Under the pieces are notes generated by a model that saw only the letters and a list, made by a program, of their open reading frames with translations, ran no database searches and was not told where the DNA came from. A program made the translations under genes and the position numbers. 64,000 nt of DNA from Candidatus Parcubacteria bacterium (GTDB lineage: Bacteria; Patescibacteriota; Patescibacteriia; Patescibacteriales; UBA12465): the NCBI GenBank assembly GCA_023444045.1, contig JAEZRQ010000002.1:76102-140101 (forward strand). Reading direction: 5' to 3'. Of this stretch, positions 1 through 64,000 are shown piece by piece (within the stretch, counting starts at the first letter, position 1; every line of letters begins with the position of its first letter).

Positions 1-2034
1 AGAATCTTCATAAACGATAGCTCCTAAGCCATTTCTAATCGGCCAAGCCCAGTTACTAGTAATACTTGAAGTATCACCAATATTATTAGCGCTAAAACTA
101 GAATCCATGATGTAATTAACATCTGTCCAACCCGATTTTCCTCTTAACAGTTCAGTACAACCTTCACTACTGCTGTCACAATCAGTAATTTTTTGATTGA
201 AGAAAATGGAAGCATTTTTATTCCAAGCTACCTGGTTAGTTGAACTTGAGTAGACGCCCAAATAAGAATACTGCTTACAACCGGAATTATTGGAATCACA
301 GGTGCTAAAATCTAAGGTATTTTCTAAGTAAGAAACTTTTTTATTATCACTAACACTGGTAAAACTTTGACAGGTGTTATAAACCGGCTCACAAGTTTCT
401 GAGTTAAACTTCCAAGTCCTCTTCTCCTCATTACAGTAACCATACAACTCGCAAGAACCGTCATTTTTTTCCTTAATACAGCTTTTTTCATCAGCACAAT
501 AATCATCCGCTCTTGAGATAGCTAAAATTGGAAAACCATTCTCGTCTTGAGATAGCAAACTGCTCATTATCTGGCTACCATAACCTTGTTTAGCGCAGTA
601 ATTAAGCGGCGCTTTTAAAACCCAATTAGGATCTACCAATCCTTGGCACCAAGCGATATCATTTTTATCAAATCCAGAACTAAAGACACCCTTACCATCA
701 AAACAAGAAATTAAATCCTGAAAAGTCACTTGATAGTTTTTAGAAGCCGCTGTTAGAATAGCCTGCTCCCAACCAAGAGGAACAATGCGATATTTTCTTA
801 AAATTGAGGCACTTCTTAAAGTATAAGCACTCTCCGCCTTGCTGTCTGAAGTTACTAACCAGTCACCATGAAGATAACCTTTCTTCAAGGCATCACCAAC
901 TGTCATCTTTTCAGAGATTGCTTGAGAGAATTTATCATCAATTACACAATTATTTGGACCAGGATTTTCTTGATCAGGACAAACCGCTAATTCTGACAAA
1001 ACACTATAATCGCTTCTAACATCAAATCTTGGTTTAATCACACTAGCCATTTTTTCACCAACAACTGATTCTCCATATTGAATAAGAGAAGTAAAGCCGC
1101 TGTTAACTCTATTAGCTAAAGCGTTGGTATCCAGTGGTCGGCTTGTTTCTGCTCCTTGAGTAACGGTTTGCAGTATTTTTTGAAAAGCCTCATAAGCTAA
1201 TTGATTTAAGAAAGTGTTAGCCGCATCAACTAAAGCATCGCCAGTAGTAGTTAATAAATTCTGTGTTTGAGCCTCCTGAGCTTGTTTTAATTTTTCCTCA
1301 GCGGTTCCTGGAGCTGTTTTAGCCTTACCAGCAATATTTCTCACATCAAGCCAACCCTCAGTAATAGTGTTTTTGGTTTTTTCTTCTTCCGTGGCTTTTG
1401 TGCTAGCCTCCTGAGTTCTGCCAAAAAGTGTAAAGGCGCCACTTAATTCACTGACGCCGGGATCAAAACTAACTTGAACAGATTTTACAAAGTCACCGGT
1501 TTCCATAGCGGCCAGTTTTTCCCAGGCCGAAGCATAATTAGATGATAGTTGAGAAAGGGTACAATTTGGAGTTTTTGGTTCTAGAGTCTGTACTAAACCT
1601 AAACCAACTTTTACCTGTAAGTCAGCACTTGGTGGTTGGCATAAATCAACGCCCCACCCCTCACCTAAGCCATCAATAAAATCACCGGCGGCGGCATCGC
1701 CGATATTTTTCCAATAAGTACTAAATTCTTCCACCACGAAGGTCGGCTGCTGACCCATACCGGCTGAAGCAACATAAGAAGCAGCACTTAAAGCCACTCT
1801 ATTTAAAGTATTACGAATTGTTGTGCCAATTAATTTAGCGCCAAAACTTTTGTACCACTTCTCGGCAGCTTTCTCTATTTTATCCCAAGCGTTTTTTAAA
1901 ACCTGAGGGATACTGACCGTCTCTACAGTTGCCACAGTAGCTTTAGCTGAACTAAGATTAAAGTTAAAAAAAGTTAAAGTTAAGAGAGAAATTAGGAAAG
2001 CAACTTTAATCTTTGAAAAAATATTTTTCTTCAT
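1..2034 (-). CDS. large secreted hypothetical protein (3' end truncated by window edge)
   Basis: The reverse frame is open from ATG 2034..2032 to position 1 (678 codons). It is absent from the ORF track because no stop lies in the window. The N-terminus MKKNIFSKIKVAFLISLLTLTFFNFNLSSAKA looks like a signal peptide, and the distal part is Cys-rich. I recognise no catalytic motif. Confidence 0.7.
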   Translation of the reverse strand, partial: MKKNIFSKIKVAFLISLLTLTFFNFNLSSAKATVATVETVSIPQVLKNAWDKIEKAAEKWYKSFGAKLIGTTIRNTLNRVALSAASYVASAGMGQQPTFVVEEFSTYWKNIGDAAAGDFIDGLGEGWGVDLCQPPSADLQVKVGLGLVQTLEPKTPNCTLSQLSSNYASAWEKLAAMETGDFVKSVQVSFDPGVSELSGAFTLFGRTQEASTKATEEEKTKNTITEGWLDVRNIAGKAKTAPGTAEEKLKQAQEAQTQNLLTTTGDALVDAANTFLNQLAYEAFQKILQTVTQGAETSRPLDTNALANRVNSGFTSLIQYGESVVGEKMASVIKPRFDVRSDYSVLSELAVCPDQENPGPNNCVIDDKFSQAISEKMTVGDALKKGYLHGDWLVTSDSKAESAYTLRSASILRKYRIVPLGWEQAILTAASKNYQVTFQDLISCFDGKGVFSSGFDKNDIAWCQGLVDPNWVLKAPLNYCAKQGYGSQIMSSLLSQDENGFPILAISRADDYCADEKSCIKEKNDGSCELYGYCNEEKRTWKFNSETCEPVYNTCQSFTSVSDNKKVSYLENTLDFSTCDSNNSGCKQYSYLGVYSSSTNQVAWNKNASIFFNQKITDCDSSSEGCTELLRGKSGWTDVNYIMDSSFSANNIGDTSSITSNWAWPIRNGLGAIVYEDS

Positions 2035-2044
2035 ATGTTATTTA

Positions 2045-2689
2045 TTATTGACTTGAGGTGGTGGCAGTAAAAGTTGCTGCCGGATTTTGAACAGACAAAA
2101 TTTCCATATACATATTCATTAAATCTTCATCTGAGATTAAATCCACTTCTTCTTTACTGGCCCCTGCTTGGAGCAAGATTTGCCGCATTGTTTCCGCATT
2201 ACCATCGCCGCTTAAAGCTTTAATTAAGAGGTCATCTTCAACTTTTTCAGCTGGATTTTGTGATACTTCTTCTGTAGCATCTCCTAAATTGTCGGTCTTA
2301 TCTCCAGTAAATAAGCTACAATCCGAACCCTCAGCGCAAAGAGGATCTTTACCAGTTCTTACCTCATCAAAATCAGAAATATTATCACCATCAGTGTCTT
2401 CAAGATATGGAGAGGTACCATAAATGTTTATTTCATCATAGTCAGACAAACCGTCCTTGTCAGTATCTTTAGTTCTGTTAATTGTTTCTTCTTCGGCTTT
2501 CTTTTTAGCAGCTTCTTCGGCTAAAATTTTATCCTCCGGACTAAGTCTAAAGGGACTGTTAATTCTATTTTCAAACTGCCAAATCCAAACACCGATAATG
2601 CCACAAGCAACTAAAGATAATAAAATAACCGCGATTTTTTGAGGACGCGGTAAGCTAGAAAAAGACTGACGCTCTTGTCTGTCGTTCAT
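2045..2689 (-). CDS. membrane-anchored protein with thrombospondin type-3-like acidic Ca-binding repeats
   Basis: There is an N-terminal TM segment (IAVILLSLVACGIIGVWIW). Two DxDxDGxxDxxE-type motifs are present (DTDKDGLSDYDE, DTDGDNISDFDE). Confidence 0.55.
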   Translation of the reverse strand: MNDRQERQSFSSLPRPQKIAVILLSLVACGIIGVWIWQFENRINSPFRLSPEDKILAEEAAKKKAEEETINRTKDTDKDGLSDYDEINIYGTSPYLEDTDGDNISDFDEVRTGKDPLCAEGSDCSLFTGDKTDNLGDATEEVSQNPAEKVEDDLLIKALSGDGNAETMRQILLQAGASKEEVDLISDEDLMNMYMEILSVQNPAATFTATTSSQ

Positions 2690-2718
2690 AATATTTTGAT
2701 TATAAGATAACGCTTAAA

Positions 2719-3558
2719 TTATAACACAAAATGAGAGCTGGCGGCAAACAAATTTTGCCAATCTTTTAAACTTAAATCTTGAGCACGAATATTTTTTTCT
2801 AATTTAGCTTTTTCAAGGATTTCTTCAGCTTCTTGAGAGCTTATTTTAAACCCGGAGACTAGATTATTTTTGAGCATTTTACGCTTAGAGCTAAAGCCAA
2901 TTTTAGCTAAACGAAAAAAGTTTTTTTCATTTTCTTTTGAAACTACCTGATTAGCTTTTTTTAGCACTAACTTAACAACCGCACTATCAACTTTTGGTTC
3001 CGGCCAAAAGTTTCCAGCTTTTACCTCACGAATAATTTTGATATCAGCAAAGAATTGAGCAGAAAGGGACAACATGCTCATTTCCCCCGAGGCAGCAACC
3101 AGTCTCTCGGCCACCTCTTTTTGTAACATCAAAACTAAGGAATGAGGTTTGTTAACTTGAGTTAGAAAGGTTCTTAAAAAAATAGAGCTGATATTATATG
3201 GTAAGTTGGCCACTATTTTATAGTTAAGCGGTAAATTACTGGGATTAAATTTCAAAACATCTTGGTTAACTATAGAAACATTACTTACCTCCTGAGAATC
3301 AAGACCAATTTGTAAGAAATTAGCAATTTTATCATCAAGCTCCACTGCTATTACTTCTTTAGCCACTTTAGCCAATCTAGCCGTTAAAAAACCTAAACCT
3401 GGACCAACCTCTAAAATTGTATCAGTTTCCTTAATCTCAGCCGCCGCCACAATTTCATCATATATTTTTTCATTAATTAAAAAATTTTGCCCTTTACTAC
3501 GGCTGGGATTAATGCCATACATTCTGCATAATTCAATTGTTTTTTGTGCTAAAGTCAT
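2719..3558 (-). CDS. rsmA: 16S rRNA (adenine1518/1519-N6)-dimethyltransferase RsmA/KsgA
   Basis: Motifs GQNFL, the SAM-binding EVGPGLGFLT, and NLPYNISS. Confidence 0.9.
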   Translation of the reverse strand: MTLAQKTIELCRMYGINPSRSKGQNFLINEKIYDEIVAAAEIKETDTILEVGPGLGFLTARLAKVAKEVIAVELDDKIANFLQIGLDSQEVSNVSIVNQDVLKFNPSNLPLNYKIVANLPYNISSIFLRTFLTQVNKPHSLVLMLQKEVAERLVAASGEMSMLSLSAQFFADIKIIREVKAGNFWPEPKVDSAVVKLVLKKANQVVSKENEKNFFRLAKIGFSSKRKMLKNNLVSGFKISSQEAEEILEKAKLEKNIRAQDLSLKDWQNLFAASSHFVL

Positions 3559-3559
3559 T

Positions 3560-6010
3560 TTATTTGATTACAATACTAAGAAGTTTTCCTTTAACATAAA
3601 CTACTTTAACTATTTCCTTGCCATCAAGCCATTTTTTAACATTTAAGTCAGCTAGAGCCAGCTCTTTAGCATCTTCCTCAATGATATCAGCTGGTGCTTC
3701 AATGGTAGCCCGAATCTTACCATTAATCTGAACAGCTAAAGTAAAAGAATCATCCTGGAGTAAAACCTTGTCATATTCTGGCCAAGAAGATTTAAGAATA
3801 CTTTCTTTATTACCAATTCTCTCCCATAATTCTTCAGCTAAGTGCGGGGCAAATGGCTCTAAAATTCTAATAAATAATTCTAAATTTTTAAGAGTTAGTG
3901 GCCAAGAATTATTTTTGTTTTTAAAATCATAGAGATGATTAACAAAGATCATCAGAGCGGAAATAGCGGTATTATATTTAAAATCTTCAATGTCATTTCC
4001 CACCTTTAAGATTGTTTTATGTAGTAAAGATATGGTTTTTTTATCATCTACTCGTGGCAAATCCTGTATTAAGTCACTAACTTTATCCAGAAAACGAACG
4101 ACACCAATAATACCCTGGCTATTCCAAGGTTTCATATCTTCCAGCGGCCCCATAAACATTTCATAAAGACGTAAAGAGTCAGCGCCATGTGCTTTAACTA
4201 AGTCATCTGGATTAACTACATTGCCTTTTGATTTACTCATTTTATTACCATCCTCGCCCAAAATAATACCTTGATGACGAAGTTTCAAAAATGGTTCATC
4301 AAAATTTAAATAACCATATTTCTTTAAAACTTTAGTAAAGAAACGAGCATATAATAAGTGTAAAACGGTATGTTCAGCGCCACCAAAATATAAATCCACC
4401 GGCAACCATTTAGCTAATTTTTTTGGGTCAGCAAAAAGTTGAGCATTCTTAGGATCAGCATAACGCAAATAATACCAGGAAGAACAAACAAAAGTATCCA
4501 TAGTGTCACTTTCTCTACGTGCCTTAGCACCACACTTAGGGCAATTAACTTGGTGGAATTCTTCAGAATATTTTAAAGGTGATTCTCCTGTTGGACGAAA
4601 GTCTACATCAGTTGGTAATTTAACCGGTAAATCTTCAAGTGGTACAGGAACTTCGCCACAAGAGCTACAGTAAATAATTGGGATTGGTGCCCCCCAATAA
4701 CGTTGACGAGAAACCAACCAATCACGCAGGCGATAGTTAATCGTTTTTTCTCCTTGATTGGTGCGACTTAAAAAGTCGGTCATTCTTTGTCGAGCTTCAG
4801 CTGATTTTAACCCAGTAAATTCACCGGAATCAACCAGCAGACCGTCATCACAATAAGGCTCTTCTCCTAAATTATTTTCCGAAACGATAGAGTTTCTAAT
4901 CTCTAAATCATATTTTTTAGCAAACTCAAAATCACGTTCATCATGAGCCGGAACAGCCATCACCGCCCCAGTACCATAATTAGCTAAAACATAATCGGCC
5001 ACAAAAACTTTAACTTCTTCATTATTAAAAGGATTAATGGCGCTAATTCCCTCTAAAATAACTCCGCTTTTATCTTTATTTAAATCTGTTCGCTGCAGTT
5101 CCGTTTTAGCAGAAACTTCATTAATATATTTTTCAACGACTGCTCTATTTTTTGTCAGTGGTAAAAGTTCTTTAGTTAAAAGGCTCTCCGGAGCTAAAAC
5201 GACATAAGTGCAGCCAAAGATAGTATCAACTCTAGTGGTAAAAACTCTAATTTTTTTCTCACCAGTTAAGTTGTCAGCAACGATAGTAAAATCAACTAAA
5301 GCCCCTTCGCTACGACCAATCCAGTTACGCTGAGCGGTTTTAGTAGAATCAGGCCAATCTAAATTATCAAGTCCGGAAAGTAAACCAGAAATTTCACGAC
5401 CTTCGTGCTTTTGGTCTTCTACAAAATCAGTAATCTTAAAGAACCACTGTTCTAAGTCCTTTTGAATTACGGAATTACCACAACGCTCACACACCCCGCC
5501 TTCGGCTTGTTCACGGGCCAGAACCGTCTGACAACTATCACACCAATTTACTTTGGCTTTCTTTTTATAAGCTAAACCGTTTTGATACATTAAAAGAAAC
5601 ATCCACTGCGTCCATTTATAATATTCTGGATCAGAAGTCATAAGTACCCGTTCCCAATCATAGGAAAAACCCAGCGAATCAATTTGTTTAATAAAATTAG
5701 CACTAGCTGTCTTAGTGGTTTCATTGGGGTGAATGCCGGTTTTAATAGCGTAATTTTCGGCCGGCAAACCAAAGGCATCAAAGCCTTGAGGGTGAAGAAC
5801 GTTAAAACCTTTAGCCCGAGAGTATCTGGAATAGATATCAGTTGCAGTATATGACTCAACATGACCGGCGTGTAGTCCAGCCCCAGATGGATAAGGAAAC
5901 ATGTCTAAAATGAAACGTTTTGGCTTGTCGCTTGTCTCATCGGTTTGGTAAGCCTTAGTTTCCCGCCAACGAGCTTGCCATTTTTTATCAATATTTTGAT
6001 GGTCGTACAT
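3560..6010 (-). CDS. leuS: leucyl-tRNA synthetase
   Basis: 816 aa with a HIGH-type motif (HAGHV), KMSKS, and Cys-cluster insertions typical of LeuS. Confidence 0.95.
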   Translation of the reverse strand: MYDHQNIDKKWQARWRETKAYQTDETSDKPKRFILDMFPYPSGAGLHAGHVESYTATDIYSRYSRAKGFNVLHPQGFDAFGLPAENYAIKTGIHPNETTKTASANFIKQIDSLGFSYDWERVLMTSDPEYYKWTQWMFLLMYQNGLAYKKKAKVNWCDSCQTVLAREQAEGGVCERCGNSVIQKDLEQWFFKITDFVEDQKHEGREISGLLSGLDNLDWPDSTKTAQRNWIGRSEGALVDFTIVADNLTGEKKIRVFTTRVDTIFGCTYVVLAPESLLTKELLPLTKNRAVVEKYINEVSAKTELQRTDLNKDKSGVILEGISAINPFNNEEVKVFVADYVLANYGTGAVMAVPAHDERDFEFAKKYDLEIRNSIVSENNLGEEPYCDDGLLVDSGEFTGLKSAEARQRMTDFLSRTNQGEKTINYRLRDWLVSRQRYWGAPIPIIYCSSCGEVPVPLEDLPVKLPTDVDFRPTGESPLKYSEEFHQVNCPKCGAKARRESDTMDTFVCSSWYYLRYADPKNAQLFADPKKLAKWLPVDLYFGGAEHTVLHLLYARFFTKVLKKYGYLNFDEPFLKLRHQGIILGEDGNKMSKSKGNVVNPDDLVKAHGADSLRLYEMFMGPLEDMKPWNSQGIIGVVRFLDKVSDLIQDLPRVDDKKTISLLHKTILKVGNDIEDFKYNTAISALMIFVNHLYDFKNKNNSWPLTLKNLELFIRILEPFAPHLAEELWERIGNKESILKSSWPEYDKVLLQDDSFTLAVQINGKIRATIEAPADIIEEDAKELALADLNVKKWLDGKEIVKVVYVKGKLLSIVIK

Positions 6011-6036
6011 AAATTTAACGCTAATAATATGGGATT

Positions 6037-6065
6037 ATCTTATCTCATAATCAGCCTTTTGGCAA
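6037..6065 (-). promoter_or_regulatory. candidate sigma70-type promoter for leuS
   Basis: Minus strand reads TTGCCA, a 17-nt spacer, then TAAGAT, about 25 nt upstream of the leuS ATG. Confidence 0.35.
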
Positions 6066-6098
6066 CTAAAAAATAGCCTTTATCTAGCTATTTTTTAA
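6066..6098 (-). terminator. intrinsic terminator after xth
   Basis: AAUAGC/GCUAUU stem flanked by an A-run and a U-run (aaaaaatagcctttatctagctatttttt). Confidence 0.55.
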
Positions 6099-6104
6099 TT
6101 AATT

Positions 6105-6869
6105 TTAGAATTCTAAACTAACTGGACAATGGTCTGATCCTAGAATATTGTCTAATATTTTAGCTTTTTGTATTTTTGTGCCTAAAATCTGAGAAACGCA
6201 AAAATAATCAATCCGCCAACCAACATTCCGCGCCCGAGCTCCAGCGCGATAAGACCACCAAGTATACTGGATTTTATTACCATTTAGGGTTCGATAGCTA
6301 TCAATAAAACCATCACTTAAAAATGCTTCCATCCAAGCACATTCTTCTTTAGTAAAGCCTGGGCTACCAATATTCTCCTTCGGTCTGGCTAAATCAATTT
6401 CCCGGTGGGCAACATTAAAGTCACCACAGATAACCACCGGCTTTTTCTGCTCCAAATCTTTCAAATGATGTTGCAATTTTTGATTATATTCTATCTTATA
6501 ATCCAATCTTGATAGTTCACTGTTGGCATTAGGAAAATAGCAATTAACTAGATAAAAATCAGTAAATTCTAGAATTTGCGTTCGCCCCTCATCATCAAAA
6601 ATTGGTTCTCCAAAACCACTAGCCACAGAAATTGGTTTTTCTGCTCCGTTTTTAATTAAAATAGCCGTTCCGCTATACCCTGGCCTTTTGGCACAATTCC
6701 AGTATTCGTCATATCCGGGAAAGTCCAAGTTAGCATCATTTTTACTCTCCTCAGAGATTTTAACCTCTTGTAAACAGAGAATATCTGGAGATTCAGAGGA
6801 TAAAAATTCTAAAAAATTTTTTTTAAGAATTGCTCTAATACCATTTACATTCCAAGAAACAATTTTCAT
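6105..6869 (-). CDS. xth: exodeoxyribonuclease III (AP endonuclease, EEP family)
   Basis: MKIVSWNVNGIRA at the N-terminus, CLQE, and the C-terminal SDHCPV motif. Confidence 0.9.
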   Translation of the reverse strand: MKIVSWNVNGIRAILKKNFLEFLSSESPDILCLQEVKISEESKNDANLDFPGYDEYWNCAKRPGYSGTAILIKNGAEKPISVASGFGEPIFDDEGRTQILEFTDFYLVNCYFPNANSELSRLDYKIEYNQKLQHHLKDLEQKKPVVICGDFNVAHREIDLARPKENIGSPGFTKEECAWMEAFLSDGFIDSYRTLNGNKIQYTWWSYRAGARARNVGWRIDYFCVSQILGTKIQKAKILDNILGSDHCPVSLEF

Positions 6870-6933
6870 AGTGTCAATTTTTCATAAATTATGTATAATG
6901 AAAGTATAATTTAAAAAGGTAAAAGAGACAATT

Positions 6934-7710
6934 ATGCCACTTGACTTAGGTAATATGAACCTTGAAGAAAGGGTTAAATATTTGGAATTAAAACAAAAGT
7001 ACAAAAAGAAATTGCTTCCTTGGTATAAAAAATGGTGGGGAGTAATAATTTTAGTTATCTTAGGGCTAATTATAGTCTTTGGCACCATGTCCGGCTTTTA
7101 TATTTTTAACGAAACAAAAAGAATAATTGCTGAAAATGAAAATTCTTCAAAAATCGGAAGTGATGTTTTGTTAAAACAGGCTATTTATGGATCTGGCCTA
7201 AATTATTCCCTAGGAAGCGACACAGCGCCGGTTAAAATTGTGGAGTTTGCTGATTTTGCCTGCCCTTATTGTGAACAAGCTCACACTATTTTAAGAAAAA
7301 TTGTAAATAAATATCCTGGGCAAATAAAAATAATATACCGCGACCTGCCACTGCACGAACAATCTGTTAGCCTTGCTTTAGGAGCAAGGTGTGCCGGAGA
7401 GCAAGGAATGTTTTGGGAGATGCACGATCAGCTTTTTGCCAACCAAAGTGTTCTAACTGGCAGCGAAGAAGAGATAAAAGCAATAATTTATAGCCTGGCG
7501 GGGACAATCGGTTTAAATGCGGCTACTTTTGATAGTTGTTACACTAGTAAAAAGTATCTCTACAATATCAGTCAGGATTTTACTGATGCTGGAATTTTAA
7601 AAATAAAAGGCACTCCTTCTTGGTTCATTAATGAAAAATTAGTTTCTGGTTATATTGAAGAGGAAGATTTTTTCAACCTCTTAGAAGGCTACCTTAGTGT
7701 TATAAAATAA
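6934..7710 (+). CDS. membrane-anchored DsbA-family thiol:disulfide oxidoreductase
   Basis: N-terminal TM helix, a CPYC active-site motif (FACPYCEQAH), and the GTPSWFIN cis-Pro-loop-like region. Confidence 0.75.
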   Translation: MPLDLGNMNLEERVKYLELKQKYKKKLLPWYKKWWGVIILVILGLIIVFGTMSGFYIFNETKRIIAENENSSKIGSDVLLKQAIYGSGLNYSLGSDTAPVKIVEFADFACPYCEQAHTILRKIVNKYPGQIKIIYRDLPLHEQSVSLALGARCAGEQGMFWEMHDQLFANQSVLTGSEEEIKAIIYSLAGTIGLNAATFDSCYTSKKYLYNISQDFTDAGILKIKGTPSWFINEKLVSGYIEEEDFFNLLEGYLSVIK

Positions 7711-7712
7711 CT

Positions 7713-8285
7713 ATGAGTAAAGAAATAATCCAAATCAGAGTCCATGGTCGTGGCGGACAAGGGGTGGTAACAGCGGCTGAATTAATTGCCATGGCGGCTT
7801 TTTATGAAGGTAAAGAAGCTCAGGCCTTTCCTTTTTTTGGGGTAGAAAGAAGTGGCGCACCAATCATGGCTTTTGCTAGAATTTCTGATAAAAAAATAAA
7901 AACCAGAGAACAGGTTTATGAGCCTGATTATTTAATTATTCAAGATGAAACCTTAATTGATGATGACGGGGTTTTAGTTGGTTGTAACAACCATACTAAG
8001 TTGATTGTTAATTCTAGCAAATCAGCTAAAGACATTTTTCATAATTTACCAAACTCAAAAATAAAGATAAATAATATTTTTACCACTCCAGCCACAGAAA
8101 TTGCTCTAGAATTTTTAGGAAGAAATATCGTTAATACTGTTATTTTAGGAGCCATGGCAAAATACAGCGGTCTTTTTTCTTTAGCAGCCTTAAAACAAGC
8201 AGTCACTAAAAAATTAATCAGTAAAGGAGAGAATATCTTACAAAAAAATCTGGCCGCTATAACAAAAATATATGAAAGCAATTAG
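7713..8285 (+). CDS. porG: pyruvate/2-oxoacid:ferredoxin oxidoreductase gamma subunit
   Basis: IRVHGRGGQGVVTAAELIA motif typical of the POR gamma subunit, plus operon context. Confidence 0.85.
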   Translation: MSKEIIQIRVHGRGGQGVVTAAELIAMAAFYEGKEAQAFPFFGVERSGAPIMAFARISDKKIKTREQVYEPDYLIIQDETLIDDDGVLVGCNNHTKLIVNSSKSAKDIFHNLPNSKIKINNIFTTPATEIALEFLGRNIVNTVILGAMAKYSGLFSLAALKQAVTKKLISKGENILQKNLAAITKIYESN

Positions 8286-8535
8286 TAAACCAAATACTTC
8301 TTTAAGTAACAAGACTGGTTCTTGGCGAATTTTTAAACCAATTACTGATTATAGTATTTGTATTGGCTGCTCCATGTGCGCCAAGGTTTGTCCTGACGCT
8401 TGCATTTTAATGAAGTCACAGAAAAAATTTGATAATAAATTAAAGCCGGTTACTGATTATGATTATTGTAAAGGCTGTGGCCTATGCGCTAAAGAATGCC
8501 CAGTAAAAGCCATAAAAATGATTAAAGATTTTTAG
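8272..8535 (+). CDS. porD: POR delta subunit (2x[4Fe-4S] ferredoxin)
   Basis: Two CxxCxxCxxxCP motifs (CIGCSMCAKVCP, CKGCGLCAKECP). Confidence 0.85.
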   Translation: MKAISKPNTSLSNKTGSWRIFKPITDYSICIGCSMCAKVCPDACILMKSQKKFDNKLKPVTDYDYCKGCGLCAKECPVKAIKMIKDF

Positions 8536-8536
8536 T

Positions 8537-9679
8537 ATGAAAAAAACTAAGCGCCAATTTTTAGAAGGTTCAGAGGCAATCGCTTTAACTATTAAAGAAA
8601 TTGCCCCTCAGGTAGTAAGTGCCTACCCGATTACTCCACAAACACATATTGTTGAAGACCTATCTAAATTTAAAGCTAATGGGCAAGCAAAATATGAATA
8701 TGTAAGAGCTGAAAGTGAATTCGCGGCCGCTTCAATTGTTTTAGGGGCTAGTGCCACTGGAGTACGTACTTACAGTGCTACCTCATCTCAAGGATTGCTA
8801 CTGATGGCTGAGGTAATTTACAATATTTCTGGCATGAGATTGCCGGTCGTGATGACTGTGGCTAACAGAGCAGTATCAGCGCCGATTAATATTTGGAATG
8901 ATCATAGTGACATAATGGGACTACGTGACGCTGGTGCGATTTTGTTTTTCGCTGAAACTCACCAAGAAGCAATTGACCAGCATGTTTTAGCTTACAAGAT
9001 AGCCGAAAAACTATCATTGCCAGTCTTTGTTAATGTTGATGGTTTTATTCTAACCCACTCCTATGAAGCTTGTGAAATTCCAGAGAGAAAATTAATAAAA
9101 AAGTTTTTACCGGACTACCAAGCGACTAAAGGAGAAATTCTTGACCCTAAAAATCCGGTAACTCTAGGGATGTTTGCTGGGCCAAATTATTATTTTGGTT
9201 TTAGAAAAAAATTACAAGACGATTTACTCTCCAGCACTACTTTAATTGAAAAAGAATATCTTAATTGGAAAAAAATCTTTAATCCAGAAAAAAAAGATAA
9301 GGCTGTTATAATAGACTCTGGTTTATTAGAGTTTTATGGCAATAAGAATCCTAAAACAGTAATTATCACCTTAGGAACACTTACCGGAACAGTTAAATCA
9401 CTGATTGATAATTCAAAAAATAAAACACTGGCTGTTTTAAAAATAAAATGCTATCGCCCTTTCCCAGCTGAACAGATTAAAAAAGTTTTGCGTGGGGTTA
9501 AAAATATAATTGTTTTAGAAAAAACCTACGGCTTAGGATATCAACCGCCTATTCTTCTAGACTTAAGCGCCGCCTTATTTAATGAAAACATAAAAATATT
9601 TTCTGAGGTTGTCGGCCTCGGCGGTAAAGACATTACTGAAAAAGAAATTAACCAAATAATTAAAAAATATGAAAAATAA
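8537..9679 (+). CDS. porA: POR alpha subunit
   Basis: AYPITPQT motif, 380 aa, operon context. Confidence 0.85.
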   Translation: MKKTKRQFLEGSEAIALTIKEIAPQVVSAYPITPQTHIVEDLSKFKANGQAKYEYVRAESEFAAASIVLGASATGVRTYSATSSQGLLLMAEVIYNISGMRLPVVMTVANRAVSAPINIWNDHSDIMGLRDAGAILFFAETHQEAIDQHVLAYKIAEKLSLPVFVNVDGFILTHSYEACEIPERKLIKKFLPDYQATKGEILDPKNPVTLGMFAGPNYYFGFRKKLQDDLLSSTTLIEKEYLNWKKIFNPEKKDKAVIIDSGLLEFYGNKNPKTVIITLGTLTGTVKSLIDNSKNKTLAVLKIKCYRPFPAEQIKKVLRGVKNIIVLEKTYGLGYQPPILLDLSAALFNENIKIFSEVVGLGGKDITEKEINQIIKKYEK

Positions 9680-10748
9680 TATTTATAAGAAGATAGTTTT
9701 TATTTTTGGTTTTTTATTCTTAATATCCATCGCTCAACCAATTAACGCTGCCATAGAGATAGAGGATGTAAAATTTACCCCACAAATAGGAATTCCGGGA
9801 TCAGAATTTCAACAAGGCAAAGCCGTAGAGGTTGGAGGGGTTAGCGTTAAAGGAGAAAATAAGGTTTTAACAGCTAATCTAATATCCAGATATGTTAATT
9901 CCTTTTATTCTTGGGGCTTATCAATCCTTGGGATTTTAGCCGTTTTAATTTTGATGACTGGGGGAATTTTATGGTTAACATCTAGAGGTGATAACGGACA
10001 AATAGAAAAAGCTAAGAAGATGATTAGTGGTAGTTTATTTGGTTCTTTATTATTATTAGGAGCTTGGTTTATTTTAAATACCATTAACCCAGATTTAGTT
10101 AAGCCGGCGAGTATTGAAATCACTACTATAAATAAAAAAAGTATAGATACGAGTGATTTTTTAGATGAAGCTGAAAAATTTAAATTCGTCTGTTTAAGTG
10201 GGAGTTTAACGTGTGCTAACACAACCCCGCCGACAGTAAATGTAGACATCCAAGCTTGTTATGATAAATATGGCTCCCATGATTGTAAGTATCCTGAAAA
10301 GGCTTGGTGTTGCGGACTAAACTCTGATTCTGAAGAAAAGGCTAACGCTCTTTGTGTAGGAAAACAAAATGGCACACCTTGTCAGATAAATGAAACTGCT
10401 CTTATGGGTACTGGTTATTGCTTTAATAATGTTTGCAAACCTTGTATTTATTTCGGAAAAGAGTGTGACAATAATTACGAATGCTTAGGGGCGAGTTTAT
10501 TAATATGCGGCTACGGAGAAACTTCTGGAGTAGAGTATGCTAGTGATTGTAATTCAGGTTATTGTGCTGGCAGAACTGAAGAGAACGAGGGGGGATCTTG
10601 CGGTCCAAACTTTGAAGGTAGGTGCTACAGTTATACGGGTATTTATTCATGCCCCCAGGATACGAAAGCTTACTCTGGAGGCACACAGTGCGGGAAAGGC
10701 TTAAAGTGTTGTATAAGAACATCTACTGGTGTAACCGGTAATTGGTAA
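9669..10748 (+). CDS. secreted/membrane Cys-rich protein with TrbC/VirB2-type (T4SS-pilin-like) two-helix core
   Basis: Signal peptide (…ISIAQPINA). Hydrophobic helix pair GILAVLILMTGGILWLTSRGDNGQIEKAKKMISGSLFGSLLLLGAWFILNTINPDL. The C-terminal ~190 aa carry more than 20 Cys. The start overlaps the porA stop by 11 nt. Confidence 0.6.
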   Translation: MKNNIYKKIVFIFGFLFLISIAQPINAAIEIEDVKFTPQIGIPGSEFQQGKAVEVGGVSVKGENKVLTANLISRYVNSFYSWGLSILGILAVLILMTGGILWLTSRGDNGQIEKAKKMISGSLFGSLLLLGAWFILNTINPDLVKPASIEITTINKKSIDTSDFLDEAEKFKFVCLSGSLTCANTTPPTVNVDIQACYDKYGSHDCKYPEKAWCCGLNSDSEEKANALCVGKQNGTPCQINETALMGTGYCFNNVCKPCIYFGKECDNNYECLGASLLICGYGETSGVEYASDCNSGYCAGRTEENEGGSCGPNFEGRCYSYTGIYSCPQDTKAYSGGTQCGKGLKCCIRTSTGVTGNW

Positions 10749-10760
10749 AAAATAAAAACT

Positions 10761-11624
10761 ATGAATAATAAATTTCTATCATCAGGACATAATGCTTGCG
10801 CTGGTTGCGGTGAACTATCGGCGGCTCAAGCGGTGATGCGCGGACTCACTAAACAAACCATTATTGCTAATGCGACCGGTTGTTTAGAGGTGACTACTAC
10901 CGCTTACCCTCAAAGCGCTTGGGGATTACCCTGGATTCATTCTTTGTTTGAAAATGCTTCTTCGGTCGCTTCTGGAATACTTGCTGCTTTAAAACAAAAA
11001 AATGATAAAGAAACAAAAGTAGTTGTTTTTGGTGGTGATGGCGGAACCTATGATATCGGTTTTGGACAAATTTCCGGCATGTGGGAAAGAGGAGAAAATA
11101 TTTTATACATTTGCTTTGATACCGAAGCTTATTCTAATACTGGCATCCAAGCTTCTGGGTCCACCCCATATGGTGCCGCAACTACCACCACACCAAACGG
11201 ATTAAATTCTATTGGATCAAACACACAAAAAAAAGATATGATTGGCGTTGCCTTAGCTCATGGTCTAAAATATATCGCTCAAAGTACTGCTGGTTTCCCA
11301 GATGATATTACTAATAAAGTAAAAAGGGCATTAACAATAACTGGCCCTAGTTATATTCAAATATTATCCCCTTGTATTCCCGGTTGGAAAATAAATTACG
11401 ATGAAGCTGGTGAGATGGGTAAGTTAGCCGCCCAAACCGGACTGTACCCACTCCTTGAATATATTGACGGGAAATTAACTTCATCAAATATTAAAGAGGG
11501 GTTTAAAAATAAGCCTGTTGCTGACTATCTATTAAAACAGGGTCGTTTTAAACATTTAAAAGAAGAGGAAATAACGGTTATTCAAAAATTAGCTGATGAA
11601 AATATTTTAAAATGTAAAATATGA
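10761..11624 (+). CDS. porB: POR beta subunit (TPP-binding)
   Basis: GHNACAGCGE and the GGDGGTYDIG TPP motif. Confidence 0.85.
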   Translation: MNNKFLSSGHNACAGCGELSAAQAVMRGLTKQTIIANATGCLEVTTTAYPQSAWGLPWIHSLFENASSVASGILAALKQKNDKETKVVVFGGDGGTYDIGFGQISGMWERGENILYICFDTEAYSNTGIQASGSTPYGAATTTTPNGLNSIGSNTQKKDMIGVALAHGLKYIAQSTAGFPDDITNKVKRALTITGPSYIQILSPCIPGWKINYDEAGEMGKLAAQTGLYPLLEYIDGKLTSSNIKEGFKNKPVADYLLKQGRFKHLKEEEITVIQKLADENILKCKI

Positions 11625-12961
11625 AAAAAATATTAATCTCTTTTATTTTTGTTATATCAGTATTCTTTGTTTTTAGCGCTACTCAAGCTTCAGCTGCCTG
11701 CTATTGGGTAAAAAAAGAAACATATTATGATACAGTAAAAAGAGAAACCGTTATTAAGGGTGGTTGCGCTGCCATACAAACAGAAAAAAGTGATAGCAGC
11801 TGCTCTGGTACCAAACCTAAATATGACTCATCTGATGGGATTGCTCGGGTGGCTGTCTGTTGTTGCGATAAGAGTGAGGCAAACACTGCAACCGCAAAAG
11901 ATACTTGCTCTTGGCAGATATCGAAATCATATTATGATACTGCCTCTAGAGAAACTGTTAAAACTACTTGCAGTACCGGCACAGCTCTTTACGGTGATAA
12001 CAATTGTTCTACCCCAAAACCAGAAAACAAAACTTCTAATGGAATTGCGGAGACACCTATTTGCTGCTGTAAGGCTGGTGTTACCGCCAAAAGCCAAACA
12101 AAAGCTGCTCCTAGATTTATAATGCCAGAGTTTCAAATAAAAATTCCTGGCCTTAATAAACTAAGTGATGTAAGTTGTGCTAATGGAGTCTGTAAGATAC
12201 CGTGGATATCAGAATATACTTTTGCCGTGTATGAATACGGCCTATCTATTGCGGGAATTTTAGGTGTTTTAATCCTGATGGCGGCCGGTCTTCTCTGGAT
12301 TGTTTCAGGCGGCGATCAAAACAAAATAACCAAAGCTAAAAAAATGATTTTTGGCAGCATAGTCGGTTTAATTATACTTGTCGGAGCAAATTTACTTCTA
12401 ACAAATATAAATCCCGACTTAGCTGAGTCAAAAACTATTAATATTGGTTATGTAGAAAGAATTGAATTAGAGAAAGATGTTGATATTATGGTGGTTGGTG
12501 GTGTAACTGGTTATTTAGCTGGTTGTAAAGCTGCTAAAAATGGGGATTTATCAGTTTGCGAAGCTTATGGAAACGCTGAGCCAGGAGGATTGATTGATGC
12601 CCCAGGGAAAAAAGGCACCATCAGGATTAAAGCGGATGTCTACCAAAAATATCAAGCGGTCATGGAATGCGTTCGTCAAAAAAATAATGGTCAAGATTTG
12701 TTTGTAATCAACGAAGCGTTTCGTTCGGCTGCTGAGCAAATCCGCTTAAAGGAACAAGGATACCCCGCCGCAACTCCATGCTGCTCAAATCACAGCTCTG
12801 GACAAGCAATGGATATCCACCGCAAAGATGGTAATAAAATGACTTGGGAATATAATATATCTTCTGGCTTAAAAGAATGCATGAATGCTCAAGGTCTATA
12901 TGCAAACCTTAACAAAGCCCCTTATGATGAACCTTGGCATTGGTCACCAACCGGAAAATAA
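11621..12961 (+). CDS. Cys-rich repeat + T4SS-pilin-like core + C-terminal M15 (VanY/LAS-type) peptidase fusion protein
   Basis: Signal peptide, then two internal Cys-rich repeats (CYWVKKETYYDTVKRETV…VCCC and CSWQISKSYYDTASRETV…ICCC). The helix pair is paralogous to the one in 9669..10748. The C-terminus has SNHSSGQAMDI and EPWHW, which look like metal ligands of D-Ala-D-Ala carboxypeptidase-type M15 enzymes. ATGA overlap with porB. Confidence 0.65.
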   Translation: MKKILISFIFVISVFFVFSATQASAACYWVKKETYYDTVKRETVIKGGCAAIQTEKSDSSCSGTKPKYDSSDGIARVAVCCCDKSEANTATAKDTCSWQISKSYYDTASRETVKTTCSTGTALYGDNNCSTPKPENKTSNGIAETPICCCKAGVTAKSQTKAAPRFIMPEFQIKIPGLNKLSDVSCANGVCKIPWISEYTFAVYEYGLSIAGILGVLILMAAGLLWIVSGGDQNKITKAKKMIFGSIVGLIILVGANLLLTNINPDLAESKTINIGYVERIELEKDVDIMVVGGVTGYLAGCKAAKNGDLSVCEAYGNAEPGGLIDAPGKKGTIRIKADVYQKYQAVMECVRQKNNGQDLFVINEAFRSAAEQIRLKEQGYPAATPCCSNHSSGQAMDIHRKDGNKMTWEYNISSGLKECMNAQGLYANLNKAPYDEPWHWSPTGK

Positions 12962-12976
12962 TTTTAAACACTAATA

Positions 12977-13006
12977 AAAAAGACCTTTTAAAAAGGTCTT
13001 TTTTAT
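12977..13006. terminator. bidirectional intrinsic terminator between convergent genes
   Basis: Palindrome aaaaagaccttttaaaaaggtctttttt between the 446-aa gene and rnhA. Confidence 0.7.
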
Positions 13007-13407
13007 TTACCTCTATCCATAGCGAGATTAGCTAAGTGATCAGCTTCTTTGTTATATTCTCGTCTAACGTGGTGATAAGTAATTTTTTTAAAAGAAAGTG
13101 AGAGGTTGTGAATTTGTAAAAACAGTGGCGCCAGTTCAGCATTTTTTACTTTATATTCTCTGTTAAGCTGTTTAACCACTAATTCACTATCTAAATAACA
13201 TTCCAGTTCTTCACCTTTTAGCTCTTTAGCTTTTTCAAGAGCAGCAATTAGAGCCCGATATTCCGCTTGATTATTAGTTGTCTCTCCTAAGTATTTAGAA
13301 ATCTCTGCCAAAACAACCCCTGCTTCAGAAGTTAAAACCGCACCAATTCCTGCCGGCCCTGGGTTGCCGCGTGCACCTCCATCACTATGAATAATTATTT
13401 TTTTCAT
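13003..13407 (-). CDS. rnhA: ribonuclease HI
   Basis: HSDGGARGNPGPAGIG, NNQAEYRALI and the C-terminal NKEADHLAN acidic residues of the RNase H fold. Confidence 0.85.
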   Translation of the reverse strand: MKKIIIHSDGGARGNPGPAGIGAVLTSEAGVVLAEISKYLGETTNNQAEYRALIAALEKAKELKGEELECYLDSELVVKQLNREYKVKNAELAPLFLQIHNLSLSFKKITYHHVRREYNKEADHLANLAMDRGK

Positions 13408-13410
13408 ACT

Positions 13411-15225
13411 TTAATTATTTGTTAAATTAGGCCTTAAGTCAACTAAGCGCAATTGCGCTTCCCGGCGCCCATTAAATTCGTTTATTTCTAAATAATAGAC
13501 AGCATCAACCAAATCACCAACCGAAACAGCTTTATACTCCTGAGCGGAACCGAAAGAAATTGCCCAAATTCCTTTAGCGAAATTTTTCTCAGCGGATGAT
13601 AAACGAAATTTAATATGTTGATTATCAAATCCCAGGACTACGATTTCATCAACCCTTAAGCGATAGCTAACGAATTTCGGTTGTTGGTTATTCTGTCCAT
13701 AGGGAGCCAGCAGAAGGGTCTCCTCAATTAAATTTAAATTAATATCATCAATACTTAACTCCGCCTCAATTCTAAGACGTGGTGATAACTCCTTGCCACT
13801 TAATTCCCTCTTGGCAATAGTTAGAATTTTCTCTTTAAATTTTTCCAAACGCTCTTCGCTCTCCACCGAAAAACCACAAGCCATTGGGTGCCCACCATAC
13901 TTATCTAAAAATTCTGAAGCCTCATTGATACTGGCAATTAAATTTAATTCTTCAATTGAACGGCCCGAAGCTTTAAAAGAAGTTTTTGTTTTTCCATCTT
14001 CCTCCTCAGTAATTCTAGAAATAATTAAAGTTGGTCGGTAATATTTTTCACAAATTCGACCAGCCACCAAGCCAATAACCCCTTCATTCCAAATTTGATC
14101 ACAACTAGCCATGCCAATAATAATTGGCGGGATATTATTAGGGTCTATCTGCTCCTCCACTTGAAAAATAATATCTTCGGTAATTTTTTGGCGATCGGTA
14201 TTTCTTTGATTAAGCTCTGCCGCTAAATCTGCAGCATCTATTTCGTTATCGGTAGTTAAAAGAGCAAAAGCATTATTGGCGTGACCCAAACGACTAGCCG
14301 CATTTAAACGAGGTCCTATTTGCCAACCAACATTCCAAGCTTCTAACTTCTTGTTATTACCGCCCTTAGAGAGCTTGATTAATTCATTAAGCCCTAAACG
14401 GCGCCCCTGATTTAAAAATTTAAGTCCCTGTTTTACTAACAATCTATTTTCGCCCAATAAAGATACCATATCAGCGATGGTGCCAACTGCTACTAAATCT
14501 AAACACTTCTCAATAATTAGTTTCTTTTGCGGAGTTGATATTTTTGCCTTATAAACTAAAGCACTAACCAGTTTAAAAGAGACCCCGACTCCAGCTAAAT
14601 ATGGCCAGGGGTATGAATCATTTTTATCTGCTGGATTAATATATAGACATTGAGGCAGGTCACTTTCCGCTTCCGGTAAAGTATGGTGATCGGTGACAAT
14701 AATATCCAGTCCATTATTTTTTGCATAAGCCACTTCTTCTTTGTTTCTAATACCATTATCTACTGTAATAAGCAGTGAAGCCCCCTGCTTAATTAACTGA
14801 TCAATTGCACTGATATTTAAGCCATAGCCTTCACTCACTCTATCAGGCAGATAAACCTCTACTTTAGCTTGTAATATTTTTAAAGTTTCAAAAAGGATGG
14901 CTGATGAAGTAACACCGTCAGCATCATAGTCACCATAGACAATAATCTTCTTTCCCTCTTTTATATTATTAATAATAAGATCAACTGCTGCGGCCATATC
15001 ACGAAATAAAAAAGGATTGTAGAAACTTAGATCTGGTACGCCGGCAATATCTAATACTTTTTCACTTGGCAAAATATCATATAAAAAAGACTTAATCGCT
15101 TCTTCCTCCTTGATATCCCTGTTATAGAGCAACTGTAAAATCGTTTTAGATAGCCCAAGATTTTGATTCAAAAAACCATCTGGAGCAGCTTCATATAATT
15201 GCCATTTTTTAGAAACTTGTATCAT
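13411..15225 (-). CDS. recJ: single-stranded-DNA-specific exonuclease RecJ
   Basis: DHH family motifs (DYDADGVTS, VTDHH) and 604 aa of RecJ-like architecture. Confidence 0.9.
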   Translation of the reverse strand: MIQVSKKWQLYEAAPDGFLNQNLGLSKTILQLLYNRDIKEEEAIKSFLYDILPSEKVLDIAGVPDLSFYNPFLFRDMAAAVDLIINNIKEGKKIIVYGDYDADGVTSSAILFETLKILQAKVEVYLPDRVSEGYGLNISAIDQLIKQGASLLITVDNGIRNKEEVAYAKNNGLDIIVTDHHTLPEAESDLPQCLYINPADKNDSYPWPYLAGVGVSFKLVSALVYKAKISTPQKKLIIEKCLDLVAVGTIADMVSLLGENRLLVKQGLKFLNQGRRLGLNELIKLSKGGNNKKLEAWNVGWQIGPRLNAASRLGHANNAFALLTTDNEIDAADLAAELNQRNTDRQKITEDIIFQVEEQIDPNNIPPIIIGMASCDQIWNEGVIGLVAGRICEKYYRPTLIISRITEEEDGKTKTSFKASGRSIEELNLIASINEASEFLDKYGGHPMACGFSVESEERLEKFKEKILTIAKRELSGKELSPRLRIEAELSIDDINLNLIEETLLLAPYGQNNQQPKFVSYRLRVDEIVVLGFDNQHIKFRLSSAEKNFAKGIWAISFGSAQEYKAVSVGDLVDAVYYLEINEFNGRREAQLRLVDLRPNLTNN

Positions 15226-15229
15226 TTAG

Positions 15230-15328
15230 TTAAAATAAAACAGACCCCAGGGATAAGGCAACCATTGAGGTAATGACAATCACTGAAACGATTACCCAAA
15301 AAATCCTAAACATTTTTTTTCTTTTCAT
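15230..15328 (-). CDS. possible 32-aa single-TM peptide (below ORF-track cutoff)
   Basis: ATG at 15328 gives MKRKKMFRIFWVIVSVIVITSMVALSLGSVLF*. It fills the lepA-recJ gap exactly. There is no other support. Confidence 0.25.
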   Translation of the reverse strand: MKRKKMFRIFWVIVSVIVITSMVALSLGSVLF

Positions 15329-15330
15329 AC

Positions 15331-17154
15331 TTATCTCTTTAAAATTTTAATAAAAGTATCAGGGGGAATATCAACCCGACCACGACCAAGCGCCATCATT
15401 TTTTTCTTACCTTTTTTTTGTTTATCTAACAATTTATTCTTTCTAGTGACATCACCACCGTACAATTTTGCAGTAACATCCTTTCTCATGGCACTAATTC
15501 TTTCAGAGGCAATAACTTTACCACCAATCGCTGCCTGAAGTTTAATGACAAACATTTGTCGGGGAATAGTATCTTTTAAAATCTCCACCACTTCTCGCCC
15601 TTGACGATAAGCATCATCGCGATAAACAATAGTGGCTAGTGATTCTACAATATCTTCAGCGACCATAATATCCATTTTCACAACATCCGCCTTACGGTAC
15701 TCTAAAAATTCATAATTAATAGAAGCATAACCAGCAGAAACGCTTTTTATTTTGTCATAATAATCAGTTAAAATAGCCGACATTGGAATATCATAGTGAA
15801 GAATAACACGCGCCTCATCTCCTTCTACAGAGATATATTCGGTATTCTTATAAATCCCTCTTTTCTCTTGCGTCACCTTCATAATTCCCCCTAAGTAAAC
15901 CTTAGGAGTAATAATATCTAAAGTTACAATCGGCTCTTCAATATAATCAATATGATTCGGATCAGGCAATCTCTGTGGCGTACGGACGACAATTTCTTCA
16001 CCACCTTTTTTATAAACTTTATAAGCTACACTAGGAACAGTGACAATTAAATCTAAATTATATTCACGACGCAGACGTTCTTGAAAAATTTCTAAATGTA
16101 GTAAACCTAAGAAACCACAACGGAAACCAACACCAATAGCATCTGATTGTTCTGGTTCGTAGGCCAAGGCCGCATCATTTAATTTTAATTTCTCCATGGC
16201 GTCTCTTAGATTCTGCAGATTATCACCCTCGCTAGGAAAGATGCCGGCAAAAACCATAGGTTTTACTTCTTTGTAACCAGAAAGTGGTTTTACCTCTTTA
16301 ACATTAGAAACACCAATATTAGCGGTAAGAGTATCACCAACACGGCAATCACCAACTTGTTTAAAGCCGGTAACAATATAGCCAATTTCCCCCTGCTTAA
16401 GTTCCCCAGTTGAAAAATAATCTGGTCTAAACACGCCAATATCTAAAACTTCTGAAATTGCCCCAGTGGCGATTAATTTTATCTTATCACCTTTTTTTAT
16501 CTGACCATCAAAAACTCTAATATAAGCCACCACCCCCTTATACTCATCATATTTAGAATCAAAAATAAGGGCCCGAGGATAGTCTTGTTTTTTTTCACCT
16601 AACAATTCTGTTGGTGGTAAGCCATATTTAATGACCGCTTGCAGAACTTCTTCAACACCTTCACCAGTTTTACCAGAGCAACAAATAATCTCCTCTTCTT
16701 TGCAGCCAAGTAGCCTAACAATCTCTGCTTTAGTTTTTACAATATCAGCCGCCGGTAAGTCAATCTTATTAACTACTGGGATAATAGTTAGGTCCTGCTC
16801 TAGAGCCAAATATAAATTAGCTAAAGTCTGAGCTTGAATTCCCTGAGTACAGTCCACTAACAAAACCGCCGCTTCAACAGCCGCGAGTGACCGGGAAACT
16901 TCATAAGAAAAGTCAACGTGCCCTGGAGTATCAATTAAATTTAGTTGATAGCCATCATAACTCATTGTTACTGGCTGTAACTTAATGGTAATCCCCCGCT
17001 CCCGTTCAATATCCATGCCATCTAGAATCTGATTTTTCATCTTTCTCTTATCAACAGTTCCCGTAATTTCTAACATTCTATCAGCCAAAGTTGACTTACC
17101 ATGATCAATATGGGCAATGATACAGAAATTTCTAATTTTATCTAAATTATTCAT
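15331..17154 (-). CDS. lepA: translation elongation factor 4 (LepA)
   Basis: IRNFCIIAHIDHGKSTLADR G1 motif, DTPGHVDF, and a LepA-specific C-terminus. Confidence 0.95.
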   Translation of the reverse strand: MNNLDKIRNFCIIAHIDHGKSTLADRMLEITGTVDKRKMKNQILDGMDIERERGITIKLQPVTMSYDGYQLNLIDTPGHVDFSYEVSRSLAAVEAAVLLVDCTQGIQAQTLANLYLALEQDLTIIPVVNKIDLPAADIVKTKAEIVRLLGCKEEEIICCSGKTGEGVEEVLQAVIKYGLPPTELLGEKKQDYPRALIFDSKYDEYKGVVAYIRVFDGQIKKGDKIKLIATGAISEVLDIGVFRPDYFSTGELKQGEIGYIVTGFKQVGDCRVGDTLTANIGVSNVKEVKPLSGYKEVKPMVFAGIFPSEGDNLQNLRDAMEKLKLNDAALAYEPEQSDAIGVGFRCGFLGLLHLEIFQERLRREYNLDLIVTVPSVAYKVYKKGGEEIVVRTPQRLPDPNHIDYIEEPIVTLDIITPKVYLGGIMKVTQEKRGIYKNTEYISVEGDEARVILHYDIPMSAILTDYYDKIKSVSAGYASINYEFLEYRKADVVKMDIMVAEDIVESLATIVYRDDAYRQGREVVEILKDTIPRQMFVIKLQAAIGGKVIASERISAMRKDVTAKLYGGDVTRKNKLLDKQKKGKKKMMALGRGRVDIPPDTFIKILKR

Positions 17155-17196
17155 CGTGTTTATCTTACTTTATTTTAATCTGCTGGTCAATTAAAA

Positions 17197-18828
17197 TTAA
17201 TTACTCCTAGCAGTACTAGAATCCTCCAAATTATTAGTTTTTATATTCATCTTGCGGCGAACAGAATTAATAAAAGTAAGCAATTCTTCACTGCCAAAGA
17301 GATAGCAAAGAAGTAAATAAACCAGAATCCCGGCCAATGAAGCGCCTACTAATTGGGTTAATACGCCAGTAAATCTCGTCATATCAATTAGGGGAGCGAT
17401 GACAATTTTCATTAATTGAATAGTTAAGCCTGCCCCGATACCTGACAGAGAAAATTTAATAGTTGAATTAGCGATTTTAGCAATCCCTAGGTTACCAATC
17501 TTAATATGCATGAAAGTCCACAGTAGAACAAAATTTAAAATATTAGCAATTGAATAAGCTAAGGCTAAACCAATTACCCCCATTCTATTAGCCAACACAA
17601 CACCTAGTATAATATTTACAATAATAGTTACCAAACTAAGATAAAAAGGAGTCTTTGAATCTTGCCTTGCATAAAAAACTCTGATTAAAAGAGGGATAGA
17701 GGCTTGAGCAAATAAGCTGATAGAAAAAAGAGCTAGGCTGTTCATTGTTAAAATGGTGTCCTGCCAATTAAATTGCCCCGCACCCAAAACGACACGAATA
17801 ATCTGAGCCCTTAGAGTAATTAAAAAAATTGTTGCTGGGACGACAAAGAAAAATATCTGTCTGATGGTTGAGGAAAAGTTACTCTCCAATTTTTCTTTGT
17901 CATGAGCATATTGAGAAAGTGCTGGGAAAGCGGCAATCGCAAACGAAATTCCAAAGATGCCAACCGGAAATGATTGTAAGTTGTTAGCTAAATTAAAAAT
18001 TGTTAGAGAGCCAGATGATAATCCAGAGGCGATAACGGTAGTTACCAGTAATCCGAGTTGGGTTACCGCCAAACTTAGGGTTCTAGGAATCATTAATTTG
18101 CCAATCTTAAAGGTAGCAGCGTCTTTCCAGTTTAATTTAAAATAATACTTAAATCCTAAAGAATAAACAGCGGGGATTTGGATGGCCATATGGAAAAAAG
18201 CACCTAAAACAACACCCCAAGCTAGTCCAGGGAGCCCCAGATAATCAGTGAAATAAAGAGCTCCAAAAATGATTCCTAAGTTATAAAAAATAGGAGCTAA
18301 GGAATAGATAAGAAATCTTCTAAATGATTGCAAAATTCCACCCAAGACCCCAGAAATACCTAAAAATAGCGGCGACAAAAACATTATCCTAGTTAGAAGA
18401 ACTGTTGATTCCTGGGCCGACTGGGAAAAACCGGGCGTGATTAAACTCACTAATTCTGGAGTAAAAATTACTCCTAATAAGGAGAATGATAAGAGGAGTA
18501 GAGACAGAAAATTAAGAACATTAGAAGCTAAATGCCAAGCTTCTTCATTTTCCGATGTTTGTTTAGGATCAGAAAAGTTTTTAATTAAAGAACTAAAAAT
18601 GGGAATAAAACCAGCTGAAAGCGCCCCTAAAACAACTAGGTTAAATAATAAATCAGGTACCCTAAAAGCGGCATAATAAATATCTAACTGCTCACCAGCA
18701 CCAAATTCACTAGCTAAAATACGATCTCTAAAAATACCAAGAATTCTAGAAAATAAAGAAGAGGTGGCCACTAAAATGGCCGCAATGGTAATACTATTAG
18801 CTTTCTGTTTAAAAATTTTTTTGAACAT
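17197..18828 (-). CDS. murJ: lipid II flippase MurJ (MviN family)
   Basis: Polytopic membrane protein with the N-terminal LSRILGIFRDRILASEFGAG…YYAAFRVPD signature. Confidence 0.85.
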   Translation of the reverse strand: MFKKIFKQKANSITIAAILVATSSLFSRILGIFRDRILASEFGAGEQLDIYYAAFRVPDLLFNLVVLGALSAGFIPIFSSLIKNFSDPKQTSENEEAWHLASNVLNFLSLLLLSFSLLGVIFTPELVSLITPGFSQSAQESTVLLTRIMFLSPLFLGISGVLGGILQSFRRFLIYSLAPIFYNLGIIFGALYFTDYLGLPGLAWGVVLGAFFHMAIQIPAVYSLGFKYYFKLNWKDAATFKIGKLMIPRTLSLAVTQLGLLVTTVIASGLSSGSLTIFNLANNLQSFPVGIFGISFAIAAFPALSQYAHDKEKLESNFSSTIRQIFFFVVPATIFLITLRAQIIRVVLGAGQFNWQDTILTMNSLALFSISLFAQASIPLLIRVFYARQDSKTPFYLSLVTIIVNIILGVVLANRMGVIGLALAYSIANILNFVLLWTFMHIKIGNLGIAKIANSTIKFSLSGIGAGLTIQLMKIVIAPLIDMTRFTGVLTQLVGASLAGILVYLLLCYLFGSEELLTFINSVRRKMNIKTNNLEDSSTARSN

Positions 18829-18832
18829 AATT

Positions 18833-19003
18833 TTACAAAAGCCAGAGCCAGAAAATAACCCAAACTACAAAAATATAATTAATATTAAAATAGGCTAGCA
18901 CACTACTTGGCCAAATAATCTCCGCTAAAAAAAATAATAGCAAAAGAGCTGATAAAAAATAAAAAATTAGTTTAATTATTTTCTTATTTATTTTAATTCC
19001 CAT
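18833..19003 (-). CDS. possible 56-aa two-TM membrane peptide (below ORF-track cutoff)
   Basis: MGIKINKKIIKLIFYFLSALLLLFFLAEIIWPSSVLAYFNINYIFVVWVIFWLWLL*. The start overlaps the stop of the upstream 499-aa gene by 11 nt, and it ends 4 nt before the murJ start. Confidence 0.35.
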   Translation of the reverse strand: MGIKINKKIIKLIFYFLSALLLLFFLAEIIWPSSVLAYFNINYIFVVWVIFWLWLL

Positions 19004-20492
19004 AGAAACCAAAAAATTCTTTTACTTTATCAAATATAGTCCGCCCCCTAAACTCTGCTTTAATTTCCTTAATTACTAAATAACCATCATTACTTAAAGA
19101 CAGTCCCGGAACAGAAAGAATAAAACTATATTTCCCGCGCTCTCGATACGCTTCTTTGGTATTTAAAACAACTGAAGCCTGTTTTAAACCATTTTTTAAA
19201 ATCAGAGGTTCTTTGTGTTTTGTAAGCAGAAACTGCAAATTGTCATCTAATGCAAAATGTCTATCAATATTAGTAAATTTATAATTAAAAAAACTATCTG
19301 AAGAGAAAGAGAATATGCCGTCGGTTTCTAAAATAATGTCACCTTTCTCCAATCTAATTGCTTTAACGCCATTTTCCTGATTTAAAAACTCAAATTGTTT
19401 ATATGGCTCAGGTAGAGAAAAACTTTTCTGGCCAAAATAAATGTTCTGTAAATTTGCCGGATCATTAACAGAGGCTTGAATAAAATTACTGTCGGTATAA
19501 AAAATTAGGGGAGCGGAATCTGTTTCAAGGGGTCTAATCCTATTAATCGCATTTAAAGCACCTGGCGCTTCTTTAATTTTTTTTATTACCACATCATCAT
19601 TAATCTTTATTTCTAAACGATAAAGGTAGCTATCACTATCTTCAGCTGCCCAAGAAAATGAAGTTGAAAAATTTCGCACTAAAGCACTTTCTTCCGCGCC
19701 AAAATCATCAACTATTTTTTGAGAATATACTTTATTAGAGTCTTTATAAATACTTATTTCTACCTGGTCAGCATCTTTATTTAAATTTAAATCAGCAAAA
19801 TCAAAAGAAAAATTAAAGTTTCTGCCTTCTGGTTTGATAAAATAAAATTGATGTGCTCCTTGTAAAGGAGTATTTATTTCTTTAAATCTTTTTTCTTGCC
19901 CGGAAAAATCTTCCGGTGGCAAATAAGCATCGGTATTTTTAAGATTATAAAAAGCCAAACAGCCTCTTAAATTATTTTGGCAAAGACTATCTGGTTTATT
20001 TTTTAAGGTAGTTAAAAAATCAGCTAAACTAGCAAACACCTTTTTTCTCTGAAATAATGTTAAATCGCCATCAGAAATCACATCCCAATCAGAAAAACTG
20101 GCTAATTTTTTATTCTCCAAAGAATCAAGTTGGTAGCGCCAAATAATATTATCAACCAAAACCCCGGCCTCAATCACTGGTGTGCTGGAAGATAAATAAT
20201 CCTCATAAACAAGGGTAATTTTAGCTTCATTAAAAGTACGAGAGGTAAAAATAGAAAAATAAACCGGATCAGCAAAAACCTTAGCGCCAGAAACATCTTG
20301 AACATCCACCCTTTCTACTGGAGTTAAGCGGCCAATAAAGCCTTTGCCGCCAAACAGACTTTGCTTGATTGGGTATTTTAAGGAATAAGATACTTTTCCA
20401 AGAGGCAACACCTTAAACCAGACAATTAGTCCGGCTATGATAAGCCACAATAAAATTAAAAAAAGGCTTATTTTCCTTGATTTCATAATCAT
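18993..20492 (-). CDS. N-terminally anchored hypothetical extracytoplasmic protein
   Basis: 499-aa ORF with a single N-terminal TM (ISLFLILLWLIIAGLIVWF). No recognised motif. Confidence 0.6.
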   Translation of the reverse strand: MIMKSRKISLFLILLWLIIAGLIVWFKVLPLGKVSYSLKYPIKQSLFGGKGFIGRLTPVERVDVQDVSGAKVFADPVYFSIFTSRTFNEAKITLVYEDYLSSSTPVIEAGVLVDNIIWRYQLDSLENKKLASFSDWDVISDGDLTLFQRKKVFASLADFLTTLKNKPDSLCQNNLRGCLAFYNLKNTDAYLPPEDFSGQEKRFKEINTPLQGAHQFYFIKPEGRNFNFSFDFADLNLNKDADQVEISIYKDSNKVYSQKIVDDFGAEESALVRNFSTSFSWAAEDSDSYLYRLEIKINDDVVIKKIKEAPGALNAINRIRPLETDSAPLIFYTDSNFIQASVNDPANLQNIYFGQKSFSLPEPYKQFEFLNQENGVKAIRLEKGDIILETDGIFSFSSDSFFNYKFTNIDRHFALDDNLQFLLTKHKEPLILKNGLKQASVVLNTKEAYRERGKYSFILSVPGLSLSNDGYLVIKEIKAEFRGRTIFDKVKEFFGFYGN

Positions 20493-20579
20493 ATTGTAAG
20501 GTATTTTATAGGAAAAAACAATGCCTAAAAATAAAAAATACCCCTAAAAGTAGGGGTATTTTTATCTAATATCAGAGAC

Positions 20580-23500
20580 TTATTTATAAATTTCTCTGGC
20601 CTTCTTGCCTTTGTAACCGGTTCCGGCTGGAATCAGGCAACCGATAATAACATTTTCTTTAAGACCCTCTAAATAATCAATCTTACCATTAACTGCCGCC
20701 TCAATTAAAACGCGCGGAGTCTCTTGAAAAGATGCGGCTGATAAGAAAGAATCTGTGGTAAGAGAAGCTTTAGTAATACCCATAAGCAGACGATCAGCTT
20801 TAGCCTCAGTTTCACTTTCTTTGTTAGCTTGATAGAGAACTTCTTCCTCAATAGTTTCGCCTGGAAGTAAGCTTGTTTCGCCAGCATCTTTAACTAAATA
20901 TCTGGAGAACATCTGACGAGCAATGATTTCTACGTGCTTATCATTAAGTGGCTGACCTTGAGACGAATAAACATACTGAATCTCTTTAATAATATATTTT
21001 TGAGTTTCAAGGCGTCCTCTTAATTTATAAAGTTCACGCAAGTCAAGACTACCCTCAGTTAATTGAGTACCTTTTTCAACCACATCACCATCTTTTACCA
21101 TCAACATAGTACCCTTAAGAATCTGGTGCTCTTTAACCTTAGTGACATCTTTAGAAATACTGACATATTTTTCAGAAACTGAAGCGGTACCAGCAGTCTT
21201 TGCCTTAACTGATTCACTGCCAACTTTAAATATCTCCATACCAGCTTTAACTTTCTGACCATCTTCAACCAAAACTTTAACTTCTAATTTCTTTTTATCT
21301 TTAGCGGTAGCACCGGATGACAACTTTACTTCATTTACTTTTTCGGAGAAGTAATATTTATCACTGTCTTTACCTTGGTAAGAAATGCTTAAAATCTTAG
21401 ATTGTGGGTTGTTAACAACAATTTCTTTACCATCCTGATCGCGAATAACTTTTTTATCATATTCTACCTTAACACTACCAGCAACATCAGAAATCAAAGC
21501 TTTTTTCTTAGGGGTGCGGCTTTCAAAAATTTCTTCAACACGTGGCAAACCTTGAGTAATATCATCTGATCCAGCAACACCACCAGTATGGAAGGTTCTC
21601 ATGGTTAACTGAGTACCAGGTTCACCAATTGACTGAGCGGCAATAATACCAACAGTAGCCCCTAATTTAACTGGTTTGTTATAGGCCAAATCATAGCCAT
21701 AACATTTAGCACAGATACCTTTATGTAAGTGACAACTTAAAACAGTTCTGATTTTTACCTCAGTAACACCACTCTCCTTGGCTTCTTTTAAAACCTCTTC
21801 GCTTAAAAGATCGCCAGCCTTAGCAATGGTTTTACCTTTAGCACCCTTTAAATCAGCTACCAAGAAACGGCCAGCAATTTTCTTAAAGAAATCTTCACCG
21901 GCTTTTTCAGTTTCTTCTTTAGTAACTAGCATACCAACAGTATCACCACAGTCCTCTTCGGTGACAATCACATCCTGAGAAACATCAACTAAACGACGGG
22001 TCAAATAACCAGCATTAGCGGTACGTAAAGCGGTATCAGATAAACCTTTACGAGTAGCGTGAGTAGAGAAGAAATATTCAAGTACACCAAATCCTTCTTT
22101 GAAGTTTCCTTTAACTGGTAATTCAATAATTGCACCAGATGGTGAAGTTACCAACCCTTTCATACCTAGAATCTGAACTGGCTGAGCCCAAGAACCACGA
22201 GCACCGGAATCAATCATGGAAAATACTGGTAGAGAATTGGTTAGCCCTTTCTTACAGATATCAGCAATTTGATCTTTAGTTTTAGACCACTCCTCAATAA
22301 CTTTAGCGTAGCGTTCACTGTCAGTTAAAAGACCCTCTTCATATTGCTCTTGGATTAAGTCAACTTTTTTATTAGCCTCCTCAATTAATAAATCTTTCTC
22401 TTTTAAGTCTGGCAAATCACCAAAGCCCCAAGAAAGTCCGGATTTAGTAATAAAGGCAAAACTCTTATTCTTTAAATTATCAATAAATTGAACTGTTTCT
22501 TCTTCAGAATAAAGACGCAAGCATTCCTTAATTAAATCTTTAATTTTACCCTTACCCACAACCTCATTAATAAATCTTAATTTTTCTGGTAAGATTAAAT
22601 TAAAGATTAAACGACCAACAGTAGTTCTCAGTCTTTCGCCTTCCCACTTCACAATAATCGGTTCATGTAAATCAATGAAATTATTATCGTAAGCTAGTTT
22701 TGCTTCGTCATCACTGAAGAAGTGTTTTAAATCACTGTCCTTTTTATCAGCTAAAGCCTTATCTTCAAAAGTCATGTAATAAGTGCCCCAAACGATATCT
22801 TGTGAAGGAGTAACAATCGGTTCACCGGTAGCTGGTTTTAATAAGTTGTGAGAAGAAAGCATGATGTCTTTAGCTTCACGACGAGCTTCGGTTGTCAGGG
22901 GAACATGAACAGCCATTTGGTCACCATCAAAATCAGCGTTAAAAGCGGTACAAACCAGTGGATGAATCTGAATCGCTTTACCTTCAATTAATACTGGTTT
23001 AAAAGCTTGGATACCTAGGCGGTGTAAAGTAGGAGCACGGTTAAGCAGCACATATGACTCCTTAACAGTTTCTTCTAAAATATCCCAAACTTCATCATGT
23101 CCGGCTTCAATATAGCGAGAAGCACTTCTAACATTATGAACAATTTCCCTTTTAATAAGTTGAGAGACAATGAACGGTTTAAATAATTCCAAAGCCATAA
23201 TTTTTGGCAGACCGCATTGATCAAGGTTAAGGCGTGGGTTAACAACGATTACCGAACGTCCGGAATAGTCAACGCGTTTACCAAGTAAGTTCTGACGAAA
23301 ACGACCCTGTTTACCTTTTAAAGCATCAGCTAAGGATTTAAGTTGTCTTTTTTGCCCAGTAGAAGCAGTTACAGTTTTAGAATGACGTGCAGAGTTATCA
23401 ATTAAAGCATCAACCGCTTCCTGCAACATGCGTTTTTCATTACGACAAATAACCTCTGGTGCGTTTAGATCGGTTAGTTGTTTTAAGCGATTATTACGGT

Positions 23501-24497
23501 TGATAACACGGCGATATAAATCATTTAAATCAGAAGCGGCAAAGCGTCCACCATCAAGAGCCACCATCGGACGTAAATCTGGTGGGACTACCGGTAAGAC
23601 AGTCATAATCATCCACTCCGGACGAATATTATTTTTTGCTAGACTCTTAATCAGTTTTAAACGTTTAATTAATTTTTCTTTTTTAGAATCAATGGCGGTA
23701 GTAACTTTTTCCTCAAGCTTATCAATACTCTTCTCTAAATCAATTTTAGATAATAAATCACGAATAGCCTCCGCCCCAATACCAGCTTCAAAAATATGAC
23801 CAAATTTTAAACTTAAATTTTGGTATTGTTGTTCAGAAATAATAAGAAGCGGCTTAAGTTCTTTTAACTCTTTTAGAGTGGCATTAAAATCTTCATCCAA
23901 CTTCTCAATTTTTTCGTCACGTTCTTTATTTAAAGCTTTAAGATCAGCTCCCTTAGCTTCATTTTCTGTTTTATTTTTTAACTTGTGCTGATAATCATTT
24001 TCAATATTCTTTCTTTTAGATTTATATTCCTGTTTAATTTGCTCAATAGTAGCCTCCTTTAAATCCTCATCTACAGCTGTAACGATGAAACTAGCAAAGT
24101 AAATAACTTTCTCCAGAGACTGAATGCCTAAGTTAAGCAGTAATCCAATTTTTGAAGAGATACCGCGCAGGAACCAAATGTGAGTACAAGGGATCTGTAA
24201 ATTGATATGGCCCATACGTTCACGTCTGACAACGCTTCTAGTTACTTCAACACCACATTTATCACAAACAATGCCTTTGTAACGGATTTTTTTGTACTTA
24301 CCGCAAGCACACTCCCAGTCTTTGGTTGGACCAAATATTTTTTCACAAAACAAACCATCGCGCTCTGGTTTTTGGGTGCGGTAGTTGATTGTTTCCGGTT
24401 TAGTGACCTCGCCATGAGACCAAGCTTCAATTTCTTCTGGTGAAGCTAACTTTAAACGAATGGCATCGAAGTCGCTAGTTTTTATAGGGTTTAGCAT
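20580..24497 (-). CDS. rpoC: DNA-directed RNA polymerase beta' subunit
   Basis: NADFDGD catalytic motif, Zn-binding Cys cluster, 1305 aa. Confidence 0.97.
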   Translation of the reverse strand: MLNPIKTSDFDAIRLKLASPEEIEAWSHGEVTKPETINYRTQKPERDGLFCEKIFGPTKDWECACGKYKKIRYKGIVCDKCGVEVTRSVVRRERMGHINLQIPCTHIWFLRGISSKIGLLLNLGIQSLEKVIYFASFIVTAVDEDLKEATIEQIKQEYKSKRKNIENDYQHKLKNKTENEAKGADLKALNKERDEKIEKLDEDFNATLKELKELKPLLIISEQQYQNLSLKFGHIFEAGIGAEAIRDLLSKIDLEKSIDKLEEKVTTAIDSKKEKLIKRLKLIKSLAKNNIRPEWMIMTVLPVVPPDLRPMVALDGGRFAASDLNDLYRRVINRNNRLKQLTDLNAPEVICRNEKRMLQEAVDALIDNSARHSKTVTASTGQKRQLKSLADALKGKQGRFRQNLLGKRVDYSGRSVIVVNPRLNLDQCGLPKIMALELFKPFIVSQLIKREIVHNVRSASRYIEAGHDEVWDILEETVKESYVLLNRAPTLHRLGIQAFKPVLIEGKAIQIHPLVCTAFNADFDGDQMAVHVPLTTEARREAKDIMLSSHNLLKPATGEPIVTPSQDIVWGTYYMTFEDKALADKKDSDLKHFFSDDEAKLAYDNNFIDLHEPIIVKWEGERLRTTVGRLIFNLILPEKLRFINEVVGKGKIKDLIKECLRLYSEEETVQFIDNLKNKSFAFITKSGLSWGFGDLPDLKEKDLLIEEANKKVDLIQEQYEEGLLTDSERYAKVIEEWSKTKDQIADICKKGLTNSLPVFSMIDSGARGSWAQPVQILGMKGLVTSPSGAIIELPVKGNFKEGFGVLEYFFSTHATRKGLSDTALRTANAGYLTRRLVDVSQDVIVTEEDCGDTVGMLVTKEETEKAGEDFFKKIAGRFLVADLKGAKGKTIAKAGDLLSEEVLKEAKESGVTEVKIRTVLSCHLHKGICAKCYGYDLAYNKPVKLGATVGIIAAQSIGEPGTQLTMRTFHTGGVAGSDDITQGLPRVEEIFESRTPKKKALISDVAGSVKVEYDKKVIRDQDGKEIVVNNPQSKILSISYQGKDSDKYYFSEKVNEVKLSSGATAKDKKKLEVKVLVEDGQKVKAGMEIFKVGSESVKAKTAGTASVSEKYVSISKDVTKVKEHQILKGTMLMVKDGDVVEKGTQLTEGSLDLRELYKLRGRLETQKYIIKEIQYVYSSQGQPLNDKHVEIIARQMFSRYLVKDAGETSLLPGETIEEEVLYQANKESETEAKADRLLMGITKASLTTDSFLSAASFQETPRVLIEAAVNGKIDYLEGLKENVIIGCLIPAGTGYKGKKAREIYK

Positions 24498-24530
24498 ATT
24501 ATTTTAATTCGATATTTATTAAAAAGTTTT

Positions 24531-27500
24531 TTATTCTTCACCCAAAGAATTATCTACTTCTGTTGAATCAACAGCGGCAATTATTTCTGGTGCTTCTATT
24601 TCATATTTATCATCTTTTTTTTCTTCGCCATCTTTAAGTGTCATATCAGCCTCAGCAATTAACTCATCTTCTGAAGAAATTACTTCACTAGCAGCAATGC
24701 CACCTTTACTCAATAATTCTACGTTTAAGCCAAGACCTTTAAGTTCACGAATTAAAACGTTAAATGACTCTGGAACATTAAGTTTTTCAATCTGCTCACC
24801 CTTAATAATACTTTCATAAGCCTTACTGCGGCCAGGAACGTCATCAGACTTAATAGTTAACATCTCTTGTAAAGTGTGAGAGGCGCCATAACCTTCAAGA
24901 GCCCATACTTCCATTTCACCAAAACGCTGACCACCAAATTGAGCTTTTCCACCTAAAGGTTGTTGCGTAATTAAAGAGTAAGGACCAATTGATCGTTGGT
25001 GGATTTTATCTTCCACCATATGGTTAAGCTTTAAGACATATTTATAACCAACTGTAATAGTATTATCATAAGGGGTACCGGTTTTACCGTCATAAAGAGT
25101 AACCTTACCATCTTCTGGTAACCCAGCTTTTTTTAACTCCCCTTTAATTTGATCTTCAGAAATACCATCTAAGGCCGGAGTAGCCACTTTATAACCTAAT
25201 TTTTTAGCCGCAAAGCCTAGGTGAGTTTCCAGCAACTGTCCCAAGTTCATACGAGAGATAATACCGAGTGGCGAAAGGATAATATCAATTGGAGTTCCAT
25301 CGGCCATATAAGGCATATCTTCAACGGGAACGACTTTAGAAATAACCCCTTTATTACCATGACGACCGGACATTTTATCACCAACCTGAATCTTTCTTAA
25401 ATTAGCGACAGAAACTTGAATAGATTTTAAAACTCCAGCTGACAATTTATCACCTTCCTCACGAGAGAAAACTTTTACGTCAACCACTTTTCCGTGTTCA
25501 CCATGCTCTAAATACAAGGAAGAGTCACGAACATCTTTAGCTTTTTCACCAAAAATAGCTCGCAACAATTTTTCTTCAGCTGATAAAGTAGTTTCACCTT
25601 TTGGAGTAATTTTACCAACTAAAATATCACCGGAAGAAACTTCAGCGCCAATTCGGATAATACCATCTTCATCTAAGTTCTTTAATTTCTCCTCACTAAT
25701 ATTTGGAATATCATTAGTAATAACCTCTGGACCAAGTTTAGTGTCGCGAACATCAATAGTGTAATTTTCAATACTAATTGAAGAGAATGTATCTTCACGA
25801 ACTAAACGTTCAGAAATAATCACCGCATCTTCATAATTAAAACCTTCCCAGGTCATGAAAGCCACTAAAACATTGCGACCTAAAGATAATTCACCATTAT
25901 CAATCGCCGGACCATCAGACATGATCTGACCAGCAACCACTTTATCGCCGACATTAACAATCGGATGTTGGTTAATACAGGTAGAAGAATTGGATCTTAA
26001 AAATTTATTAAGTGGGTATTTAACTACTTGCCCCTTTTTACCTTCAACATCAATTTCTAAACCATCAGCACGAGTAACAATCCCATCTATAGCCGAAACT
26101 ACTACGTGACCACTATCACGAGCCGCTCTAGCTTCCATGCCAGTACCAACAATCGGGGCCTCGGCTTTAATTAGAGGGACTGCCTGACGTTGCATGTTGG
26201 TGCCCATCAAAGATCTCTGACCATCGTTATGTTCCATGAAAGGAATTAAAGAGGTGGCCACTGAAATAATCTGGTTAGCAGCGACACCGACAAAATCTAT
26301 TTTATCAGTATCTTCAACACTTGGTTGGCCATTTTTTCTAACTTCAAATTTGTGAACTAAAATTTTTCCATTTTCATCAGTTGGAATGGTACAGTCAGCG
26401 GTGGTATATTTCTCTTCTTCAAAAGCATCCATGTAAATAATATCTGAAGTCACTCGGCTACCAGTTTTTTCATGAATTACTTTACGATATGGAGTTTCTA
26501 AAAAGCCGTAACTATTTAATTTTGCATAAGTAGCTAAGTGTCCGACTAAACCAATATTTGGACCTTCAGGAGTAGCAATCGGACAAATTCTGCCATAGTG
26601 AGTAGAGTGCACATCGCGAACATCAAAACCAGCGCGTTCACGAGTTAAACCACCAGGACCCATCGCTGATAAACGGCGTTTATGTTCTAACTCAGCTAGT
26701 GGATTAACTTGATCCATGAACTGAGATAATTGTGAAGACATGAAGAATTCTTTAACCACCCCGATAACTGGACGAGCATTAATTAATTTAGTGGCTGTTA
26801 AAGTAGCAATATCTGAAGTAGACATGCGGTCTTTGATGATACGTTCCATGCGGGCAAGACCAACTCTGAATCTAGTTTGAATTAAACCACCAATTGCTCT
26901 AACACGACGATTACCCAAATGGTCAATATCGTCTTCTGGTTCTTTAGTAATATTTAATCTGATTACTTCACGAATAATTAATACTAAATCCTCTTTGCGT
27001 AAAACTCTATTTTCTTTTTTGTTAGCCAGATCTAAACCAAAGCGACGATTTAATTTATATCTACCAACACGACCAAAATCGTAACGATCAAAACGGAAGA
27101 ACATGGAGTGAATTAGTTGTCTGGCATTCTCTACCGAAGCCAAATCACCGGGACGAATACGACGATAAACCTCTTGTAAACCATCAGCTTCATTTTTAGC
27201 AGCATCCTTTTCAATTGTCGCCTCTATAAATGTTTTTTCTTCAGGACTCTTAACTAAATCAATGTCTTTAAATAATTTAATAATCTCTTCATCTGTTTCA
27301 TAACCAAAAGCACGAAGTAATGAAGTAACGGCTACTTTCCTCTTACGGTCAATACGCACCCAAATAACCTTATTGGGGTCAGTTTCAATTTCCAACCAGG
27401 CGCCACGATTAGGAATAATTTTAGCACCATAACATTTTTTACCCTTAGTAAACTCAGCGGTAAACATTACACCCGCGCTACGGATTAATTGGGAAACGAC

Positions 27501-27902
27501 AACTCTCTCAATACCATTAATAATAAAGGTTCCCTTATCGGTCATCAAAGGAAAATCACCAAGATAAACTTCTTGGCTCACTGATTGATCAGTCTTCTTA
27601 TTTACTAAACGAGTTTTAACACGTAAAGGAGCCTCATAGGTAATATTTTTCTGGCGGCTTTCAGTTTCGTTAAACTTGGGCTCATCTAAATAATAATCTT
27701 CAAAATATAATTCTAGATCACGGCCGATGAAATCAGTTACTGGATTAATTTCTTCAAATAACTCAGCCAGGCCTTCATCTAAAAACCATTTGTAGGAGTC
27801 TTTTTGAATCTCAATTAACTCCGGCATGGGCATAACCTCTTGTTGGGCGTTAAAAAATTGACGTGCAACAATCTTTTTATCCACGGTTTGTGTTTTGGGC
27901 AT
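24531..27902 (-). CDS. rpoB: DNA-directed RNA polymerase beta subunit
   Basis: Typical beta-subunit conserved blocks (…GRHGNKGV…, …QFGGQRFGEMEVWALE…), 1123 aa. Confidence 0.97.
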   Translation of the reverse strand: MPKTQTVDKKIVARQFFNAQQEVMPMPELIEIQKDSYKWFLDEGLAELFEEINPVTDFIGRDLELYFEDYYLDEPKFNETESRQKNITYEAPLRVKTRLVNKKTDQSVSQEVYLGDFPLMTDKGTFIINGIERVVVSQLIRSAGVMFTAEFTKGKKCYGAKIIPNRGAWLEIETDPNKVIWVRIDRKRKVAVTSLLRAFGYETDEEIIKLFKDIDLVKSPEEKTFIEATIEKDAAKNEADGLQEVYRRIRPGDLASVENARQLIHSMFFRFDRYDFGRVGRYKLNRRFGLDLANKKENRVLRKEDLVLIIREVIRLNITKEPEDDIDHLGNRRVRAIGGLIQTRFRVGLARMERIIKDRMSTSDIATLTATKLINARPVIGVVKEFFMSSQLSQFMDQVNPLAELEHKRRLSAMGPGGLTRERAGFDVRDVHSTHYGRICPIATPEGPNIGLVGHLATYAKLNSYGFLETPYRKVIHEKTGSRVTSDIIYMDAFEEEKYTTADCTIPTDENGKILVHKFEVRKNGQPSVEDTDKIDFVGVAANQIISVATSLIPFMEHNDGQRSLMGTNMQRQAVPLIKAEAPIVGTGMEARAARDSGHVVVSAIDGIVTRADGLEIDVEGKKGQVVKYPLNKFLRSNSSTCINQHPIVNVGDKVVAGQIMSDGPAIDNGELSLGRNVLVAFMTWEGFNYEDAVIISERLVREDTFSSISIENYTIDVRDTKLGPEVITNDIPNISEEKLKNLDEDGIIRIGAEVSSGDILVGKITPKGETTLSAEEKLLRAIFGEKAKDVRDSSLYLEHGEHGKVVDVKVFSREEGDKLSAGVLKSIQVSVANLRKIQVGDKMSGRHGNKGVISKVVPVEDMPYMADGTPIDIILSPLGIISRMNLGQLLETHLGFAAKKLGYKVATPALDGISEDQIKGELKKAGLPEDGKVTLYDGKTGTPYDNTITVGYKYVLKLNHMVEDKIHQRSIGPYSLITQQPLGGKAQFGGQRFGEMEVWALEGYGASHTLQEMLTIKSDDVPGRSKAYESIIKGEQIEKLNVPESFNVLIRELKGLGLNVELLSKGGIAASEVISSEDELIAEADMTLKDGEEKKDDKYEIEAPEIIAAVDSTEVDNSLGEE

Positions 27903-28139
27903 AGTATTCCAAATAAATTTTATTTAGCAAAAAAATCCTAAGCTCCTTTTCCGGGAACTTAAGCTTGAGACTCGTTATTCAATTAACTTGCGAAGAGGTA
28001 AGTCACTGGGGCAAAAAAGTTATTGAATTAACCACTTTAAAGCGCAGACAACAAAAAAAACAGATTTGGTCTTTTTTGTTTTGACGCCTAATCTACCGTT
28101 TATATCTAGTTTTATCTAGTAGTTTAAATTGTGATTTTT

Positions 28140-28168
28140 ATTATATGATAATTTTTTTATTCTGTCAA
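28140..28168 (-). promoter_or_regulatory. consensus sigma70-type promoter upstream of rpoB
   Basis: Minus strand reads TTGACA, a 17-nt spacer, then TATAAT (both hexamers perfect). This implies a ~230-nt rpoB leader. Confidence 0.6.
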
Positions 28169-28224
28169 CGGACACTCAATACACATTTTATCCACAATTA
28201 GCCAAGAAATGGTAGTTATTCCTC

Positions 28225-29658
28225 TTATTCTCCAGTTTTTTCTTTTATTTTAGCCAATTCCTCCCGAACAATTCGTCTGTCATCCCAAGGAATTTTCTTA
28301 CCGTTAGCTAAACAAATATACTGCTCGGCACCCTTTCCAGTTATTAAAACTAAGTCATCAGTTTCAGCTAATTCTAAGGCCCTAGCAATTGCCTCCCGAC
28401 GGTCACTAATTTTAAATAAATTACCCCCTAATTGTTTGCCAGCCGTCTCCGCACCAGCGGCAACCTGATTAATAATTAGTTCTGGATCTTCATCATAAGG
28501 GTCCTCGTTAGTGACAATAACAAAGTCAGCTTTTTCTCCAGCGATTTTCCCTAAAACCGGACGGCGATCCTGATCGCGGCCACCACCACAGGAACCAAGC
28601 AAATGAATAACTTTGTTTTTCGGAAGCACGTCAACGACTTGATACATTTTTTTCATCGCTCGCGGTTCAAAAGAGTAATCAACAATAATTTTAAAATCCT
28701 GACCTAAATCAATTGTTTCCATTTTTCCCGACAAACAAGTAACGCCCTCTAGTCCACTTTTAACTTGTTCAAAAGATAGCCCCTGACTAAAACCAACCAA
28801 AGCAGCGTTAACGGCGTTAAAGGCATTAAAATTTCCTAGCAGTTTTAAATTAATTATTTCATTATTAAAGTCAAATACTGTTCCTTCGGAACTAGTGATA
28901 ATATTGCCAAATTGGTAAACTTGGCTGTTTTTTAGAATCTTGTCCTCGCCACCACGTTCCATAAAAGAGTCTAAATTAAAGTTTTGATCAGTGGTGTAAA
29001 TAAGTTGTTCCTCACTCCAAAAACTTAAGAAATATGGGGCGTGCTCATCATCACCATTTATAACCACTGTTTTCTTAACTTTAGTATAATCTAATTTCTT
29101 TAAAGCAGTTTTAGGATGACTGACTACTTTATGATCATCAACATATTTAGACTGGCACTTCTTCAGATGGGCAAATAAAAGCCCTTTAGCCTCCTTATAT
29201 TTTTGAAAACCACCATGGCTCTCTAAATGTTCTGGATAAAGACCAGTAAAAACCAATACGTCATAATTAATAAATTGGTGACGGAATTGTTTAATTCCCT
29301 CAGAAGTAGTTTCTACAATGGCATACTGACAGCGATTAGCAACCATGCGACGCAAAATTTTCTGGACAAAAAAACGTCCTGGCATGGTCATTTTTTTGTC
29401 ATTTAACCACTCTCTTTTACCATCATCAAACATGGCGGTTGAAGTGTAGCCAACATTATAACCAGCGGATTCCAGCATTTTAGCAATAAAATAAACAGTA
29501 GAGGTTTTGCCGGCCGTTCCGGTGACACCGATAACAATCAAATTGCGACTGGGATAGCGATACCAAAAAGCGGCGGCGGCGGCCATTAGATAATGATAAA
29601 GGGGTTGGATTTTTTTAAATAATTTTACCGGAATTAACTTTTTTATAAATGAAATCAT
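28225..29658 (-). CDS. murE: Mur ligase family protein, MurE-like (UDP-MurNAc-tripeptide synthetase)
   Basis: P-loop GVTGTAGKTST and the NEDPYDEDP variant of the MurE DNPR motif. Confidence 0.7.
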   Translation of the reverse strand: MISFIKKLIPVKLFKKIQPLYHYLMAAAAAFWYRYPSRNLIVIGVTGTAGKTSTVYFIAKMLESAGYNVGYTSTAMFDDGKREWLNDKKMTMPGRFFVQKILRRMVANRCQYAIVETTSEGIKQFRHQFINYDVLVFTGLYPEHLESHGGFQKYKEAKGLLFAHLKKCQSKYVDDHKVVSHPKTALKKLDYTKVKKTVVINGDDEHAPYFLSFWSEEQLIYTTDQNFNLDSFMERGGEDKILKNSQVYQFGNIITSSEGTVFDFNNEIINLKLLGNFNAFNAVNAALVGFSQGLSFEQVKSGLEGVTCLSGKMETIDLGQDFKIIVDYSFEPRAMKKMYQVVDVLPKNKVIHLLGSCGGGRDQDRRPVLGKIAGEKADFVIVTNEDPYDEDPELIINQVAAGAETAGKQLGGNLFKISDRREAIARALELAETDDLVLITGKGAEQYICLANGKKIPWDDRRIVREELAKIKEKTGE

Positions 29659-29696
29659 ATATTTATAGACTACCAGTATAGCAGAAAAAAGAAAAA

Positions 29697-29727
29697 TTAA
29701 AACCCGACTTAAAAAATCGGGTTTTTA
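29697..29727 (-). terminator. intrinsic terminator after ftsK
   Basis: aaaacccgacttaaaaaatcgggttttt hairpin with flanking A and U runs. Confidence 0.65.
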
Positions 29728-29729
29728 GT

Positions 29730-32294
29730 TTATCTAGCAAAATAATCATCGTCATCACTTAAATCGTGTATCTTTTTTTCAGAAGTCTTTTCTTTATTAT
29801 CTTTAATTTCCTCTAAAATCTCTTCTTCGCTAGCAACTTCGTCCTCAGGGCCATCATCATCTAGCAAAAAATCAGGGACATCTTCACTTTCTGTTTCTAC
29901 TTCTATTTCCTCTTCATCCTCACTTTCAGTTTCATCTACCTCATCTTCAACTTCTTCTTCCTCCTCATCCTCTTCATTGTTAGACCCATTAAAGTGAAGC
30001 GTATCATCATTGCCTTCATCTAAATAAGATTCAGGGGCAACAGCCGAAGATCGGCTGTGAACTGGCATCCCGGAAATACCACCACTTTCATACTGCTCTT
30101 TACTAACTAATACTTCACGGGGCTTAGAACCATTAGAGGGACCAATAAAGCCGGACTCTTCTAACATGTCTAGTATTTTTGCTGCCCGGCCATAACCAAT
30201 TGATAATCTTCTTTGTAATAATGAAGTTGAAGCTCTTCCAGCAGCAATAATAATTTCTTTAGCTTGCTCCATCAGTTCATCTTCATCACCATAAGTGCCA
30301 TCCATGCCAACACCGGCAACACCGCCAACTTTTTGTCTGTCTGTTACGCCCTCTAAGTAATCCGGTTCGCCACTTTTTTCTTTTATATAATTAATGACAT
30401 CATTAATTTCTTCATCACTAACATAAGCGCCTTGAATACGTTTTGGTTTAGATAATTCTGAAGTAGAGAGCAACATATCACCCTGGCCAAGCAATTTTTC
30501 AGCGCCACTCATATCTAAAATAGTTTTAGAATCAACAATGGAGGTCACTGAAAAAGCAATACGGGCCGGAATATTAGCTTTAATTAAGCCAGTGATAACA
30601 TCAACGCTAGGTCTTTGGGTAGCTAGAATTAAGTGAATACCAACAGCCCGAGACATCTGCGCTAAACGAATAATAGCCGCTTCCATTTCTTTACCGGCGG
30701 TCATCATAAAGTCAGCAAGTTCATCAATAATAAATACGATGTAAGGTAATTTTTCTTTACTACTAGAATTGTAACTTTGAATATTTTTCTTACCACTTTT
30801 ATTTAAAATATCGTAGCGGTTATTCATTTCATTAAGACACCATTTTAGAGCATTAATGGTCTTAGATACATCGGTAATAACTGGCACCAGTAAGTGAGGA
30901 ATGCCATTATACACTGGAAGCTCCACTCTTTTAGGATCAACCATAATGAAGCGTAAATCTTCCGGATTATTTTGGTAAAGTAAACTAACAATAATTGTGT
31001 TGAGACAGACTGACTTACCAGAATTGGTCGCACCAGCAACTAATAAATGAGGCATACGGGTAATATCATAAATCCAAGAAGTACCAGAAACATCCTTACC
31101 AAGAGCAATCATTAAATTATGTTTGCGAGTTTTAAAAACATTATCTTCTAGAATTTCTCGGAGTCCAACCATCGCTTTAGTTTTATTTGGCACTTCAACT
31201 CCAACTAAAGATTGGCCCGGAATCGGTGCTTCAATACGAATTGGGTGAGCCGCTAAGGCCAGTGACAAGTCATTACTTAAAGTCGTAATCTTAGAAAGCT
31301 TAACGCCTTCAGCGGGTTTAAAAGTGTATTGCGTGACAGTCGGACCAACTTTAGTTTCCGACATTTCTACCGGAATACCAAAATTTTCCAAAGTCTTCTT
31401 AATTCTTGCTTCGCCCATTTTAGTGTCGCCACCAACCGCTTGTCCACTTTTGTGGTTTAGCAGCTCAATCGGAATATCAATCTTAATTTGCTTCTTAGGC
31501 CAAACTATTTTTTCTTGAACTTTGGGAGTGTTTTGTTTTAAAACGGCGGCTGTTGGGACTTCTTCCTCCTCCTCTTCATCATCTTCCTCAGTTTCCTCTT
31601 CGATAGCTTCTTCGCTCAATTCTTTCTTTGACCAAGAGCCTAAAATTTCTTCTCTAGCCTCATCAATAAATTCCTTAGCCCGATTACGAGGCTTTCTTTC
31701 ATTATCTTCCGCTGGAGTAAAAGCAATTTTAAATAATTTAACTAAAGGACTAAAAATAATAGCCAGAAAACTTTCGCGGCCGACTATTTTTGACAGTGAA
31801 GTATTAAAAACTAGAACTAAAGAAATTAAAAATAAACAAATTAGAATAATCACCCCACCCCAGAAACCAAAAAGATAATAGAAAGCTTGGCTGAGCCATA
31901 AACCGATATAACCACCGCCAACGCCAGTGGCTACCGTTTCTTGCCACTGTTCTTTATCAATAAAAAAATGAAATAGGGTTTGGTAGGAAATAAATAAAAT
32001 TACCAAACCAATGTAATCGCTAGCTTTAATTTCATATCTTTTATTACCAACTAGCAACATCCCCCAAAATAAAAAAACTAGCGGCACTAACCAGCGGCCA
32101 AAACCGAAGATTAAGGTTAACCATTTAGATAAGAAGACGCCGACAGCGCCAGAAGAATTAAATAGCCCGAGTAGACTAATAAGACCAACAGCAAAAACCA
32201 GCACAATTCCTAAACTGCGCTTCGCTCTTTCGTCTAAGTTTAAACTCGGCAAAGAAAGATAATCCAAATTACCGTCTTTTTTCTTTTTTCCCAT
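29730..32294 (-). CDS. ftsK: DNA translocase FtsK/SpoIIIE with acidic linker and acidic C-terminal tail
   Basis: N-terminal TM helices, Walker A GATNSGKS, and a gamma-domain-like LLQRRLSIGYGRAAKILDMLEESG. The poly-E/D linker and tail are extra. Confidence 0.9.
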   Translation of the reverse strand: MGKKKKDGNLDYLSLPSLNLDERAKRSLGIVLVFAVGLISLLGLFNSSGAVGVFLSKWLTLIFGFGRWLVPLVFLFWGMLLVGNKRYEIKASDYIGLVILFISYQTLFHFFIDKEQWQETVATGVGGGYIGLWLSQAFYYLFGFWGGVIILICLFLISLVLVFNTSLSKIVGRESFLAIIFSPLVKLFKIAFTPAEDNERKPRNRAKEFIDEAREEILGSWSKKELSEEAIEEETEEDDEEEEEEVPTAAVLKQNTPKVQEKIVWPKKQIKIDIPIELLNHKSGQAVGGDTKMGEARIKKTLENFGIPVEMSETKVGPTVTQYTFKPAEGVKLSKITTLSNDLSLALAAHPIRIEAPIPGQSLVGVEVPNKTKAMVGLREILEDNVFKTRKHNLMIALGKDVSGTSWIYDITRMPHLLVAGATNSGKSVCLNTIIVSLLYQNNPEDLRFIMVDPKRVELPVYNGIPHLLVPVITDVSKTINALKWCLNEMNNRYDILNKSGKKNIQSYNSSSKEKLPYIVFIIDELADFMMTAGKEMEAAIIRLAQMSRAVGIHLILATQRPSVDVITGLIKANIPARIAFSVTSIVDSKTILDMSGAEKLLGQGDMLLSTSELSKPKRIQGAYVSDEEINDVINYIKEKSGEPDYLEGVTDRQKVGGVAGVGMDGTYGDEDELMEQAKEIIIAAGRASTSLLQRRLSIGYGRAAKILDMLEESGFIGPSNGSKPREVLVSKEQYESGGISGMPVHSRSSAVAPESYLDEGNDDTLHFNGSNNEEDEEEEEVEDEVDETESEDEEEIEVETESEDVPDFLLDDDGPEDEVASEEEILEEIKDNKEKTSEKKIHDLSDDDDYFAR

Positions 32295-32329
32295 ATTTTT
32301 TATTATAGCAAAAATCCATAAAATAAAAA

Positions 32330-32430
32330 CTCCACCATGATCTTTAGAGCGATTTGAAAAGCAATGATAATTTCAAGGAGAGAGATTTTGAAAATATCTT
32401 CACTTCTCCGCTCTAAAGGTCGCGGCGGAG
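32330..32430. other. 101-nt element closed by a 22-bp imperfect inverted repeat (terminator/insulator-like or small structured RNA)
   Basis: ctccaccatgatctttagagcg … cgctctaaaggtcgcggcggag, with two internal small hairpins. U-runs follow on both strands (minus: UUUUUAUUUU). Confidence 0.4.
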
Positions 32431-32529
32431 TTTTATAGGTTTTCTAAATATGCTGATATGTTTATTATATCAGTTTTTCTTCTCTGAGACGACTAATTAT
32501 TAGAATTAATTAATCAGCTCGGAAAGGAA

Positions 32530-32553
32530 GCGGACAGTTGAACGACTGTCCGC
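32530..32553 (-). repeat. fourth copy of the GUUCAA-loop hairpin (no ribozyme attached), followed by UUCCUUUCC
   Basis: Minus strand reads GCGGACAG-UCGUUCAA-CUGUCCGC then UUCCUUUCC. The loop and trailing motif match the three cassette hairpins, but the stem sequence is completely different. Confidence 0.6.
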
Positions 32554-32575
32554 GATTTTAGAGTATTTTTAAGAG

Positions 32576-32956
32576 CTACTCTTTACTCTTTTTTTCTCTT
32601 TCTATGCGCCTTCGTTCGCAGAAGCGGCAGTTACCCTTGTGAACCATAGCCACGCCCCTGTCAACTTTAGTTACGATATATTCGCAGCCATCTAAATAGA
32701 TAACCTTGTATGATTCTGGGTTAAATCCATACCTATCAATATAATAAGGATATGTGATAGAATCACTTACTGCGACCATAGAATCACTTACTGCGACCAT
32801 AGAATCACTTACTACTTCTATAGTATTTATCTCCGCAGAATCATTCTTGTCTGACAAATATACCACCTTATACGACGGCACATCCGAACATCCCACACAA
32901 AAAAATGCTAAAATAAAAATTATATTTTTCATTTTTTTAATTTTTAAATTCTCCAA
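32576..32956 (-). CDS. small lipoprotein with VSDSMVA tandem repeat (probable true start ATG at 32932)
   Basis: MKNIIFILAFFCVGC is a lipobox-like signal. The track start at 32956 is a TTG. The basic C-terminus contains CRFC. Confidence 0.6.
   Translation of the reverse strand: MENLKIKKMKNIIFILAFFCVGCSDVPSYKVVYLSDKNDSAEINTIEVVSDSMVAVSDSMVAVSDSITYPYYIDRYGFNPESYKVIYLDGCEYIVTKVDRGVAMVHKGNCRFCERRRIEREKKSKE
32757..32815. repeat. 21-bp tandem repeat x ~2.8 inside the lipoprotein gene
   Basis: atagaatcacttactgcgacc occurs twice, followed by the partial copy atagaatcacttactac. It encodes the in-frame VSDSMVA repeats. Confidence 0.9.
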
Positions 32957-33063
32957 AGCACTATTGCCTGGATTATTCTGAAACTAATTAATTTAATAAG
33001 ATTCAAAATAATCCAAACAATAATTTGAGAATAAAAAATGAAAAGATTTTTTTTAAAGAACAT

Positions 33064-33116
33064 TTCCTTTTCGTCGTTTCCGACTCATCAGCCAAGATAC
33101 ACATCTTGGGAAGGAA
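33064..33116 (-). ncRNA. type III hammerhead self-cleaving ribozyme (copy A)
   Basis: Minus strand reads UUCCU-UC^CCAAGAU-GUGU-AUCUUGG-CUGAUGA-GUCG-GAAA-CGAC-GAAA-AGGAA. The full catalytic core is present (CUGAUGA, GAA, A15.1-U16.1, C17). Stems I and II are closed and stem III is open. Confidence 0.9.
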
Positions 33117-33222
33117 GAGCAGATTTGAACTATCTGCTCTCTATTAAACTATTTTATCCATCCGATTTCGCTCTTAGGATTTAAGGCGCTCAATTTAATG
33201 TCAAGAGGGGACAAAATAATAT
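33117..33222 (-). repeat. intergenic cassette A: conserved ~80-nt module + GUUCAA-loop hairpin
   Basis: The module starts immediately after the stop codon (TAG|ATATTATTTTGTCCCCTCTTGACATTAAATTGAGCGCCTTAAATCCTAAGAGCGAAATCGGATGGATAAAATA). The hairpin GAGCAGAU-AGUUCAA-AUCUGCUC follows. The module is near-identical to cassette B. Confidence 0.8.
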
Positions 33223-33366
33223 CTATTTTTTTCTTACTACCAAGGCAACAAAAATAATTGACACCACGGCTAATGGAATAACACTAAAATTGTTATTATA
33301 GCCCATGAGATAGTTTAAGCCCCACATGCAAGCAAGACCTAAGATAATAATTATTATTTTTTTCAT
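33223..33366 (-). CDS. 47-aa hydrophobic peptide (below ORF-track cutoff)
   Basis: MKKIIIIILGLACMWGLNYLMGYNNNFSVIPLAVVSIIFVALVVRKK*. The conserved cassette begins directly after its stop codon, exactly as it does after the 529-aa gene. Confidence 0.5.
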   Translation of the reverse strand: MKKIIIIILGLACMWGLNYLMGYNNNFSVIPLAVVSIIFVALVVRKK

Positions 33367-33412
33367 TTTATTTGCCTACTCTATTACAGGTTTTCGGCTT
33401 CCCCTGATTTTT

Positions 33413-36400
33413 TTATACTAGTCCGGCTCTGCGCAGAGCGTCGGCTAAGAGGCCATCGCTTGAAGTTTCGCTAGACTCACCATCCACCTCATCTTTACCT
33501 TCTTCATATTGGTAATTTCCAAAATGATAATCATATACATAATATTTGACATCATTTGGGTCGGCCCCTACGAAGAAATCTAAGCCACCAAGCTCCGTCA
33601 GGTGGTCGTACACTCGCGCCCGTCCGCAGTGCCCGACAATATGTTCGTCGAGTTTTTCGGCGGGAAGATTTTCTACATTCTTGACAAATTCAAGTGTGCG
33701 ATTTAAATCTCCACCGAAAGCGTTTAAAAGATAGCGAGGTAACTTGTTTCTTTTTTCAAGCTCCTCTCTTTCTTTTTGACGCACTTTGAACAATTGACTC
33801 AGCTCCGCAATCATTTCTTCTATCTCACGACAGATATTATTAACGTCCGTAAAATCACCTTTTTGCAAAGCTGATTTTACTTCCGAAAGCTGATTGCGAA
33901 TTTCGCGGATTTTCTCGGAAATAAGTTCAGGCTCAACCTCAGTTAAAGTTTTTTCAAAACTTTCTTCGGCATTAATAATTAAAGCATTAGCTTTCTCATA
34001 TTCAACACGAAGATTGTTTTTTATTTCCTCAGCTTTAGTTTCCATCCCTCCTACTCGCTCGGAAGAATTTTCAAGAGTTAACCCCTCTATCATTTCCATT
34101 CTAAGCATTTCAAGGTGATTTTTCAGCGCATTTCCCAGCTCGGTCAGCCCCCAACAATTACGAAAGATTTCTTCATTGGGGATCGTCAAAGCTTCAGAAA
34201 CTTGATTGTTAAAATTACTAACCAAATTTCTTTTCGCTCTTTCAATTTGCTCCTGACGAGCTTTTTCTATTCTTGCTCGGTGTTCACCCAAGGTTTGAGT
34301 ATAACCATCGCAAGAAAGTTTTAGCTCGCGACCACTGGGGAGCGAAACACTCTCCGGTTTGGTTTCAAAAATAAAATTTTCTGAGACCTCAATCTTGGCA
34401 ATAAAATCACCATAATAATGAGTATATACAACAGAAAATTCTTTATCTTCAATCTCTATAACTAAAGGATTTTTTTCCTCAATAGAAGCTATCTCCTCTG
34501 GTGAAATTAATTGAGATAAATTTATTCTTAAATCATCTTGACTTATCTCTTTCTCAAGGAGATTTTCAAGTTGAGTAAAACCAAGTACCTTCCAAGGCTC
34601 CAATACTTTGCAGTATTGTTCGCCAATAACTTCGCTATTGTTTTTTGATTCAATAGCTCCGCCACTACGCGCCCAATATGCATCATATTGGTTCATAATT
34701 TCTGTGTTATCATGATAGAGATTTCTTACAACTTCCGAAGAAGCGTATCTACTCATCATATTGTTCACAAAAATTTTGAAAGCCTCAGCGCTCCACGGAG
34801 CAGTCTTTGCCACCCGAGCAATTTCCATATCGTTAAAAACCGTAATATGGTCTTCAACAACACAATTTTGCTCATCATCCCAATGAAGGTTTTCAACCTT
34901 CTCTGAGACCAGATGTGGCGCCACTTCAGCTAACCAGGCTGGGTCCACTTTTGATGCCATACTTACCAAATTAAGAGTCATAGACCCTCTTCTGGTAGCA
35001 ATCTGCAGATCAAAAGGGATTCCTACGATCCAATCAGGAGTAGATCTCTCTACCACTGAACTAGACCCCAACTCACGGTCAGTGTCATCTCCGTTGCGAT
35101 ATGACCCATACTGGTTTTTATATAGATGGTCTACCATACCGGCACAAACAGCTTTCAGGATGTTTTCCCTTTTACCATTTGTACCAAAACGGAAATGTCC
35201 TTTCAAGGCCTCAGATAAAAGATGTCGAATTTCTTTGGCGCGATAAAAATCACGCAAAGCAATCCCTTTTTCTTTCATCTCGACTTCACTCATTGTGCGA
35301 GATATTTCCCACACTTTGAGCTGAGCCATGATGTCAGACTCTCTTTCATCCGGCACCATACCACGCCAATCTGGGCGGTCGGGTCGATTGCGACTCGGCG
35401 GAGGAACAGTAATGCCGTCCATCTCCATAATCGCAGCAACAGTCAAGACGTCACTTACGACGCCAAGACGATCAGCTTCAATTAACATCCGACCATATTT
35501 CACCGAAACCGGAAGCTTGTTTACCAAGCGACCAATTCCAGTTACCTTGCCTTCGCTAGTCATACAGCCCAAACCAATTAAGGTCTTGCGAGCATCACTG
35601 ATGTCTGATTTAGCGGGCTGATGGAAAAATTCCATCATCTCCATATCAAACCCAGCGATTGCCAGACGCAAAACTGTTTGGTCCAAGCGTTTACGCAGAA
35701 TCTCGGCCACCGGGAAGTCGGGCCTGTTTGAACTCGAGCAGTGATCAATATAGATTCCTGCTTTTGTTCTTCCTGCGCGCCCCTTTCTTTGCTTCGAATC
35801 GGCCAGTGAAATTGGTTTCAGGTATAAACCCTCAACTCCATCAACTAGCTCAATCCGACGTTCAAGTCCGGAATCCACGACGGCATCAATGTCATCAATT
35901 GTCACACTGGTTTGCGCAACATTTGTCGACACTACAACCTTCGGCTTACCATAGTGCGCAAAGCACTTGGCTTGCTCATCTGGTGTGAGTTGTCCGTGAA
36001 GTGGCAGGACTACCGCCGAAACATTCAACTGCGCCAGGCGGTTAATAGTCTCATTGATTTCCTGCTGTCCGGGTTGGAAAACCAGAACATTGTGACCTTC
36101 AGCAACTAAAGTTGCAACATCGGACTCAATGTTATAACCGGCCGTTTTTTCCTCAACCGTGAATGTTCGCCCTGGGACAGAAATGATTGGTGCATTATTA
36201 AAAAATGCACTCAACTTTTCCGACTCCAAAGTCGCACTCATGAGAACTACTTTCATAGTTGAGCCAGTGGCAATTTGAGATTTCACCCAGGCCACCAGAA
36301 CTTCCATGTTTTCGTTCCACTCATGCACCTCATCGAGGACGAGAATGCCTCGATTCTGACCCATAAGCTCACGCACAAGTGCGAGGCCATCGGTGCAAAA

Positions 36401-36688
36401 TAGACAACGGGTTGCGGAACTATCCGCTCGTTCTACCGCGGTGCGGTAGCCGATGGTAACCCCAATTTTTTCGCCCATCTCATAAGCCACGCGAGCAGCA
36501 ACAGAACGGGCGGCGAGTCGGCGGGGTTGAGTCACGACTAAGTCATAACCTGCCTCCAGCAAGTACTGCGGTACTTGCGTGGATTTCCCCGCTCCAGTTT
36601 CGGCCGTAATGACCGTTACTGGATTTTCTTTGATGCTCTTCAGAATCTCATTCCGAAACGCATCAATGGGTAATATTGTTTTTTTCAT
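33413..36688 (-). CDS. DEAH-box (HrpA/HrpB-like, SF2) ATP-dependent RNA helicase with long coiled-coil C-terminal extension
   Basis: Motifs I ETGAGKST, Ia TQPRRLAARSVA, II DEVH, III SAT, V TNVAQTSVTI and VI QRKGRAGR. About 450 aa of K/E-rich C-terminal region follow. Confidence 0.85.
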   Translation of the reverse strand: MKKTILPIDAFRNEILKSIKENPVTVITAETGAGKSTQVPQYLLEAGYDLVVTQPRRLAARSVAARVAYEMGEKIGVTIGYRTAVERADSSATRCLFCTDGLALVRELMGQNRGILVLDEVHEWNENMEVLVAWVKSQIATGSTMKVVLMSATLESEKLSAFFNNAPIISVPGRTFTVEEKTAGYNIESDVATLVAEGHNVLVFQPGQQEINETINRLAQLNVSAVVLPLHGQLTPDEQAKCFAHYGKPKVVVSTNVAQTSVTIDDIDAVVDSGLERRIELVDGVEGLYLKPISLADSKQRKGRAGRTKAGIYIDHCSSSNRPDFPVAEILRKRLDQTVLRLAIAGFDMEMMEFFHQPAKSDISDARKTLIGLGCMTSEGKVTGIGRLVNKLPVSVKYGRMLIEADRLGVVSDVLTVAAIMEMDGITVPPPSRNRPDRPDWRGMVPDERESDIMAQLKVWEISRTMSEVEMKEKGIALRDFYRAKEIRHLLSEALKGHFRFGTNGKRENILKAVCAGMVDHLYKNQYGSYRNGDDTDRELGSSSVVERSTPDWIVGIPFDLQIATRRGSMTLNLVSMASKVDPAWLAEVAPHLVSEKVENLHWDDEQNCVVEDHITVFNDMEIARVAKTAPWSAEAFKIFVNNMMSRYASSEVVRNLYHDNTEIMNQYDAYWARSGGAIESKNNSEVIGEQYCKVLEPWKVLGFTQLENLLEKEISQDDLRINLSQLISPEEIASIEEKNPLVIEIEDKEFSVVYTHYYGDFIAKIEVSENFIFETKPESVSLPSGRELKLSCDGYTQTLGEHRARIEKARQEQIERAKRNLVSNFNNQVSEALTIPNEEIFRNCWGLTELGNALKNHLEMLRMEMIEGLTLENSSERVGGMETKAEEIKNNLRVEYEKANALIINAEESFEKTLTEVEPELISEKIREIRNQLSEVKSALQKGDFTDVNNICREIEEMIAELSQLFKVRQKEREELEKRNKLPRYLLNAFGGDLNRTLEFVKNVENLPAEKLDEHIVGHCGRARVYDHLTELGGLDFFVGADPNDVKYYVYDYHFGNYQYEEGKDEVDGESSETSSDGLLADALRRAGLV

Positions 36689-36794
36689 TTTTTTATTTTT
36701 TTGGTTTTATCAACTACTCAGTAATTTGAGTAACTAATAGAGCCAAAAAAATAGGTAAAATGATAAACCTACTAACTATTTATTTTTTAACGTT

Positions 36795-36847
36795 CTCCTT
36801 TTCGTCGTTTCCGACTCATCAGCTAGGATGCACATCCTAGGAAGGAA
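36795..36847 (-). ncRNA. type III hammerhead self-cleaving ribozyme (copy B)
   Basis: UUCCU-UC^CUAGGAU-GUGC-AUCCUAG-CUGAUGA-GUCG-GAAA-CGAC-GAAA-AGGAG. Stem I has two compensatory base-pair changes relative to copy A. Confidence 0.9.
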
Positions 36848-36951
36848 GAGCAAGTTTGAACGACTTGCTCTTTTTTGAACTTATTTTATCCATCCGATTT
36901 CGCTCTTAGGATTTAAAGCGCTCAATTTAATGTCGAGAGGGGACAAAATAT
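36848..36951 (-). repeat. intergenic cassette B: conserved ~80-nt module + GUUCAA-loop hairpin
   Basis: TAA|ATATTTTGTCCCCTCTCGACATTAAATTGAGCGCTTTAAATCCTAAGAGCGAAATCGGATGGATAAAATA, then the hairpin GAGCAAGU-CGUUCAA-ACUUGCUC (compensatory relative to A). Confidence 0.8.
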
Positions 36952-38541
36952 TTACGCCTGGAGTTTATCGTAGGCTCCAGCAAACCCGCGGCCAGCGTCA
37001 CCGTAAGCCTGATATAGGCCATTGGCAGCTGCCCAGCCGTTGGGATACGTCGGGCGACCGTCAACCATCGCAACTTCACCGAGAAATTCGGCAACAACCG
37101 GTTTAGGTCCAGACAGGTTTACCTTATCTGGGAAACGTTTGTCGCCTTTGGCAAGATATGCGGTTCCAGTCATCACCCCCGCCTCAACGAGAAAAGGAAT
37201 AGGACCTAAATCGCGAACATCAGCCACCTGAATGTCGCCCAATGTTACGGTTCTGTCCGGATTTTTCAGCAGCTTCACAGCCGCTTCAATCTCTGTCATT
37301 GCTTCAGCCTCCGATGAAACGTTTTCGCGTTTCATGATTTCCGGAAGACGCATAGCGAGCACTTCAGCTGCAGTAACACCAGGACACTGTCCGGCGTAAG
37401 CAGCGGCCAAGCAATGGTCGGCGGCGGCGATTACCCTGTCTTCTTGCGTTGGTTCAATTCTCAAAAATTTCAGGAGTTGACCCAAACTGGAAGCTTCCAG
37501 GTATTGAGCTGGTGGCAAACCGAATCCAGCGTTACCAGGATTATGATGGTCGCACTGAGCGACAATCGTAAGTCCAGCCGCGGCAGACGGAGCACATTCA
37601 AATATGATGCACTCCAGGCAATCCGTAGATTCACCTGCTTCGCTATCTATCTGATATCCGTCCGCCCGGTAAGCCGTCATGGGGTTACATTTTTCACCAC
37701 CCATGGTTGCGGTAGCTAAAAGTAAACCGTGCTGAATCGCAATTTTTCTGGCCCGTTGCTCCTCGATGTCGGGAGCACCAAAAATGATTACTCGCGGACA
37801 AAATGTTTCGTGGATGAAATTTTCCAAAGCGGTTTGGTCTGCGTATCCACCCCAGAAGGCATTAGTTTTAGTCGTAAGTCCTCCAGTCCAACCGCCAGGA
37901 AATTTGGCATCAATAGCCTTCACCACAGCAGGTGTGCCATAATAATTACTTTCACCATCTCCTGATAAAATCAAAAGATTTTGGCGAGTGCCCTGGGTTT
38001 CAAAAACTCTGTCAGCAATCGGCGCCGTTTTAGAATGTGCACAACGCACAACAACTAATCCGTTCGTGAATTTTTCCTGAGCCGCGACTGCCCGCTCGGC
38101 TTCAATCTCCTGCTCTGAAGTAATCCCCTGGCAAGAGCGGTCGAAAGCGCGCACTTGACGTATTTCTTCGATGGAAGCACCAGAGGCAACAAGCCCCGGG
38201 ATATACCCTTCGTCGTTAATGGCAATAAGAATATCTTCGCGGGTCGGTTTTACACCGATTAATTCAAGCACCTGCAGAATACTCTGCGGATTTCCGCTAA
38301 AATCACCATGATGATCAATTATCAAAGCATTAGTTGGCAGCTCAATATCAACCACCAATTCAATGAGAACAGGGATTTTACCAGCAGTTGTAACAGCTTT
38401 AATTGCGTCACTATAAGCTGAAGCTTTCGCACCCCAACCTAAATTGCCATTTATAACCTCGGCGCTAACCTCGGTTAAAATTTTTTCAATTTGCATCATT
38501 TCAGCATCTTTGCCTCCTAAAAAAAATACGAACTTTTTCAT
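36952..38541 (-). CDS. hypothetical two-domain protein with duplicated DHH-type motif (possible phosphoesterase)
   Basis: 529 aa and very GC-rich. IIDHHGD is at aa 74-80 and CDHHNPG at aa 330-336, each preceded by a similar beta-strand-like start (FVFFLGGKDAEM and VIIFGAPDIEEQ). Family not recognised. Confidence 0.6.
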   Translation of the reverse strand: MKKFVFFLGGKDAEMMQIEKILTEVSAEVINGNLGWGAKASAYSDAIKAVTTAGKIPVLIELVVDIELPTNALIIDHHGDFSGNPQSILQVLELIGVKPTREDILIAINDEGYIPGLVASGASIEEIRQVRAFDRSCQGITSEQEIEAERAVAAQEKFTNGLVVVRCAHSKTAPIADRVFETQGTRQNLLILSGDGESNYYGTPAVVKAIDAKFPGGWTGGLTTKTNAFWGGYADQTALENFIHETFCPRVIIFGAPDIEEQRARKIAIQHGLLLATATMGGEKCNPMTAYRADGYQIDSEAGESTDCLECIIFECAPSAAAGLTIVAQCDHHNPGNAGFGLPPAQYLEASSLGQLLKFLRIEPTQEDRVIAAADHCLAAAYAGQCPGVTAAEVLAMRLPEIMKRENVSSEAEAMTEIEAAVKLLKNPDRTVTLGDIQVADVRDLGPIPFLVEAGVMTGTAYLAKGDKRFPDKVNLSGPKPVVAEFLGEVAMVDGRPTYPNGWAAANGLYQAYGDAGRGFAGAYDKLQA

Positions 38542-38659
38542 TTTTTTATTTTTTTACCTCCTAACACATGTTCGGATTATTCTAAAACCCAAAATAATAA
38601 TTGAGATTTAAAATAATCCAAACAAATGCTTGATAAAAAAATATTTTATTTAAATGAAC

Positions 38660-38712
38660 TTCCTTTTCGTCGTTTCCGACTCATCAGCCAAGACACACAT
38701 CTTGGGAAGGAA
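38660..38712 (-). ncRNA. type III hammerhead self-cleaving ribozyme (copy C)
   Basis: UUCCU-UC^CCAAGAU-GUGU-GUCUUGG-CUGAUGA-GUCG-GAAA-CGAC-GAAA-AGGAA. The core is intact, with one U-G wobble in stem I. Confidence 0.9.
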
Positions 38713-38735
38713 GAGCAGATTTGAACTATCTGCTC
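38713..38735 (-). repeat. GUUCAA-loop hairpin (copy C)
   Basis: GAGCAGAU-AGUUCAA-AUCUGCUC sits directly 5' of hammerhead C. Here the upstream ~200 nt differ from the A/B module. Confidence 0.75.
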
Positions 38736-38939
38736 ATTTGTATTCTGTGTCGCCAGAATTTGCGTTGCCTAACTTTTTCCTGGTCAGGAGATATGAACAT
38801 ATCTCTTTTCGACAATCAAACCAGACTAAATTTTTACGTGTTAATTAGTTTTTCACGTCCAAGAAATTTATTCTAGATGAAGGCTTTACCTTCTTGGATT
38901 CCCCTGTTATGCCAACAAGACAGGGGTTAGCTAACCGAT

Positions 38940-39185
38940 TTATGACCAAACTTCTTTGATAATTTCAATCGGAATGCCAAGAATATCTAAATCTGATGGG
39001 GTTAACCCTTCAGATTTTAATTTCTTAGCTGTAGCTAAGGCCTTAGATCTCTCCGATTTTATTCGGAAATCTTCGACCTCTCTGCTGCAAGCATCACAGT
39101 AGCCGTCAGTGCCGCCCATATAATGGCCAGTCGCATTAGCTCCACAGCGCTTACAGGAACCAAAATATCCCGCCATAGCTTTCAA
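38940..39185 (-). CDS. small Zn-ribbon protein (CxxC…CxxC) with helical C-terminus
   Basis: CKRC…17 aa…CDAC. The track start is a TTG, and an in-frame ATG at 39176 gives 78 aa. Confidence 0.55.
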   Translation of the reverse strand: MKAMAGYFGSCKRCGANATGHYMGGTDGYCDACSREVEDFRIKSERSKALATAKKLKSEGLTPSDLDILGIPIEIIKEVWS

Positions 39186-39940
39186 AAATCTTACTATAAA
39201 AATTTCTAGAAGCTATAGCTGATTTTTTAAAATTTAAGGAACAACTCTTCCGAAGAAGTTTCTAAGTCCCAAACTTGTTCAAGGTTTAGAGGCTTAGCCG
39301 ATCTCTTCGTAAGAAAACGGTTGAAGAAACGATTGTTCTTGGAACTTACTCGTCGCTTACATTACGCAAGCTAATTGGGCCACCAAATACTTAATCAAAG
39401 TCTTTCGTGAGTTCCGGTTTGCAACGGACCTAACTACTTAACTAATTTCTTCTACCCACTTTTGTGGAGCAAACTAACAGAGCTGTAAATCTTAGGACAT
39501 GGACTCTCTCCGTCCACCTCAATCTCCTAAAATTTTCAATCACCTGTTTGGTGCTGCTTATTCCCTAAGCAACTTGGGAAGATTATGTACTAATCTTTTT
39601 TATGAATAGAATAGGCAATCATGAAGGGGAAAATTGCTTTATTAACTGAGTTAAACTAGGCATGGGGCGTCTAGTCATCTTAATCTCAATGTTTTTTGGC
39701 AGTTTATATATTGAGCTTCAACTTAAGTCTTGTGGCTAAAGCAGAGCTAAACCATCTTTATTCCTCTTCATAACTGCCTATTCTAAAAAAAGATAATAAA
39801 TGGAAACGGGTTAAACCTCATATAAGGAGATAAGCCGCTTTCACCTATTATCTTTATAGTTGAATGCTTTGACTTAATATCTGGCTCTCTCCTTCCATTT
39901 ATTAATTGTTTCTTTTGTTTGAATGTACTACCATCTTAAC
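39186..39940 (-). ncRNA. ~750-nt ORF-free, hairpin-rich leader / candidate large non-coding RNA of the island operon
   Basis: No ORF of 60 aa or more occurs in any frame. It lies downstream of a near-consensus minus-strand promoter. Many strong local helices are visible, for example an 11-bp AAAUUUUAGGA/UCCUAAGAUUU stem, an 11-bp AAUAAAUGGAA/UUCCAUUUAUU stem, and UUCG- and GNRA-like loops. The strand is inferred from the promoter and operon context. Confidence 0.4.
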
Positions 39941-39947
39941 TGTCTAA

Positions 39948-39976
39948 AGTATAGCATTATTTTATACTATTGTCAA
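39948..39976 (-). promoter_or_regulatory. near-consensus sigma70-type promoter driving the island operon
   Basis: Minus strand reads TTGACA (39976..39971), a 17-nt spacer, then TATACT (39953..39948). The -35 is embedded in the palindrome TATTGtCAATA. Confidence 0.55.
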
Positions 39977-40072
39977 TACTAAATAAGACATTTTTAGACT
40001 AATGTAAGTAAAGATGCTGACAATATTCATCTATATCCGCTTATTTATTATTAAATATTGTCATTTTATAAG

Positions 40073-40101
40073 TTGACATTTTTATTTTAAGGCGCTATAA
40101 T
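40073..40101 (+). promoter_or_regulatory. consensus sigma70-type promoter for the TrmB-like regulator gene
   Basis: TTGACA, a 17-nt spacer, then TATAAT (both perfect), about 50 nt upstream of the ATG at 40155. Confidence 0.65.
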
Positions 40102-40154
40102 ATAGACATAAATATTAAAATTTGTAAAGTTATCCACAGTCTAAAAATAAAAAT

Positions 40155-40904
40155 ATGTACGAAAAAATCATTAATAATTTAGGGCTTTCAAAGGTCCAGG
40201 CAGAAATATTTAACTGTCTACTAATAAACGGCAGTGATAAAGCTAGTAATATCGCTAGAAAAATAAAAAGGCCACGTGGTGTGGCTTATAAGGGTTTAGA
40301 AGAATTAGTATTTATGAAACTAGCAATCAAAGACGAGGATAAAAAAGGAATTGCTGTTTTTTCCGCTGAACACCCCAGCCATTTAGAAGATATTTTGGAT
40401 AAAAAAGAAAAAGAGTTTAAACACAGTCGTCAAGAATTTTTAAATAATTTACCGGACCTAATTTCTTCTTATAATTTAAGCAATAACAAACCGGGAGTTA
40501 AGTTTTATGAGGGTGAGGAAGGAATAGAGAAATCATTAAACGATACTTTACTAGCTAAAGACATTATTTATACTTTCGCTGATATTGAGGCGGTTGAGAA
40601 TAATATCAAACCAATTCAAGATGCTTATGCTAAAAAAAGAGAAAAGCAAAAAATAAAAAAAAGAGTTATCGTTGCCGACACCTCTTTTAATAGAAATTTT
40701 TTAAAAGGATTCAATAATGAATGGACTGAATTTAAATTCTTGCCACCAGAATTCTATAATTTTAGCAGCGGAGTTCAGATTTACGATAATAAGGTGTCTT
40801 ACCAGGTAATTGCCCCAGATAAAAAAATGGCAATAATTATTGAAGACTCCCACGTTTATCAGATGAATAGATTAATCTTTGAGTATCTTTGGAAAACCCT
40901 TTAA
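40155..40904 (+). CDS. TrmB-like winged-helix transcriptional regulator
   Basis: The N-terminus LGLSKVQAEIFNCLLINGSDKASNIARKIKRPRGVAYKGLEELVFMKL fits the TrmB-type wHTH pattern. Confidence 0.6.
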   Translation: MYEKIINNLGLSKVQAEIFNCLLINGSDKASNIARKIKRPRGVAYKGLEELVFMKLAIKDEDKKGIAVFSAEHPSHLEDILDKKEKEFKHSRQEFLNNLPDLISSYNLSNNKPGVKFYEGEEGIEKSLNDTLLAKDIIYTFADIEAVENNIKPIQDAYAKKREKQKIKKRVIVADTSFNRNFLKGFNNEWTEFKFLPPEFYNFSSGVQIYDNKVSYQVIAPDKKMAIIIEDSHVYQMNRLIFEYLWKTL

Positions 40905-43900
40905 TTTTTTTCAAAAACCAAATAACGGACATCACCAGGAAGATTTTTATCTTTAAAATACCTAGTTAGTAAGTATTTGTCTTCTTCTTTTTTTACTAAT
41001 TGATCATCTGACTCAGCTAAGAATAAAGATAAGGCTTTCTCATATTCAGACATTTCTGAAACTAAATCAAACTTCAAAACAACTACTGGTTCCCCCAAGG
41101 ATTCTTTAATTTCTTTTTTATTAATAATTAATTTTTTTAAACTATCTTCACTTAAATTTTTTGTATTCAACCTTTGATTTAAATTTTTATCTAATTTAAT
41201 AGAAAACATTTTTTCTCCGCTGCCATGATAACTATCAATAATAGCATCAGCAATAAAACCAACTTTTTCAACATAAGAACAGCCGGCTGGAATTTTAATT
41301 GATACTGCCGCCTCCAAAACATTTTTATTCCCTTCTGCCATCAGAGCTTTTTCCATTAAAACGTTGCCAATTGACAAACCTCTTAAATCTTTTGAAACAT
41401 TAAAAGACCCAGCATAAATATTATCATGATCAGTTTTCTCAAAACGGACAAAACCAATAACATCATCTTGATGTTTTAAAATATAAGCTTTTTGTTCTTT
41501 AACATCAACTAGAGACTTCTCTAAACCGTCAAGAACCGTCTCGGCCATTTTTTTATTATCAAAATCTGACCAGTTGTCCCTAGCAATACCAAGAACTTGC
41601 TGTTTATCATCTTCCGACATATCCTGGCCATAATCTTTAATATCTAAACTAATATTTTTGATAAGTTCAAGATCTAAGGTATCGCCACTGTTCTTAAGAG
41701 ATTCTAGGACCGAAACAAGAAAGAGGGTTTCAATTTTATTGTTTTCTAGTTTATCTAAGATAATTTTTAAATCATCTGAATTATTGTTTTCTAAGTCGCC
41801 CGAAAAACTAACAATAATATTATGCATTTTTTCTAAAAGTTTTTCTCTAAGTACCTTAAAATTTAGTTCCTTTTTTTCTTTGAAAAATAGGTTTTGCAAT
41901 TCCTCATTTTTTTTATCAATCAAATCAACAATTTGAGCAACTTTTCCAAAGAATAAGCTGCTGTTATCTCTCATTTTCTGGTCTATTGAGATTATTTTTT
42001 CAGCATCACTCTCTTCTACTCTTAAAGACAGGAATGATTTTACCTTATTTAATTTATCGTCCCCATCTTTTGCATTATTTATAAATTCAGCAGTTTGTTT
42101 AATTTTTTCTTCATTACTCTCGCTTAAAAATTTGAGTAAATATATCTGATATCGAAAGGGAATCTCTTTTAAGTTAATACCAACAACGTCTTTGATGTAT
42201 GATTCCATATCCGGACGATGCATGTGTTTTAAAAGCAAAATCGTCTCGTCACTATTATCTTCGGGGATAAAATTGACAATCTGATCGTCTTTAGTTAAAT
42301 CATTATAAGCACTAAAGTTAACTTTCAAAACATCACCATCTAAGGCCGCCTTTATTTCGGTTATTTTTTTAGCAATGCCGTTTAACAAAGACTCAGGGTC
42401 AGAGCAAATTGAAGATAACACCTGATAATGAGACTGAATTAATTCATAATTATCTTTTTCAGCTTTAGAGTATAAATCATTAATTTGTTTTTCCGCTGAA
42501 TTAAAATTTTCGTGATGGAGTGACCTTAATTTATTATATTCAATAAATAAACCATGGTCGTTTTTCCCTAGATTATTTAAGACAACGACAAAATCAACAG
42601 CAGTTGAATAAGCTAACTCTATTTTTTCTTTATCATAAGACTCAATAAAATCTTGAATCATTTCTTGAAAGCCACTATTTAATGAGTTAAAGACCCCTTT
42701 GCTAATTTCTTTTTTAAAAAAATCTAAAAAATTCTCCGATGCCTTAAGATTTTTTTCTTCCGCCTCATTCATAATACTAGAACGCTTAAGAAGTAAGTCA
42801 TCTTTAATCATCTCCAATTCTTTTTGTTTATTAAAAAAGTCAGAAAAATCATCTTCTGAAAGATTATCACTAATCTCTGACCAAGATTTAGCTAGTTTTT
42901 TTTCATCGCTACCACAATAAGGAATTAAAATTTTATGATTCAAGTAAACAATTAGATTTTCAAAATTTATTTTATTTGGCTGACTTAAAACGCTCTCTAA
43001 CTTTGTTATATCCTTAACAGAAATTTCACTTCCCATTTCTGTCTTTTTCTTCTGGTTAAACTCATCTTCTGAAAATAAACCATATTTTATTGGCATATTA
43101 CTATGATCAACTATAGCAACCGTATCAGAAGCCACCCGCACAATTTTATTATTAGGATCAACTAAGACATCTGGTAAAATTAATTTTTCTATATATTGAG
43201 AATCTTTTTTTTCTTCTTCTGATAAAGACTCATTTAATCTTAGATTACCAACATTTTCGGAAAACTTAACTATTCCTAAAGTAGGATTATCTTCTTCACT
43301 ATCAACTCTTTTTTCAACCAAATCAATTGCCCACCGTAAGAGAGCTGAGTCTGTTTTCTCTCTCATATCGGCTAATAGTTGATGAAGATTGTCCAAACCT
43401 TTTTGAGACGAACCAGTGCCAGCGGAATTGGCCGCTAACAATTTTATCAAATGAAGTTCATCAAATTGCTCTGCATAAGAGCTCCTATTAAATGCTTCTA
43501 ATAATTTAGCAAAGTCTTTTTCTCTATATTCCCAAGACAGACTGTAAACCAAGTCATCAGCCATACAGCCGCCAATTTGACCATAATTTTCTACCGCCCT
43601 AGTAGCTCTAGCTGTCAAGGCAAATTTGTCCGCTATATCCAAATTGGAACTTAAACTGGGACTGCTGCTGAAAAAATTATTTCTAACTGCTTTTAAAAAA
43701 TAATCAAAATTCGGATGCTGGCTATTGTGCTCACAAAAGTTTAATAAAGAAGTGACAATTATTTTATTAGCTGCTCTAAGCTTGCCAGAATATTCCTCCC
43801 TGGGATCAAAATCTTTGTCCCTAGCTTTAAAAAAAGAATTAATTTGCTCCTCGAAATAAACAATAGCCTCAAAACTATCATTAATTTCTACATTTTTATT

Positions 43901-44062
43901 TAAATATTTAGTAAAAAAATCCGTGGCCAAATCTTCTAAGGCATTTTTTTCCTGCTGGCTTAAAATACTCTGGTCTGCTAACAAAATCTCCTTTTCTTTA
44001 CCAGGATTATCTTTTTCGTTGCTAATTAGATTAAAATTATTTGGGTTGTTTTCTTTAAACAT
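40901..44062 (-). CDS. large orphan protein with C-terminal GNAT acetyltransferase-like domain
   Basis: 1053 aa and K/E/N/D-rich. The C-terminal ~150 aa carry a GNAT motif-A-like LRGLSIGNVLMEKAL, preceded by VIGFVRFE. Confidence 0.6.
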   Translation of the reverse strand: MFKENNPNNFNLISNEKDNPGKEKEILLADQSILSQQEKNALEDLATDFFTKYLNKNVEINDSFEAIVYFEEQINSFFKARDKDFDPREEYSGKLRAANKIIVTSLLNFCEHNSQHPNFDYFLKAVRNNFFSSSPSLSSNLDIADKFALTARATRAVENYGQIGGCMADDLVYSLSWEYREKDFAKLLEAFNRSSYAEQFDELHLIKLLAANSAGTGSSQKGLDNLHQLLADMREKTDSALLRWAIDLVEKRVDSEEDNPTLGIVKFSENVGNLRLNESLSEEEKKDSQYIEKLILPDVLVDPNNKIVRVASDTVAIVDHSNMPIKYGLFSEDEFNQKKKTEMGSEISVKDITKLESVLSQPNKINFENLIVYLNHKILIPYCGSDEKKLAKSWSEISDNLSEDDFSDFFNKQKELEMIKDDLLLKRSSIMNEAEEKNLKASENFLDFFKKEISKGVFNSLNSGFQEMIQDFIESYDKEKIELAYSTAVDFVVVLNNLGKNDHGLFIEYNKLRSLHHENFNSAEKQINDLYSKAEKDNYELIQSHYQVLSSICSDPESLLNGIAKKITEIKAALDGDVLKVNFSAYNDLTKDDQIVNFIPEDNSDETILLLKHMHRPDMESYIKDVVGINLKEIPFRYQIYLLKFLSESNEEKIKQTAEFINNAKDGDDKLNKVKSFLSLRVEESDAEKIISIDQKMRDNSSLFFGKVAQIVDLIDKKNEELQNLFFKEKKELNFKVLREKLLEKMHNIIVSFSGDLENNNSDDLKIILDKLENNKIETLFLVSVLESLKNSGDTLDLELIKNISLDIKDYGQDMSEDDKQQVLGIARDNWSDFDNKKMAETVLDGLEKSLVDVKEQKAYILKHQDDVIGFVRFEKTDHDNIYAGSFNVSKDLRGLSIGNVLMEKALMAEGNKNVLEAAVSIKIPAGCSYVEKVGFIADAIIDSYHGSGEKMFSIKLDKNLNQRLNTKNLSEDSLKKLIINKKEIKESLGEPVVVLKFDLVSEMSEYEKALSLFLAESDDQLVKKEEDKYLLTRYFKDKNLPGDVRYLVFEKN

Positions 44063-44109
44063 ATATTTTATGGTTTCATTATACCATAATATCAGCTTTT
44101 TGTAAATAG

Positions 44110-44598
44110 TTACTTTAAAGCTATTAATTTAGAATTCAAAGCACACATGGCAATGGCTAACGCATCAGCGGCATCATCCGGACGAGGGATTTCTTTTAAA
44201 CCTAGTAGCACTTTAACCATTTTCTGCACCTGATTTTTAGTGGCGGCACCATAACAAGCGACCGCCTGTTTAACTTGGGATGGCTTAAATTCAAATAATT
44301 TTAAATTATTCTGTTTAATGGTTAGTAAAATTACCCCTCGGGCATGACCAACAGTTAAAGCAGTTTTTACATTCTTACTAAAAAACAATTCCTCTACCGC
44401 GACCAAGTCAGGCTGGTGTTTTTTAATAATTTTATCTAGTTCCTGATGAAGCAGACTTAGCCTGGTGATTAAATCGTCTTTAGGACTAGTCTTAACAGAA
44501 CCATAGCCCAGGCAAGTTATTTTTCCCTTGTCATCTTTAATAATCCCATACCCAGTATCGGCAATTCCCGGATCAAGGCCTAAGATTATTTTTGGCAT
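44110..44598 (-). CDS. ruvC: crossover junction endodeoxyribonuclease RuvC
   Basis: ILGLDPGIADTGYGII N-terminus and DAADALAIA C-terminal motif. Confidence 0.9.
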   Translation of the reverse strand: MPKIILGLDPGIADTGYGIIKDDKGKITCLGYGSVKTSPKDDLITRLSLLHQELDKIIKKHQPDLVAVEELFFSKNVKTALTVGHARGVILLTIKQNNLKLFEFKPSQVKQAVACYGAATKNQVQKMVKVLLGLKEIPRPDDAADALAIAMCALNSKLIALK

Positions 44599-44600
44599 AT

Positions 44601-45323
44601 TTATAAGTCAGTATTAGTATAGTAATCACTAATGTCTTCATTATCCTCCATCTCTTCAAAGAATTTCTCCACTTTAACGGCATCATCATCGCTTAAAGAA
44701 ACTTTTTCTTTAGCCACATATTCAATTTCGCCAGAGTCAGTTTTAATATTTTTAGTCGTTAAGAAGTCTTCCATTTTTTGAAAATCACTTAGAGCCGTAT
44801 AAATAGTTACTCCTTCGGCTTCTTTTTTGATATCTTCAGCGCCACCATCAATTAATTCCAGTTCCAAATCTTCAAAATTTATTTTCTTCGCATCAAGTTC
44901 TTCTTGGTTAATCATAAAAACACCTTTCTGAGAGAAATTCCACATCACTGAAGTAAAAGAACCGCCATTTTTAGTAAATAAATGCCTAATAGTTGAAGCC
45001 GAACGATTCTTATTATCGGTAACACTTTTAACAACTACTTGAATACCACAAGGACCTAGCCCCTCATAATAAAGTTCTTCCACGGTGACACCGCCAAGTT
45101 CACCAGTACCTTTTTTAATTGCCCTTTCAATATTATCTTTAGGCATATTAGCTTCACGCGCCTTATCAATCGCCGCTCTTAAGGTTGAATTAGTATTAGG
45201 ATCCCCGCCTTTTCTGGCCGCGATGGAAATGTTATTAGCTAATTTGGTAAAAATAGCGCCACGCTTAGCATCAACGAGCTCTTTTTGACGATGCGTTGTT
45301 GCCCATTTTGAGTGTCCTGACAT
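44601..45323 (-). CDS. yebC: YebC/PmpR family DNA-binding regulator
   Basis: MSGHSKWATTHRQKELVDAKRG signature N-terminus. Confidence 0.9.
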   Translation of the reverse strand: MSGHSKWATTHRQKELVDAKRGAIFTKLANNISIAARKGGDPNTNSTLRAAIDKAREANMPKDNIERAIKKGTGELGGVTVEELYYEGLGPCGIQVVVKSVTDNKNRSASTIRHLFTKNGGSFTSVMWNFSQKGVFMINQEELDAKKINFEDLELELIDGGAEDIKKEAEGVTIYTALSDFQKMEDFLTTKNIKTDSGEIEYVAKEKVSLSDDDAVKVEKFFEEMEDNEDISDYYTNTDL

Positions 45324-45448
45324 ATTTTTTAGAAAATCACTTAATTATTATTCGTTTTTAGCTTATCTTAAATTGAAATAAAAATCAATATTGGCTATAA
45401 TTAAAAGACCAATAAAATTGGGCAAAAAATTAATTAACTGAGAACAAT

Positions 45449-46354
45449 ATGGGTAAGTATAAAATAAAAACACTAGATGAAATAGTTCTAAAAGCTTTAG
45501 ATTTTTTTAGCATTAAACAACCAGAGAAGATTAATACAAAAACTTTTAGTTTTCCGATCGTTGCAGGTAGCGGCAACGCTTTTCAAACTGGAAAGACTAT
45601 CTTTGGTAATCAAGCGGCTGTTTTTGCTACTGAGAGTAATTTTAAAGAAGTGCTAAATAATTATGGTAAGCTAACTAAAGAAGTAGTAATAATTTCCGCT
45701 TCTGGAGAAAAGGATGCGGTTTGGGAAATTGAATTAGCTAAAGAACTTGGTTTTAAAACTTTTTTAATCACCTGCTCACCTGATTCTAGTGCCGCTAAAA
45801 TAGCTGATCAAGTTTTTTCTTATTCCAAGCTACCTGAACCATACACTTATAATACCTCTACTTATTTGGGGATGATTTTAGGGGCTACCGGCGAAAAGGC
45901 TCAGAATATTCAAAAAATTATCAAAAAAATCAAAGTCCCCAGAAAATTTAAACAATACCAAGCTTATTCCTTTATCCTGCCTGATAGGTTTCAGGAGCTT
46001 GGACCAATGTTAGATATTAAACGTCATGAATTGTTTGGCCCCAAAGTGTCGCTCCGAGCTTTCAGTTTTGGTGAGGCGCGTCATGCAAAGTTTGTTATCC
46101 GTGATAAAAAAGAGTTAGTAATTAGTTTTGGGAAAAATTTATATTTTGGCGACCCCGGATCACGCTTTGAAATTAACTTACCTGAAAAAATTGATTATGG
46201 AACACTGATGGCCGTCACTTATTATTTAGTTGGTTTAATCCAGAAATCAAAACCAGATTACTTTAAAAAAAATATTGAAAGATTTTGTTTAAACGACGGA
46301 CCACTAGCTTATGGCAGCGATAAACCATTTGAAATAATTGTGCCAGGAAACTAA
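45449..46354 (+). CDS. hypothetical protein (weak SIS-domain-like features)
   Basis: 301-aa ORF. GSGNA…VVIISASGEKD…FLITCSP is reminiscent of a sugar-isomerase fold, which is a weak call. Confidence 0.5.
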   Translation: MGKYKIKTLDEIVLKALDFFSIKQPEKINTKTFSFPIVAGSGNAFQTGKTIFGNQAAVFATESNFKEVLNNYGKLTKEVVIISASGEKDAVWEIELAKELGFKTFLITCSPDSSAAKIADQVFSYSKLPEPYTYNTSTYLGMILGATGEKAQNIQKIIKKIKVPRKFKQYQAYSFILPDRFQELGPMLDIKRHELFGPKVSLRAFSFGEARHAKFVIRDKKELVISFGKNLYFGDPGSRFEINLPEKIDYGTLMAVTYYLVGLIQKSKPDYFKKNIERFCLNDGPLAYGSDKPFEIIVPGN

Positions 46355-46360
46355 GAACAC

Positions 46361-46396
46361 AAAAAAACTCTGCCTAATGGGCAGAGTTTTTTTTAA
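46361..46396. terminator. bidirectional intrinsic terminator between convergent genes
   Basis: aaaaaaactctgcctaatgggcagagtttttttt. Confidence 0.7.
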
Positions 46397-46410
46397 ATTA
46401 ATATATTGTT

Positions 46411-47973
46411 TTAAATTAAACTTTTCCCACTCATTTCCTTAGGTTGCTTGAGATTAATTGTTTTTAAAATTGTTGGCGCCACGTCAGCCAAAGAGCCGCT
46501 AATTTTTAATTTATCTAGAACTATTTTTTGTTTTTTTGATTTTTTAAATTGATTAGCAACGACAATAAAAGGAACGGGGTTCATGGAATGCTCTTTAATT
46601 ATTTGCTTCTTCTTATTATCAAACATCACATCTGCATTACCATGATCGGCGGTGACTAAAACGGTACCATCATTTTTTAAAGCTTCAGTAACAATTTCCT
46701 TTAAACAATTATCTACCGTCTTTATTCCTTTTGTAGCAGCTAAAATATCACCAGTATGCCCAACCATATCAGCGTTAGCGAAATTAACTAAAATGAAATC
46801 ATACTTTTTTGCTTTGATTGCAGTAATTACTTTTTTAGTAATTAGTTTGGCAGACATCTCTGGTTTAGTAGCATAAGAATCAACTCTCGGAGATGGCACT
46901 AAAATTCTATCCTCCCCTTTGAAAGAAACTTCATTACCACCATTAAAGAAGTAAGTAACATGGGCATATTTTTCAGTTTCAGCAATTCTTAACTGCTTTA
47001 AGCCCGCCCGAGAAATTATTTCCCCCAAACAATTAGTCGGTCTGATTGAAGGAAAAACCACCTTTAAACCTAGTTTCTTATCATAATCAGTAAAAGCACT
47101 AAAATGTAGATTTTTAAATTTTTTGGTTTTTAGATCAGCTGATTTAAATTTAGAGTCAACAAAAGTTTTGCTAAGTTCCCTAGCTCTATCCGCACGGTAA
47201 TTAAAAAAGCACAGAGCATCACCGTCTTTAACCACTTGTCCTCCTTTAATAAATACCGGTTTAAATTCTTCATCATAAACCTGGTTAATATAACTAGTTT
47301 TTATTGCTTCTGCGGCACTACCAAACTCTTCACAGGCTCCATTTACAATTACTTGATAAGCTTTACTTATTCTCTCCCAGTGGTTATCGCGATCCATCGC
47401 ATAAAAACGGCCAGAAATACTAGCAATCTTTCCTACACCCAATTTTTTCATTTCTTTTTCAAGTAGAGATAAATAGTAAGCACCACTATCACGAGCCGTA
47501 TCGCGACCATCTAAAAAAGCATGAACAAAAACTTTTTTAAGACCTTCTTTCTTGGCAAACCGCAAGAGAGCAAATAAATGGTTTAAAGATGAATGAACCC
47601 GGCCATCAGAAACAAGCCCCATCAAATGCCAAGCCCCTTTAGTCTTTTTTAAGTGCTTTACTGCCGCTTTTAATTCTAAGTTACTGAAAAAAGTCTTATC
47701 CTTAATCGCTTGATCAATTTGCAGAAGATCTTGATAAACAACCCTGCCAGCTCCCAAATTAAGATGGCCAACTTCTGAATTACCAAACACTCCTTTAGGT
47801 AAGCCGACTTTTTCCTCAGAAGCGCTTAATAATTTAACTGGGTAATGCTTAGCTAGCTCCGAGAAAAATAAAGGCTCTGCTAAAGAAATAGCATTATTTT
47901 TTGACTTTTTAGCCACCCCCCACCCATCTAAAACTATTAAAATTGTTGTTTTTTTAGATAATTTTTGTTTCAT
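46411..47973 (-). CDS. gpmI: 2,3-bisphosphoglycerate-independent phosphoglycerate mutase
   Basis: LDGWG, GNSEVGHLNLGAGR and TADHGNA motifs. Confidence 0.92.
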   Translation of the reverse strand: MKQKLSKKTTILIVLDGWGVAKKSKNNAISLAEPLFFSELAKHYPVKLLSASEEKVGLPKGVFGNSEVGHLNLGAGRVVYQDLLQIDQAIKDKTFFSNLELKAAVKHLKKTKGAWHLMGLVSDGRVHSSLNHLFALLRFAKKEGLKKVFVHAFLDGRDTARDSGAYYLSLLEKEMKKLGVGKIASISGRFYAMDRDNHWERISKAYQVIVNGACEEFGSAAEAIKTSYINQVYDEEFKPVFIKGGQVVKDGDALCFFNYRADRARELSKTFVDSKFKSADLKTKKFKNLHFSAFTDYDKKLGLKVVFPSIRPTNCLGEIISRAGLKQLRIAETEKYAHVTYFFNGGNEVSFKGEDRILVPSPRVDSYATKPEMSAKLITKKVITAIKAKKYDFILVNFANADMVGHTGDILAATKGIKTVDNCLKEIVTEALKNDGTVLVTADHGNADVMFDNKKKQIIKEHSMNPVPFIVVANQFKKSKKQKIVLDKLKISGSLADVAPTILKTINLKQPKEMSGKSLI

Positions 47974-48100
47974 AAGGAATAATTAAGGTAAATTTTAAAA
48001 ACTAAGGGCAAATTGACTGAAAATCATCAAAGATGATACTATAAATTAATAATACTATAATAATCATATTAAAGACAATTCCCTAAAACTAAAGAATTTA

Positions 48101-49432
48101 TTGATTAGCGTTTTAATGATTTTGGTTAAATCGCTAATCGGTCTTAAAAGATTAATCTACGGCATAGCAATTATTGTTCTAAGGCCGCTTTTTTTGTTAT
48201 TTAAATTAATCCTTACTAAACCGCTAATTAAAGTTTATCACTTAATTTTTAAATTAAAGAAATCTTCATTAGCTGAAAGCCCTTGGCATGAACTTTTAAG
48301 ACAAAGGTTGGTTCACGTATTAGTACTTTGTTTGACTTTAATAATGATTATTCTCAACTTCTTTAACTTTTATGAAGATTCTCATCAAGCTAGTACTAGA
48401 GCTAACAAAACAATAATTTTTCATTTAGCTAAAAATGAATTTAGCACTATCAGTGATGAGAGCGCTTTAATTGAAGAAAAAAGTAATTTAAAACAACTAC
48501 TAACGAATAAATTTGACCAATATGAAGAAGGGGCGATGGCTCTGATTAATCGCCCCTGGCTGAGCTCCGGCGGTGAAGAGACTAATATAATAGCTTACGA
48601 AAATGATGCTTTAGTTAATAGAAATCCACTGACCCTAAATACTACTGGCTCAACAGAAACAAGTAGTGCTCGTGAAGGAATTATTTCTTACACTGTAGAA
48701 AACGGTGATACCGTTTCGGGAATTGCTAATAAATTTCAAGTCAGCGTCAACACTATTTTATGGGCTAATAATTTAAGCGCCTATAGCCTAATCCGCCCCG
48801 GTAATACGCTAACAATTCTACCAACTAGTGGTGTAATGCATAAAGTAAAAAGCGGTGAAACGGTTGGTAAAATTGCCCTACAATATGGCGTTGAAGAAAA
48901 AGATATCTTTAGTTACAATGACATCAAGAGCGCCAATAGTTTAGTTATTGGCCAAAATATAATTATTCCTGGCGGCCGAAAAACTACCACCCAAACAGCG
49001 GTAGCCAGTAAACCAAGTACACCGGCGAGCGTGGTAGAAAAATTAACCACCCCCAAGAAAGCGACTGATTCTGGATCAAGCATGGTCTGGCCAACTGAAG
49101 GTCACCGCATCACTCAGTATTATTCTTGGCGCCATACCGGTCTTGATATCGCTAACAAAACTGGAACCCCTCTTTATGCTGCTGAGGCTGGAACGGTTGA
49201 ATACTCCGGCTGGAGTAATGGTTATGGTTATAATGTTCTTGTCAACCATGGTGGCGGTAAAAAAACCAGATATGCTCACGCTTCAAAATTATATGTAAAA
49301 GTTGGCGATAAGGTTGCTCGTGGTGAGCAAATTGCTGCCATGGGTTCAACTGGTTGGTCAACTGGTCCTCATATCCACTTTGAAGTGATTGTAAACGGGG
49401 TTAAACAAAATCCTTTAAATTATATACGTTAA
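48101..49432 (+). CDS. LysM-domain M23 family metallopeptidase
   Basis: Two LysM repeats (YTVENGDTVSGIANKF…, HKVKSGETVGKIALQY…). M23 motifs HTGLDIA and GSTGWSTGPHIHFEV. N-terminal TM. Confidence 0.85.
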   Translation: MISVLMILVKSLIGLKRLIYGIAIIVLRPLFLLFKLILTKPLIKVYHLIFKLKKSSLAESPWHELLRQRLVHVLVLCLTLIMIILNFFNFYEDSHQASTRANKTIIFHLAKNEFSTISDESALIEEKSNLKQLLTNKFDQYEEGAMALINRPWLSSGGEETNIIAYENDALVNRNPLTLNTTGSTETSSAREGIISYTVENGDTVSGIANKFQVSVNTILWANNLSAYSLIRPGNTLTILPTSGVMHKVKSGETVGKIALQYGVEEKDIFSYNDIKSANSLVIGQNIIIPGGRKTTTQTAVASKPSTPASVVEKLTTPKKATDSGSSMVWPTEGHRITQYYSWRHTGLDIANKTGTPLYAAEAGTVEYSGWSNGYGYNVLVNHGGGKKTRYAHASKLYVKVGDKVARGEQIAAMGSTGWSTGPHIHFEVIVNGVKQNPLNYIR

Positions 49433-49437
49433 AAAAT

Positions 49438-49689
49438 ATGCAAATTATCTTGGGAATTATCTTTACTGCTGTTGGCTCAATGTTAGTAATTAAGACTGAG
49501 TGGTTCTTACAAAATTTTGGTCGCATTACTTGGTTTGAGGAAAAACTCGGCACCGATGGCGGATCGCGCTTAGGCTATAAATTATTAGGCATACTAATTA
49601 TTTTTATTGGCATTATTATGATGACTGGTAGTGGTGACAGTTTTTTCGGTTGGGCGCTTTCACCGCTGACTAAATACTCAACACCATAA
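49438..49689 (+). CDS. small membrane protein
   Basis: 83 aa with two hydrophobic helices, tightly following the M23 gene. Confidence 0.5.
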   Translation: MQIILGIIFTAVGSMLVIKTEWFLQNFGRITWFEEKLGTDGGSRLGYKLLGILIIFIGIIMMTGSGDSFFGWALSPLTKYSTP

Positions 49690-49735
49690 ATCTTGACCGC
49701 TTTTAATTATTAATATATTATAGAAAAGAAATTAG

Positions 49736-49809
49736 GGGCCCCTAGCTCAGCTGGTTAGAGCACCTGCTTTGCAAGCAGGGGGTCAAGGGTTCGAATCCCT
49801 TGGGGTCCA
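49736..49809 (+). tRNA. tRNA-Ala (UGC)
   Basis: Cloverleaf folded by hand: acceptor GGGCCCC/GGGGUCC with G3:U70, anticodon loop UUUGCAA, T-loop UUCGAAU. No encoded CCA. Confidence 0.92.
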
Positions 49810-49810
49810 C

Positions 49811-49837
49811 AAGCAGGTTTCATTACCTGCTTTTTTC
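49811..49837 (+). terminator. intrinsic terminator after tRNA-Ala
   Basis: aagcaggt-ttcatt-acctgctt followed by tttttt. Confidence 0.7.
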
Positions 49838-49862
49838 TAAGAGTTCACTAAAACTATATATC

Positions 49863-50018
49863 ATGGAAAACAGCAGCGTCTTCCCATCTTTAAATTTTGG
49901 TAAAACACCAATTTTTAAAGACTGGGGAAAAAGAATCATCCGACCGCGCAAAAAACAGGGGCAACTGGCAAAACCAAAAATTAAACCAGTAAAGCGGCCA
50001 GGAACTATGAAAAAATAG
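49863..50018 (+). CDS. possible 51-aa basic peptide
   Basis: MENSSVFPSLNFGKTPIFKDWGKRIIRPRKKQGQLAKPKIKPVKRPGTMKK*. It is bracketed by two strong terminators. The track ORF start at 49800 lies inside the tRNA. Confidence 0.3.
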   Translation: MENSSVFPSLNFGKTPIFKDWGKRIIRPRKKQGQLAKPKIKPVKRPGTMKK

Positions 50019-50039
50019 CCCCTCTGCAATTCAAAGTCA

Positions 50040-50079
50040 AAACACCCCCATAAAGGCAAAATGCTTGGGGGTGTTTTTA
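50040..50079 (+). terminator. intrinsic terminator
   Basis: acaccccca…tgggggtgt 9-bp GC-rich stem followed by ttttt. Confidence 0.75.
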
Positions 50080-50115
50080 AATGGCAAAAAACCTTAGATA
50101 TGATAAAATAAGTTT

Positions 50116-52911
50116 ATGACTACTAAAAATAAAGATAGGTTAATGATAATTGATGGGCATGCTTTAATCCACCGCAGTTTTCATGCTCTGCCCACTACAC
50201 TAACTACTAAAGATGGTCAGGTGGTTAATGCTGTTTATGGTTTTACCTCTTTTTTACTTAAGGCTTTTTTAGAATTTAAGCCAGAATATGTGGCTTTAAC
50301 TCTTGACCACAAAGGACCAACTTTTAGGCATGAAGAATATACAGAGTATAAGGGCACCAGGACCGCTGCCCCAGATGAACTCTATGAGCAGATTCCGATT
50401 GTAAAACAGGTGGCTCAAGTTTTAGATATTCCTATCTTTGAACTCGCCGGTTTTGAGGCCGATGATTTAATTGGCACAATCACTAAAAGAGCTGAAGAAG
50501 AAACTGAATTTGAAAGCTACATTGTTACCGGCGACATGGATAGTTTGCAACTGGTAAGCCCACAAACAAAAGTCTATGCTATGAGTCGCGGTTTAAATGA
50601 CAGCACTACCTATGATGAAGCACAGGTAAAAATTAAGTATGGCTTAACCCCTAATCAAATAGTAGATTACAAAGCTTTAAGGGGTGATGTCAGCGACAAC
50701 ATCCCTGGAGTTAAAGGAATTGGCGAAAAAACCGCTACTGAGTTACTCCAAAATTTTAAAAATTTAGATGGCGTTTACCAAGCGGCTTTAAAAAGTGACC
50801 CCAAAATAAAACCGAGGATTGTTGAACTTTTAAAGACATATAAAAAAGATGCCTACTTAAGCCAGGGACTGGCTACTATAAAAAGAGATATTGATTTAAA
50901 AATAAATTGGGAAGATTTGCGCCTTAACTCTTTTGATCTTAAAAAAGCCACCGCTCTTTTTTCTGAGTTAGAATTCCGTTCTTTAATCAGTAAATTAAAC
51001 CAAGTGAAAGGAGGGGGGAGTGAAGTTTCCGCGCCAAAACAGAGTTATAATGATAAATTTGAACGTAATCGTAAAGAAAAAAAATATTTATTAATTAACA
51101 ATGATAAAGACTTTAACTCCTTCTTAAAAAAAATAAAGTCTATCAAAGAATTTGCCTTTGACACGGAAACTAGCGGACTGGACCCAATTAACTGTGAACT
51201 GCTGGGCATTTCTTTCTCTTGGGAAAAGGATGGCGCATATTATTTAGATTTATCCAGTGGCAAGAAACAAGAAACAGCCGATCTTTTTAGTTACCAAAAA
51301 ACTAGTGAAAAAATAAATAATAAATGGCTGGCTGATTTAAAGGTTATTTTTAATAACCCTAAAATAAAAAAGGTAGCTCACAATGCTAAATTTGATTTAA
51401 GGGTTTTAGAAAATCAGGGAGTAGTAGTGGCTGGTTTACTATTTGATACCATGATTGCTTCCTACTTGCTAAATCCAGATAACAGGCAGCACGGACTAGA
51501 TGCTTTATCATTTAGAGAATTAGGCTGGGAAAAAATTTCTACCGAAGAAATAATTGGCAAGGGGAAAGAGCAAATCTCTTTTGCTCAAGCTGATCCAGAA
51601 AAAATTGCCCAATACGCCGGCGAGGATGCTAATTGCACGTGGCTACTTAGTAAAATTTTAAACAAAAAACTAAAAGCGGAAGGACTTGATAAATTACTTA
51701 ATGACATTGAACTGCCTCTTACTAACGTCTTGGCTGAGATGGAAGAAAACGGCATTACTCTAAATCCAAAAATTTTAAAAACCATTGAAGTCGATTTAAA
51801 AATTAGATTAAATAATCTGGCTGAGGATATTTATCAAAAATCAGGCTCAGAATTTAATATCAACTCCCCCAAGCAACTGCAAGAAATACTATTTAATAAA
51901 TTAGGAATAAGCACCAAGAATATTAAAAAAACCAAAACTGGTATTTCTACTGCCGATGATGAGCTGGAAAAAATCCGAGAAGAACGCGAAATTATTCCTT
52001 TAATCCAGGAATATCGCGAACTTAATAAATTACAAAGTACTTATGTGCTATCTCTCCCTGAACTAATTAACTCTAAAACAAAAAGAATCCATACTAGCTA
52101 TAACCAAACTATTGCTGCTACCGGGCGTCTTTCCTCAACTGAGCCAAACTTGCAAAACATTCCCACCAGAACCGAAGAGGGACAAAAAATTCGTTCGGCT
52201 TTTGTGGCGGCTAGCGGTTTTAAACTTGTAGGTCTTGATTACTCACAGATTGAGCTCAGACTCGCCGCCCATTTATCGGGTGACAAAAAAATGATTAAAT
52301 CGTTTAAAGACGGGGAGGATATCCATAGGGCTACTGCGGCGGAGATTAATGATGTATCTTTAAGTGAAGTGACAAAACAAATGCGCTATGAAGCTAAAGC
52401 AATTAATTTTGGCATTCTTTATGGACAGGGGCCTCACGGTTTAGCACAAACTGCCAAGATTCCCTACAGAAGGGCTCAAGAATTTATTGCTAAATACTTT
52501 GAGTCATACCGTGGGGTTAGAAAAATGATTAACGCCTCAATTGAAGAAGCTCGTCAAAATGGTTACGCTAAAACTTTATTTGGTCGCAGGCGTTATCTAC
52601 CAGAACTTGATTCCAGTAATATAATGATTCGTCGCTCAGCTGAGAGGATGGCCACCAACACTCCAATTCAGGGTACAGCGGCCGATTTAATTAAACTAGC
52701 AATGATAAACATTGATAAAGAAATTAAAGATTATCGTGAAGAAATAAAAATGCTCCTACAAATTCATGATGAGTTGATTTTTGAGATTAAAGAAGATAGG
52801 GTTAATTATTGGCTACCAAAAATCAAAAAACTAATGGAGGAAGTAATAACTTTAAAGGTGCCAATTATTGTTGAATCTGCTATTGGTGATAATTGGGGCC
52901 AGTTAAAATAA
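50116..52911 (+). CDS. polA: DNA polymerase I (5'-3' exo, 3'-5' exo-like and polymerase domains)
   Basis: IDGHALIHRSFHAL, the AFDTETSGLD exo motif, and polymerase motifs DYSQIELR, RYEAKAINFGILYG and QIHDEL. Confidence 0.95.
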   Translation: MTTKNKDRLMIIDGHALIHRSFHALPTTLTTKDGQVVNAVYGFTSFLLKAFLEFKPEYVALTLDHKGPTFRHEEYTEYKGTRTAAPDELYEQIPIVKQVAQVLDIPIFELAGFEADDLIGTITKRAEEETEFESYIVTGDMDSLQLVSPQTKVYAMSRGLNDSTTYDEAQVKIKYGLTPNQIVDYKALRGDVSDNIPGVKGIGEKTATELLQNFKNLDGVYQAALKSDPKIKPRIVELLKTYKKDAYLSQGLATIKRDIDLKINWEDLRLNSFDLKKATALFSELEFRSLISKLNQVKGGGSEVSAPKQSYNDKFERNRKEKKYLLINNDKDFNSFLKKIKSIKEFAFDTETSGLDPINCELLGISFSWEKDGAYYLDLSSGKKQETADLFSYQKTSEKINNKWLADLKVIFNNPKIKKVAHNAKFDLRVLENQGVVVAGLLFDTMIASYLLNPDNRQHGLDALSFRELGWEKISTEEIIGKGKEQISFAQADPEKIAQYAGEDANCTWLLSKILNKKLKAEGLDKLLNDIELPLTNVLAEMEENGITLNPKILKTIEVDLKIRLNNLAEDIYQKSGSEFNINSPKQLQEILFNKLGISTKNIKKTKTGISTADDELEKIREEREIIPLIQEYRELNKLQSTYVLSLPELINSKTKRIHTSYNQTIAATGRLSSTEPNLQNIPTRTEEGQKIRSAFVAASGFKLVGLDYSQIELRLAAHLSGDKKMIKSFKDGEDIHRATAAEINDVSLSEVTKQMRYEAKAINFGILYGQGPHGLAQTAKIPYRRAQEFIAKYFESYRGVRKMINASIEEARQNGYAKTLFGRRRYLPELDSSNIMIRRSAERMATNTPIQGTAADLIKLAMINIDKEIKDYREEIKMLLQIHDELIFEIKEDRVNYWLPKIKKLMEEVITLKVPIIVESAIGDNWGQLK

Positions 52912-52912
52912 G

Positions 52913-54175
52913 ATGAATAAAATTTCTAAAACAAAGATTGCTTTTATCGGCTATGGTATAGAAAACCAAGCCTTATTTTCTTGGCTTAAAAAACACAACG
53001 CTCCAGCAGAGTATACTTTTTGTGATAGCCGTGAAGAAATAATAAAGCCACTAAAAGGAGCTGCTTGGCGCGTTGGTAAAAATTATCTAAAAAACCTAGC
53101 TGATTTTGATGTTATTTTTAGGTCCCCAGGATGTCCTTTATTTTTGCCAGAAATAAAGAAGGTAAAAAATAAAATTAGCAGTGCGATGAATTTATTTATG
53201 GAACTCTGCCCAAGTAAAAACATTATTGGCGTAACCGGCAGCAAAGGTAAAGGAACGACTGCTAGCTTGATTTATCACATCTTAAAAAAAGCAGGCTACC
53301 AAGTTTTTTTAGGAGGAAATATTGGCATCGCCCCCTTCTCTTTTTTGGATAAAATAACCGCCGATTCTTATATCGTTTTAGAGTTATCAAGTTTTCAGCT
53401 GGAAGATTTTAAAGTTAGTCCTCGCTATAGCATCCTAACAAATTTATTTAAAGAGCATCTGGAACCAGCTGATCCAAATAACCCGAACTACCACAAAACT
53501 TTTAGTGACTATAAAAAAGCTAAATTAAATATTGCCATACATCCAGAAAATAAAATTTTATTAACTCATAAAAAACTGAAGAAGACTGTGAAAGGCTCAA
53601 AAATTAAATATTTTGAAAGTTGCGATTACCCCAGCAAATTAGCAGGGGAATTTAATAAAGAGAATATTGCGGCCGCCGTTTATTTGACGAGAATTTTAAA
53701 AGTTAAAGAAAATATTATTACAAAGGCAGTAGCTTCTTTTACTGGCTTACCACACCGCTTAGAAAAGGTGGCTGTTAAAAAAGGGGTTGCCTATTATGAT
53801 AATAGCTTTTCTACCACCCCTGAAAGTACAATCGCCGATTTAAAATCATTTCCTGGTGCCATAATTATGTTAGGCGGAGCCGACAAAGGGGCTAGTTTTA
53901 AAGAACTAGCTATGGAAGTTAAAAAAAGCGCTAAATTAGTGATTCTATTTAAAGGTAGCGCCTCACCTAGATTAAAAAAGGAAATTATTAATACTGGTTT
54001 TCCCACTAAAAAAATAATCACCGCTAACAGCATGGAGGAGGCTGTAAGAAAAGCCGCCATTAAAACTTCAAAAGGTGATACTGTTTTACTCTCCACCGCT
54101 TGTGCTAGTTTTGGTTTATTTAAGAATTATAAAGAAAGAGGTGATCTCTTTAAGAAATATGTCAAAGAGCTCTAA
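52913..54175 (+). CDS. murD: UDP-N-acetylmuramoylalanine--D-glutamate ligase
   Basis: N-terminal Rossmann-like IAFIGYGIENQA, P-loop GVTGSKGKGTTAS, 420 aa. Confidence 0.8.
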   Translation: MNKISKTKIAFIGYGIENQALFSWLKKHNAPAEYTFCDSREEIIKPLKGAAWRVGKNYLKNLADFDVIFRSPGCPLFLPEIKKVKNKISSAMNLFMELCPSKNIIGVTGSKGKGTTASLIYHILKKAGYQVFLGGNIGIAPFSFLDKITADSYIVLELSSFQLEDFKVSPRYSILTNLFKEHLEPADPNNPNYHKTFSDYKKAKLNIAIHPENKILLTHKKLKKTVKGSKIKYFESCDYPSKLAGEFNKENIAAAVYLTRILKVKENIITKAVASFTGLPHRLEKVAVKKGVAYYDNSFSTTPESTIADLKSFPGAIIMLGGADKGASFKELAMEVKKSAKLVILFKGSASPRLKKEIINTGFPTKKIITANSMEEAVRKAAIKTSKGDTVLLSTACASFGLFKNYKERGDLFKKYVKEL

Positions 54176-54980
54176 TAATTTAATCGGTGTTTTTGATTCT
54201 GGCTTAGGAGGATTGTCGGTATTAAAAAATTTCTTAAAAATACTGCCTGGTTATCACTATCTTTATTTAGGTGACACCGCTCGTGTTCCCTATGGTGACA
54301 AGTCACCGGAAATTATTTATAAATATACCACTCAAGCGGTAGATTTCTTATTTAAAAAAGGTTGCCGCTTAGTAATTATTGCTTGTAACACCGCCTCAGC
54401 CCAAGCCTTAAGAAAACTACAACAAGAATGGTTACCTAAAAAATACCCTAACCGCCGAGTACTTGGCGTTATTAGACCGCTGGCCGAAGCTACCGCTAAA
54501 TATAATTTTAAAAAAGTTGGCATTATTGGGACTAAGGCAACAATCACCTCTGGATCATACAAAAGAGAAATCAATGATTTAAACTCTAAAATAAAAGTTT
54601 ACAGCCAGGCTGCTCCACTGCTAGTTCCTTTAATTGAAGAAGGTCGCGTTCAGAAAGAGGAAACTAGACTGATTCTAAAATCATATTTAAAGCCCCTGCA
54701 ACAGAAAAAAATTGACGGTCTAATTTTAGCTTGTACCCACTACCCTCACCTACAAAAAGCTATTAAAAAAATAGTTGGGCCTAAGGTGGCTGTTCCTGAT
54801 ACTGGCAAAATTGTTGCCCTTAGTTTAAAAGAGTATTTAGAAAGACACCCTGAATTAGAAATTGAAAGTAAAAAAACTACTTGTGAATTTTTTACTACCG
54901 ACCAACCGAGGTTGTTTAAAAGTTTAGCCGAGAAATTTTTGGGCAGAAAAATTAAGAAAATAAGCCAGATTAAACTATGA
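54159..54980 (+). CDS. murI: glutamate racemase
   Basis: IGVFDSGLGGLSV, IIACNTAS and LACTHYP motifs. I prefer the start at ATG 54159 over the track start 54075, which overlaps murD by 101 nt. Confidence 0.88.
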   Translation: MSKSSNNLIGVFDSGLGGLSVLKNFLKILPGYHYLYLGDTARVPYGDKSPEIIYKYTTQAVDFLFKKGCRLVIIACNTASAQALRKLQQEWLPKKYPNRRVLGVIRPLAEATAKYNFKKVGIIGTKATITSGSYKREINDLNSKIKVYSQAAPLLVPLIEEGRVQKEETRLILKSYLKPLQQKKIDGLILACTHYPHLQKAIKKIVGPKVAVPDTGKIVALSLKEYLERHPELEIESKKTTCEFFTTDQPRLFKSLAEKFLGRKIKKISQIKL

Positions 54981-55960
54981 TAATTTTTATCTACGGACCA
55001 GATTCATACCGCAGCCGTGCCAAATTAATAGAACTAAAAGAGAAATTTATTAAAGAACTTGATCCTAATGCTCAAAGTCTTAATGTTATTGACGGGTCTG
55101 GCACAACCATGAAAGAAATTAGTGAAAAAATAAACACTGGCTCTTTATTTATCAAAAAGAGAATGGTAATAATTGAAAACATTTTTGAAAACAAAAAAGA
55201 AAAAGTTTTTGAAGAGTTAGAAAATTTTTTAAAAAATAAAAAAGAAGCAAGCAAGGCCGATGAAGATGATATTATTATTTTTAAAGATAGCGATTTAAAT
55301 AACAAAGAAACAAAACTAAAAAAAGAAGCTAAAAAATTATTTACTTTTCTCTCCTCTCAAAAATACGTTCAAGAATTTAAAAACCTCAGCGGCAGTCAAT
55401 TAAACATTTTTGCTCAAGAGGAATTTAAAAAGCTTAACAGAAAAATAGAGACTCCGGCTCTAAAGCTGCTTTTAGAAAGAACAGGAGATGACTTGTGGCG
55501 TTTGAGCTCAGAGATTCATAAACTGGCAATGATGGTAAAAGAAAATGGAGTTGTGACAACTGATGATGTTAAAAATGAAATTAGCGGCAGCTTTGATGAA
55601 AATATTTTTCAACTGACTGATGCTATTAGTGCCCGTCAGCAAAAAATCGCCCTCCGTCTTTTAGAAGAGCAATATCTAGCTGGACTGAGCGAAGATTACA
55701 TCCTGACCATGCTTATTAGGCAGTTTAAAATAATGCTACAGGTAAAAAGTGCCCAGCTGGAGAATCAAAGTCCCACCCAAATGGCCAGCAACTTAAAATT
55801 ACATCCATTTGTGATTAAAAAGAGTCTCTCTCAGGTGAGTAATTTTAGCCTTGAGGAACTGAAAAGAAAACTAAACCATTTAATTAGTCTTGATTTTGGC
55901 AATAAAACCGGACAAAAAGACCTAAAAACCGAACTAGCTCTTTTTGTTTTTAAGATTTAG
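54977..55960 (+). CDS. holA: DNA polymerase III delta subunit
   Basis: Size and the N-terminus MIIFIYGPDSYRSRAKLIELK are typical of HolA. ATGA overlap with murI. Confidence 0.6.
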   Translation: MIIFIYGPDSYRSRAKLIELKEKFIKELDPNAQSLNVIDGSGTTMKEISEKINTGSLFIKKRMVIIENIFENKKEKVFEELENFLKNKKEASKADEDDIIIFKDSDLNNKETKLKKEAKKLFTFLSSQKYVQEFKNLSGSQLNIFAQEEFKKLNRKIETPALKLLLERTGDDLWRLSSEIHKLAMMVKENGVVTTDDVKNEISGSFDENIFQLTDAISARQQKIALRLLEEQYLAGLSEDYILTMLIRQFKIMLQVKSAQLENQSPTQMASNLKLHPFVIKKSLSQVSNFSLEELKRKLNHLISLDFGNKTGQKDLKTELALFVFKI

Positions 55961-56071
55961 ATATTGACACAAAACAATAAATGTGCTATATTTCTCTAAG
56001 TTAAGCGCTGGAGGTCTGTTAGCTTTTTTGTCTAACAACAGCGTCTAATAAGAACTTTAAAAACATAAATC

Positions 56072-57061
56072 ATGAAAAAAATAATTTTTTTCTTTGTTAT
56101 TGCTGGTTTACTCTTATCCCTTATGAGCTGTTCCCCTAAGGTAAAATTAGAGGACAAAATTACTATTGAACAAATAAACGGCCAATATTTGGTCTTGGAG
56201 CTCAACTTAGAACATCACGACCCTGATAATTTATTTTTATCAAAAAGTCATTCATCCGGGTTTGGGACCGAAGGAGAGTGGTATAAAAAAGATAAAGATG
56301 GATACAAAACAATCTCCATTAACTTCTCAAGCCCTCGGAATCTTGACCCTTCTCTGACTTATAGGGTAATTGATACCGTTAGCTTTAATGGTTATTTTAA
56401 TTATTTCAATGAACAAAACTCATGCAATAAAGAAGCGGATAATTATAAACTTTTTAATAAAGTTTACTTAGAAAAAACCCCGGAAATTATAAAGCAAGAA
56501 AGTAAAGAAGACTATCTTTCTTTATGGAGAAAAAATCTAACAATAACAGAAAAGTACTTAAACTATAACCCTCAAGATAAAGCTTTCTTTATTTCAAAAG
56601 AATCTTCTAAAAGTAACAAGATTGATTTAACGCCACTAATTATAATAGTCTTTATGTTTGTGGCTGGATTGTTTTTCAAATCAGAAATTATTTCCAAAAG
56701 CGTTATATTCTGGGCAATTTTCTTAATAAATGTTATTTATATCTTTTTATCTACCCCGGGAATTTGGTATACGACTATTGGAACAGCGGTGGTGGTGGCC
56801 CTTATATTAAACCTATTACTACTTATAGTTTATTGGTTTAGCAGCAAAGTATCGTGGTTTACATTTAATAAAATATTAAAAGAAGAGCGCGATGAAAAAC
56901 ACCCCATGTTTATCCTTACTGCTATTAGTACAGTAACTATATGTGAACTGTTCTTAATAACGGGAGTAATTAATCTATCAATTATTGGTGCTATTCCGGT
57001 AATAATTCTGACAATTGTCATGGCAATGTTGGAAGAAAAAAAATTAAAAACTAAACACTAA
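56072..57061 (+). CDS. lipoprotein-signal membrane protein (hypothetical)
   Basis: LLLSLMSC lipobox-like signal and four C-terminal TM helices. Confidence 0.55.
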   Translation: MKKIIFFFVIAGLLLSLMSCSPKVKLEDKITIEQINGQYLVLELNLEHHDPDNLFLSKSHSSGFGTEGEWYKKDKDGYKTISINFSSPRNLDPSLTYRVIDTVSFNGYFNYFNEQNSCNKEADNYKLFNKVYLEKTPEIIKQESKEDYLSLWRKNLTITEKYLNYNPQDKAFFISKESSKSNKIDLTPLIIIVFMFVAGLFFKSEIISKSVIFWAIFLINVIYIFLSTPGIWYTTIGTAVVVALILNLLLLIVYWFSSKVSWFTFNKILKEERDEKHPMFILTAISTVTICELFLITGVINLSIIGAIPVIILTIVMAMLEEKKLKTKH

Positions 57062-57070
57062 AATAAAAAA

Positions 57071-57102
57071 GAGTCTGAAATAATTCAGGCTCTTTTCTTT
57101 TT
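57071..57102 (+). terminator. intrinsic terminator
   Basis: gagtctgaa-ataa-ttcaggctc followed by ttttcttttt. Confidence 0.7.
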
Positions 57103-57213
57103 AAAACACTGTTTTTCTCTCTTGCTTTTTTCTTTTTTGTTTGTTATATTCTACTAAGAGTTTGAAAAACCCTCTTTTTGTTTGTTTTGTTAAAAATAAA
57201 TAAGCTAAAATAG

Positions 57214-57287
57214 GGGCAATTAGCTCAGTTGGTTAGAGCGCAACACTGATAATGTTGAGGTCGGAGGTTCGAATCCTCCATTGCCCA
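57214..57287 (+). tRNA. tRNA-Ile (GAU)
   Basis: Acceptor GGGCAAU/AUUGCCC, anticodon loop CUGAUAA, T-loop UUCGAAU. Confidence 0.92.
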
Positions 57288-57313
57288 CCGAATCATTTTT
57301 AAATGATTAGTAT

Positions 57314-57386
57314 CGCGGGGTAGAGCAGTTGGCAGCTCGTCGGGCCCATAACCCGAAGGTCGTCGGTTCGAATCCGACCCCCGCAA
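57314..57386 (+). tRNA. initiator tRNA-fMet (CAU)
   Basis: C1xA72 mismatch (CGCGGGG…CCCCGCA) and three G:C pairs closing the anticodon stem. The anticodon loop is CCCAUAA, so position 33 is C. Confidence 0.88.
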
Positions 57387-57407
57387 CAAGTTTTTTTAAA
57401 AACTTAT

Positions 57408-57730
57408 GCCTCGGTAGCTCAGTGGTAGAGCAAAGGACTGAATTTCGGTCCGTCCTGTAGAAACACAGGAATGAAAATCGGGTGAATTCGGAGAAACCTT
57501 AATTATTAAAATTTTTAATAAAAGGCAATTCCGAGCCAAGCCTTAACTGGGATAAAATGTTAAGGAAGGTGTAGAGACTAGCGGGTGAGCCCAACAATAA
57601 CCCCGCCGCGAGCGCCCGACTCCGTCTTTGTAGAAATATAAACGGAGATGATATAGTCCGATCCTTAAGGAAACTTAAGAAAATACTAAGGAAAATCCTT
57701 GTGTCGTCAGTTCGATTCTGACCCGGGGCA
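57408..57730 (+). tRNA. tRNA-Phe (GAA) interrupted by a group I intron in the anticodon loop
   Basis: Exon 1 is 57408..57439 and exon 2 is 57691..57730. Joined, they give a 72-nt cloverleaf with acceptor GCCUCGG/CCGGGGC, anticodon loop CU|GAAAA and T-loop UUCGAUU. Confidence 0.85.
57440..57690 (+). ncRNA. group I self-splicing intron (251 nt)
   Basis: P1 forms between the exon end GGACU and the internal guide GGUCC, with a U.G wobble at the splice site. The intron ends in G. There are P7-like strands AGACUA…AUAUAGUC and a terminal CUUAAG-GAAA-CUUAAG hairpin. The core resembles bacterial tRNA group I introns. Confidence 0.8.
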
Positions 57731-57791
57731 CAAAAGTAGACAAAAAAATGAACTGGTAATATAATTATACTGTTACCGATGGTTCAATTTA

Positions 57792-58481
57792 TTGTTTATG
57801 CGTTCTGATAAAAATTTAGCAATAAAACTTAGAAGGTTAGGTAAATCTTATAGTCAAATAAGTGATGTTTTAGCTATACCAAAAAGCACCTTAAGCTCTT
57901 GGCTAAAAGATATTAATATCTCTCAAAAAGCTCAAGACAAAATTCAATCTAGAGTAAACTCAACAAGCGTAGCTAAACTTATTGAGAGAAATAAAAATCA
58001 AACAAAATTGGCAGCAGAAAGGCACACTAAGATTTATGAATTAGCTAAAAAAGAGTCCCAAGAATTAATGTTTAACCATTTATTTGTGATAGGTGTGGCA
58101 TTATACTGGGGGGAGGGCTATAAACAAGGCGCTAATGGAAGCAAATGGAAGAGTATTGATTTTGCAAATTCTGACCCAGAAATGATTAAGATAATGATGT
58201 TGTTTTTTGTTAAGTTTCTAGACTTAAAAGAATCTGACATTAAAATCCAAATCATGCTTCATAATCCTAAAAACACTAAGAAATCTATAAATTTTTGGTC
58301 AGAATTAACAAAAATTCCTGAAAATAATTTTACTAGCACTTGTTACTCAATTAGTTCTGCTAGCACCAACAAACAAAAGAGAAAGCTGGAACACGGAACT
58401 GTACATTTAAGAATAAATAATGTACAAAAATTCTTTCGTTTAATTGGTTGGATTGATGGATTAAAACAAAAATTTTTATAA
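57792..58481 (+). CDS. HTH + single-motif LAGLIDADG-like homing endonuclease family protein (probable start ATG 57798)
   Basis: N-terminal HTH (LGKSYSQISDVLAIPKSTLSSWLK) and the LAGLIDADG-like block VIGVALYWGEGYK. The stop codon abuts the first base of tRNA-Pro. Confidence 0.6.
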   Translation: MFMRSDKNLAIKLRRLGKSYSQISDVLAIPKSTLSSWLKDINISQKAQDKIQSRVNSTSVAKLIERNKNQTKLAAERHTKIYELAKKESQELMFNHLFVIGVALYWGEGYKQGANGSKWKSIDFANSDPEMIKIMMLFFVKFLDLKESDIKIQIMLHNPKNTKKSINFWSELTKIPENNFTSTCYSISSASTNKQKRKLEHGTVHLRINNVQKFFRLIGWIDGLKQKFL

Positions 58482-58552
58482 CGGGGTGTCGTATACCGGT
58501 AGTACGCATGCTTTGGGAGCATGTTGACTGGGTTCAATTCCCAGCACCCCGA
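58482..58552 (+). tRNA. tRNA-Pro (UGG)
   Basis: Acceptor CGGGGUG/CACCCCG, anticodon loop UUUGGGA, T-loop UUCAAUU. Confidence 0.9.
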
Positions 58553-58664
58553 CATTTTTGGCTTATTTAAGCCAACTACTCAAAAAAACTAGCCCTTGAT
58601 TTTTATTTAGGTTTATGCTAGAGTCTTTGAGTAATAATTAACGAATTTTTATTTAAAACCCTGT

Positions 58665-58925
58665 ATGCCAAATAAGAAATCTGCTAAGAAAGAATTACGT
58701 AAAAATGTAAAACGTAATATCGCCAACACTAAGGTAAAGAATGTAATGAAAAAAGCGGTTAAAACTAGCGTTAAATCTATTAACGCTGGTGAAAAACTAA
58801 GCCCAGAAGTTATTTCTTCTACTATCAAGGCGATTGATAAAGCTGCTAAAAAAGGCGTTATCAAGAAAAATACTGCTGCTCGCAAGAAATCTCGCTTACA
58901 AAAAAAGATTAACACTTTAAAATAA
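58665..58925 (+). CDS. rpsT: 30S ribosomal protein S20
   Basis: MPNKKSAKKELRKNVKRN… is typical of S20. Confidence 0.9.
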   Translation: MPNKKSAKKELRKNVKRNIANTKVKNVMKKAVKTSVKSINAGEKLSPEVISSTIKAIDKAAKKGVIKKNTAARKKSRLQKKINTLK

Positions 58926-58995
58926 TCTCTAAGTTAAGACTCTTTCTTGGATATGACGACATTTCTCATCATTTCTCGGTAGAGCCACTAAAAAA

Positions 58996-59382
58996 ATGTT
59001 AGACAAAAAAATTAAAGAGAAAATTATCAAAAAGTTCCGCGTTCACGAAACTGATACCGGATCAACTCAAGTACAGATTGCTATTTTAACTGAAGAAATT
59101 AAGGAATTAACTGAGCATTTAAAACAGCATAAACATGACTACTCTTCCCGCCGCGGACTACTTAAGAAAGTTGGTGAAAGAAGAAAGTTATTAAAATATT
59201 TACAAAAAGAAAGCGAAGAACAGTTTAAAGAATTAGCAGAAAAACTAAAATTAAAAATTGCCAATAAATTAATTGCTGAAGAAGAAGAGGCTAAACTAAA
59301 AGAAAAGAAGTATGCCCCAGCTGACAGCGACGAATCTTTAGAAGAACCTAAAGATTTAGTAGATGAGGTAATTGAAGAATAA
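58996..59382 (+). CDS. rpsO: 30S ribosomal protein S15 with ~40-aa K/E-rich C-terminal extension
   Basis: [53 protein letters not shown]. Confidence 0.9.
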
Positions 59383-59406
59383 GACGCATACCCGGTTTAC
59401 AATTTT

Positions 59407-59910
59407 ATGATAAAACACAAAGAACAGAGAGTCGGAATTTTGGTGGATGTATCAAATATGTATCATTCTGCCAAGAATTTGTATAACCGTCGGGTAAATT
59501 TTCAACAGATACTTACACAAGCAGTGGCTGATCGGAAACTTATCCGAGCCACTGCTTATGTTATTAAGAGTGATAATGATGATGAGATGTCCTTTTTTGA
59601 AGCTTTAAGCCAACAAGGATTTGAAGTGAAGATGAAAGGACTACAGACATTTGCCGGTGGTTCAAAGAAGGGTGATTGGGATGTCGGAATTGCCATTGAT
59701 GCTATTAAATTAGCTGATAAGCTAGACGTGATTGTTTTGGTTTCTGGTGATGGTGATTATTTGCCGCTAGTTTCCTATCTGCAAAATAATAAGGGGTGTT
59801 TAGTAGAAATTATGGCTTTTAGAAAAACCTGTTCCTCCCAGTTAATTGAAGAATCAGACGACTTTACCGACCTTTCTAGTAATAAAAAGTTTTTAATTGG
59901 AAAAAAGTAA
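59407..59910 (+). CDS. NYN-domain (LabA/DUF88-like, PIN-fold) putative ribonuclease
   Basis: VGILVDVSNMY…VLVSGDGDYLPLV acidic-residue pattern of NYN domains. Confidence 0.7.
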   Translation: MIKHKEQRVGILVDVSNMYHSAKNLYNRRVNFQQILTQAVADRKLIRATAYVIKSDNDDEMSFFEALSQQGFEVKMKGLQTFAGGSKKGDWDVGIAIDAIKLADKLDVIVLVSGDGDYLPLVSYLQNNKGCLVEIMAFRKTCSSQLIEESDDFTDLSSNKKFLIGKK

Positions 59911-60040
59911 TTAAAATAGCCGCGCTTTTTTAGTGCGGCTAATTTAATAATAAAAATAAATAACGAGCTGCTGGTTAGTAGATAGATAGCGCTGTAATAA
60001 TTTACAGTTCTGTAATTTACTTTCCAGCCTCACTAAAAAA

Positions 60041-62332
60041 ATGATAAACGAACAAGTTTTTAAGACTGAGTGGCTGGGCCGCGAATTGATTGTCAAAACT
60101 GGACGCTTAGCACTACAAGCTGACGCTTCTGTTTTAGTTCAATATGGTGAGACTGTCGTGATGGCTAATGTTGTCCAGTCTAAAACCGAAAGAGAGGGAG
60201 TTGATTTCTTCCCTTTAATGGTTGATTTTGAAGAAAAACTTTATGCCGCTGGAATTATTAAAGGTTCTCAGTGGGTTAAACGTGAAGGCAGACCAACTGA
60301 TCAATCCGTCTTAACCGGCCGCATGATTGATAGATCAATTAGGCCTTTATTTAACCAAGAAGACAGACGCGATGTCCAAGTAATTATTTCTGTGCTCGCG
60401 GTTGATGGTGAAAATGATTATGACATTGTTTCTTTGCTAGCTGCTTCGGCAGCGCTTTCTATTTCTGGTGTTGACTGGGCGGGACCAATTGCTGGTGTCA
60501 GAGTCGGCTTAATTGATGGTCAATTCGTCTTTAACCCAAACTACGAACAACAAGAAAAAAGTAGTTTAGATTTAATTGTCGCTGGCACTACTGAGAGATT
60601 ATTAATGGTTGAAGCCGGTGCTAACGAGGTGCCAGAGGGCGTTGTTGCTGATGCTATTATCGCTGGGCTTAAATCAATGGAGGGCGCTATTCAACTCTTT
60701 AAGGAACTTAAAGAAAAAGTTGCTCCCAAGGAAAGAAGCGCTAAACAAATTCTTAAGACCACTGAAGAAATAGCCAAAGAAGAAGTTAAAAAAGAATTAT
60801 TAGCTAAGGGTGAAGCTTGGCTTAAGAAAAATATTCCTGATATTTTATTTGATAAAATATACTACACCAAGACTGAAAGAAAAGGGGCGGTGGTAGAAAT
60901 AAAAAATCAATTAGACAAATATTTATTTGAAGAAGGTGTTGAAAAAGATGGTCGTTCTTACGTTATTAAAAAATTAGTAGAAAAATTAGTTGATGAGGAA
61001 ATTACTCGTTCAATTATTGAAGATAAGCGTCGTGTTGATGGCCGTGGTATTAATGAAATCAGAAATTTACTGGCTGATACCGCTATTTTACCTCGTGTTC
61101 ATGGTTCATCACTTTTTTCAAGAGGCGAGACCCAAGTGATGTCTGTTGTTACTCTTGGCGCTCCCGGACTAGAACAATCTTTAGAAAGCATTGAAGGCGC
61201 TAGTAAAAAACGCTACATGCATCATTACAATTTTCCGCCTTATTCAGTTGGCGAAGCAGCTCCTTTACGTGGTACTGGACGCCGAGAAATCGGTCATGGC
61301 GCTTTAGCCGAAAAAGCCCTGATGCCAGTTGTTCCTTCTAAAGAAGATTTCTCTTATACTATTCGTGTCGTTAGTGAAACCCTTGGTTCTAACGGATCAT
61401 CATCAATGGCTTCAACCTGTGCTTCTACTCTAGCCTTAATGGATGCTGGTGTGCCGATTAAAAAACATGTCGCTGGTATCGCTATGGGGCTCGCCTCAGT
61501 ACCTGACATGAGCCGTTGGCAAGTTATTACCGATATCCAAGACTTAGAAGATGGTGATGGTGGTATGGATTTTAAAATTACTGGTACTGACACCGGCCTC
61601 ACCGCCATTCAACTTGATACCAAAACTATTGGCCTTGATGAAGCTATTATTCGCCAAACTTTAATTCAAGGGCGCGAAGCTTTAAATCAAATTTTAGGCG
61701 TTCTTAAGGAAGCAATTCCAGCCCCAAGAGCAGATTTATCAAAATACGCTCCTAGAATTATTAGCTTCAGAGTTGATCCGACTAAAATTGGCGCTATCAT
61801 TGGTAGCGGCGGCAAAACTATTAATAAAATCATTGAGGAAACTGGTGTTTCCATTGATATTGAGGATGATGGTTTAGTGATGATCTGTGGTTCTGATGTT
61901 AATATGGTTAATGTAGCCGTTAGCAAAGTTCAAGAAATAGTTAAGGTCTTTGAGGTTGGCGAAATAGTCAACGGAAAAGTGGTCCGCCTAATGGATTTTG
62001 GTGCTTTTGTAGCGCTAAATTCTAACCAAGATGGCATGGTTCATGTCAGTAAAATGGCCCCATACCGAGTCAATAAACCAGAAGACATTGTTAAAATTGG
62101 CGATATGGTCACCGTTAGAATTGACGAAATTGATGACCAGGGCCGAATTAACTTGAGTATGAAAAGTTTAAAGGAGAATGAATCTCTTTGGAAGGATGAA
62201 AAAGGCAAATCAGATGGACCAGTTGGTGGTGGTGACGGACCTAGACCAGGGCGCTTTAGCAGACCAGGAATGTTTAATCGCCGCCCAGGAGGATTTGGCG
62301 GTCGCCGTGAAGAACGCGGACCCCAAAAGTAA
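60041..62332 (+). CDS. pnp: polyribonucleotide nucleotidyltransferase (PNPase) with RG/P-rich C-terminal tail
   Basis: Two RNase PH domains, a KH domain (IGAIIGSGGKTINKI) and an S1 domain, then the tail GGGDGPRPGRFSRPGMFNRRPGGFGGRREERG. Confidence 0.95.
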   Translation: MINEQVFKTEWLGRELIVKTGRLALQADASVLVQYGETVVMANVVQSKTEREGVDFFPLMVDFEEKLYAAGIIKGSQWVKREGRPTDQSVLTGRMIDRSIRPLFNQEDRRDVQVIISVLAVDGENDYDIVSLLAASAALSISGVDWAGPIAGVRVGLIDGQFVFNPNYEQQEKSSLDLIVAGTTERLLMVEAGANEVPEGVVADAIIAGLKSMEGAIQLFKELKEKVAPKERSAKQILKTTEEIAKEEVKKELLAKGEAWLKKNIPDILFDKIYYTKTERKGAVVEIKNQLDKYLFEEGVEKDGRSYVIKKLVEKLVDEEITRSIIEDKRRVDGRGINEIRNLLADTAILPRVHGSSLFSRGETQVMSVVTLGAPGLEQSLESIEGASKKRYMHHYNFPPYSVGEAAPLRGTGRREIGHGALAEKALMPVVPSKEDFSYTIRVVSETLGSNGSSSMASTCASTLALMDAGVPIKKHVAGIAMGLASVPDMSRWQVITDIQDLEDGDGGMDFKITGTDTGLTAIQLDTKTIGLDEAIIRQTLIQGREALNQILGVLKEAIPAPRADLSKYAPRIISFRVDPTKIGAIIGSGGKTINKIIEETGVSIDIEDDGLVMICGSDVNMVNVAVSKVQEIVKVFEVGEIVNGKVVRLMDFGAFVALNSNQDGMVHVSKMAPYRVNKPEDIVKIGDMVTVRIDEIDDQGRINLSMKSLKENESLWKDEKGKSDGPVGGGDGPRPGRFSRPGMFNRRPGGFGGRREERGPQK

Positions 62333-62442
62333 AGCATTGACTTTTTAAAGTCTTTAAGTTAGAATTTCTTTATTAAATCAGCATTTTAAGCAATTAAACG
62401 ATATCCTGAATTTTTAAGAGTCAGATAGCGTTTTAGAAGATT

Positions 62443-62862
62443 ATGTTAACTATAAAATTATCCAAAATTGGTAAAAAAAACAAAAAAGTATTCCGTATGA
62501 TCATTTCCGAAAAAGGCCGTGATCCATATGGAAATGCTTTAGAAATTCTTGGCTCCTATAACCCTTATCACAAGGAATTACAGGTTAAAGCTGAAAGAAT
62601 TAACTATTGGTTATCTAAAGGTGCCCAAATGACTCCAACTGTTAATAATTTATTAGTCGGAAAAGAGATTATTGAAGGGCAGAAAGTTGTGGCCTCTAAA
62701 AAAGGTAAAGTTAGCGAAAAAAGACAGAACCAAATAAAAGCCAAGGAGGATAAAAAGAAAAAGGCGGCCGCGGCGGCAGCAGCTCCAGCTGAAGAGGTTG
62801 TAGAAGCTGCAGCAACTGAAGAAGTGGCTCCTGAAGAAAAGACTGAAGAGGCTGTTGCCTAA
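62443..62862 (+). CDS. rpsP: 30S ribosomal protein S16 with Ala/Glu-rich C-terminal extension
   Basis: MLTIKLSKIGKKNKKVFRMIISEKGRDPYG…. Confidence 0.9.
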   Translation: MLTIKLSKIGKKNKKVFRMIISEKGRDPYGNALEILGSYNPYHKELQVKAERINYWLSKGAQMTPTVNNLLVGKEIIEGQKVVASKKGKVSEKRQNQIKAKEDKKKKAAAAAAAPAEEVVEAAATEEVAPEEKTEEAVA

Positions 62863-62978
62863 ATTAGTGATTAACTGCTAAAATAAAATAAACCTTACTC
62901 ATCTGAGTAAGTGAATATAATTAACAATATTTCTTTTAAAACTGGTACGTCTATCAATTTTGGAAGAAAAATAAAAGT

Positions 62979-63314
62979 ATGGAAGCTCAAGACAAGCAAT
63001 TCTTAGAAACCATTGTTAAACACATCGTAAGCAACCCTGATGATGTTAACGTAGAAAGAACTGTAGATGAAATGGGAGTTCTTTTAACCTTAAAAATCAA
63101 TCCAGCTGACATGGGATATGTCATTGGTAGAAAGGGGCAAACTGCTCAAGCAATCCGAACTTTATTAAAGATTGTCGGTGCTAAAAATAATTCTCGCGTA
63201 AACTTAAAGATTTACGATCCAGAAGGCGGCAAGAGATATGAAAGACCAGTATCACAAGAAGATAATTCTTCTTTAGATATTGATACTTCAGCAATTGATG
63301 ATTTAAACATCTAA
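62979..63314 (+). CDS. KH-domain RNA-binding protein (YlqC/UPF0109-like)
   Basis: The GxxG-type motif VIGRKGQTAQAIRTLL and its position between rpsP and trmD. Confidence 0.75.
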   Translation: MEAQDKQFLETIVKHIVSNPDDVNVERTVDEMGVLLTLKINPADMGYVIGRKGQTAQAIRTLLKIVGAKNNSRVNLKIYDPEGGKRYERPVSQEDNSSLDIDTSAIDDLNI

Positions 63315-63328
63315 ACAAAAACATAAGA

Positions 63329-63360
63329 AAAGCCCCGCTTTCCAAGCGGGGCTTTTCTGT
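63329..63360 (+). terminator. intrinsic terminator
   Basis: agccccgc-tttccaa-gcggggct followed by tttt. Confidence 0.75.
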
Positions 63361-63372
63361 TATAATAGTAAT

Positions 63373-64000
63373 ATGAAATTCCAAGCTATTTCTATTTATC
63401 CAAACATGTTTAGCTCTTATTTAAATGAGGGTATTTTAAAACGAGCGCTTGATAATAAAATTATTGATTTTACCGCGCACGATCTGCGTAATTGGTCAAC
63501 AGATAACTACAAAAGTGTTGATGATACCCCATATGGTGGCGGTGTCGGCATGATTATGAGAGTTGATATTTTGCATAGTGCTTTAGAAGAAGTAAAGCAA
63601 AAGCACCAAACACCTAGTGAAAAAAGAAAAATAGTTTTACTATCAGCTTCTGGAACAACCTGGAATCAACAACTAGCCAAAGAATATAGTAAGTTAGATG
63701 AGGTAATTTTTATTTGCGGCCGATTTGAAGGCGTTGATGCTAGAATTTCTAATTTTATTGACGAGGAAATATCTATTGGCGATTATGTGCTTACTGGCGG
63801 TGAATTGCCAGCAATGATTATTACTGATTCAATAACACGTCTACTTTCCGGAGCCCTAGGCAAAGATGAAAGCTCACTTGATGAATCGCATAGCGAGGTC
63901 GGTGTTTTAGAATATCCACAATACACCAAACCAGCGATTTTTGAAACAGACGGAAAACAATATATAGTGCCCGAAGTTCTAACTAGTGGTAATCATGCAG
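63373..64000 (+). CDS. trmD: tRNA (guanine37-N1)-methyltransferase TrmD (3' end beyond window)
   Basis: ATG at 63373. Motifs include DDTPYGGGVGM, ICGRFEGVD, IGDYVLTGGELPA and GNHA. The frame stays open to the window edge. Confidence 0.9.
   Translation, partial: MKFQAISIYPNMFSSYLNEGILKRALDNKIIDFTAHDLRNWSTDNYKSVDDTPYGGGVGMIMRVDILHSALEEVKQKHQTPSEKRKIVLLSASGTTWNQQLAKEYSKLDEVIFICGRFEGVDARISNFIDEEISIGDYVLTGGELPAMIITDSITRLLSGALGKDESSLDESHSEVGVLEYPQYTKPAIFETDGKQYIVPEVLTSGNHA

Follow-up and report, generated by a model that had tools for sequence, protein, structure and literature searches.

Architecture of the operon

The minus strand of the 64,000-nt window (the whole stretch of Candidatus Parcubacteria bacterium contig JAEZRQ010000002.1 that was analysed, whose numbering is used throughout) carries five co-oriented ORFs, read as one operon. 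In transcriptional order, these encode a 78-aa Zn-ribbon protein with a CxxC...CxxC pattern (38940..39176, gene call), a 529-aa tandem NrN-like DHH protein (36952..38541), a 1091-aa HrpA-like DEAH/RHA helicase (33413..36688), a 47-aa hydrophobic peptide (33223..33366, ORF list) and a 118-aa putative lipoprotein (MKNIIFILAFFCVGC..., 32576..32932, gene call). The operon promoter (39948..39976, minus strand; TTGACA-17-TGcTATACT with an extended -10 TG) has 11 of 12 hexamer matches, in agreement with an initial annotation that had placed a single co-oriented operon behind a near-consensus promoter. Both hexamers are almost unchanged in a three-way leader alignment, and a promoter of the same form is present in L132.

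Divergently transcribed from the plus strand is a 249-aa TrmB-family regulator (40155..40904; Pfam TrmB 31.2 bits, cut-off 25.6), whose own promoter (40073..40101, plus strand) matches at 12 of 12 positions. Its orthologues occupy the same position in the related loci L005 (67% identity), L110 (56%), L129, L130 and L007. The intergenic region between regulator and operon contains conserved blocks, and TGTCA/TGACA inverted repeats between the two divergent promoters are candidate operators. The chromosomal neighbours of the operon are ftsK, a Mur ligase and rpoB/rpoC. As previously stated, the gene table holds no integrase, transposase or tRNA within ~10 kb of the locus.

The order of a large protein, TrmB, a 0.8–1.4 kb gap, the NrN-like gene or genes and the helicase recurs in L005, L110, L129 and L130. 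ftsK then follows in the window, L005 and L129, and the large neighbouring protein has a GNAT match in the closer relatives. The gap corresponds to a structured leader, which in the window is a non-coding element of ~765 nt (39177..39941, minus strand) that has conserved blocks common to L005, L110 and L129 and no match to an Rfam family. From four sequences, RNAalifold predicts 85 pairs, of which 19 show compensatory changes, and the 3′ domain (39233-39537) is structured and conserved. Leader hairpin loops bear AAGGAGAGAG, with the motif at 39891 and 39510 and a decayed copy near 39770; each relative has three to four sense-strand copies of the GGAGAGAG motif per leader.

The three smaller ORFs had been listed as parts of the system, which the relatives do not bear out. 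The Zn-ribbon ORF has no significant Pfam match and no homologue in related loci, the 47-aa ORF has no Pfam, NCBIfam or PADLOC match and no homologue in relatives, and the lipoprotein, whose 7-aa tandem repeat varies in copy number between assemblies, likewise has no homologue in relatives. Since they lack counterparts, we regard all three as lineage-specific passengers.

Hammerhead ribozymes and associated hairpins

Three type III hammerhead ribozymes lie on the minus strand within the operon. Hammerhead 1 (38659..38713; RF00008 42.2 bits, E 1.1e-6) has a predicted cleavage site after C38706, hammerhead 2 (36794..36848; a partial Rfam match of 18.6 bits, E 5.2) after C36841, and hammerhead 3 (33063..33117; RF00008 39.1 bits, E 8e-6) after C33110; all three score under the gathering score of 48.5. 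They share an exact 23-nt core, CTGATGAGTCGGAAACGACGAAA, for which we estimate a chance expectation of ~2e-9 for one match in the 128 kb of searched strand, and one fixed stem II, GUCG-GAAA-CGAC. The minimum-energy fold is a hammerhead in two of the three copies, hammerhead 1 included, while in hammerhead 3 (33054-33144) stems I and II form and an alternative pairing replaces stem III (z -3.2 to -3.7). Across 30 members of the family, pairing holds in 97.8% of cells and the covariation score is 0.72, compared with 0.18 in shuffles and no more than 0.11 in slid controls; stem changes are exclusively compensatory substitutions. The earlier identification of these elements as genuine type III hammerheads is thus well founded: the cores are intact in all three, the stems covary and the placement is on the sense strand, in intergenic gaps only.

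Each ribozyme forms part of a larger cassette. Directly 5′ of hammerhead 1 is a hairpin, H1 (GAGCAGAUAGUUCAAAUCUGCUC; 38714..38735, minus strand), found by repeat and fold analysis, as was the H1 plus hammerhead 2 unit (36794..36870, minus strand). The H1 stem covaries between copies while its loop, GUUCAA, is kept; hammerhead 2 shows compensatory changes in both stem I and H1 relative to copies 1 and 3. Outside Saccharibacteria, most copies of the hammerhead family have H1 immediately 5′ of stem III. A 69-nt module, D3, directly follows the stop codon of the 529-aa gene (36882..36950, minus strand) and is 97% identical to a second copy (33150-33218), which forms a unit (33063..33218, minus strand) with hammerhead 3 and an H1 (33118-33139) that forms in the fold. 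Gaps 36689-36951 and 32957-33222 thus have D3, H1 and a hammerhead in common. The latter gap also resembles gap 38542-38939, with which it shares H1, a hammerhead and a long 5′UTR hairpin (GGAUUAUUUUR...YAGAAUAAUCC, repeat D7). This hairpin lies between hammerhead 1 and the 529-aa gene's ribosome-binding site (38566..38628, minus strand) and before the lipoprotein gene (32960..33024, minus strand; region 32955-33035 folds with z -7.7). L005 and L129 contain both the long hairpin and D3, whose closing stem shows compensatory changes there.

The initial annotation placed a hammerhead cassette in every long gap, which is correct for these three gaps, whereas two others hold different elements. 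The shortest gap, 33367-33412, has a full-length DUF805b RNA motif (RF02914; 33373..33407, minus strand; 49.7 bits, gathering 35.6, E 4.9e-12) immediately upstream of the 47-aa ORF, and gap 32295-32575 a non-catalytic relative, the LH element (32477..32553, minus strand; fold z -6.5), at the operon end. LH comprises, in order, an H1-type hairpin (32530-32553) that scores as terminator-like, UUCCUUUCC, a long imperfect hairpin and AGAGAAGAA. An alignment of six copies from the window, L005 and L129 supports 25 pairs, nine with compensatory changes. L005 has LH in the gap separating its C-half gene from the helicase gene, a site occupied by a hammerhead in the window. We read LH as the non-catalytic counterpart of the hammerhead cassette, marking the operon end. 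A non-catalytic long hairpin also occupies the same kind of gap in more distant operon relatives, where it is possibly an RNase III site or a terminator. Early transcripts of phage T7 carry RNase III processing hairpins between genes, and LH elements are similarly long imperfect hairpins in the gaps of a polycistronic unit, although RNase III cleavage of LH is putative and, unlike the T7 hairpins, LH shares with hammerhead stem III a conserved pyrimidine/purine sequence at the foot of its hairpin.

At least 119 stretches contain the exact hammerhead core; nearly all come from Patescibacteria genomes, where the family is dispersed beside unrelated genes. Hammerheads are absent from the operon relatives L130, L007 and L146. 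The earlier suggestion that the ribozymes are built into an RNA-based system is therefore not supported. The window and L005 do not carry their hammerheads at orthologous positions, and copies of the cassette within the operon are 76–97% identical, which points to cassette turnover that is possibly partly selfish. These two observations, together with the scattering of the family in several copies per Saccharibacteria genome, would also fit cassettes that are nothing but selfish repeats that multiplied inside the operon, with no bearing on its expression. We consider this highly improbable: the catalytic core is perfect in every copy, stem changes are only ever compensatory, in this operon as in its relatives, copies are always intergenic and on the sense strand, H1 and the 5′UTR hairpin are held in fixed register with the hammerheads, and a structurally analogous non-catalytic element fills the same gaps in relatives.

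Helicase and tandem NrN-like protein

The helicase aligns with E. coli HrpA (PDB 6zwx, E 1.6e-72 over aa 6-619) and matches the Pfam families DEAD, Helicase_C and HA2_C. Its core spans aa 1-620 and is followed by 470 helical, poorly conserved residues. E. coli HrpA is an RNA helicase (PMC8325345) that splits collided ribosomes (PMC11419001). The operon helicase shares with it the DEAH core, HA2 and an OB-like region, and its L129 orthologue has a DUF3418-type C terminus (25.3 bits); further orthologues are found in L005, L130 and L146. In contrast to E. coli HrpA, it lacks the N-terminal domain of ~75 aa, falls far under the equivalog cut-offs (TIGR01967 315.6 bits, cut-off 722.75), diverges fast over its C-terminal 470 aa and is encoded together with phosphodiesterases. 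We know of no operon that joins E. coli hrpA to phosphodiesterase genes.

The 529-aa protein is a predicted phosphodiesterase that matches NrN in the PDB (9lq9, E 4.5e-26). DHH motifs had been reported in both halves and are real in both. The N-type domain (aa 1-250) contains E14, D76-H77-H78 and D110, and the C-type domain (aa 251-529) contains the C-type invariant residues D258, E260, D331-H332-H333 and D375. The halves are 26% identical to each other (E 0.008) and are encoded by two separate genes in L005. In the AlphaFold2 model (pLDDT 92), the best Foldseek match of the N-half is NrN (TM 0.80, 30% identity), followed by GdpP, NrnA and RecJ.

NrN belongs to the DHH family and serves CorA-type III-B CRISPR systems as a SAM-AMP phosphodiesterase (Chi et al. 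2023, PMC10600005; PDB 9lq9-9lqc), cleaving this signal molecule but neither pApA nor cyclic oligoadenylates (PMC10600005). As this is the closest characterised relative, the previous view of the DHH protein as an RNA enzyme is not supported. The 529-aa protein keeps the NrN fold, the DHH triad and the residues equivalent to E21 and D119, and differs in its tandem fusion of two diverged NrN-like domains, in its helicase partner gene and in its lack of a Cas10, CorA or CRISPR context.

This similarity raises the prospect of a signalling-type defence operon, in which the helicase senses foreign RNA, a partner makes an adenylylated messenger for a membrane effector, and the NrN-like protein is the off-switch, modelled on NrN for CorA in type III CRISPR. 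Consistent with this, the N-half is 45% identical to a CRISPR-linked NrN-CorA fusion beside Cmr2/Cas10, Cmr3 and Cmr5, and PADLOC models of CRISPR-associated DHH proteins match (C3a116 4e-69, DHH_CorA 5.9e-47). Distant C-type relatives reside in phage-like contigs and one N-type relative in a toxin-antitoxin island, accessory genes differ by lineage, and the core genes have anomalous GC at third codon positions (GC3). Predicted membrane proteins also recur beside the NrN-like gene (L129 g191, L130 g317, L007 g120 and the 47-aa peptide of the window), but these are mutually non-homologous. Moreover, neither the window nor any operon relative contains a nucleotidyltransferase, cyclase, Cas10 or CorA, and the operon encodes no recognisable signal-making enzyme; the locus holds a stable chromosomal place by ftsK and rpoBC, and the accessory domains of the helicase are of the HrpA type, typical of housekeeping RNA helicases. 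We thus regard a defence role of this signalling type as unlikely.

Housekeeping RNA turnover by the lineage's HrpA and a nanoRNase-type DHH exonuclease, with ribozymes that just set expression ratios, is a second alternative. It would account for the similarities to HrpA and to DHH/DHHA1 proteins (NrnA, GdpP, RecJ) and for the site among ftsK, the Mur ligase and rpoB/rpoC. DHH nucleases often pair with helicases, as in RecJ with RecQ and Cdc45 with MCM. However, operon-type relatives are rare (47 word-index matches, six metagenome loci), the tandem form makes up one 50%-identity cluster against 1,979 in the wider superfamily, and L007 and L131 keep NrN-like genes but lack the helicase. A dedicated repressor and a ~0.8 kb leader would also be unusual for a constitutive function, and characterised NrN leaves pApA uncut (PMC10600005), making this reading quite unlikely.

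Base composition and origin

The initial annotation described a compositional shift across the whole block. GC and k-mer profiles confirm it for 34750-38350, the helicase core and 529-aa gene, where GC reaches 0.47–0.54 against a window mean of 0.364 (0.416 for the whole block) and tetranucleotide distance peaks at z 3.6–5.9, the strongest outlier of the window. The remainder, namely the leader, the Zn-ribbon gene, the C-terminal third of the helicase, the 47-aa ORF and the lipoprotein gene, has background composition. GC3 is 0.45–0.46 in the two core genes compared with 0.24–0.31 in neighbouring genes, and this excess recurs in every relative; vertical inheritance alone does not explain it.

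The anomaly had been taken as a sign of recent horizontal acquisition, and a recent genomic island or prophage remnant whose ribozyme clusters arrived with a mobile element would indeed fit both the GC3 excess and the outlying composition, as well as the clustering of hammerheads, which is typical of prophages (PMC3088659), and the presence of the same core on three viral contigs. Yet the same gene order and neighbours are found in at least four other Patescibacteria lineages at protein identities of 34–85%, which argues that this is not a freshly acquired island. The anomaly is confined to two genes and recurs in all relatives, integrase, transposase, phage structural genes, tRNA and flanking direct repeats are lacking, and the 529-aa protein matches none of 50,697 phage records. 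No close relatives were seen with an empty TrmB–ftsK junction and with repeats resembling attachment sites at either end of the block. Recent arrival is therefore very unlikely.

Clustered hammerheads process polycistronic prophage RNAs in vitro, and triple arrangements cleave (Perreault et al. 2011, PMC3088659). The present operon resembles these clusters in having several sense-strand hammerheads between co-oriented genes, implying gene-length mRNAs. It differs in being chromosomal, syntenic, in a CPR bacterium and free of phage or integrase genes, and in that its copies are all type III with one fixed stem II, each preceded by a conserved H1 and two of three followed by a long 5′UTR hairpin, with a non-catalytic hairpin as substitute in relatives. 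We found no paper connecting hammerheads with CPR bacteria. In line with the earlier statement, the gene set is also no annotated system, as no NCBIfam name scores above cut-off and Pfam is empty for the 529-aa protein, and the combination of genes and several of the RNA elements appear to be undescribed.

Proposed model of operon function

The reading we favour, to which we give about an even chance, is a lineage-conserved chromosomal accessory operon of one group of Patescibacteria (CPR, Paceibacteria-like), in which a helicase/phosphodiesterase pair would be expressed from stabilised mRNAs separated by ribozyme-plus-hairpin cassettes. The divergent TrmB-family regulator probably controls the strong sigma-70 promoter, from which the ~765-nt structured leader with its GGAGAGAG hairpin loops and then the five ORFs would be transcribed. 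The primary transcript is predicted to cut itself at the three hammerheads into four RNAs: the leader with the Zn-ribbon ORF, the tandem NrN-like phosphodiesterase, the helicase with the 47-aa peptide, and the lipoprotein. The upstream product of each cut would end in H1, seven nucleotides and a 2′,3′-cyclic phosphate, and the downstream product would begin with a 5′-OH, followed by the ribozyme body in its folded form and by a long hairpin before the ribosome-binding site. With end structures on both products, we propose that each cistron is insulated and stabilised separately from the others.

Family membership and gene linkage suggest what the operon may do. The functional core would be the helicase and the NrN-like phosphodiesterase or phosphodiesterases, acting as a pair for RNA surveillance linked to stress or conflict. 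The DEAH helicase would translocate along RNA or along stalled ribosome–mRNA complexes, and the DHH enzyme would hydrolyse a 5′-adenylylated small molecule or very short RNA arising from the helicase process. L146 keeps the helicase and a C-type NrN-like gene in reversed order, which argues for functional coupling of the two.

The cassettes, for their part, may be generic CPR mRNA-processing modules. RiboJ-type synthetic insulators (reportedly from Lou and colleagues in 2012) are said to place a hammerhead-type ribozyme and a downstream hairpin before the ribosome-binding site and thereby to remove upstream RNA context. The operon cassette has the same order of parts, with its self-cleaving activity predicted, and differs in being natural and in carrying a further hairpin upstream, which would shield the preceding mRNA at its 3′ end. 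If insulating as proposed, these cassettes would be a natural version of the synthetic RiboJ insulator.

Operon organization and composition

Five open reading frames between ftsK and a divergent TrmB-family gene all lie on the minus strand in one direction, as the initial annotation had described. They encode a Zn-ribbon protein (38940–39176; 78 aa counted from the ATG), a 529-aa tandem NrN-like enzyme (36952–38541), a 1091-aa HrpA-like helicase (33413–36688), a hydrophobic 47-aa peptide (33223–33366) and a putative lipoprotein (32576–32932). Related loci lack homologues of the three small proteins (Zn-ribbon, 47-aa peptide and lipoprotein). The promoter previously called near-consensus, at 39976..39948 on the minus strand, reads TTGACA-17-TATACT with an extended TG and scores 11/12 in a consensus scan. 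A non-coding leader of ~765 nt separates it from the first ORF. An opposite-facing promoter at 40073..40101 on the plus strand, scoring 12/12, precedes the TrmB-family gene (40155–40904).

The short gap before the 47-aa ORF contains a full-length DUF805b RNA motif (RF02914, model positions 1–35; 49.7 bits, gathering score 35.6). No DUF805 gene follows it, the 47-aa ORF having no Pfam match at E up to 0.1. The lipoprotein gene carries a 21-nt tandem repeat (7 aa, VSDSMVA) at 32757–32826, which is one unit shorter in L001, another assembly of the same organism (111 versus 118 aa).

The whole block had been described as compositionally foreign. The shift is real but narrower, as raised GC is limited to the 529-aa gene and the helicase core (aa 1–620), while the leader, the small ORFs and the C-terminal third of the helicase have background composition. 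In 300-nt windows, GC reaches 0.47–0.54 at about 34750–38350 against a window mean of 0.364, and a k-mer profile makes 34–39 kb the strongest tetranucleotide outlier of the 64 kb (z 3.6–5.9). GC3 is 0.45–0.46 in both core genes, compared with 0.24–0.31 in ftsK, rpoB, rpoC and the genes for TrmB and the GNAT protein.

Hammerhead ribozymes belong to a subfamily found across Patescibacteria

An Rfam scan of the window at the gathering threshold returns zero hammerheads; they surface in E-value mode only. Hammerhead 1 (38659–38713; 42.2 bits, E 1e-6) and hammerhead 3 (33063–33117; 39.1 bits, E 8e-6) match Hammerhead_3, and hammerhead 2 gives a partial match (36800–36828; 18.6 bits). All three fall below the RF00008 gathering score of 48.5 bits; the short stem II tetraloop lowers the score.

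A type III hammerhead has the core CUGANGA and GAAA, with a UH cleavage site 5′ of stem I. Every copy in the window reads CUGAUGAG...CGAAA with UC ahead of stem I. The 23-nt core plus stem II, CTGATGAGTCGGAAACGACGAAA, is identical in all three, and stems I and III can pair. The minimum-energy fold is a hammerhead in two of the three; in the third, stems I and II form and stem III does not. Compared with the others, the second copy shows compensatory substitutions in its stem I and upstream hairpin.

The type III architecture further calls for loop-capped stems I and II, an open stem III and support from covariation. Across 30 non-redundant family members, 97.8% of cells are paired, and two-sided changes occur at 6/6 stem I pairs and 4/5 stem III pairs. 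Stem II does not vary in this set, having been fixed by the search pattern. The structure scores 0.72 for covariation; shuffles score 0.18 and slid controls no more than 0.11. The claim of intact type III hammerheads thus stands: the exact core, the pairing and the covariation identify genuine hammerheads of a subfamily spread across the CPR.

We searched for the exact 23-mer in one representative genome per species and found it in at least 119 stretches, nearly all from Patescibacteria among the matches listed. These are mostly Saccharibacteria, often with several copies per genome, and also include Paceibacterota, Parcubacteria, Nomurabacteria, Sungiibacteriota and Taylorbacteria. In the Patescibacteria contigs collected (L010–L128), stem II is GUCG-GAAA-CGAC and the stem I loop AUGUGURU. 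Relatives score 36–47 bits on RF00008, under the curated threshold, and the subfamily is therefore probably missing from annotations. A literature search found no paper connecting hammerheads with CPR or Saccharibacteria. The single exact core, in at least 119 genomic stretches, exposes a hammerhead subfamily that is Patescibacteria-wide.

Saccharibacteria copies have a longer conserved 5′ flank, CUGCUUGUCAGUUCGCUC, in common, and many carry a hairpin upstream with CUCUCUCC as its loop and 3′ arm sequence. Three IMG/VR viral contigs (L137, L138 and L139) each contain about ten CUGAUGAG-stem-CGAAA cores on one strand, 0.2–1.9 kb apart. In L137, the one viral contig scanned with Rfam, only one core matches Hammerhead_3 (47.4 bits) and one Hammerhead_1. 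These contigs may represent a phage genome densely punctuated by hammerhead variants.

Modular hairpins flank the ribozymes

A hairpin, H1, lies directly 5′ of each window hammerhead with no spacer; its stem is variable and its loop GUUCAA is kept. In two gaps, a 69-nt module, D3, directly follows the stop codon (33150–33218 and 36882–36950; copies 97% identical). D3 recurs in the related contigs L005 (10877–10935) and L129 (9054–9125), in every case directly after a stop codon and before H1; its core, CUCUCGACAUUAAAUUGAGCGCUUUAAAUCCUAAGAGCGAAAU, is conserved, and its closing stem covaries. Small ORFs within D3 (MDKI...) were rejected as coding, their frames and lengths not being conserved, as was a nominal 60-aa gene in L005, which overlies H1 and a long-hairpin element and likewise lacks a conserved frame or length. 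D3 was also dismissed as an internal promoter for want of an acceptable −10 element.

Two gaps have a hairpin of very high predicted stability (z −7.7), which lies after the ribozyme and ahead of the ribosome-binding site that follows. The last gap contains the long-hairpin element, LH (32477–32553; z −6.5), in which H1 is followed by UUCCUUUCC, a long imperfect hairpin and AGAGAAGAA, in effect a hammerhead cassette minus its core and stem II. LH copies also occur in L005, L129, L130 and L007, and an alignment of six copies from the window, L005 and L129 has nine compensatory pairs. In L005, the gap separating the C-half and helicase genes holds D3 and then LH; its counterpart in the window holds D3, H1 and a hammerhead. 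Hammerhead and LH are thus alternatives at equivalent positions.

The family covariance model finds three hammerheads in the window, two each in L005, L110 and L132 and one in L129, and none in L130, L007, L131 or L146. The operon combines real hammerheads of a CPR-wide family with modular flanking hairpins.

The transcript is predicted to be cut between 38706 and 38705, 36841 and 36840, and 33110 and 33109, giving four RNAs with protected ends, the 3′ end of each upstream RNA consisting of H1 plus seven nucleotides. Protected ends of this kind would let the cassettes insulate the cistrons and stabilize them differentially, as has been proposed and partly shown for hammerhead clusters in prophages (PMC3088659). 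Hammerhead-segmented polycistronic units are already known from those clusters; here, by contrast, the setting is a CPR chromosomal operon with this hairpin architecture, and we found no such case in the literature. The presence of both flanking hairpins makes it the natural equivalent of an engineered part. It offers a concrete case of predicted self-cleaving ribozymes as built-in operon insulators in a CPR cellular chromosome.

A tandem NrN-like protein outside CRISPR

The 529-aa protein has no match in Pfam or NCBIfam; PDB sequence, PADLOC and structure-model searches identify it as NrN-like. Its first 204 residues match PDB NrN chains (phmmer to 9lq9, E 4.5e-26) and the PADLOC entries C3a116 (4e-69) and ‘DHH_CorA’ (5.9e-47). 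An AlphaFold2 model (pLDDT 92) aligns with NrN in Foldseek at a TM of 0.80 and 30% identity, followed by GdpP, NrnA and RecJ. The alignment keeps D76-H77-H78, E14 and D110, equivalents of the DHH triad, E21 and D119 of NrN. The C-terminal half is 26% identical to the N-half (E 0.008) and represents a diverged second copy with its own motifs, FGAPD.E, CDHHNPG and AAADH, invariant across eight homologues. The description as a tandem DHH protein is therefore correct.

To our knowledge, the only role described for NrN-type phosphodiesterases is to switch off SAM-AMP signalling in type III CRISPR. NrN, a DHH phosphodiesterase, breaks down SAM-AMP, the messenger of CorA-type III-B systems, and cuts neither pApA nor cyclic oligoadenylates (PMC10600005). 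In the 64-kb window, Cas10, Cmr and CorA have no match (tblastn, E up to 1), and cas10, cmr and corA are absent from the gene tables of L001, L005, L129 and L130. The protein described here thus differs from CRISPR NrN in being duplicated, in lacking a CRISPR context and in having an HrpA-like helicase as partner.

An exhaustive search found relatives in 1,979 clusters, with the tandem form in only one other cluster. A word-index search had given 47 matches; rarity of the superfamily as a whole was accordingly rejected, and we keep the argument only for the tandem and the operon type. Searching with an alignment of the C-type sequences, the relatives of the second domain, returned only 6 metagenome loci, and INPHARED phages have no match to the 529-aa protein. 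One relative, 45% identical to the N-half, is an NrN-CorA fusion adjoining Cmr2/Cas10-Cmr3-Cmr5. C-type relatives lie on two phage-like contigs, and an N-type relative lies within an island rich in toxin-antitoxin genes.

The partner is an HrpA-like helicase

Residues 6–619 of the helicase match E. coli HrpA structures in the PDB (E 1.6e-72). The protein has the DEAH motor with HA2 and OB accessory domains expected of HrpA (Pfam DEAD, Helicase_C and HA2_C, with OB matched only weakly at E 0.047). It scores 315.6 bits on the NCBIfam HrpA equivalog TIGR01967, below the cut-off of 722.75. The N-terminal domain of E. coli HrpA (residues 1 to about 76) is absent, query residue 6 aligning to HrpA residue 77. 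DUF3418, the C-terminal domain of HrpA, is not detected in the window protein and just reaches the cut-off of 25 in the L129 orthologue (25.3 bits). The C-terminal region is poorly modelled by AlphaFold (pLDDT 61), and a search with it found only 5 homologues.

E. coli HrpA splits collided ribosomes (PMC11419001). Given their family membership and gene linkage, the helicase and the phosphodiesterase may jointly target RNA or an adenylylated nucleotide, possibly in stress- or conflict-linked surveillance. The pair may instead have a signalling-defence role or a plain housekeeping one. The conserved partnership of an NrN-type enzyme with an HrpA-like helicase suggests a new substrate class, or alternatively nucleotide-conjugate turnover linked to RNA or ribosome surveillance.

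The locus is syntenic across lineages

Linkage of helicase and NrN-like genes is conserved across lineages. In the window, L005 (a Patescibacteria MAG), L110, L129 and L130, a large protein is convergent with TrmB, which is divergent from a 0.8–1.4 kb gap followed by small variable ORFs, one or more NrN-like genes, often a membrane protein, and the HrpA-like helicase. The next gene after the helicase unit is ftsK in the window, L005 and L129. In L005 two genes on either side of a hammerhead encode the NrN halves, with 34% (N-half) and 83.5% (C-half) identity to the window protein. Other contigs depart from this layout: L146 has the reverse order, helicase then C-type gene, L007 has a C-type gene without a helicase, and in L131 an N-type gene occurs in a different setting.

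Raised GC and GC3 in the NrN-like and helicase genes are found again in every relative (GC3 of 0.73 and 0.60 versus 0.23–0.27 in neighbours in L130, and 0.50 versus 0.16–0.20 in L007). Synteny in relatives thus makes the locus old, though its core genes are persistently anomalous in composition. One possibility is recurrent replacement from GC-richer relatives.

The observations in the initial annotation were largely right; its proposal of a recently acquired, ribozyme-centred RNA system is borne out only in part. The compositional discontinuity (GC, tetranucleotide z and GC3) favours acquisition, but the locus is present at the same site in L005, L110, L129 and L130. We found no mobility genes, flanking tRNA or direct repeats at the locus.

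The 1053-aa protein at 40901–44062 (minus) has a C-terminal GNAT acetyltransferase as its only recognizable domain. Its gene is very AT-rich (GC 0.30), a low-side compositional outlier (z about 3), and is convergent with TrmB with a 4-nt overlap. This arrangement is kept, with homologues in L005, L110 and L007 and large proteins in the same place in L129 and L130. In L110, about 1.9 kb (685–2600) is free of ORFs, with a hammerhead on one side and a fragment matching only helicase residues 822–1047 on the other; this stretch may be non-coding, or what is left of a decayed helicase and C-type region.

A structured leader and a possible TrmB-linked platform

The leaders of the window, L005, L110 and L129 have conserved blocks. 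Their 300-nt 3′ domain has 85 predicted pairs, 19 with compensatory changes among four sequences only. Each leader has 3–4 hairpins with (A)AGGAGAGAG loops. We infer that TrmB represses the operon. No homologue of CsrA, as a binder of GGA loops, was found in the contigs searched.

The stretch from the operon end to ftsK contains a conserved structured element (about 32300–32440 in the window, in minus-strand sense; 14700–14900 in L005; 14330–14530 in L129) that has no Rfam match. In this element a U-run comes after a long-range stem, AAAACUCCGCC/GGUGGAGUUUU; there is also an inner stem, CUUUAGAGCG/CGCUCUAAAG, and a CUCUCUCC tract exactly complementary to the GGAGAGAG leader loops. An extended −10 element, TGCTATAAT, at 32302–32310 (minus) ends 7 nt ahead of the ftsK ATG (32294), and ftsK may therefore come from a leaderless mRNA; no −35 element was found for it.

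L132 contains two further TrmB units (1–4100 and 15749–18700), each with a ~1.4 kb gap, small genes and one hammerhead (3756–3833 and 18306–18363), and with different cargo. In the first, the promoter form recurs (TTGACA-17-TGCTATACT) in the gap that follows the first TrmB gene, and the leader has four GAGGAGAGA motifs. Among the cargo of this unit are a nicotianamine-synthase-like protein, an LRR protein and a 644-aa protein whose similarity to the helicase is confined to the helicase's C-terminal region. These units suggest a reusable regulatory platform.

A fuller proposal, which we regard as improbable, is that Paceibacteria-like CPR share a reusable RNA-based expression platform whose leader acts downstream and which here carries a new helicase/NrN cargo system. 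Such a platform would combine a TrmB repressor and fixed promoter with a 0.8–1.4 kb structured leader that has repeated GGAG(AG) hairpin loops; downstream, intergenic H1 hairpins would each be followed by a hammerhead or long hairpin. The leader would act on the downstream elements or on a protein, conceivably as a processive antiterminator. Alternatively, it could serve as a sponge, its GGAGAGAG loops pairing with the CUCUCUCC element at the operon end. As cargo, the HrpA-like helicase and NrN-like phosphodiesterases would form a new nucleotide-signal or RNA-surveillance system outside CRISPR. The analysis points to several unclassified conserved RNA elements, namely the leader, D3, LH, the 5′UTR hairpin and the element upstream of ftsK, which are open to in vitro study without cultivating the organism.

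Elsewhere in the window, at 57408–57730 (plus), a tRNA-Phe(GAA) gene not called by ARAGORN has its anticodon loop interrupted by a group I intron of ~250 nt (RF00028, 96 bits, 57430–57680).

Follow-up and report, generated by a model that had tools for sequence, protein, structure and literature searches.

A conserved-loop hairpin adjoining hammerhead ribozymes or a second hairpin at the gene boundaries of a CPR operon

In an uncultivated CPR (Patescibacteria) bacterium, the gene boundaries of one operon carry a stable RNA hairpin, HP1, whose loop is conserved on a covarying stem and which is joined without a spacer either to a type III hammerhead ribozyme or to a second hairpin, HP2; these two partners interchange at orthologous boundaries. 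The operon encodes an NrN-like phosphodiesterase and an HrpA-like helicase, is also present on related CPR contigs, and is the only place where HP1 occurs in the 64-kb window, i.e., the whole stretch of DNA analysed. The pairing of one hairpin with one hammerhead or HP2 at each gene boundary suggests that the transcript of the operon is cleaved into mRNAs that each span one gene and end in a hairpin cap. We give an even chance to the reading that an intergenic punctuation module has HP1 as its hairpin half, that HP1 becomes, upon cleavage, the protective 3′ terminus of the upstream mRNA, and that its loop serves as a recognition motif.

HP1 and its adjoining elements in the window

All elements described here lie on the minus strand, as does transcription of the operon, which probably starts at a promoter-like site at 39976..39948. 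HP1 copy A (33115..33141) has a 10-bp stem, with an 8-bp core at 33139..33117 (GAGCAGAU-AGUUCAA-AUCUGCUC); it scores 56.1 bits with covariance model R1 and appears in the MFE fold as a hairpin abutting stem III (z = -3.7). Copy B (36846..36872) likewise forms 10 bp, AAGAGCAAGU-CGUUCAA-ACUUGCUCUU, around the core GAGCAAGU-CGUUCAA-ACUUGCUC at 36870..36848, with a covariance model score of 53.2 bits and an MFE fold of z = -4.2; a hairpin identical to it stands in the related loci L001 and L131 beside hammerheads with a different stem III. The hairpin of copy C (38713..38735; 40.6 bits) is identical to that of A and is present in the MFE fold, as is copy D (32530..32553; 39.4 bits), which is best drawn with 9 bp, GCGGACAGU-CGUUCA-ACUGUCCGC. 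The original prediction of four minus-strand GUUCA(A)-loop hairpins with differing stems is correct as to the hairpins, all of which exist: the pattern GTTCAAN{6,10}TTCCTT matches four times in the window against 0.10 expected by chance, and 0 of 100 shuffles reach four. Since copies A and C (89% identical over 99 nt) are recent duplicates, the window holds three independent stems and not four.

Behind each of copies A, B, and C lies a type III hammerhead whose core (CUGAUGA, GAAA, and C17) is complete, and the predicted cleavage site lies 7 nt past the HP1 stem. Hammerhead A (33063..33117) has U33116-U33111 as the 5′ strand of stem III and C33110 as C17, with predicted cleavage at 33110/33109; it matches Rfam RF00008 with 39.1 bits (E 6.6e-6) and so stays under the gathering score, which is 48.5, and its CUGAUGA...GAAA core is intact. 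Hammerhead C (38659..38713; C17 at C38706, predicted cleavage 38706/38705) reaches 42.2 bits (E 8.9e-7), also short of this score. For hammerhead B (36795..36848; C17 at C36841, predicted cleavage 36841/36840) the core comes from a pattern search and the RF00008 match is partial (18.6 bits, E 4.3, below gathering), with an MFE fold that is a full three-stem hammerhead. The sequence CUUCCUU(U)C occurs only four times in the window, and UUCCUU(U)C had been taken for a conserved flank as well as for the 5′ strand of stem III in three copies. The second assignment is right for A, B, and C, and the first had to be abandoned: UUCCUU is not an independent motif; as the 5′ strand of stem III it changes together with its 3′ partner in relatives (UUCCGU/ACGGAA, UUCCAU/AUGGAA, UUCUGU/ACAGAA).

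Copy D, at the 3′ end of the operon ahead of ftsK, indeed lacks a hammerhead core as predicted, but it does not stand alone. HP2 (32477..32529), an imperfect hairpin of 53 nt, follows it directly in the hammerhead's place, and the flank of copy D is the 5′ strand of HP2. Opposite this all-pyrimidine strand, UUCCUUUCC, stands a 3′ strand made up of purines only, AGAGAAGAA; their pairing leaves a conserved C.A mismatch, and the MFE is -31.4 kcal/mol (z = -7.1). RNAalifold of 11 homologues yielded 23 pairs, nine of which show compensatory changes.

Loop conservation and partner interchange among relatives

At least 26 distinct HP1 copies (26-27) were obtained from about 10 related contigs. The loop, K-U-U-Y-A-A, is nearly invariant (UUYAA in 25 of 27 loops) and carries 1.5-2.0 bits per position compared with 0.25-0.85 in the stem, the loop values being inflated because part of the set was collected with patterns requiring GTTYAA. 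Each stem pair position shows three to five base-pair types. The unbiased subsets consist of 11 HP2-anchored and eight synteny-plus-hammerhead copies. A search for the HP2 pattern that ignored HP1 retrieved the former with HP1 directly 5′ in all 11 cases, and this sample, unselected on the loop, has UU[CU]A in all loops and GUUCA in 8/11. The predicted combination of a conserved loop with a covarying stem thus holds far more strongly with 26-27 copies than it did with four, and the loop sequence is under selection.

HP1 always adjoins stem III or HP2 with zero spacer, MFE folds show the same direct contact, and the two partners replace each other. The boundary after the NrN-like gene carries a hammerhead in the window versus HP2 in L001, L135, and L136, and that after a 256-aa gene carries a hammerhead in L001 and L131 versus HP2 in L126. 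HP2 is read as a conserved functional stand-in for the ribozyme at orthologous gene boundaries.

A hairpin at this place is not peculiar to the clade. In other CPR lineages, a hairpin with 6 bp or more ends between -2 and +5 nt from stem III in 47/62 hammerheads, versus 25% at control positions, with loops unrelated to GUUCA (e.g., GNRA and UUCG in L017). The hairpin is therefore general and the GUUCA loop clade-specific, so that the core role of HP1 would be structural and generic, and sequence-specific recognition of the loop, we infer, a clade-specific addition. The description of HP1 as a sequence-specific recognition hairpin consequently stands for its conserved loop and covarying stem but not for its core role. 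Neither a complementary sequence nor a candidate protein for binding turned up.

A candidate mRNA 3′ end and competing readings

In the proposed module, HP1 would fold into an 8-12 bp hairpin of -10 to -18 kcal/mol, directly followed by the hammerhead (A, B, C) or HP2 (D), and would form a coaxial stack with the short stem III (4-7 bp), which would aid folding of the ribozyme. The hammerhead would then cut after C17, leaving an upstream mRNA that ends in HP1 and a 7-nt tail with a 2′,3′-cyclic phosphate and would be expected to resist 3′ exonucleases; the earlier idea of a 3′-end stabiliser fits this geometry. At HP2 boundaries the cut would probably be made by a double-stranded-RNA RNase, and that this is RNase III-like is a guess from the shape of HP2. 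The GUUCA(A) loop may be a clade-specific recognition motif, most likely for a protein. It counts against the proposal that a purely structural hairpin needs no conserved loop, so that a loop partner must be assumed. The motif also recurs single-stranded 5′ of the stem: a second GUUCAA (36875..36880) stands 2 nt from HP1-B, a variant GUUUAA (33149..33144) lies upstream of HP1-A, and about 24/27 copies across loci have the repeat 0-7 nt 5′ of the stem.

This arrangement is reminiscent of several known systems. The histone mRNA 3′ stem-loop sits just ahead, by a few nucleotides, of the place where an endonucleolytic cut forms the 3′ end, and is retained as a protein-binding 3′ end recognised by SLBP; the system is eukaryotic, with CPSF73 cleavage guided by the U7 snRNP, and the likeness to HP1 is one of logic, without sequence or evolutionary relation. 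RNase III sites in phage T7 early mRNA leave a 3′ hairpin. In these, as in the Clostridium cellulolyticum cip-cel operon (PMC4423207), a stable stem-loop at the 3′ end of a cistron lies by a cleavage site and is kept on the upstream fragment. Cleavage there is by a protein RNase and the loops are unconserved, whereas here RNA self-cleavage is predicted and the hairpin touches the ribozyme helix. In Clostridium, the stability of transcripts is set by stem-loops located where intergenic processing takes place (PMC4423207), and ribozyme processing of bacterial polycistronic mRNAs into parts differing in stability has been proposed (PMC6765202). The hammerhead/twister cases of the latter review share with ours a type III hammerhead between co-directional genes, whose cleavage would yield parts of different stability. 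They differ in that here a fixed partner hairpin with a conserved loop abuts stem III, the unit recurs at several boundaries of one operon, HP2 interchanges with the ribozyme, and a boxA-like motif follows. Neither the HP1/hammerhead arrangement nor hammerheads in CPR bacteria were found described in the literature searched.

A doubtful alternative is that HP1 acts chiefly as an intrinsic (Rho-independent) terminator or attenuator, its GC-rich stem, between an A-tract upstream and a pyrimidine/U-rich tract downstream, giving a partial stop at each gene boundary, with the hammerhead or HP2 acting on read-through transcripts only. Copy D, placed at the operon end, was picked up by a terminator scan (9 pairs including 6 GC, tail TTCCTTTCCG), and most copies have an A-rich stretch before the stem and a U/C-rich one after it. 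However, no more than 2 U follow the stem in copies A-C (CUCUU-CCUUCC), and the scan did not call these copies on the sense strand, which bears out for these three the earlier judgement that HP1 is not a simple terminator. Pairing with purine-rich partners accounts for the tail composition, loop sequence is not conserved in terminators, and in L126, L135, and L136 D-type modules (HP1 plus HP2) also separate genes within the operon.

Slightly less probable still is an antitermination site, in which GUUCAA, the boxB-like HP1 loop, and a boxA-like motif would bring either Nus factors or a protein specific to the clade to RNA polymerase and carry transcription on through long untranslated, structured, and cleaved intergenic regions. 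Phage HK022 put RNAs consist of two abutting hairpins, as do HP1 and HP2. The boxA-like motif UGUUCUUUAAAA (33051..33062) directly follows hammerhead A; its counterpart after hammerhead C is AGUUCAUUUAAAUAAAA (38660..38644), and that of copy B is degenerate. The motif matches the E. coli rrn boxA, UGCUCUUUA (PMC2724277), at 8/9 positions. GTTC[ATG]TT occurs within 22 nt after 20/68 CPR hammerheads outside the Saccharibacteria type versus 0.3% of background windows, an enrichment of about 90-fold. With lambda nut and the rrn leader boxB-boxA (PMC2724277) the locus further shares a conserved-loop hairpin on a variable stem, a short single-stranded motif close by, and a U-rich sequence resembling boxA (UGUUCUUUA vs UGCUCUUUA), and the order of single-stranded motif, spacer, and hairpin is that of boxA-spacer-boxB. 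In contrast to these sites, a whole hammerhead separates the hairpin from the boxA-like motif, and the loop is GUUCA and not a GNRA-like pentaloop. GUUCAA, moreover, lacks the boxA core UUU(A/G) and is missing upstream of copy C, D-type modules have no clear boxA-like motif, and no N-like protein is evident. No rRNA was found in any retrieved locus, and hence no CPR rrn boxA for comparison.

The P-element, an RNA some 60 nt long that is conserved and structured, lies in the interval from the stop codon to HP1 in copies A (33153..33212) and B (36885..36944; a 97%-identical repeat). Nine homologues support a pseudoknotted model of 4 helices in which 94.8% of cells are paired versus 23-50% with slid partners; the element has no Rfam match. 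HP1 might be the expression platform of this riboswitch- or ribozyme-like element, whose S2 loop (AAGAGCGAA...) repeats the 5′ strand of HP1 and would compete for the 3′ strand, switching HP1 and hammerhead folding or termination. The P-element stands directly 5′ of HP1 in A, B, and seven homologues, its pseudoknotted fold covaries, and the S2-loop heptamer GAGCGAA/AAGAGCG can pair with the 3′ strand of HP1 in L001, L135, and both of these window copies (A and B). Nevertheless, we consider this improbable: the element is absent from most copies of HP1 (C, D, and about 18 others), no more than 4 bp of the complementarity are left in L136 and L131, the P-element tracks particular upstream genes rather than downstream ones, and neither a ligand nor a cleavage site can be proposed.

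Plant mitochondrial t-elements are recognised by tRNA enzymes, and the original prediction had noted a resemblance of the HP1 loop to a T-loop. A tRNA-like minihelix (acceptor stem plus T-arm mimic) with T-loop UUCAA, read by RNase P, RNase Z, the CCA-adding enzyme, or TruB, would share with these elements a UUCRA hairpin loop at mRNA boundaries; the recurrent UUYAA fits the consensus UUNRA (T54-Psi55-C56-R57-A58), and stems of 8-12 bp come close to the 12 bp of a minihelix. The resemblance nonetheless fails in register, with G unpaired, no G53-C61 closing pair, and two spare nucleotides 5′ instead of 3′. Neither ARAGORN nor the Rfam tRNA model finds anything at HP1, a conserved RCCA-like tail is missing, and GNRA or UUCG loops take the equivalent position in other CPR lineages. 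This very improbable reading was rejected.

Restriction of HP1 to one operon

A covariance-model search, of the kind that the original prediction had proposed for the genome and related metagenomes, matched HP1 inside this operon alone and nowhere across the remaining 58 kb of the window, so that HP1 is not the generic dispersed REP-like repeat considered there. Its four copies per 64 kb always lie at gene boundaries on the sense strand. A metagenome scan for a hammerhead core preceded by GTTYAA matched only the two operon sites on an 809-kb syntenic contig, and GTTCAA is not enriched in the window (35 observed vs 41 expected). Although the similarity of the duplicates A and C continues downstream, and modules have been gained or lost among relatives (in L001 one separates two genes whose window counterpart is a single fused gene), it is scarcely credible, given this distribution, that HP1 and its hammerhead are a selfish REP-/MITE-like repeat spread by duplication whose loop conservation reflects recent common ancestry only, and the dispersed-repeat reading was rejected: the stems have diverged almost completely and the loop has not, which is the opposite of neutral decay.

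HP1 and the operon that carries it

The window belongs to a bacterial chromosome, with ftsK at 29730..32294, and homologues of its 529-aa protein were found in metagenome-assembled genomes of Paceibacterota/Patescibacteria, which places the stretch in the candidate phyla radiation (CPR). In the window, every copy of HP1, a hairpin with a GUUCA(A) loop, belongs to a single operon on the minus strand, preceded by a promoter-like site (39976..39948, minus strand). A Zn-ribbon ORF (38940..39185) comes first and is followed by module C, "module" denoting HP1 together with either a hammerhead or a long second hairpin, HP2. Then come the 529-aa protein (36952..38541), module B, an HrpA/HrpB-like DEAH helicase (33413..36688), a DUF805b RNA just past the helicase stop codon (33373-33407; RF02914, 49.7 bits, above gathering), a 47-aa hydrophobic ORF (33223-33366), module A, a 126-aa lipoprotein-like ORF (32576..32956), module D and finally ftsK, all features from the Zn-ribbon ORF to the lipoprotein-like ORF being on the minus strand. 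In the window, the gene boundaries of this conserved operon carry three hammerhead modules and one HP2 module.

By homology, two DHH phosphodiesterase domains of the NrN family are fused in tandem in the 529-aa protein, the N-terminal half matching PDB 9lq9 'NrN' with an E value of 4.5e-26. In type III CRISPR systems, NrN is the enzyme that breaks down SAM-AMP (PMC10600005). The syntenic contig L001 encodes each half as a gene of its own (6971-7741 and 8001-8876) with an HP1-hammerhead module between them, and the halves are likewise separate genes flanking an HP1 module on L131 and L126. A distant homologue of the 529-aa protein, P0027, carries a CorA-family Pfam domain (PF01544); CRISPR-associated NrN-CorA fusions exist.

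The four minus-strand hairpins of the original prediction were all confirmed by reading the strand: HP1-A at 33139..33117 (GAGCAGAU-AGUUCAA-AUCUGCUC), HP1-B at 36870..36848 (GAGCAAGU-CGUUCAA-ACUUGCUC), HP1-C at 38735..38713 with the same sequence as HP1-A, and HP1-D at 32553..32530 (GCGGACAG(U)-CGUUCA-(A)CUGUCCGC). A search of the window for GTTCAAN{6,10}TTCCTT returned 4 matches against 0.10 expected. The regions of A and C, 89% identical over 99 nt, are recent duplicates.

Related loci were drawn from contigs encoding homologues of the 529-aa protein, from genome contigs scanned for the hammerhead core CTGATGAGTCGNAAACGACGAAA, and from a metagenome scan for the same core with GTTYAA before it. 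Hairpin scans and a covariance model yielded 26-27 distinct HP1 sequences on about 10 contigs, on every one of which tblastn found the same operon. In loop-anchored copies, the loop K-U-U-Y-A-A carries 1.5-2.0 bits per position and the stem positions 0.25-0.85 bits; each of the 8 stem pairs nearest the loop occurs as 3-5 Watson-Crick or wobble pair types, and the loop-proximal stem hexamers share a mean pairwise identity of 36%. The predicted combination of a conserved loop and a covarying stem is upheld by these figures. Pair statistics were taken on loop-anchored stems because the covariance-model alignment (A5), in which only 69.6% of cells are paired, slips in register owing to the different loop lengths of hammerhead-type and D-type copies. 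Stabilities range from -10 to -18 kcal/mol, except for one 6-bp copy at -6.5. As some HP1 loci had been retrieved by a pattern demanding GTTYAA, a second sample was picked without reference to HP1: anchored on HP2, it has HP1 immediately 5' in 11/11 cases, with UU[CU]A in 11/11 loops and GUUCA in 8/11. HP1 is a real feature, with more support than was available to the original prediction.

A single-stranded twin of the loop, GUUCAA, stands 0-7 nt 5' of the HP1 stem in about 24/27 copies and, together with the conserved loop, argues for a sequence-specific partner. Inspection by eye found no UUGAAC in the P-element (a structured RNA upstream of HP1) or in the loops of HP2 and the hammerheads, and a protein is therefore the likelier candidate for the loop partner. 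GUUCAA is not self-complementary. We infer the function of HP1 from anatomy and comparison only, and the conserved GUUCA loop offers a concrete handle for finding its partner.

Hammerheads and HP2 at the gene boundaries

Directly after HP1-A, -B and -C stands a type III hammerhead with a complete core. The catalytic core in RF00008 comprises C3-U4-G5-A6-N7-G8-A9, G12-A13-A14, an A15.1-U16.1 pair and a non-G at position 17, and CUGAUGA...CGAAA with U16.1 and C17 is present in 3/3 window hammerheads. Minimum free energy (MFE) folds arrange three helices round this core with stems I and II loop-closed and stem III open, the type III shape, and stems I and III covary in homologues. Rfam RF00008 scores of 39.1 (A), 18.6 (B, a partial match) and 42.2 bits (C) do not reach the gathering threshold of 48.5, which is attributed to a 4-nt stem II loop and a longer stem I, not to core defects. 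All MFE folds set HP1 directly against HP2 or stem III, a short helix of 4-7 bp, with zero unpaired nucleotides between; in the wider set the offset is -2 to +1 nt in most copies. On L131, two hammerheads (9290 and 11955) that retain HP1 and every stem have CCGAUGA for CUGAUGA (U4 to C), possibly an unusual variant of the core or a sign of inactivity.

UUCCUU, read in the original prediction as a conserved flank although recognised there as stem III in three copies, is not a motif: as the 5' strand of hammerhead stem III it covaries with the 3' strand (UUCCGU/ACGGAA, UUCCAU/AUGGAA, UUCUGU/ACAGAA, CGGU/ACCG and CCCU/AGGG in relatives). The fourth copy, HP1-D, was correctly seen to have no hammerhead, but it is no orphan: its flank is the 5' strand of HP2, a second hairpin directly after it (32529..32477, minus strand). 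One strand of HP2, CUUCYUUUCC, consists of pyrimidines only and is paired to AGARRAGAA, which is purine throughout; the stem has a conserved C.A mismatch and a covarying inner hairpin of about 8 bp. RNAalifold applied to 11 HP2 copies gave 23 pairs with compensatory changes in 9, and the copy in the window has a folding energy of -31.4 kcal/mol (z = -7.1). With about 19-22 bp and the C.A mismatch, HP2 has the two-turn-dsRNA shape of an RNase III processing stem, a shape which suggests that it may be cut by a double-strand-specific RNase.

Comparison of orthologous boundaries revealed that the two elements replace each other. The NrN-like gene is followed in the window by P-element, HP1 and hammerhead (module B) and on L001 (8941), L135 (1934) and L136 (2402) by P-element, HP1 and HP2; after the 256-aa gene there is a hammerhead on L001 and L131 and HP2 on L126. 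Judging by these comparisons, hammerhead and HP2 are interchangeable at orthologous boundaries. HP1 is kept at all boundaries where they swap, so that the constants are the hairpin and an element pairing with the strand right after it. Replacement of a ribozyme by a plain long hairpin argues that selection keeps the cut rather than the ribozyme itself.

Beyond this operon, 62 hammerheads of other CPR lineages outside Saccharibacteria were compared: in 47, a perfect hairpin of 6 bp or more has its end -2 to +5 nt from stem III, whereas random positions show one in 25% of cases. The loops of these hairpins are unrelated to GUUCA; on the Parcubacteria contig L017, where eight hammerheads lie in about 4 kb, they include GAAA, GCAA, GUAA, GCGA and UUCG. 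A hairpin stacked on stem III is therefore general, and HP1 is the clade-specific variant of this CPR arrangement, with GUUCA as the version of its clade and operon. No description of the arrangement was found in the literature searched, and a search for hammerheads in CPR, Saccharibacteria or Patescibacteria returned nothing relevant. On L123, L073 and L075 and in the window (40155-40904), a TrmB-like regulator adjoins strings of small genes split by such hairpin-hammerhead units; the loci concerned also include L117 and L017 (2500-6500, eight units in 4 kb). Saccharibacteria (TM7; L006-L124, about 75 loci) have a very conserved hammerhead subtype with stem III GUUCGC/GCGAAC, and many of these show a GGCGG...CCGCC hairpin about 25 nt upstream, not abutting.

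Proposed processing of the transcript and alternatives

In the proposed mechanism, HP1 would form as the intergenic RNA is made and offer the weak stem III a helix to stack on. The hammerhead would then cleave after C17 (33110, 36841 and 38706), leaving the upstream mRNA with a 3' end of HP1 plus UUCCUUC carrying a 2',3'-cyclic phosphate, while the downstream mRNA would start with a 5'-OH and retain the ribozyme body. A stable hairpin with a tail of at most 7 nt is a poor substrate for 3' exonucleases. HP2 would be cut instead by a double-strand-specific RNase. Each module would in this way join a ribozyme to the hairpin with which the upstream mRNA is to end. The scheme is like the suggested processing of polycistronic transcripts by bacterial ribozymes (PMC6765202) and like selective processing and stabilisation by 3' stem-loops, a known logic (PMC4423207).

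Antitermination at the module is a rival that may possibly complement cleavage and 3'-end protection. A boxA-like motif, (U/A)GUUC(U/A/G)UU(A/G)AAAA, stands directly after the hammerhead, in the window at 33051-33062 (module A) and 38644-38660 on the minus strand. Within it, UGUUCUUUAAAA (33062..33051, minus strand) equals 8/9 positions of the boxA of E. coli rrn, UGCUCUUUA (PMC2724277), a comparison with E. coli, as no rRNA lay in any of the loci collected. A boxA is a sequence near UGCUCUUUA(ACAA), single-stranded and in a transcribed leader or spacer, as is the post-hammerhead motif. It follows 20/68 CPR hammerheads (the Saccharibacteria type left out) and occurs in 0.3% of background windows, an enrichment of about 90-fold, and both this positional enrichment and the 8/9 match raise the antitermination reading. 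After HP2 the motif is absent.

Intrinsic termination does not suit the position of A, B and C, which like most homologues stand inside one operon, with genes of the same direction on both sides, and not at the end of a transcription unit. The original prediction had excluded a simple terminator; a terminator scan bears this out for A-C, none of which was called on the sense strand, whereas D passes with 5 T in 8 and may partly act as a terminator. The noted resemblance to a tRNA T-loop did not survive. In a T-arm, a 5-bp stem with G53-C61 as its closing pair carries a 7-nt loop containing UUCRA; HP1 has UUCAA, but its G stays unpaired and the closing pair cannot be formed in any register. ARAGORN found only four true tRNAs, with no Rfam tRNA match near HP1 even at E <= 5. 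An RCCA-like 3' tail for RNase P is not conserved among the copies. A generic, dispersed REP-like palindromic repeat, which the original prediction had named as the contrary outcome, would have many copies across the genome with a constant stem and is at odds with 4 copies in 64 kb that all lie within 6.2 kb and whose stems are the variable part; the covariance model found no further copy in the 64-kb window, and GTTCAA is not enriched there (35 observed, 41 expected). Phage origin was dismissed because phage records lack similarity and because the hammerheads of 18 viral contigs, though they share the core, have other topologies and no HP1, a small ORF from the AUG in GGAAAUGUUC because this AUG is not conserved, and a target-site duplication behind the flanking GUUC motifs because it leaves the loop copy unexplained.

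The P-element and a composite reading

The P-element is a conserved structured RNA of about 60 nt, located directly past the stop codon of the gene for the NrN-like protein or the helicase and shortly before HP1. It occurs in the window at 33153-33212 and 36885-36944 (minus strand, upstream of HP1-A and HP1-B), with 7 homologues outside it, in relatives at L001 8880-8940, L130, L135 (two), L136 2325-2390, L126 4620-4685 and L131 11835-11900. The fold is covarying and doubly pseudoknotted, comprising helix P1 (GUC/GAC), a pseudoknot changing from CUC/GAG to CCC/GGG, stem b (CGC/GCG) and S2 (AUCC/GGAU, UCCC/GGGA, UCUC/GAGA, UCGG/CCGA and GUGG/CCAC). This four-helix model pairs 94.8% of cells, versus 23-50% when the partners are slid. 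The S2 loop repeats the 5' strand of HP1 (GAGCGAA/AAGAGCG). A likeness to the pistol ribozyme was rejected: the repeat of 69 nt that precedes A and B has no RF02679 match, and P1, pseudoknot, stem b and S2 do not map onto the described pistol architecture (PMC4604425), which in RF02679 consists of P1, P2, P3, a pseudoknot between the P1 loop and the P2-P3 junction, and, where cleavage occurs, a junction of 2 nt (GU). No other Rfam family matched at E <= 5 or 10, and the P-element is a candidate new structured RNA, either ribozyme or riboswitch. It adjoins ribozymes, a genomic context that earlier yielded twister-sister, pistol and hatchet.

A more speculative and on balance improbable reading unites these parts as a composite device for RNA processing and elongation control, so far undescribed in bacteria. 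Under it, the GUUCA loop and its twin could be where a dedicated factor binds, perhaps the HrpA-like DEAH helicase or the NrN-like phosphodiesterase encoded in the operon itself; by coupling ribozyme cleavage to mRNA fate, this factor would autoregulate an RNA-metabolism operon. The boxA-like motif could re-arm RNA polymerase once cleavage has occurred, the P-element could be a new structured-RNA class (ribozyme or riboswitch), and HP2 a protein-cleaved or otherwise functional replacement of the ribozyme. Were the composite reading true, CPR would be the first natural system to show the role of a genomic hammerhead from its conserved partners. To our knowledge, the RNA biology of CPR/Patescibacteria is almost unexplored; the comparison shows that they carry many hammerheads with a common hairpin-ribozyme-boxA-like layout. 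The role of genomically encoded bacterial hammerheads is largely unknown (PMC6765202), and the operon is an unusually readable case for it.

Several further elements were observed. The 5' UTR between hammerhead and next start codon contains a long conserved hairpin, UUUGGAUUAUUUUGAAUCU ... AGAAUAAUCCRGGCAAUGUUG, which follows both module A and module C (32965-33040 and 38570-38645, minus strand) and recurs in relatives on L130, L135 (130-200) and L136 (655-715). Between module D and ftsK (32400-32445, minus strand), CUCCGCC-N(8-10)-UAGAGCGGAGAAGU is probably a hairpin and is conserved in four related genomes; besides the window it lies on L001 (12720-12760), L131 and L135 (5730-5770). Inside the 126-aa ORF, three tandem 21-nt repeats at 32757-32826 encode VVSDSMVA units; two are identical and the third has 82% identity in the reported 28-nt register. 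On the plus strand at 57408-57733, adjoining tRNA-Ile and tRNA-Met, is a tRNA gene, apparently tRNA-Phe(GAA), whose anticodon loop is split by a group I intron (57430-57680; Rfam RF00028, 96 bits), an interrupted tRNA that ARAGORN missed.

Follow-up and report, generated by a model that had tools for sequence, protein, structure and literature searches.

Type III hammerhead ribozymes between the genes of a chromosomal operon in a Candidatus Parcubacteria bacterium

Three complete type III hammerhead ribozymes were found on the minus strand of a chromosomal operon of Candidatus Parcubacteria bacterium (GCA_023444045.1), an ultra-small, uncultured member of the Patescibacteria (CPR), all of them intergenic and in the same orientation as the genes. 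They lie in a 64,000-nucleotide stretch (JAEZRQ010000002.1:76102-140101), which is termed the window and whose first letter is position 1. Their sequence, their predicted folds and the covariation among relatives mark all three as genuine type III hammerheads for which self-cleavage is predicted, and the favoured reading, with a probability of roughly 0.6, is that they would cut the transcript co-transcriptionally between its cistrons and thereby split it into separate mRNAs. The novelty resides in the lineage and the setting of a well-known ribozyme and not in a new kind of RNA, since gene-flanking hammerhead clusters of prophages are already known (PMC3088659).

Sequence, Fold and Position of the Three Hammerheads

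The three elements, named after the cassettes in which they reside, are as follows.

33064..33116, minus strand: hammerhead A, type III (sequence, fold, Rfam, subclass model R1)
36795..36847, minus strand: hammerhead B, type III (sequence, fold, R1; partial Rfam match)
38660..38712, minus strand: hammerhead C, type III (sequence, fold, Rfam RF00008, R1)

Read in the minus-strand direction (33116..33064, 36847..36795 and 38712..38660), each copy carries CUGAUGA, GAA, the A15.1-U16.1 pair, C17 and the G10.1-C11.1 pair without any deviation, so that all core positions of the type III hammerhead (C3 U4 G5 A6 N7 G8 A9, G12 A13 A14 and the H17 cleavage site) are occupied as required, and both sequence and fold display the type III topology, in which stem III is open and loops close stems I and II. 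Copy A reads UUCCUU-C-[CCAAGAU GUGU AUCUUGG]-CUGAUGA-GUCG GAAA CGAC-GAA-A-AGGAA, while copy B is distinguished by the loop GUGC, the stem I strands CUAGGAU/AUCCUAG and the 3' strand AAGGAG, and copy C by a stem I that closes with a U-G pair. The 5' strand of stem III, UUCCUU-C, is the same in all three copies, and the 3' strands are nearly so. An earlier, sequence-only reading of this DNA had described three complete cores, two double compensatory changes in stem I between copies A and B, a stem I wobble in copy C and a terminal G-U pair in stem III of copy B, all of which were borne out by the minus-strand sequence. Its placement of C17 opposite plus-strand positions 33110 (A), 36841 (B) and 38706 (C) was likewise correct, and the predicted cut sites are 33110/33109, 36841/36840 and 38706/38705, respectively.

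By chance, none of the three hammerheads is expected. The 23-mer CUGAUGAGUCGGAAACGACGAAA occurs exactly three times, on the minus strand only, and 100 dinucleotide shuffles yielded no match to it with three mismatches tolerated. Minimum free energy folding of 81-nt segments returned the three-helix hammerhead together with an abutting hairpin (hairpin 1) for every copy, the z-scores ranging from -3.0 to -3.8.

With the Rfam model RF00008 (Hammerhead_3), copy C scored 42.2 bits (E=1e-6), copy A 39.1 bits (E=7.5e-6) and copy B 18.6 bits as a partial match, all three below the gathering score of 48.5 bits, which is a curated operational cutoff and not a biochemical property; no hammerhead was therefore reported in the window at Rfam gathering thresholds, and the matches appeared in E-value mode only. 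The sequence-only reading had named sub-cutoff covariance-model scores of all three copies as one ground for refutation, and formally these scores fall on the refuting side. They are nevertheless not regarded as a refutation, since the E-values of copies C and A are small, two sequences collected from loci of the candidate phyla radiation (CPR) pass the cutoff (L116 with 50.5 and L037 with 49.6 bits), and the subclass model R1 gives 79.1 (A), 78.2 (C) and 73.8 bits (B).

The Operon and Its Genes

The cassettes probably lie on one long minus-strand transcript that starts at the promoter listed below together with the two largest genes concerned.

39948..39976, minus strand: likely operon promoter, TTGACA-17-TATACT with extended TG (11/12 consensus matches)
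36952..38541, minus strand: 529-aa protein whose N-terminal half is an NrN-like DHH phosphodiesterase (PADLOC, PDB)
33413..36688, minus strand: 1091-aa DEAH-box helicase of the HrpA/HrpB type (TIGR01967, Pfam)

The 529-aa protein matches the PADLOC profiles DHH_CorA (5.9e-47) and C3a116 (4e-69) as well as NrN in the PDB (9lq9, 4.5e-26), and a test for internal duplication gave weak similarity (E=0.009). The helicase matches TIGR01967 at 6.3e-94, below the equivalog cutoff, and the Pfam families DEAD, Helicase_C and HA2_C. Hammerhead C is placed between an 81-aa Zn-ribbon-like ORF and the 529-aa gene, and hammerhead B between the latter and the helicase gene. Hammerhead A is flanked by a lipoprotein-like ORF on one side and, on the other, by a 47-aa membrane ORF that follows the helicase gene; the helicase gene and copy A are thus not adjacent, being separated by a DUF805b RNA motif and the membrane ORF. 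The operon is chromosomal, with ftsK, a mur ligase gene, rpoB, ruvC and yebC as neighbours. The search for a phage context returned no PHROG match except a generic helicase (1.4e-5), the cassette DNA had no match among 50,697 phage records, and the surroundings of the copies showed neither terminal inverted repeats nor target duplications, and neither a reverse transcriptase nor an integrase.

Architecture of the Cassettes

Each window cassette follows a defined order, namely an 8-bp terminator-like hairpin abutting stem III, the ribozyme, a boxA-like motif (GUUCUUUAAA) and a 5'-UTR hairpin. The parts around the ribozymes are listed below.

38713..38735, minus strand: hairpin 1 of cassette C, GAGCAGAU-AGUUCAA-AUCUGCUC, abutting stem III (fold, covariation)
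36848..36870, minus strand: hairpin 1 of cassette B, GAGCAAGU-CGUUCAA-ACUUGCUC (fold, covariation)
33117..33139, minus strand: hairpin 1 of cassette A, with the same sequence as that of cassette C (fold, covariation)
33050..33061, minus strand: boxA-like motif GUUCUUUAAAAA, 2 nt 3' of hammerhead A (putative function)
38648..38659, minus strand: weaker boxA-like motif GUUCAUUUAAAU, directly 3' of hammerhead C (putative function)
32969..33015, minus strand: long 5'-UTR hairpin UGGAUUAUUUUGAA...UUCAGAAUAAUCCA, 3' of hammerhead A and ahead of the start codon that follows (repeat family D7)
32477..32553, minus strand: hammerhead-less cassette before ftsK (repeat family D4; z = -6.2)
33150..33218, minus strand: 69-nt element directly after a stop codon, upstream of hairpin 1 of cassette A (repeat comparison)
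36882..36950, minus strand: other copy of the 69-nt element, placed 5' of hairpin 1 in cassette B (repeat comparison)

Hairpin 1 possesses an 8-bp stem in all three cassettes and is followed by UUCCUU, with four U in six positions. Across seven related cassettes, 96% of its alignment cells are paired and three of the eight pairs change on both sides. The terminator consensus scan made a sense-strand call on the hammerhead-less copy (32553..32530) and none on the sense sides of A, B and C; it called hairpins B and C on their antisense sides, the plus-strand call at B spanning 36842-36876. With AAAAAA before it and UUCCUU after it, hairpin 1 of cassette B therefore resembles a bidirectional terminator. 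Mimicry of a tRNA T-arm, suggested by the GUUCAA loop, was considered for hairpin 1 and rejected because the closing pairs are unfit.

The U-rich motif (GUUCUUUAAA/GUUCUUUGAAA) may be of the boxA type, by its resemblance to the boxA of E. coli and Bacillus; the boxA of E. coli rrn operons is UGCUCUUUAACAA. The 12-mer is not enriched over the window as a whole (6 found, 5.2 expected), so that the reading is carried solely by its position after the hammerheads. A counterpart of the long 5'-UTR hairpin follows hammerhead C at about 38573-38622. The cassette in the ftsK gap is built of a hairpin 1 (GCGGACAG-UCGUUCAA-CUGUCCGC) and, immediately adjoining it, a second hairpin that is long and imperfect (UUCCUUUCC-GAG...CUC-AGAGAAGAA).

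The two copies of the 69-nt element, which cassette C does not have, are 97% identical and contain TTGACA or TCGACA followed, about 15-17 nt on, by an A/T-rich hexamer. The element is conserved between genomes with only about 50% protein identity and is kept in the related locus L130, where CCC/GGG takes the place of CUC/GAG. Possible identities are an internal promoter or operator, or else an RNA motif. Additional matches to a 12-nt probe for this element in L006, L007 and L011 were dismissed as chance.

A Hammerhead Subclass of CPR Genomes

The window copies belong to a large hammerhead subclass which, among the matches listed, is represented almost only in genomes of Saccharibacteria and other CPR bacteria, although the order of that listing could bias the counts per taxon. 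Its hallmarks are a stem I of 7 bp with xGAU-GYGU-AUCx at its closed end and, as stem II, GUCG-GAAA-CGAC. An alignment of 79 distinct subclass sequences, collected by a pattern search that fixed the core and limited variation in stem II, has 97.5% of its cells paired, as against 23-47% when the partners are slid, and changes on both sides occur at 12 of the 17 pairs; RNAalifold, as an independent prediction, arrives at the same junction. The 11 single-stranded core nucleotides are invariant in 79/79 aligned sequences, which is partly a consequence of their being fixed in the search pattern. Conservation exceeds 90% at positions U16, G17 and U20 of loop 1 and its closing pair, and loop 2 reads GAAA. 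A tertiary contact between loops 1 and 2 is needed for hammerhead activity at physiological Mg2+, and the conservation of loop 1 would be the pattern expected of such a contact.

An abutting hairpin at stem III accompanies 43/59 subclass members, compared with 25% of control positions, and a UCUUU motif follows the hammerhead in 24/59, compared with 3.6%; the 59 members are not phylogenetically independent, and the control rate for the hairpin is high. Many subclass hammerheads are located tens of nucleotides (under about 70) 5' of a start codon, while the gene context that a simple ORF finder delivered around some 30 other members was too noisy in genomes of higher GC content. The Saccharibacteria members of the subclass are multi-copy and nearly invariant over many genomes, and cultured Saccharibacteria (Nanosynbacter TM7-008, TM7-053, TM7-076 and TM7-087) carry it as well.

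Related CPR and viral loci contain 3 to 10 co-oriented hammerheads within a few kb, the same subclass being clustered on viral contigs; locus L018 harbors ten hammerheads in 4 kb, with structured RNAs of about 230 nt between them. Stem III is shared within clusters of other genomes too. The sequence-only reading had called three co-oriented hammerheads in one operon uncommon, which was overstated given these loci and the gene-flanking clusters described in 2011 (PMC3088659). The literature was also searched for a link between Saccharibacteria, Patescibacteria or CPR and hammerheads or other self-cleaving ribozymes, and nothing relevant came up.

The Same Operon in Related Genomes

Three other genomes, namely JBAZKQ01 (L048/L125/L133), L113 and L130, likewise bear hammerheads in gaps of this operon; their stems I to III differ from those of the window and stem II is also longer in L130; over seven same-operon cassettes, 95% of cells are paired. 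The L130 locus was found via its protein and not through the search pattern, and its hammerhead core is unchanged. These same-operon relatives with different stems, together with the 79 distinct subclass sequences, support the earlier judgement in that they make chance or non-functional matches very unlikely.

The ribozyme is not present at every gap. Gaps without a hammerhead were found in L127/L137, L132 and L134-L136, and a plain long hairpin takes its place in gaps 2 and 3 of L130, which carry the same element as the ftsK gap, and in that window gap itself. Versions devoid of a hammerhead at equivalent gaps share hairpin 1 and the flanks with the cassette, and a search for other known ribozyme classes in the hammerhead-less gaps of L127, L129, L130 and L132 gave none at E<=0.5. 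From these relatives it follows that catalysis at a given gap is dispensable or can be replaced by a protein RNase. A protein profile search yielded 13 metagenome loci, with hammerheads in one of them, which belongs to the same genome as L048.

Similarity is greater among the copies of a single genome than between same-operon copies of different genomes: window copies A and C are 89% identical, and the two L113 copies are nearly so. Recent duplication or gene conversion accordingly fits this likeness as well as selection does.

Proposed Mechanism and Alternative Explanations

In the proposed intercistronic cleavage, the ribozyme would fold as RNA polymerase passes the cassette and would cut 3' of C17. 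The upstream mRNA would then end in the stable hairpin 1 and a 7-nt UUCCUUC tail bearing a 2',3'-cyclic phosphate, a product that would resemble that of an intrinsic terminator and be expected to resist 3' exonucleases, while the downstream mRNA would carry a 5'-OH at its start, followed by stems I and II of the ribozyme in folded form. Separate mRNAs would result for the Zn-ribbon protein, the NrN-like phosphodiesterase, the HrpA-like helicase, the membrane protein and the lipoprotein, so that each cistron would have a stability of its own and a fixed 5' UTR, with no halt in transcription. The motif GUUCUUUAAA is a possible boxA-type Nus-factor site that might guard the long untranslated spacer from premature termination. 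The motif, its fold and covariation, the same-operon hammerheads of relatives and the statistical association with the hairpin and the U-rich motif are observed, and from there we infer cleavage in vivo, the fates of the products and the boxA function.

The hammerheads could alternatively serve mainly to trim variable 5' leaders in the manner of a natural RiboJ-like insulator, the 69-nt element upstream of cassettes A and B being an internal promoter or operator and transcripts from internal promoters acquiring the same defined 5' UTR as those from the operon promoter. The promoter-like hexamers of this element, which is conserved across genomes, and the short distance of many subclass hammerheads to a start codon speak for this rather unlikely explanation, but the -10-like hexamer is poor, the consensus scan made no promoter call there, the conservation of the 69 nt reaches well past the hexamers, cassette C lacks the element altogether, and the upstream hairpin 1 would be left unexplained. 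That the hairpin-hammerhead unit is instead a mobile or gene-converting repeat (MITE-like, retrozyme-like or phage-derived), with the ribozyme serving its own spread and the location being incidental, is considered quite improbable. Although the closeness of copies within a genome, the multi-copy and nearly invariant Saccharibacteria members and the clusters on viral contigs would suit such an element, same-operon copies with compensatory stem changes occur in three other genomes, none of the sequence signs of mobility looked for was seen nearby, and hairpin 1 and its flanks are common to hammerhead-less cassettes at equivalent gaps.

Two further explanations are both regarded as very unlikely. 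Circularisation would have the segments from C to B (1865 nt) and from B to A (3731 nt) released and their ends rejoined by the reverse reaction or by an RtcB-type ligase; because the stem III strands are the same or nearly so, the 3' end of a segment could re-pair with its own 5' ribozyme body, and the stem III shared within clusters elsewhere accords with this. Duplication explains the shared stems equally well, however, no ligase gene was identified in the operon, and circular or spliced products were sought for bacterial multi-hammerhead transcripts with none found (PMC3088659). The elements might also act as structure without catalysis, as a terminator, attenuator or protein-binding platform that does not cleave at physiological Mg2+, for which the plain hairpins at equivalent positions in relatives and the sub-threshold Rfam scores could be cited; against it stand the single-stranded nucleotides of the core, which make no contribution to the stability of the helices and yet do not vary in the 79 sequences, where the pattern partly fixed them, nor in L130, located through its protein.

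Wider Meaning

A broader picture may be drawn tentatively, with the odds clearly against it at present: a modular punctuation of operons throughout CPR/Patescibacteria, composed of a terminator-like hairpin, a hammerhead (or a long hairpin cut by an RNase) and a boxA-type motif. Long operons would then be read through and their RNA cut co-transcriptionally into terminator-like mRNAs, each stabilised on its own. The ribozyme would belong to everyday chromosomal gene expression in a major bacterial radiation and would not be a feature of mobile elements, and dense arrays such as L018 would represent the same system freeing non-coding RNAs. Should the subclass be concentrated in CPR, it would constitute a lineage-typical expression feature of very small genomes, and the Rfam Hammerhead_3 threshold would miss many of its members.

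Most known bacterial hammerheads reside in prophages, where a function for the host is hard to tell from phage biology. In the present operon, chromosomal synteny, a fixed architecture and hairpin-bearing relatives as natural controls make a role in processing and stability directly testable, and, as cultured Nanosynbacter strains carry the subclass, end-specific RNA-seq could settle whether cutting occurs in vivo.

Comparison with Known Systems

The window elements share with type III hammerheads of RF00008 the catalytic core, the open stem III and the capped stems I and II; they differ in belonging to a chromosomal CPR operon, not to a viroid or satellite, retroelement or prophage, and in scoring below the gathering cutoff. 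Their loop 1 (GAUGUGU) and GNRA loop 2 presumably resemble those of the satellite tobacco ringspot virus (sTRSV) hammerhead, a likeness that we take as a lead only. The RiboJ insulator unites the sTRSV hammerhead with a hairpin, cutting off the upstream RNA and leaving a fixed, structured 5'-OH leader whatever the preceding sequence. Cleavage of the upstream RNA is likewise predicted here, whereas the window cassette is natural and its extra hairpin lies 5' of the ribozyme, on the upstream product, and not 3' of it.

Sites for antitermination by boxA and Nus factors are found in rrn operons, phage lambda nut sites and CRISPR leaders (PMC7665894, PMC5725501). The cassette motif (GUUCUUUAAA; UGCUCUUUACAUU in L132) is like them in being short, rich in U and single-stranded, and in lying on long untranslated RNA beside a hairpin, but here it stands between protein-coding cistrons, right after a ribozyme.

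Co-oriented hammerheads that flank single genes or short gene blocks in prophages have been proposed to process transcripts into gene-length mRNAs, and multi-hammerhead bacterial transcripts cleave in vitro (Perreault 2011, PMC3088659). The window likewise has several hammerheads in one transcription unit, flanking the 529-aa gene and the helicase block; it differs from the prophage clusters in the lack of a phage context, in the same-operon hammerheads of related species, and in the constant cassette around the ribozyme, with its hairpin against stem III and its boxA-like motif, of which the available text of that paper gives no description.

The outcome proposed here equals that of processing by protein RNases, and the hammerhead-less cassettes, in which hairpin 1 adjoins a hairpin of at least 20 bp, have the appearance of substrates for RNase III. 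Intercistronic sites for RNase III and RNase E confer differential stability on the cistrons of one transcript; in the hammerhead cassettes, the RNA itself would make the cut.

Sequence and fold of the three hammerheads

Three stretches of the minus strand had been proposed, from the sequence alone, to be complete hammerheads, and re-reading confirmed the full layout in each:

33116..33064, minus strand: hammerhead A, from the sequence
36847..36795, minus strand: hammerhead B, from the sequence
38712..38660, minus strand: hammerhead C, from the sequence

Each begins with the stem III 5' strand UUCCUU, followed by the cleavage nucleotide C17 and a 7-bp stem I with a 4-nt loop, while the 3' half is composed of CUGAUGA, stem II GUCG-GAAA-CGAC, GAA, and A15.1 with the stem III 3' strand. 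The stem changes described earlier were likewise found: stem I is CCAAGAU/AUCUUGG in A and CUAGGAU/AUCCUAG in B, amounting to two double compensatory changes, the closing pair of stem I in C is U-G, and the terminal stem III pair in B is G-U. Folding of 81-nt segments of A, B, and C gave the hammerhead junction together with an upstream hairpin (z-scores -3.0 to -3.8). No fourth hammerhead was found in the 64-kb window by a covariance model built from the CPR-type subclass.

At its curated thresholds, Rfam did not report the window hammerheads. With the Hammerhead_3 model (RF00008) in E-value mode, C reached 42.2 bits (E=1e-6) and A 39.1 bits (E=7.5e-6), and B aligned only in part (18.6 bits). 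The sequence-only reading had named a sub-cutoff score of all three copies as a refutation, and A, B, and C do all fall below the gathering score of 48.5; because this formally goes against the claim, independent evidence was sought. Two sequences from the collected CPR loci exceed the Rfam cutoff (L116:5240-5294, 50.5 bits; L037:5872-5926, 49.6 bits), and the subclass model scores A, C, and B at 79.1, 78.2, and 73.8 bits, respectively. Judged from these scores and from the covariation described below, the Rfam shortfall of the window copies is a matter of threshold, and A, B, and C are very probably selected hammerhead motifs of type III.

Covariation and distribution of the subclass

An exact-pattern scan for CUGAUGAGNCGGAAACGNCGAAA over one genome per GTDB species returned at least 119 stretches, and the pattern was matched in three viral contigs as well. 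In a gap-free alignment of 79 distinct 57-nt subclass sequences, in which the search pattern limits variation of stem II, standard pairs occupy 97.5% of the pair cells; shifting the 3' partners by 1-3 columns lowers this to 23-47%. Both-sided changes occur in 12 of the 17 pairs. RNAalifold produced the same three-way junction with no structure supplied. The contention that the window copies are not chance matches was upheld, as the 23-mer common to A, B, and C (three occurrences) was absent from 100 shuffles with up to 3 mismatches permitted, and the covariation score of the alignment was reached by none of 500 shuffles. The hammerhead of the related locus L130, recovered through a protein homologue rather than the pattern, has the same core with a longer, different stem II and a different stem I. 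Three positions of loop 1 and the closing pair are more than 90% conserved across the 79 sequences, which would fit a contact between loop 1 and the GAAA loop 2.

Among the genome matches listed, whose taxon proportions could be biased by collection order, 114 of 119 carry a CPR label (Saccharibacteria, Nanosynbacter, Saccharimonas, Parcubacteria, Paceibacterota, Liptonbacteria, Nomurabacteria, Sungiibacteriota, Taylorbacteria, or "Patescibacteria group"), the other five being two unclassified "bacterium" MAGs and Micavibrio, Atopobium, and Gammaproteobacteria MAG contigs. The last three labels (L031, L090, and L113, CAZCQW010000002.1) stand on loci with a CPR-type hammerhead and are probably binning or labelling errors; that of L113 is doubtful because this locus has the operon of the window. 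Two forms were distinguished, namely a multi-copy, nearly invariant form in Saccharibacteria (stem III GUUCGCU, stem I CAUAGAU) and a form with diverse stems in the other lineages, which includes the window copies. A search of the accessible literature found no paper tying hammerheads or self-cleaving ribozymes to these CPR lineages.

Clusters are common: L018 has ten co-oriented copies within ~4 kb, L116 and the viral contig L005 have four each, and L017 and L060 have three each. The L018 array (L018:2340-6700; JANLIU010000041.1, a Ca. Parcubacteria MAG), which is placed around a 592-aa DinG/Rad3-like helicase gene and has no Rfam match, has spacers of about 77-82 or 216-251 nt, most of them devoid of plausible ORFs, and the long spacers share three conserved hairpins within variable sequence; its appearance suggests a series of ~230-nt structured RNAs that ribozymes would release. 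At L097:5985-6036 (minus strand), in a Saccharibacteria MAG, one of the two hammerheads of the locus ends a transcription unit and faces a convergent gene, where it would be a 3'-end-forming rather than an intercistronic element.

The operon and its relatives

The operon sits in a 291-kb contig assembled from a metagenome, between housekeeping genes: rpoB, a Mur ligase gene, and ftsK lie on one side, ruvC and yebC on the opposite side. Read along the minus strand, the elements are promoter, leader, the Zn-ribbon-like ORF (81 aa), hammerhead C, the 529-aa protein, hammerhead B, helicase, DUF805b motif, a 47-aa membrane ORF, hammerhead A, the lipoprotein-like ORF, a pair of hairpins that lacks a hammerhead, and ftsK; a TrmB-family regulator is divergently transcribed.

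39976..39948, minus strand: likely strong promoter, from a sequence scan
39186-39950, minus strand: non-coding leader of ~750 nt from promoter to first ORF, kept in L130, L113, L125, and L132
36952-38541, minus strand: 529-aa protein, N-terminal half similar to NrN-type DHH phosphodiesterases (PADLOC DHH_CorA 5.9e-47; PDB 9lq9 4.5e-26)
between hammerheads B and A, minus strand: HrpA/HrpB-like DEAH helicase, 1091 aa (TIGR01967 6.3e-94, below the equivalog cutoff)
33373-33407, minus strand: DUF805b RNA motif (RF02914, 49.7 bits), directly after the helicase stop codon
33223-33366, minus strand: 47-aa hydrophobic membrane ORF, just downstream of the DUF805b motif
32757-32826, plus strand: 21-nt tandem repeat, ~3.3 copies, inside the lipoprotein-like ORF

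The leader, which has no Rfam match, contains 3-4 hairpins exposing GGAGAGAG (e.g., AUGGAAGGAGAGAGCCAU and GGACGGAGAGAGUCC) and perhaps acts as a regulatory or protein-titrating RNA. Between its two halves, the 529-aa protein shows only faint similarity (E=0.009); in JBAZKQ01 it is split into 256-aa NrN-like and 299-aa genes that flank a hammerhead, and conservation is much higher in the C-terminal half (84%) than in the NrN-like one. A second DUF805b copy lies at L129:2309-2341 in a related locus, and the lipoprotein-like ORF differs in length between same-species assemblies (111 aa in L001, 118 aa in L003). Elsewhere in the window, at 57408-57731 (plus strand), a tRNA-Phe(GAA) missed by the default tRNA scan adjoins tRNA-Ile and tRNA-Met genes and carries a group I intron of 251 nt (RF00028, 96 bits) in its anticodon loop.

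Relatives share the gene order of a large GNAT protein, divergent TrmB, a ~1 kb non-coding leader, a small protein, one or more NrN-like proteins, and a helicase. Hammerheads occupy gaps of this operon in JBAZKQ01 (two; L048, L125, and L133 are pieces of one contig), L113 (two), and L130 (one, divergent), and none was found in the operon of L127/L137, L132, or L134-L136.

The cassette around each ribozyme

An 8-bp hairpin with the loop xGUUCAA (hairpin 1) is predicted to abut the 5' side of each window ribozyme with zero spacer; across seven cassettes from four genomes, both-sided changes occur in 3 of its 8 pairs and 96% of the cells are paired. The U-rich stem III 5' strand that follows is placed like a terminator U-tract, and in cassette B an A-tract lies 5' of hairpin 1, which leads to a terminator call on the antisense strand. 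Downstream, GUUCUUUAAAAA begins 2 nt past hammerhead A and GUUCAUUUAAAU comes after hammerhead C, each with a long 5'-UTR hairpin further on. Of 59 subclass members, 43 have a stable hairpin ending no more than 3 nt from stem III, against 25% of random positions in the same loci (binomial p ~3e-14), and 24 have a UCUUU-type motif in the next ~16 nt downstream, against 3.6% of control positions (p ~1e-19), both p-values being overstated because many of the members are paralogues. We take the U-rich motif to resemble the boxA of rRNA operons (E. coli UGCUCUUUAACAA); UGCUCUUUACAUU stands at the equivalent position of L132. BoxA-dependent Nus complexes protect long untranslated RNAs, CRISPR arrays included (PMC7665894), and the assignment of the motif as a putative boxA is tentative.

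The 5' UTRs after the hammerheads also carry UUUUCAUUUUUU (e.g., window 33025-33045, minus strand), complementary to AAAAAAUGAAAA around the operon start codons (32925-32945, 36680-36700, and 38535-38555), which possibly reflects a start-codon-sequestering pairing or a mere effect of A/T-rich composition.

In L130, L132, and the window gap before ftsK, a long imperfect hairpin replaces the ribozyme beside hairpin 1 (z-scores -4.6 to -9.8), followed in L132 by the boxA-like motif; these hammerhead-less elements match no known ribozyme family. Since the same hairpin 1 abuts either one, the ribozyme looks like one of two interchangeable "cuttable" modules. This interchange, as read from the loci compared, supports a processing role and shows that RNA catalysis is dispensable at any single gap.

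Proposed mechanism and alternatives

Cleavage in vivo is likely, and would probably occur co-transcriptionally on the 3' side of C17. Hairpin 1 and UUCCUUC with a 2',3'-cyclic phosphate would form the 3' end of the upstream RNA, making it terminator-like and resistant to exonucleases. On the downstream RNA, a 5'-OH and the folded body of the ribozyme would come first, and behind them the U-rich motif, the long hairpin, and, at a distance of 106-131 nt, the start codon. Cleavage would thereby uncouple the stabilities of the cistrons without halting transcription. To this intercistronic-processing model as a whole, a probability of about 0.6 is assigned.

Trimming of leaders after internal promoters is rather unlikely; it touches on a 69-nt element found upstream of two cassettes, a candidate RNA motif or internal promoter/operator:

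33150-33218, minus strand: 69-nt element upstream of cassette A, directly after a stop codon
36882-36950, minus strand: 69-nt element upstream of cassette B, directly after a stop codon

The two copies are 97% identical, and the element is kept at L130:8068-8140 and 12455-12525, where the proteins are ~50% identical, with a CUC/GAG to CCC/GGG double change. That the hammerheads are a selfish repeat is improbable, and no prophage signal was seen around the window operon; circularisation of the RNA and a conserved structure without catalysis are both given very little weight beside intercistronic processing.

Comparison with known systems

The hammerhead ribozyme class has long been known. Gene-flanking hammerhead clusters occur in prophages of Clostridium scindens, Azorhizobium caulinodans, and Agrobacterium tumefaciens, and multi-ribozyme transcripts are reported to cleave in vitro (PMC3088659). 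In contrast with the clusters described there, the window copies are chromosomal and lie in an operon syntenic across species. What is new here is the lineage carrying the hammerheads, this chromosomal setting, and the fixed cassette of hairpin, ribozyme, and U-rich motif together with its hammerhead-less counterpart.
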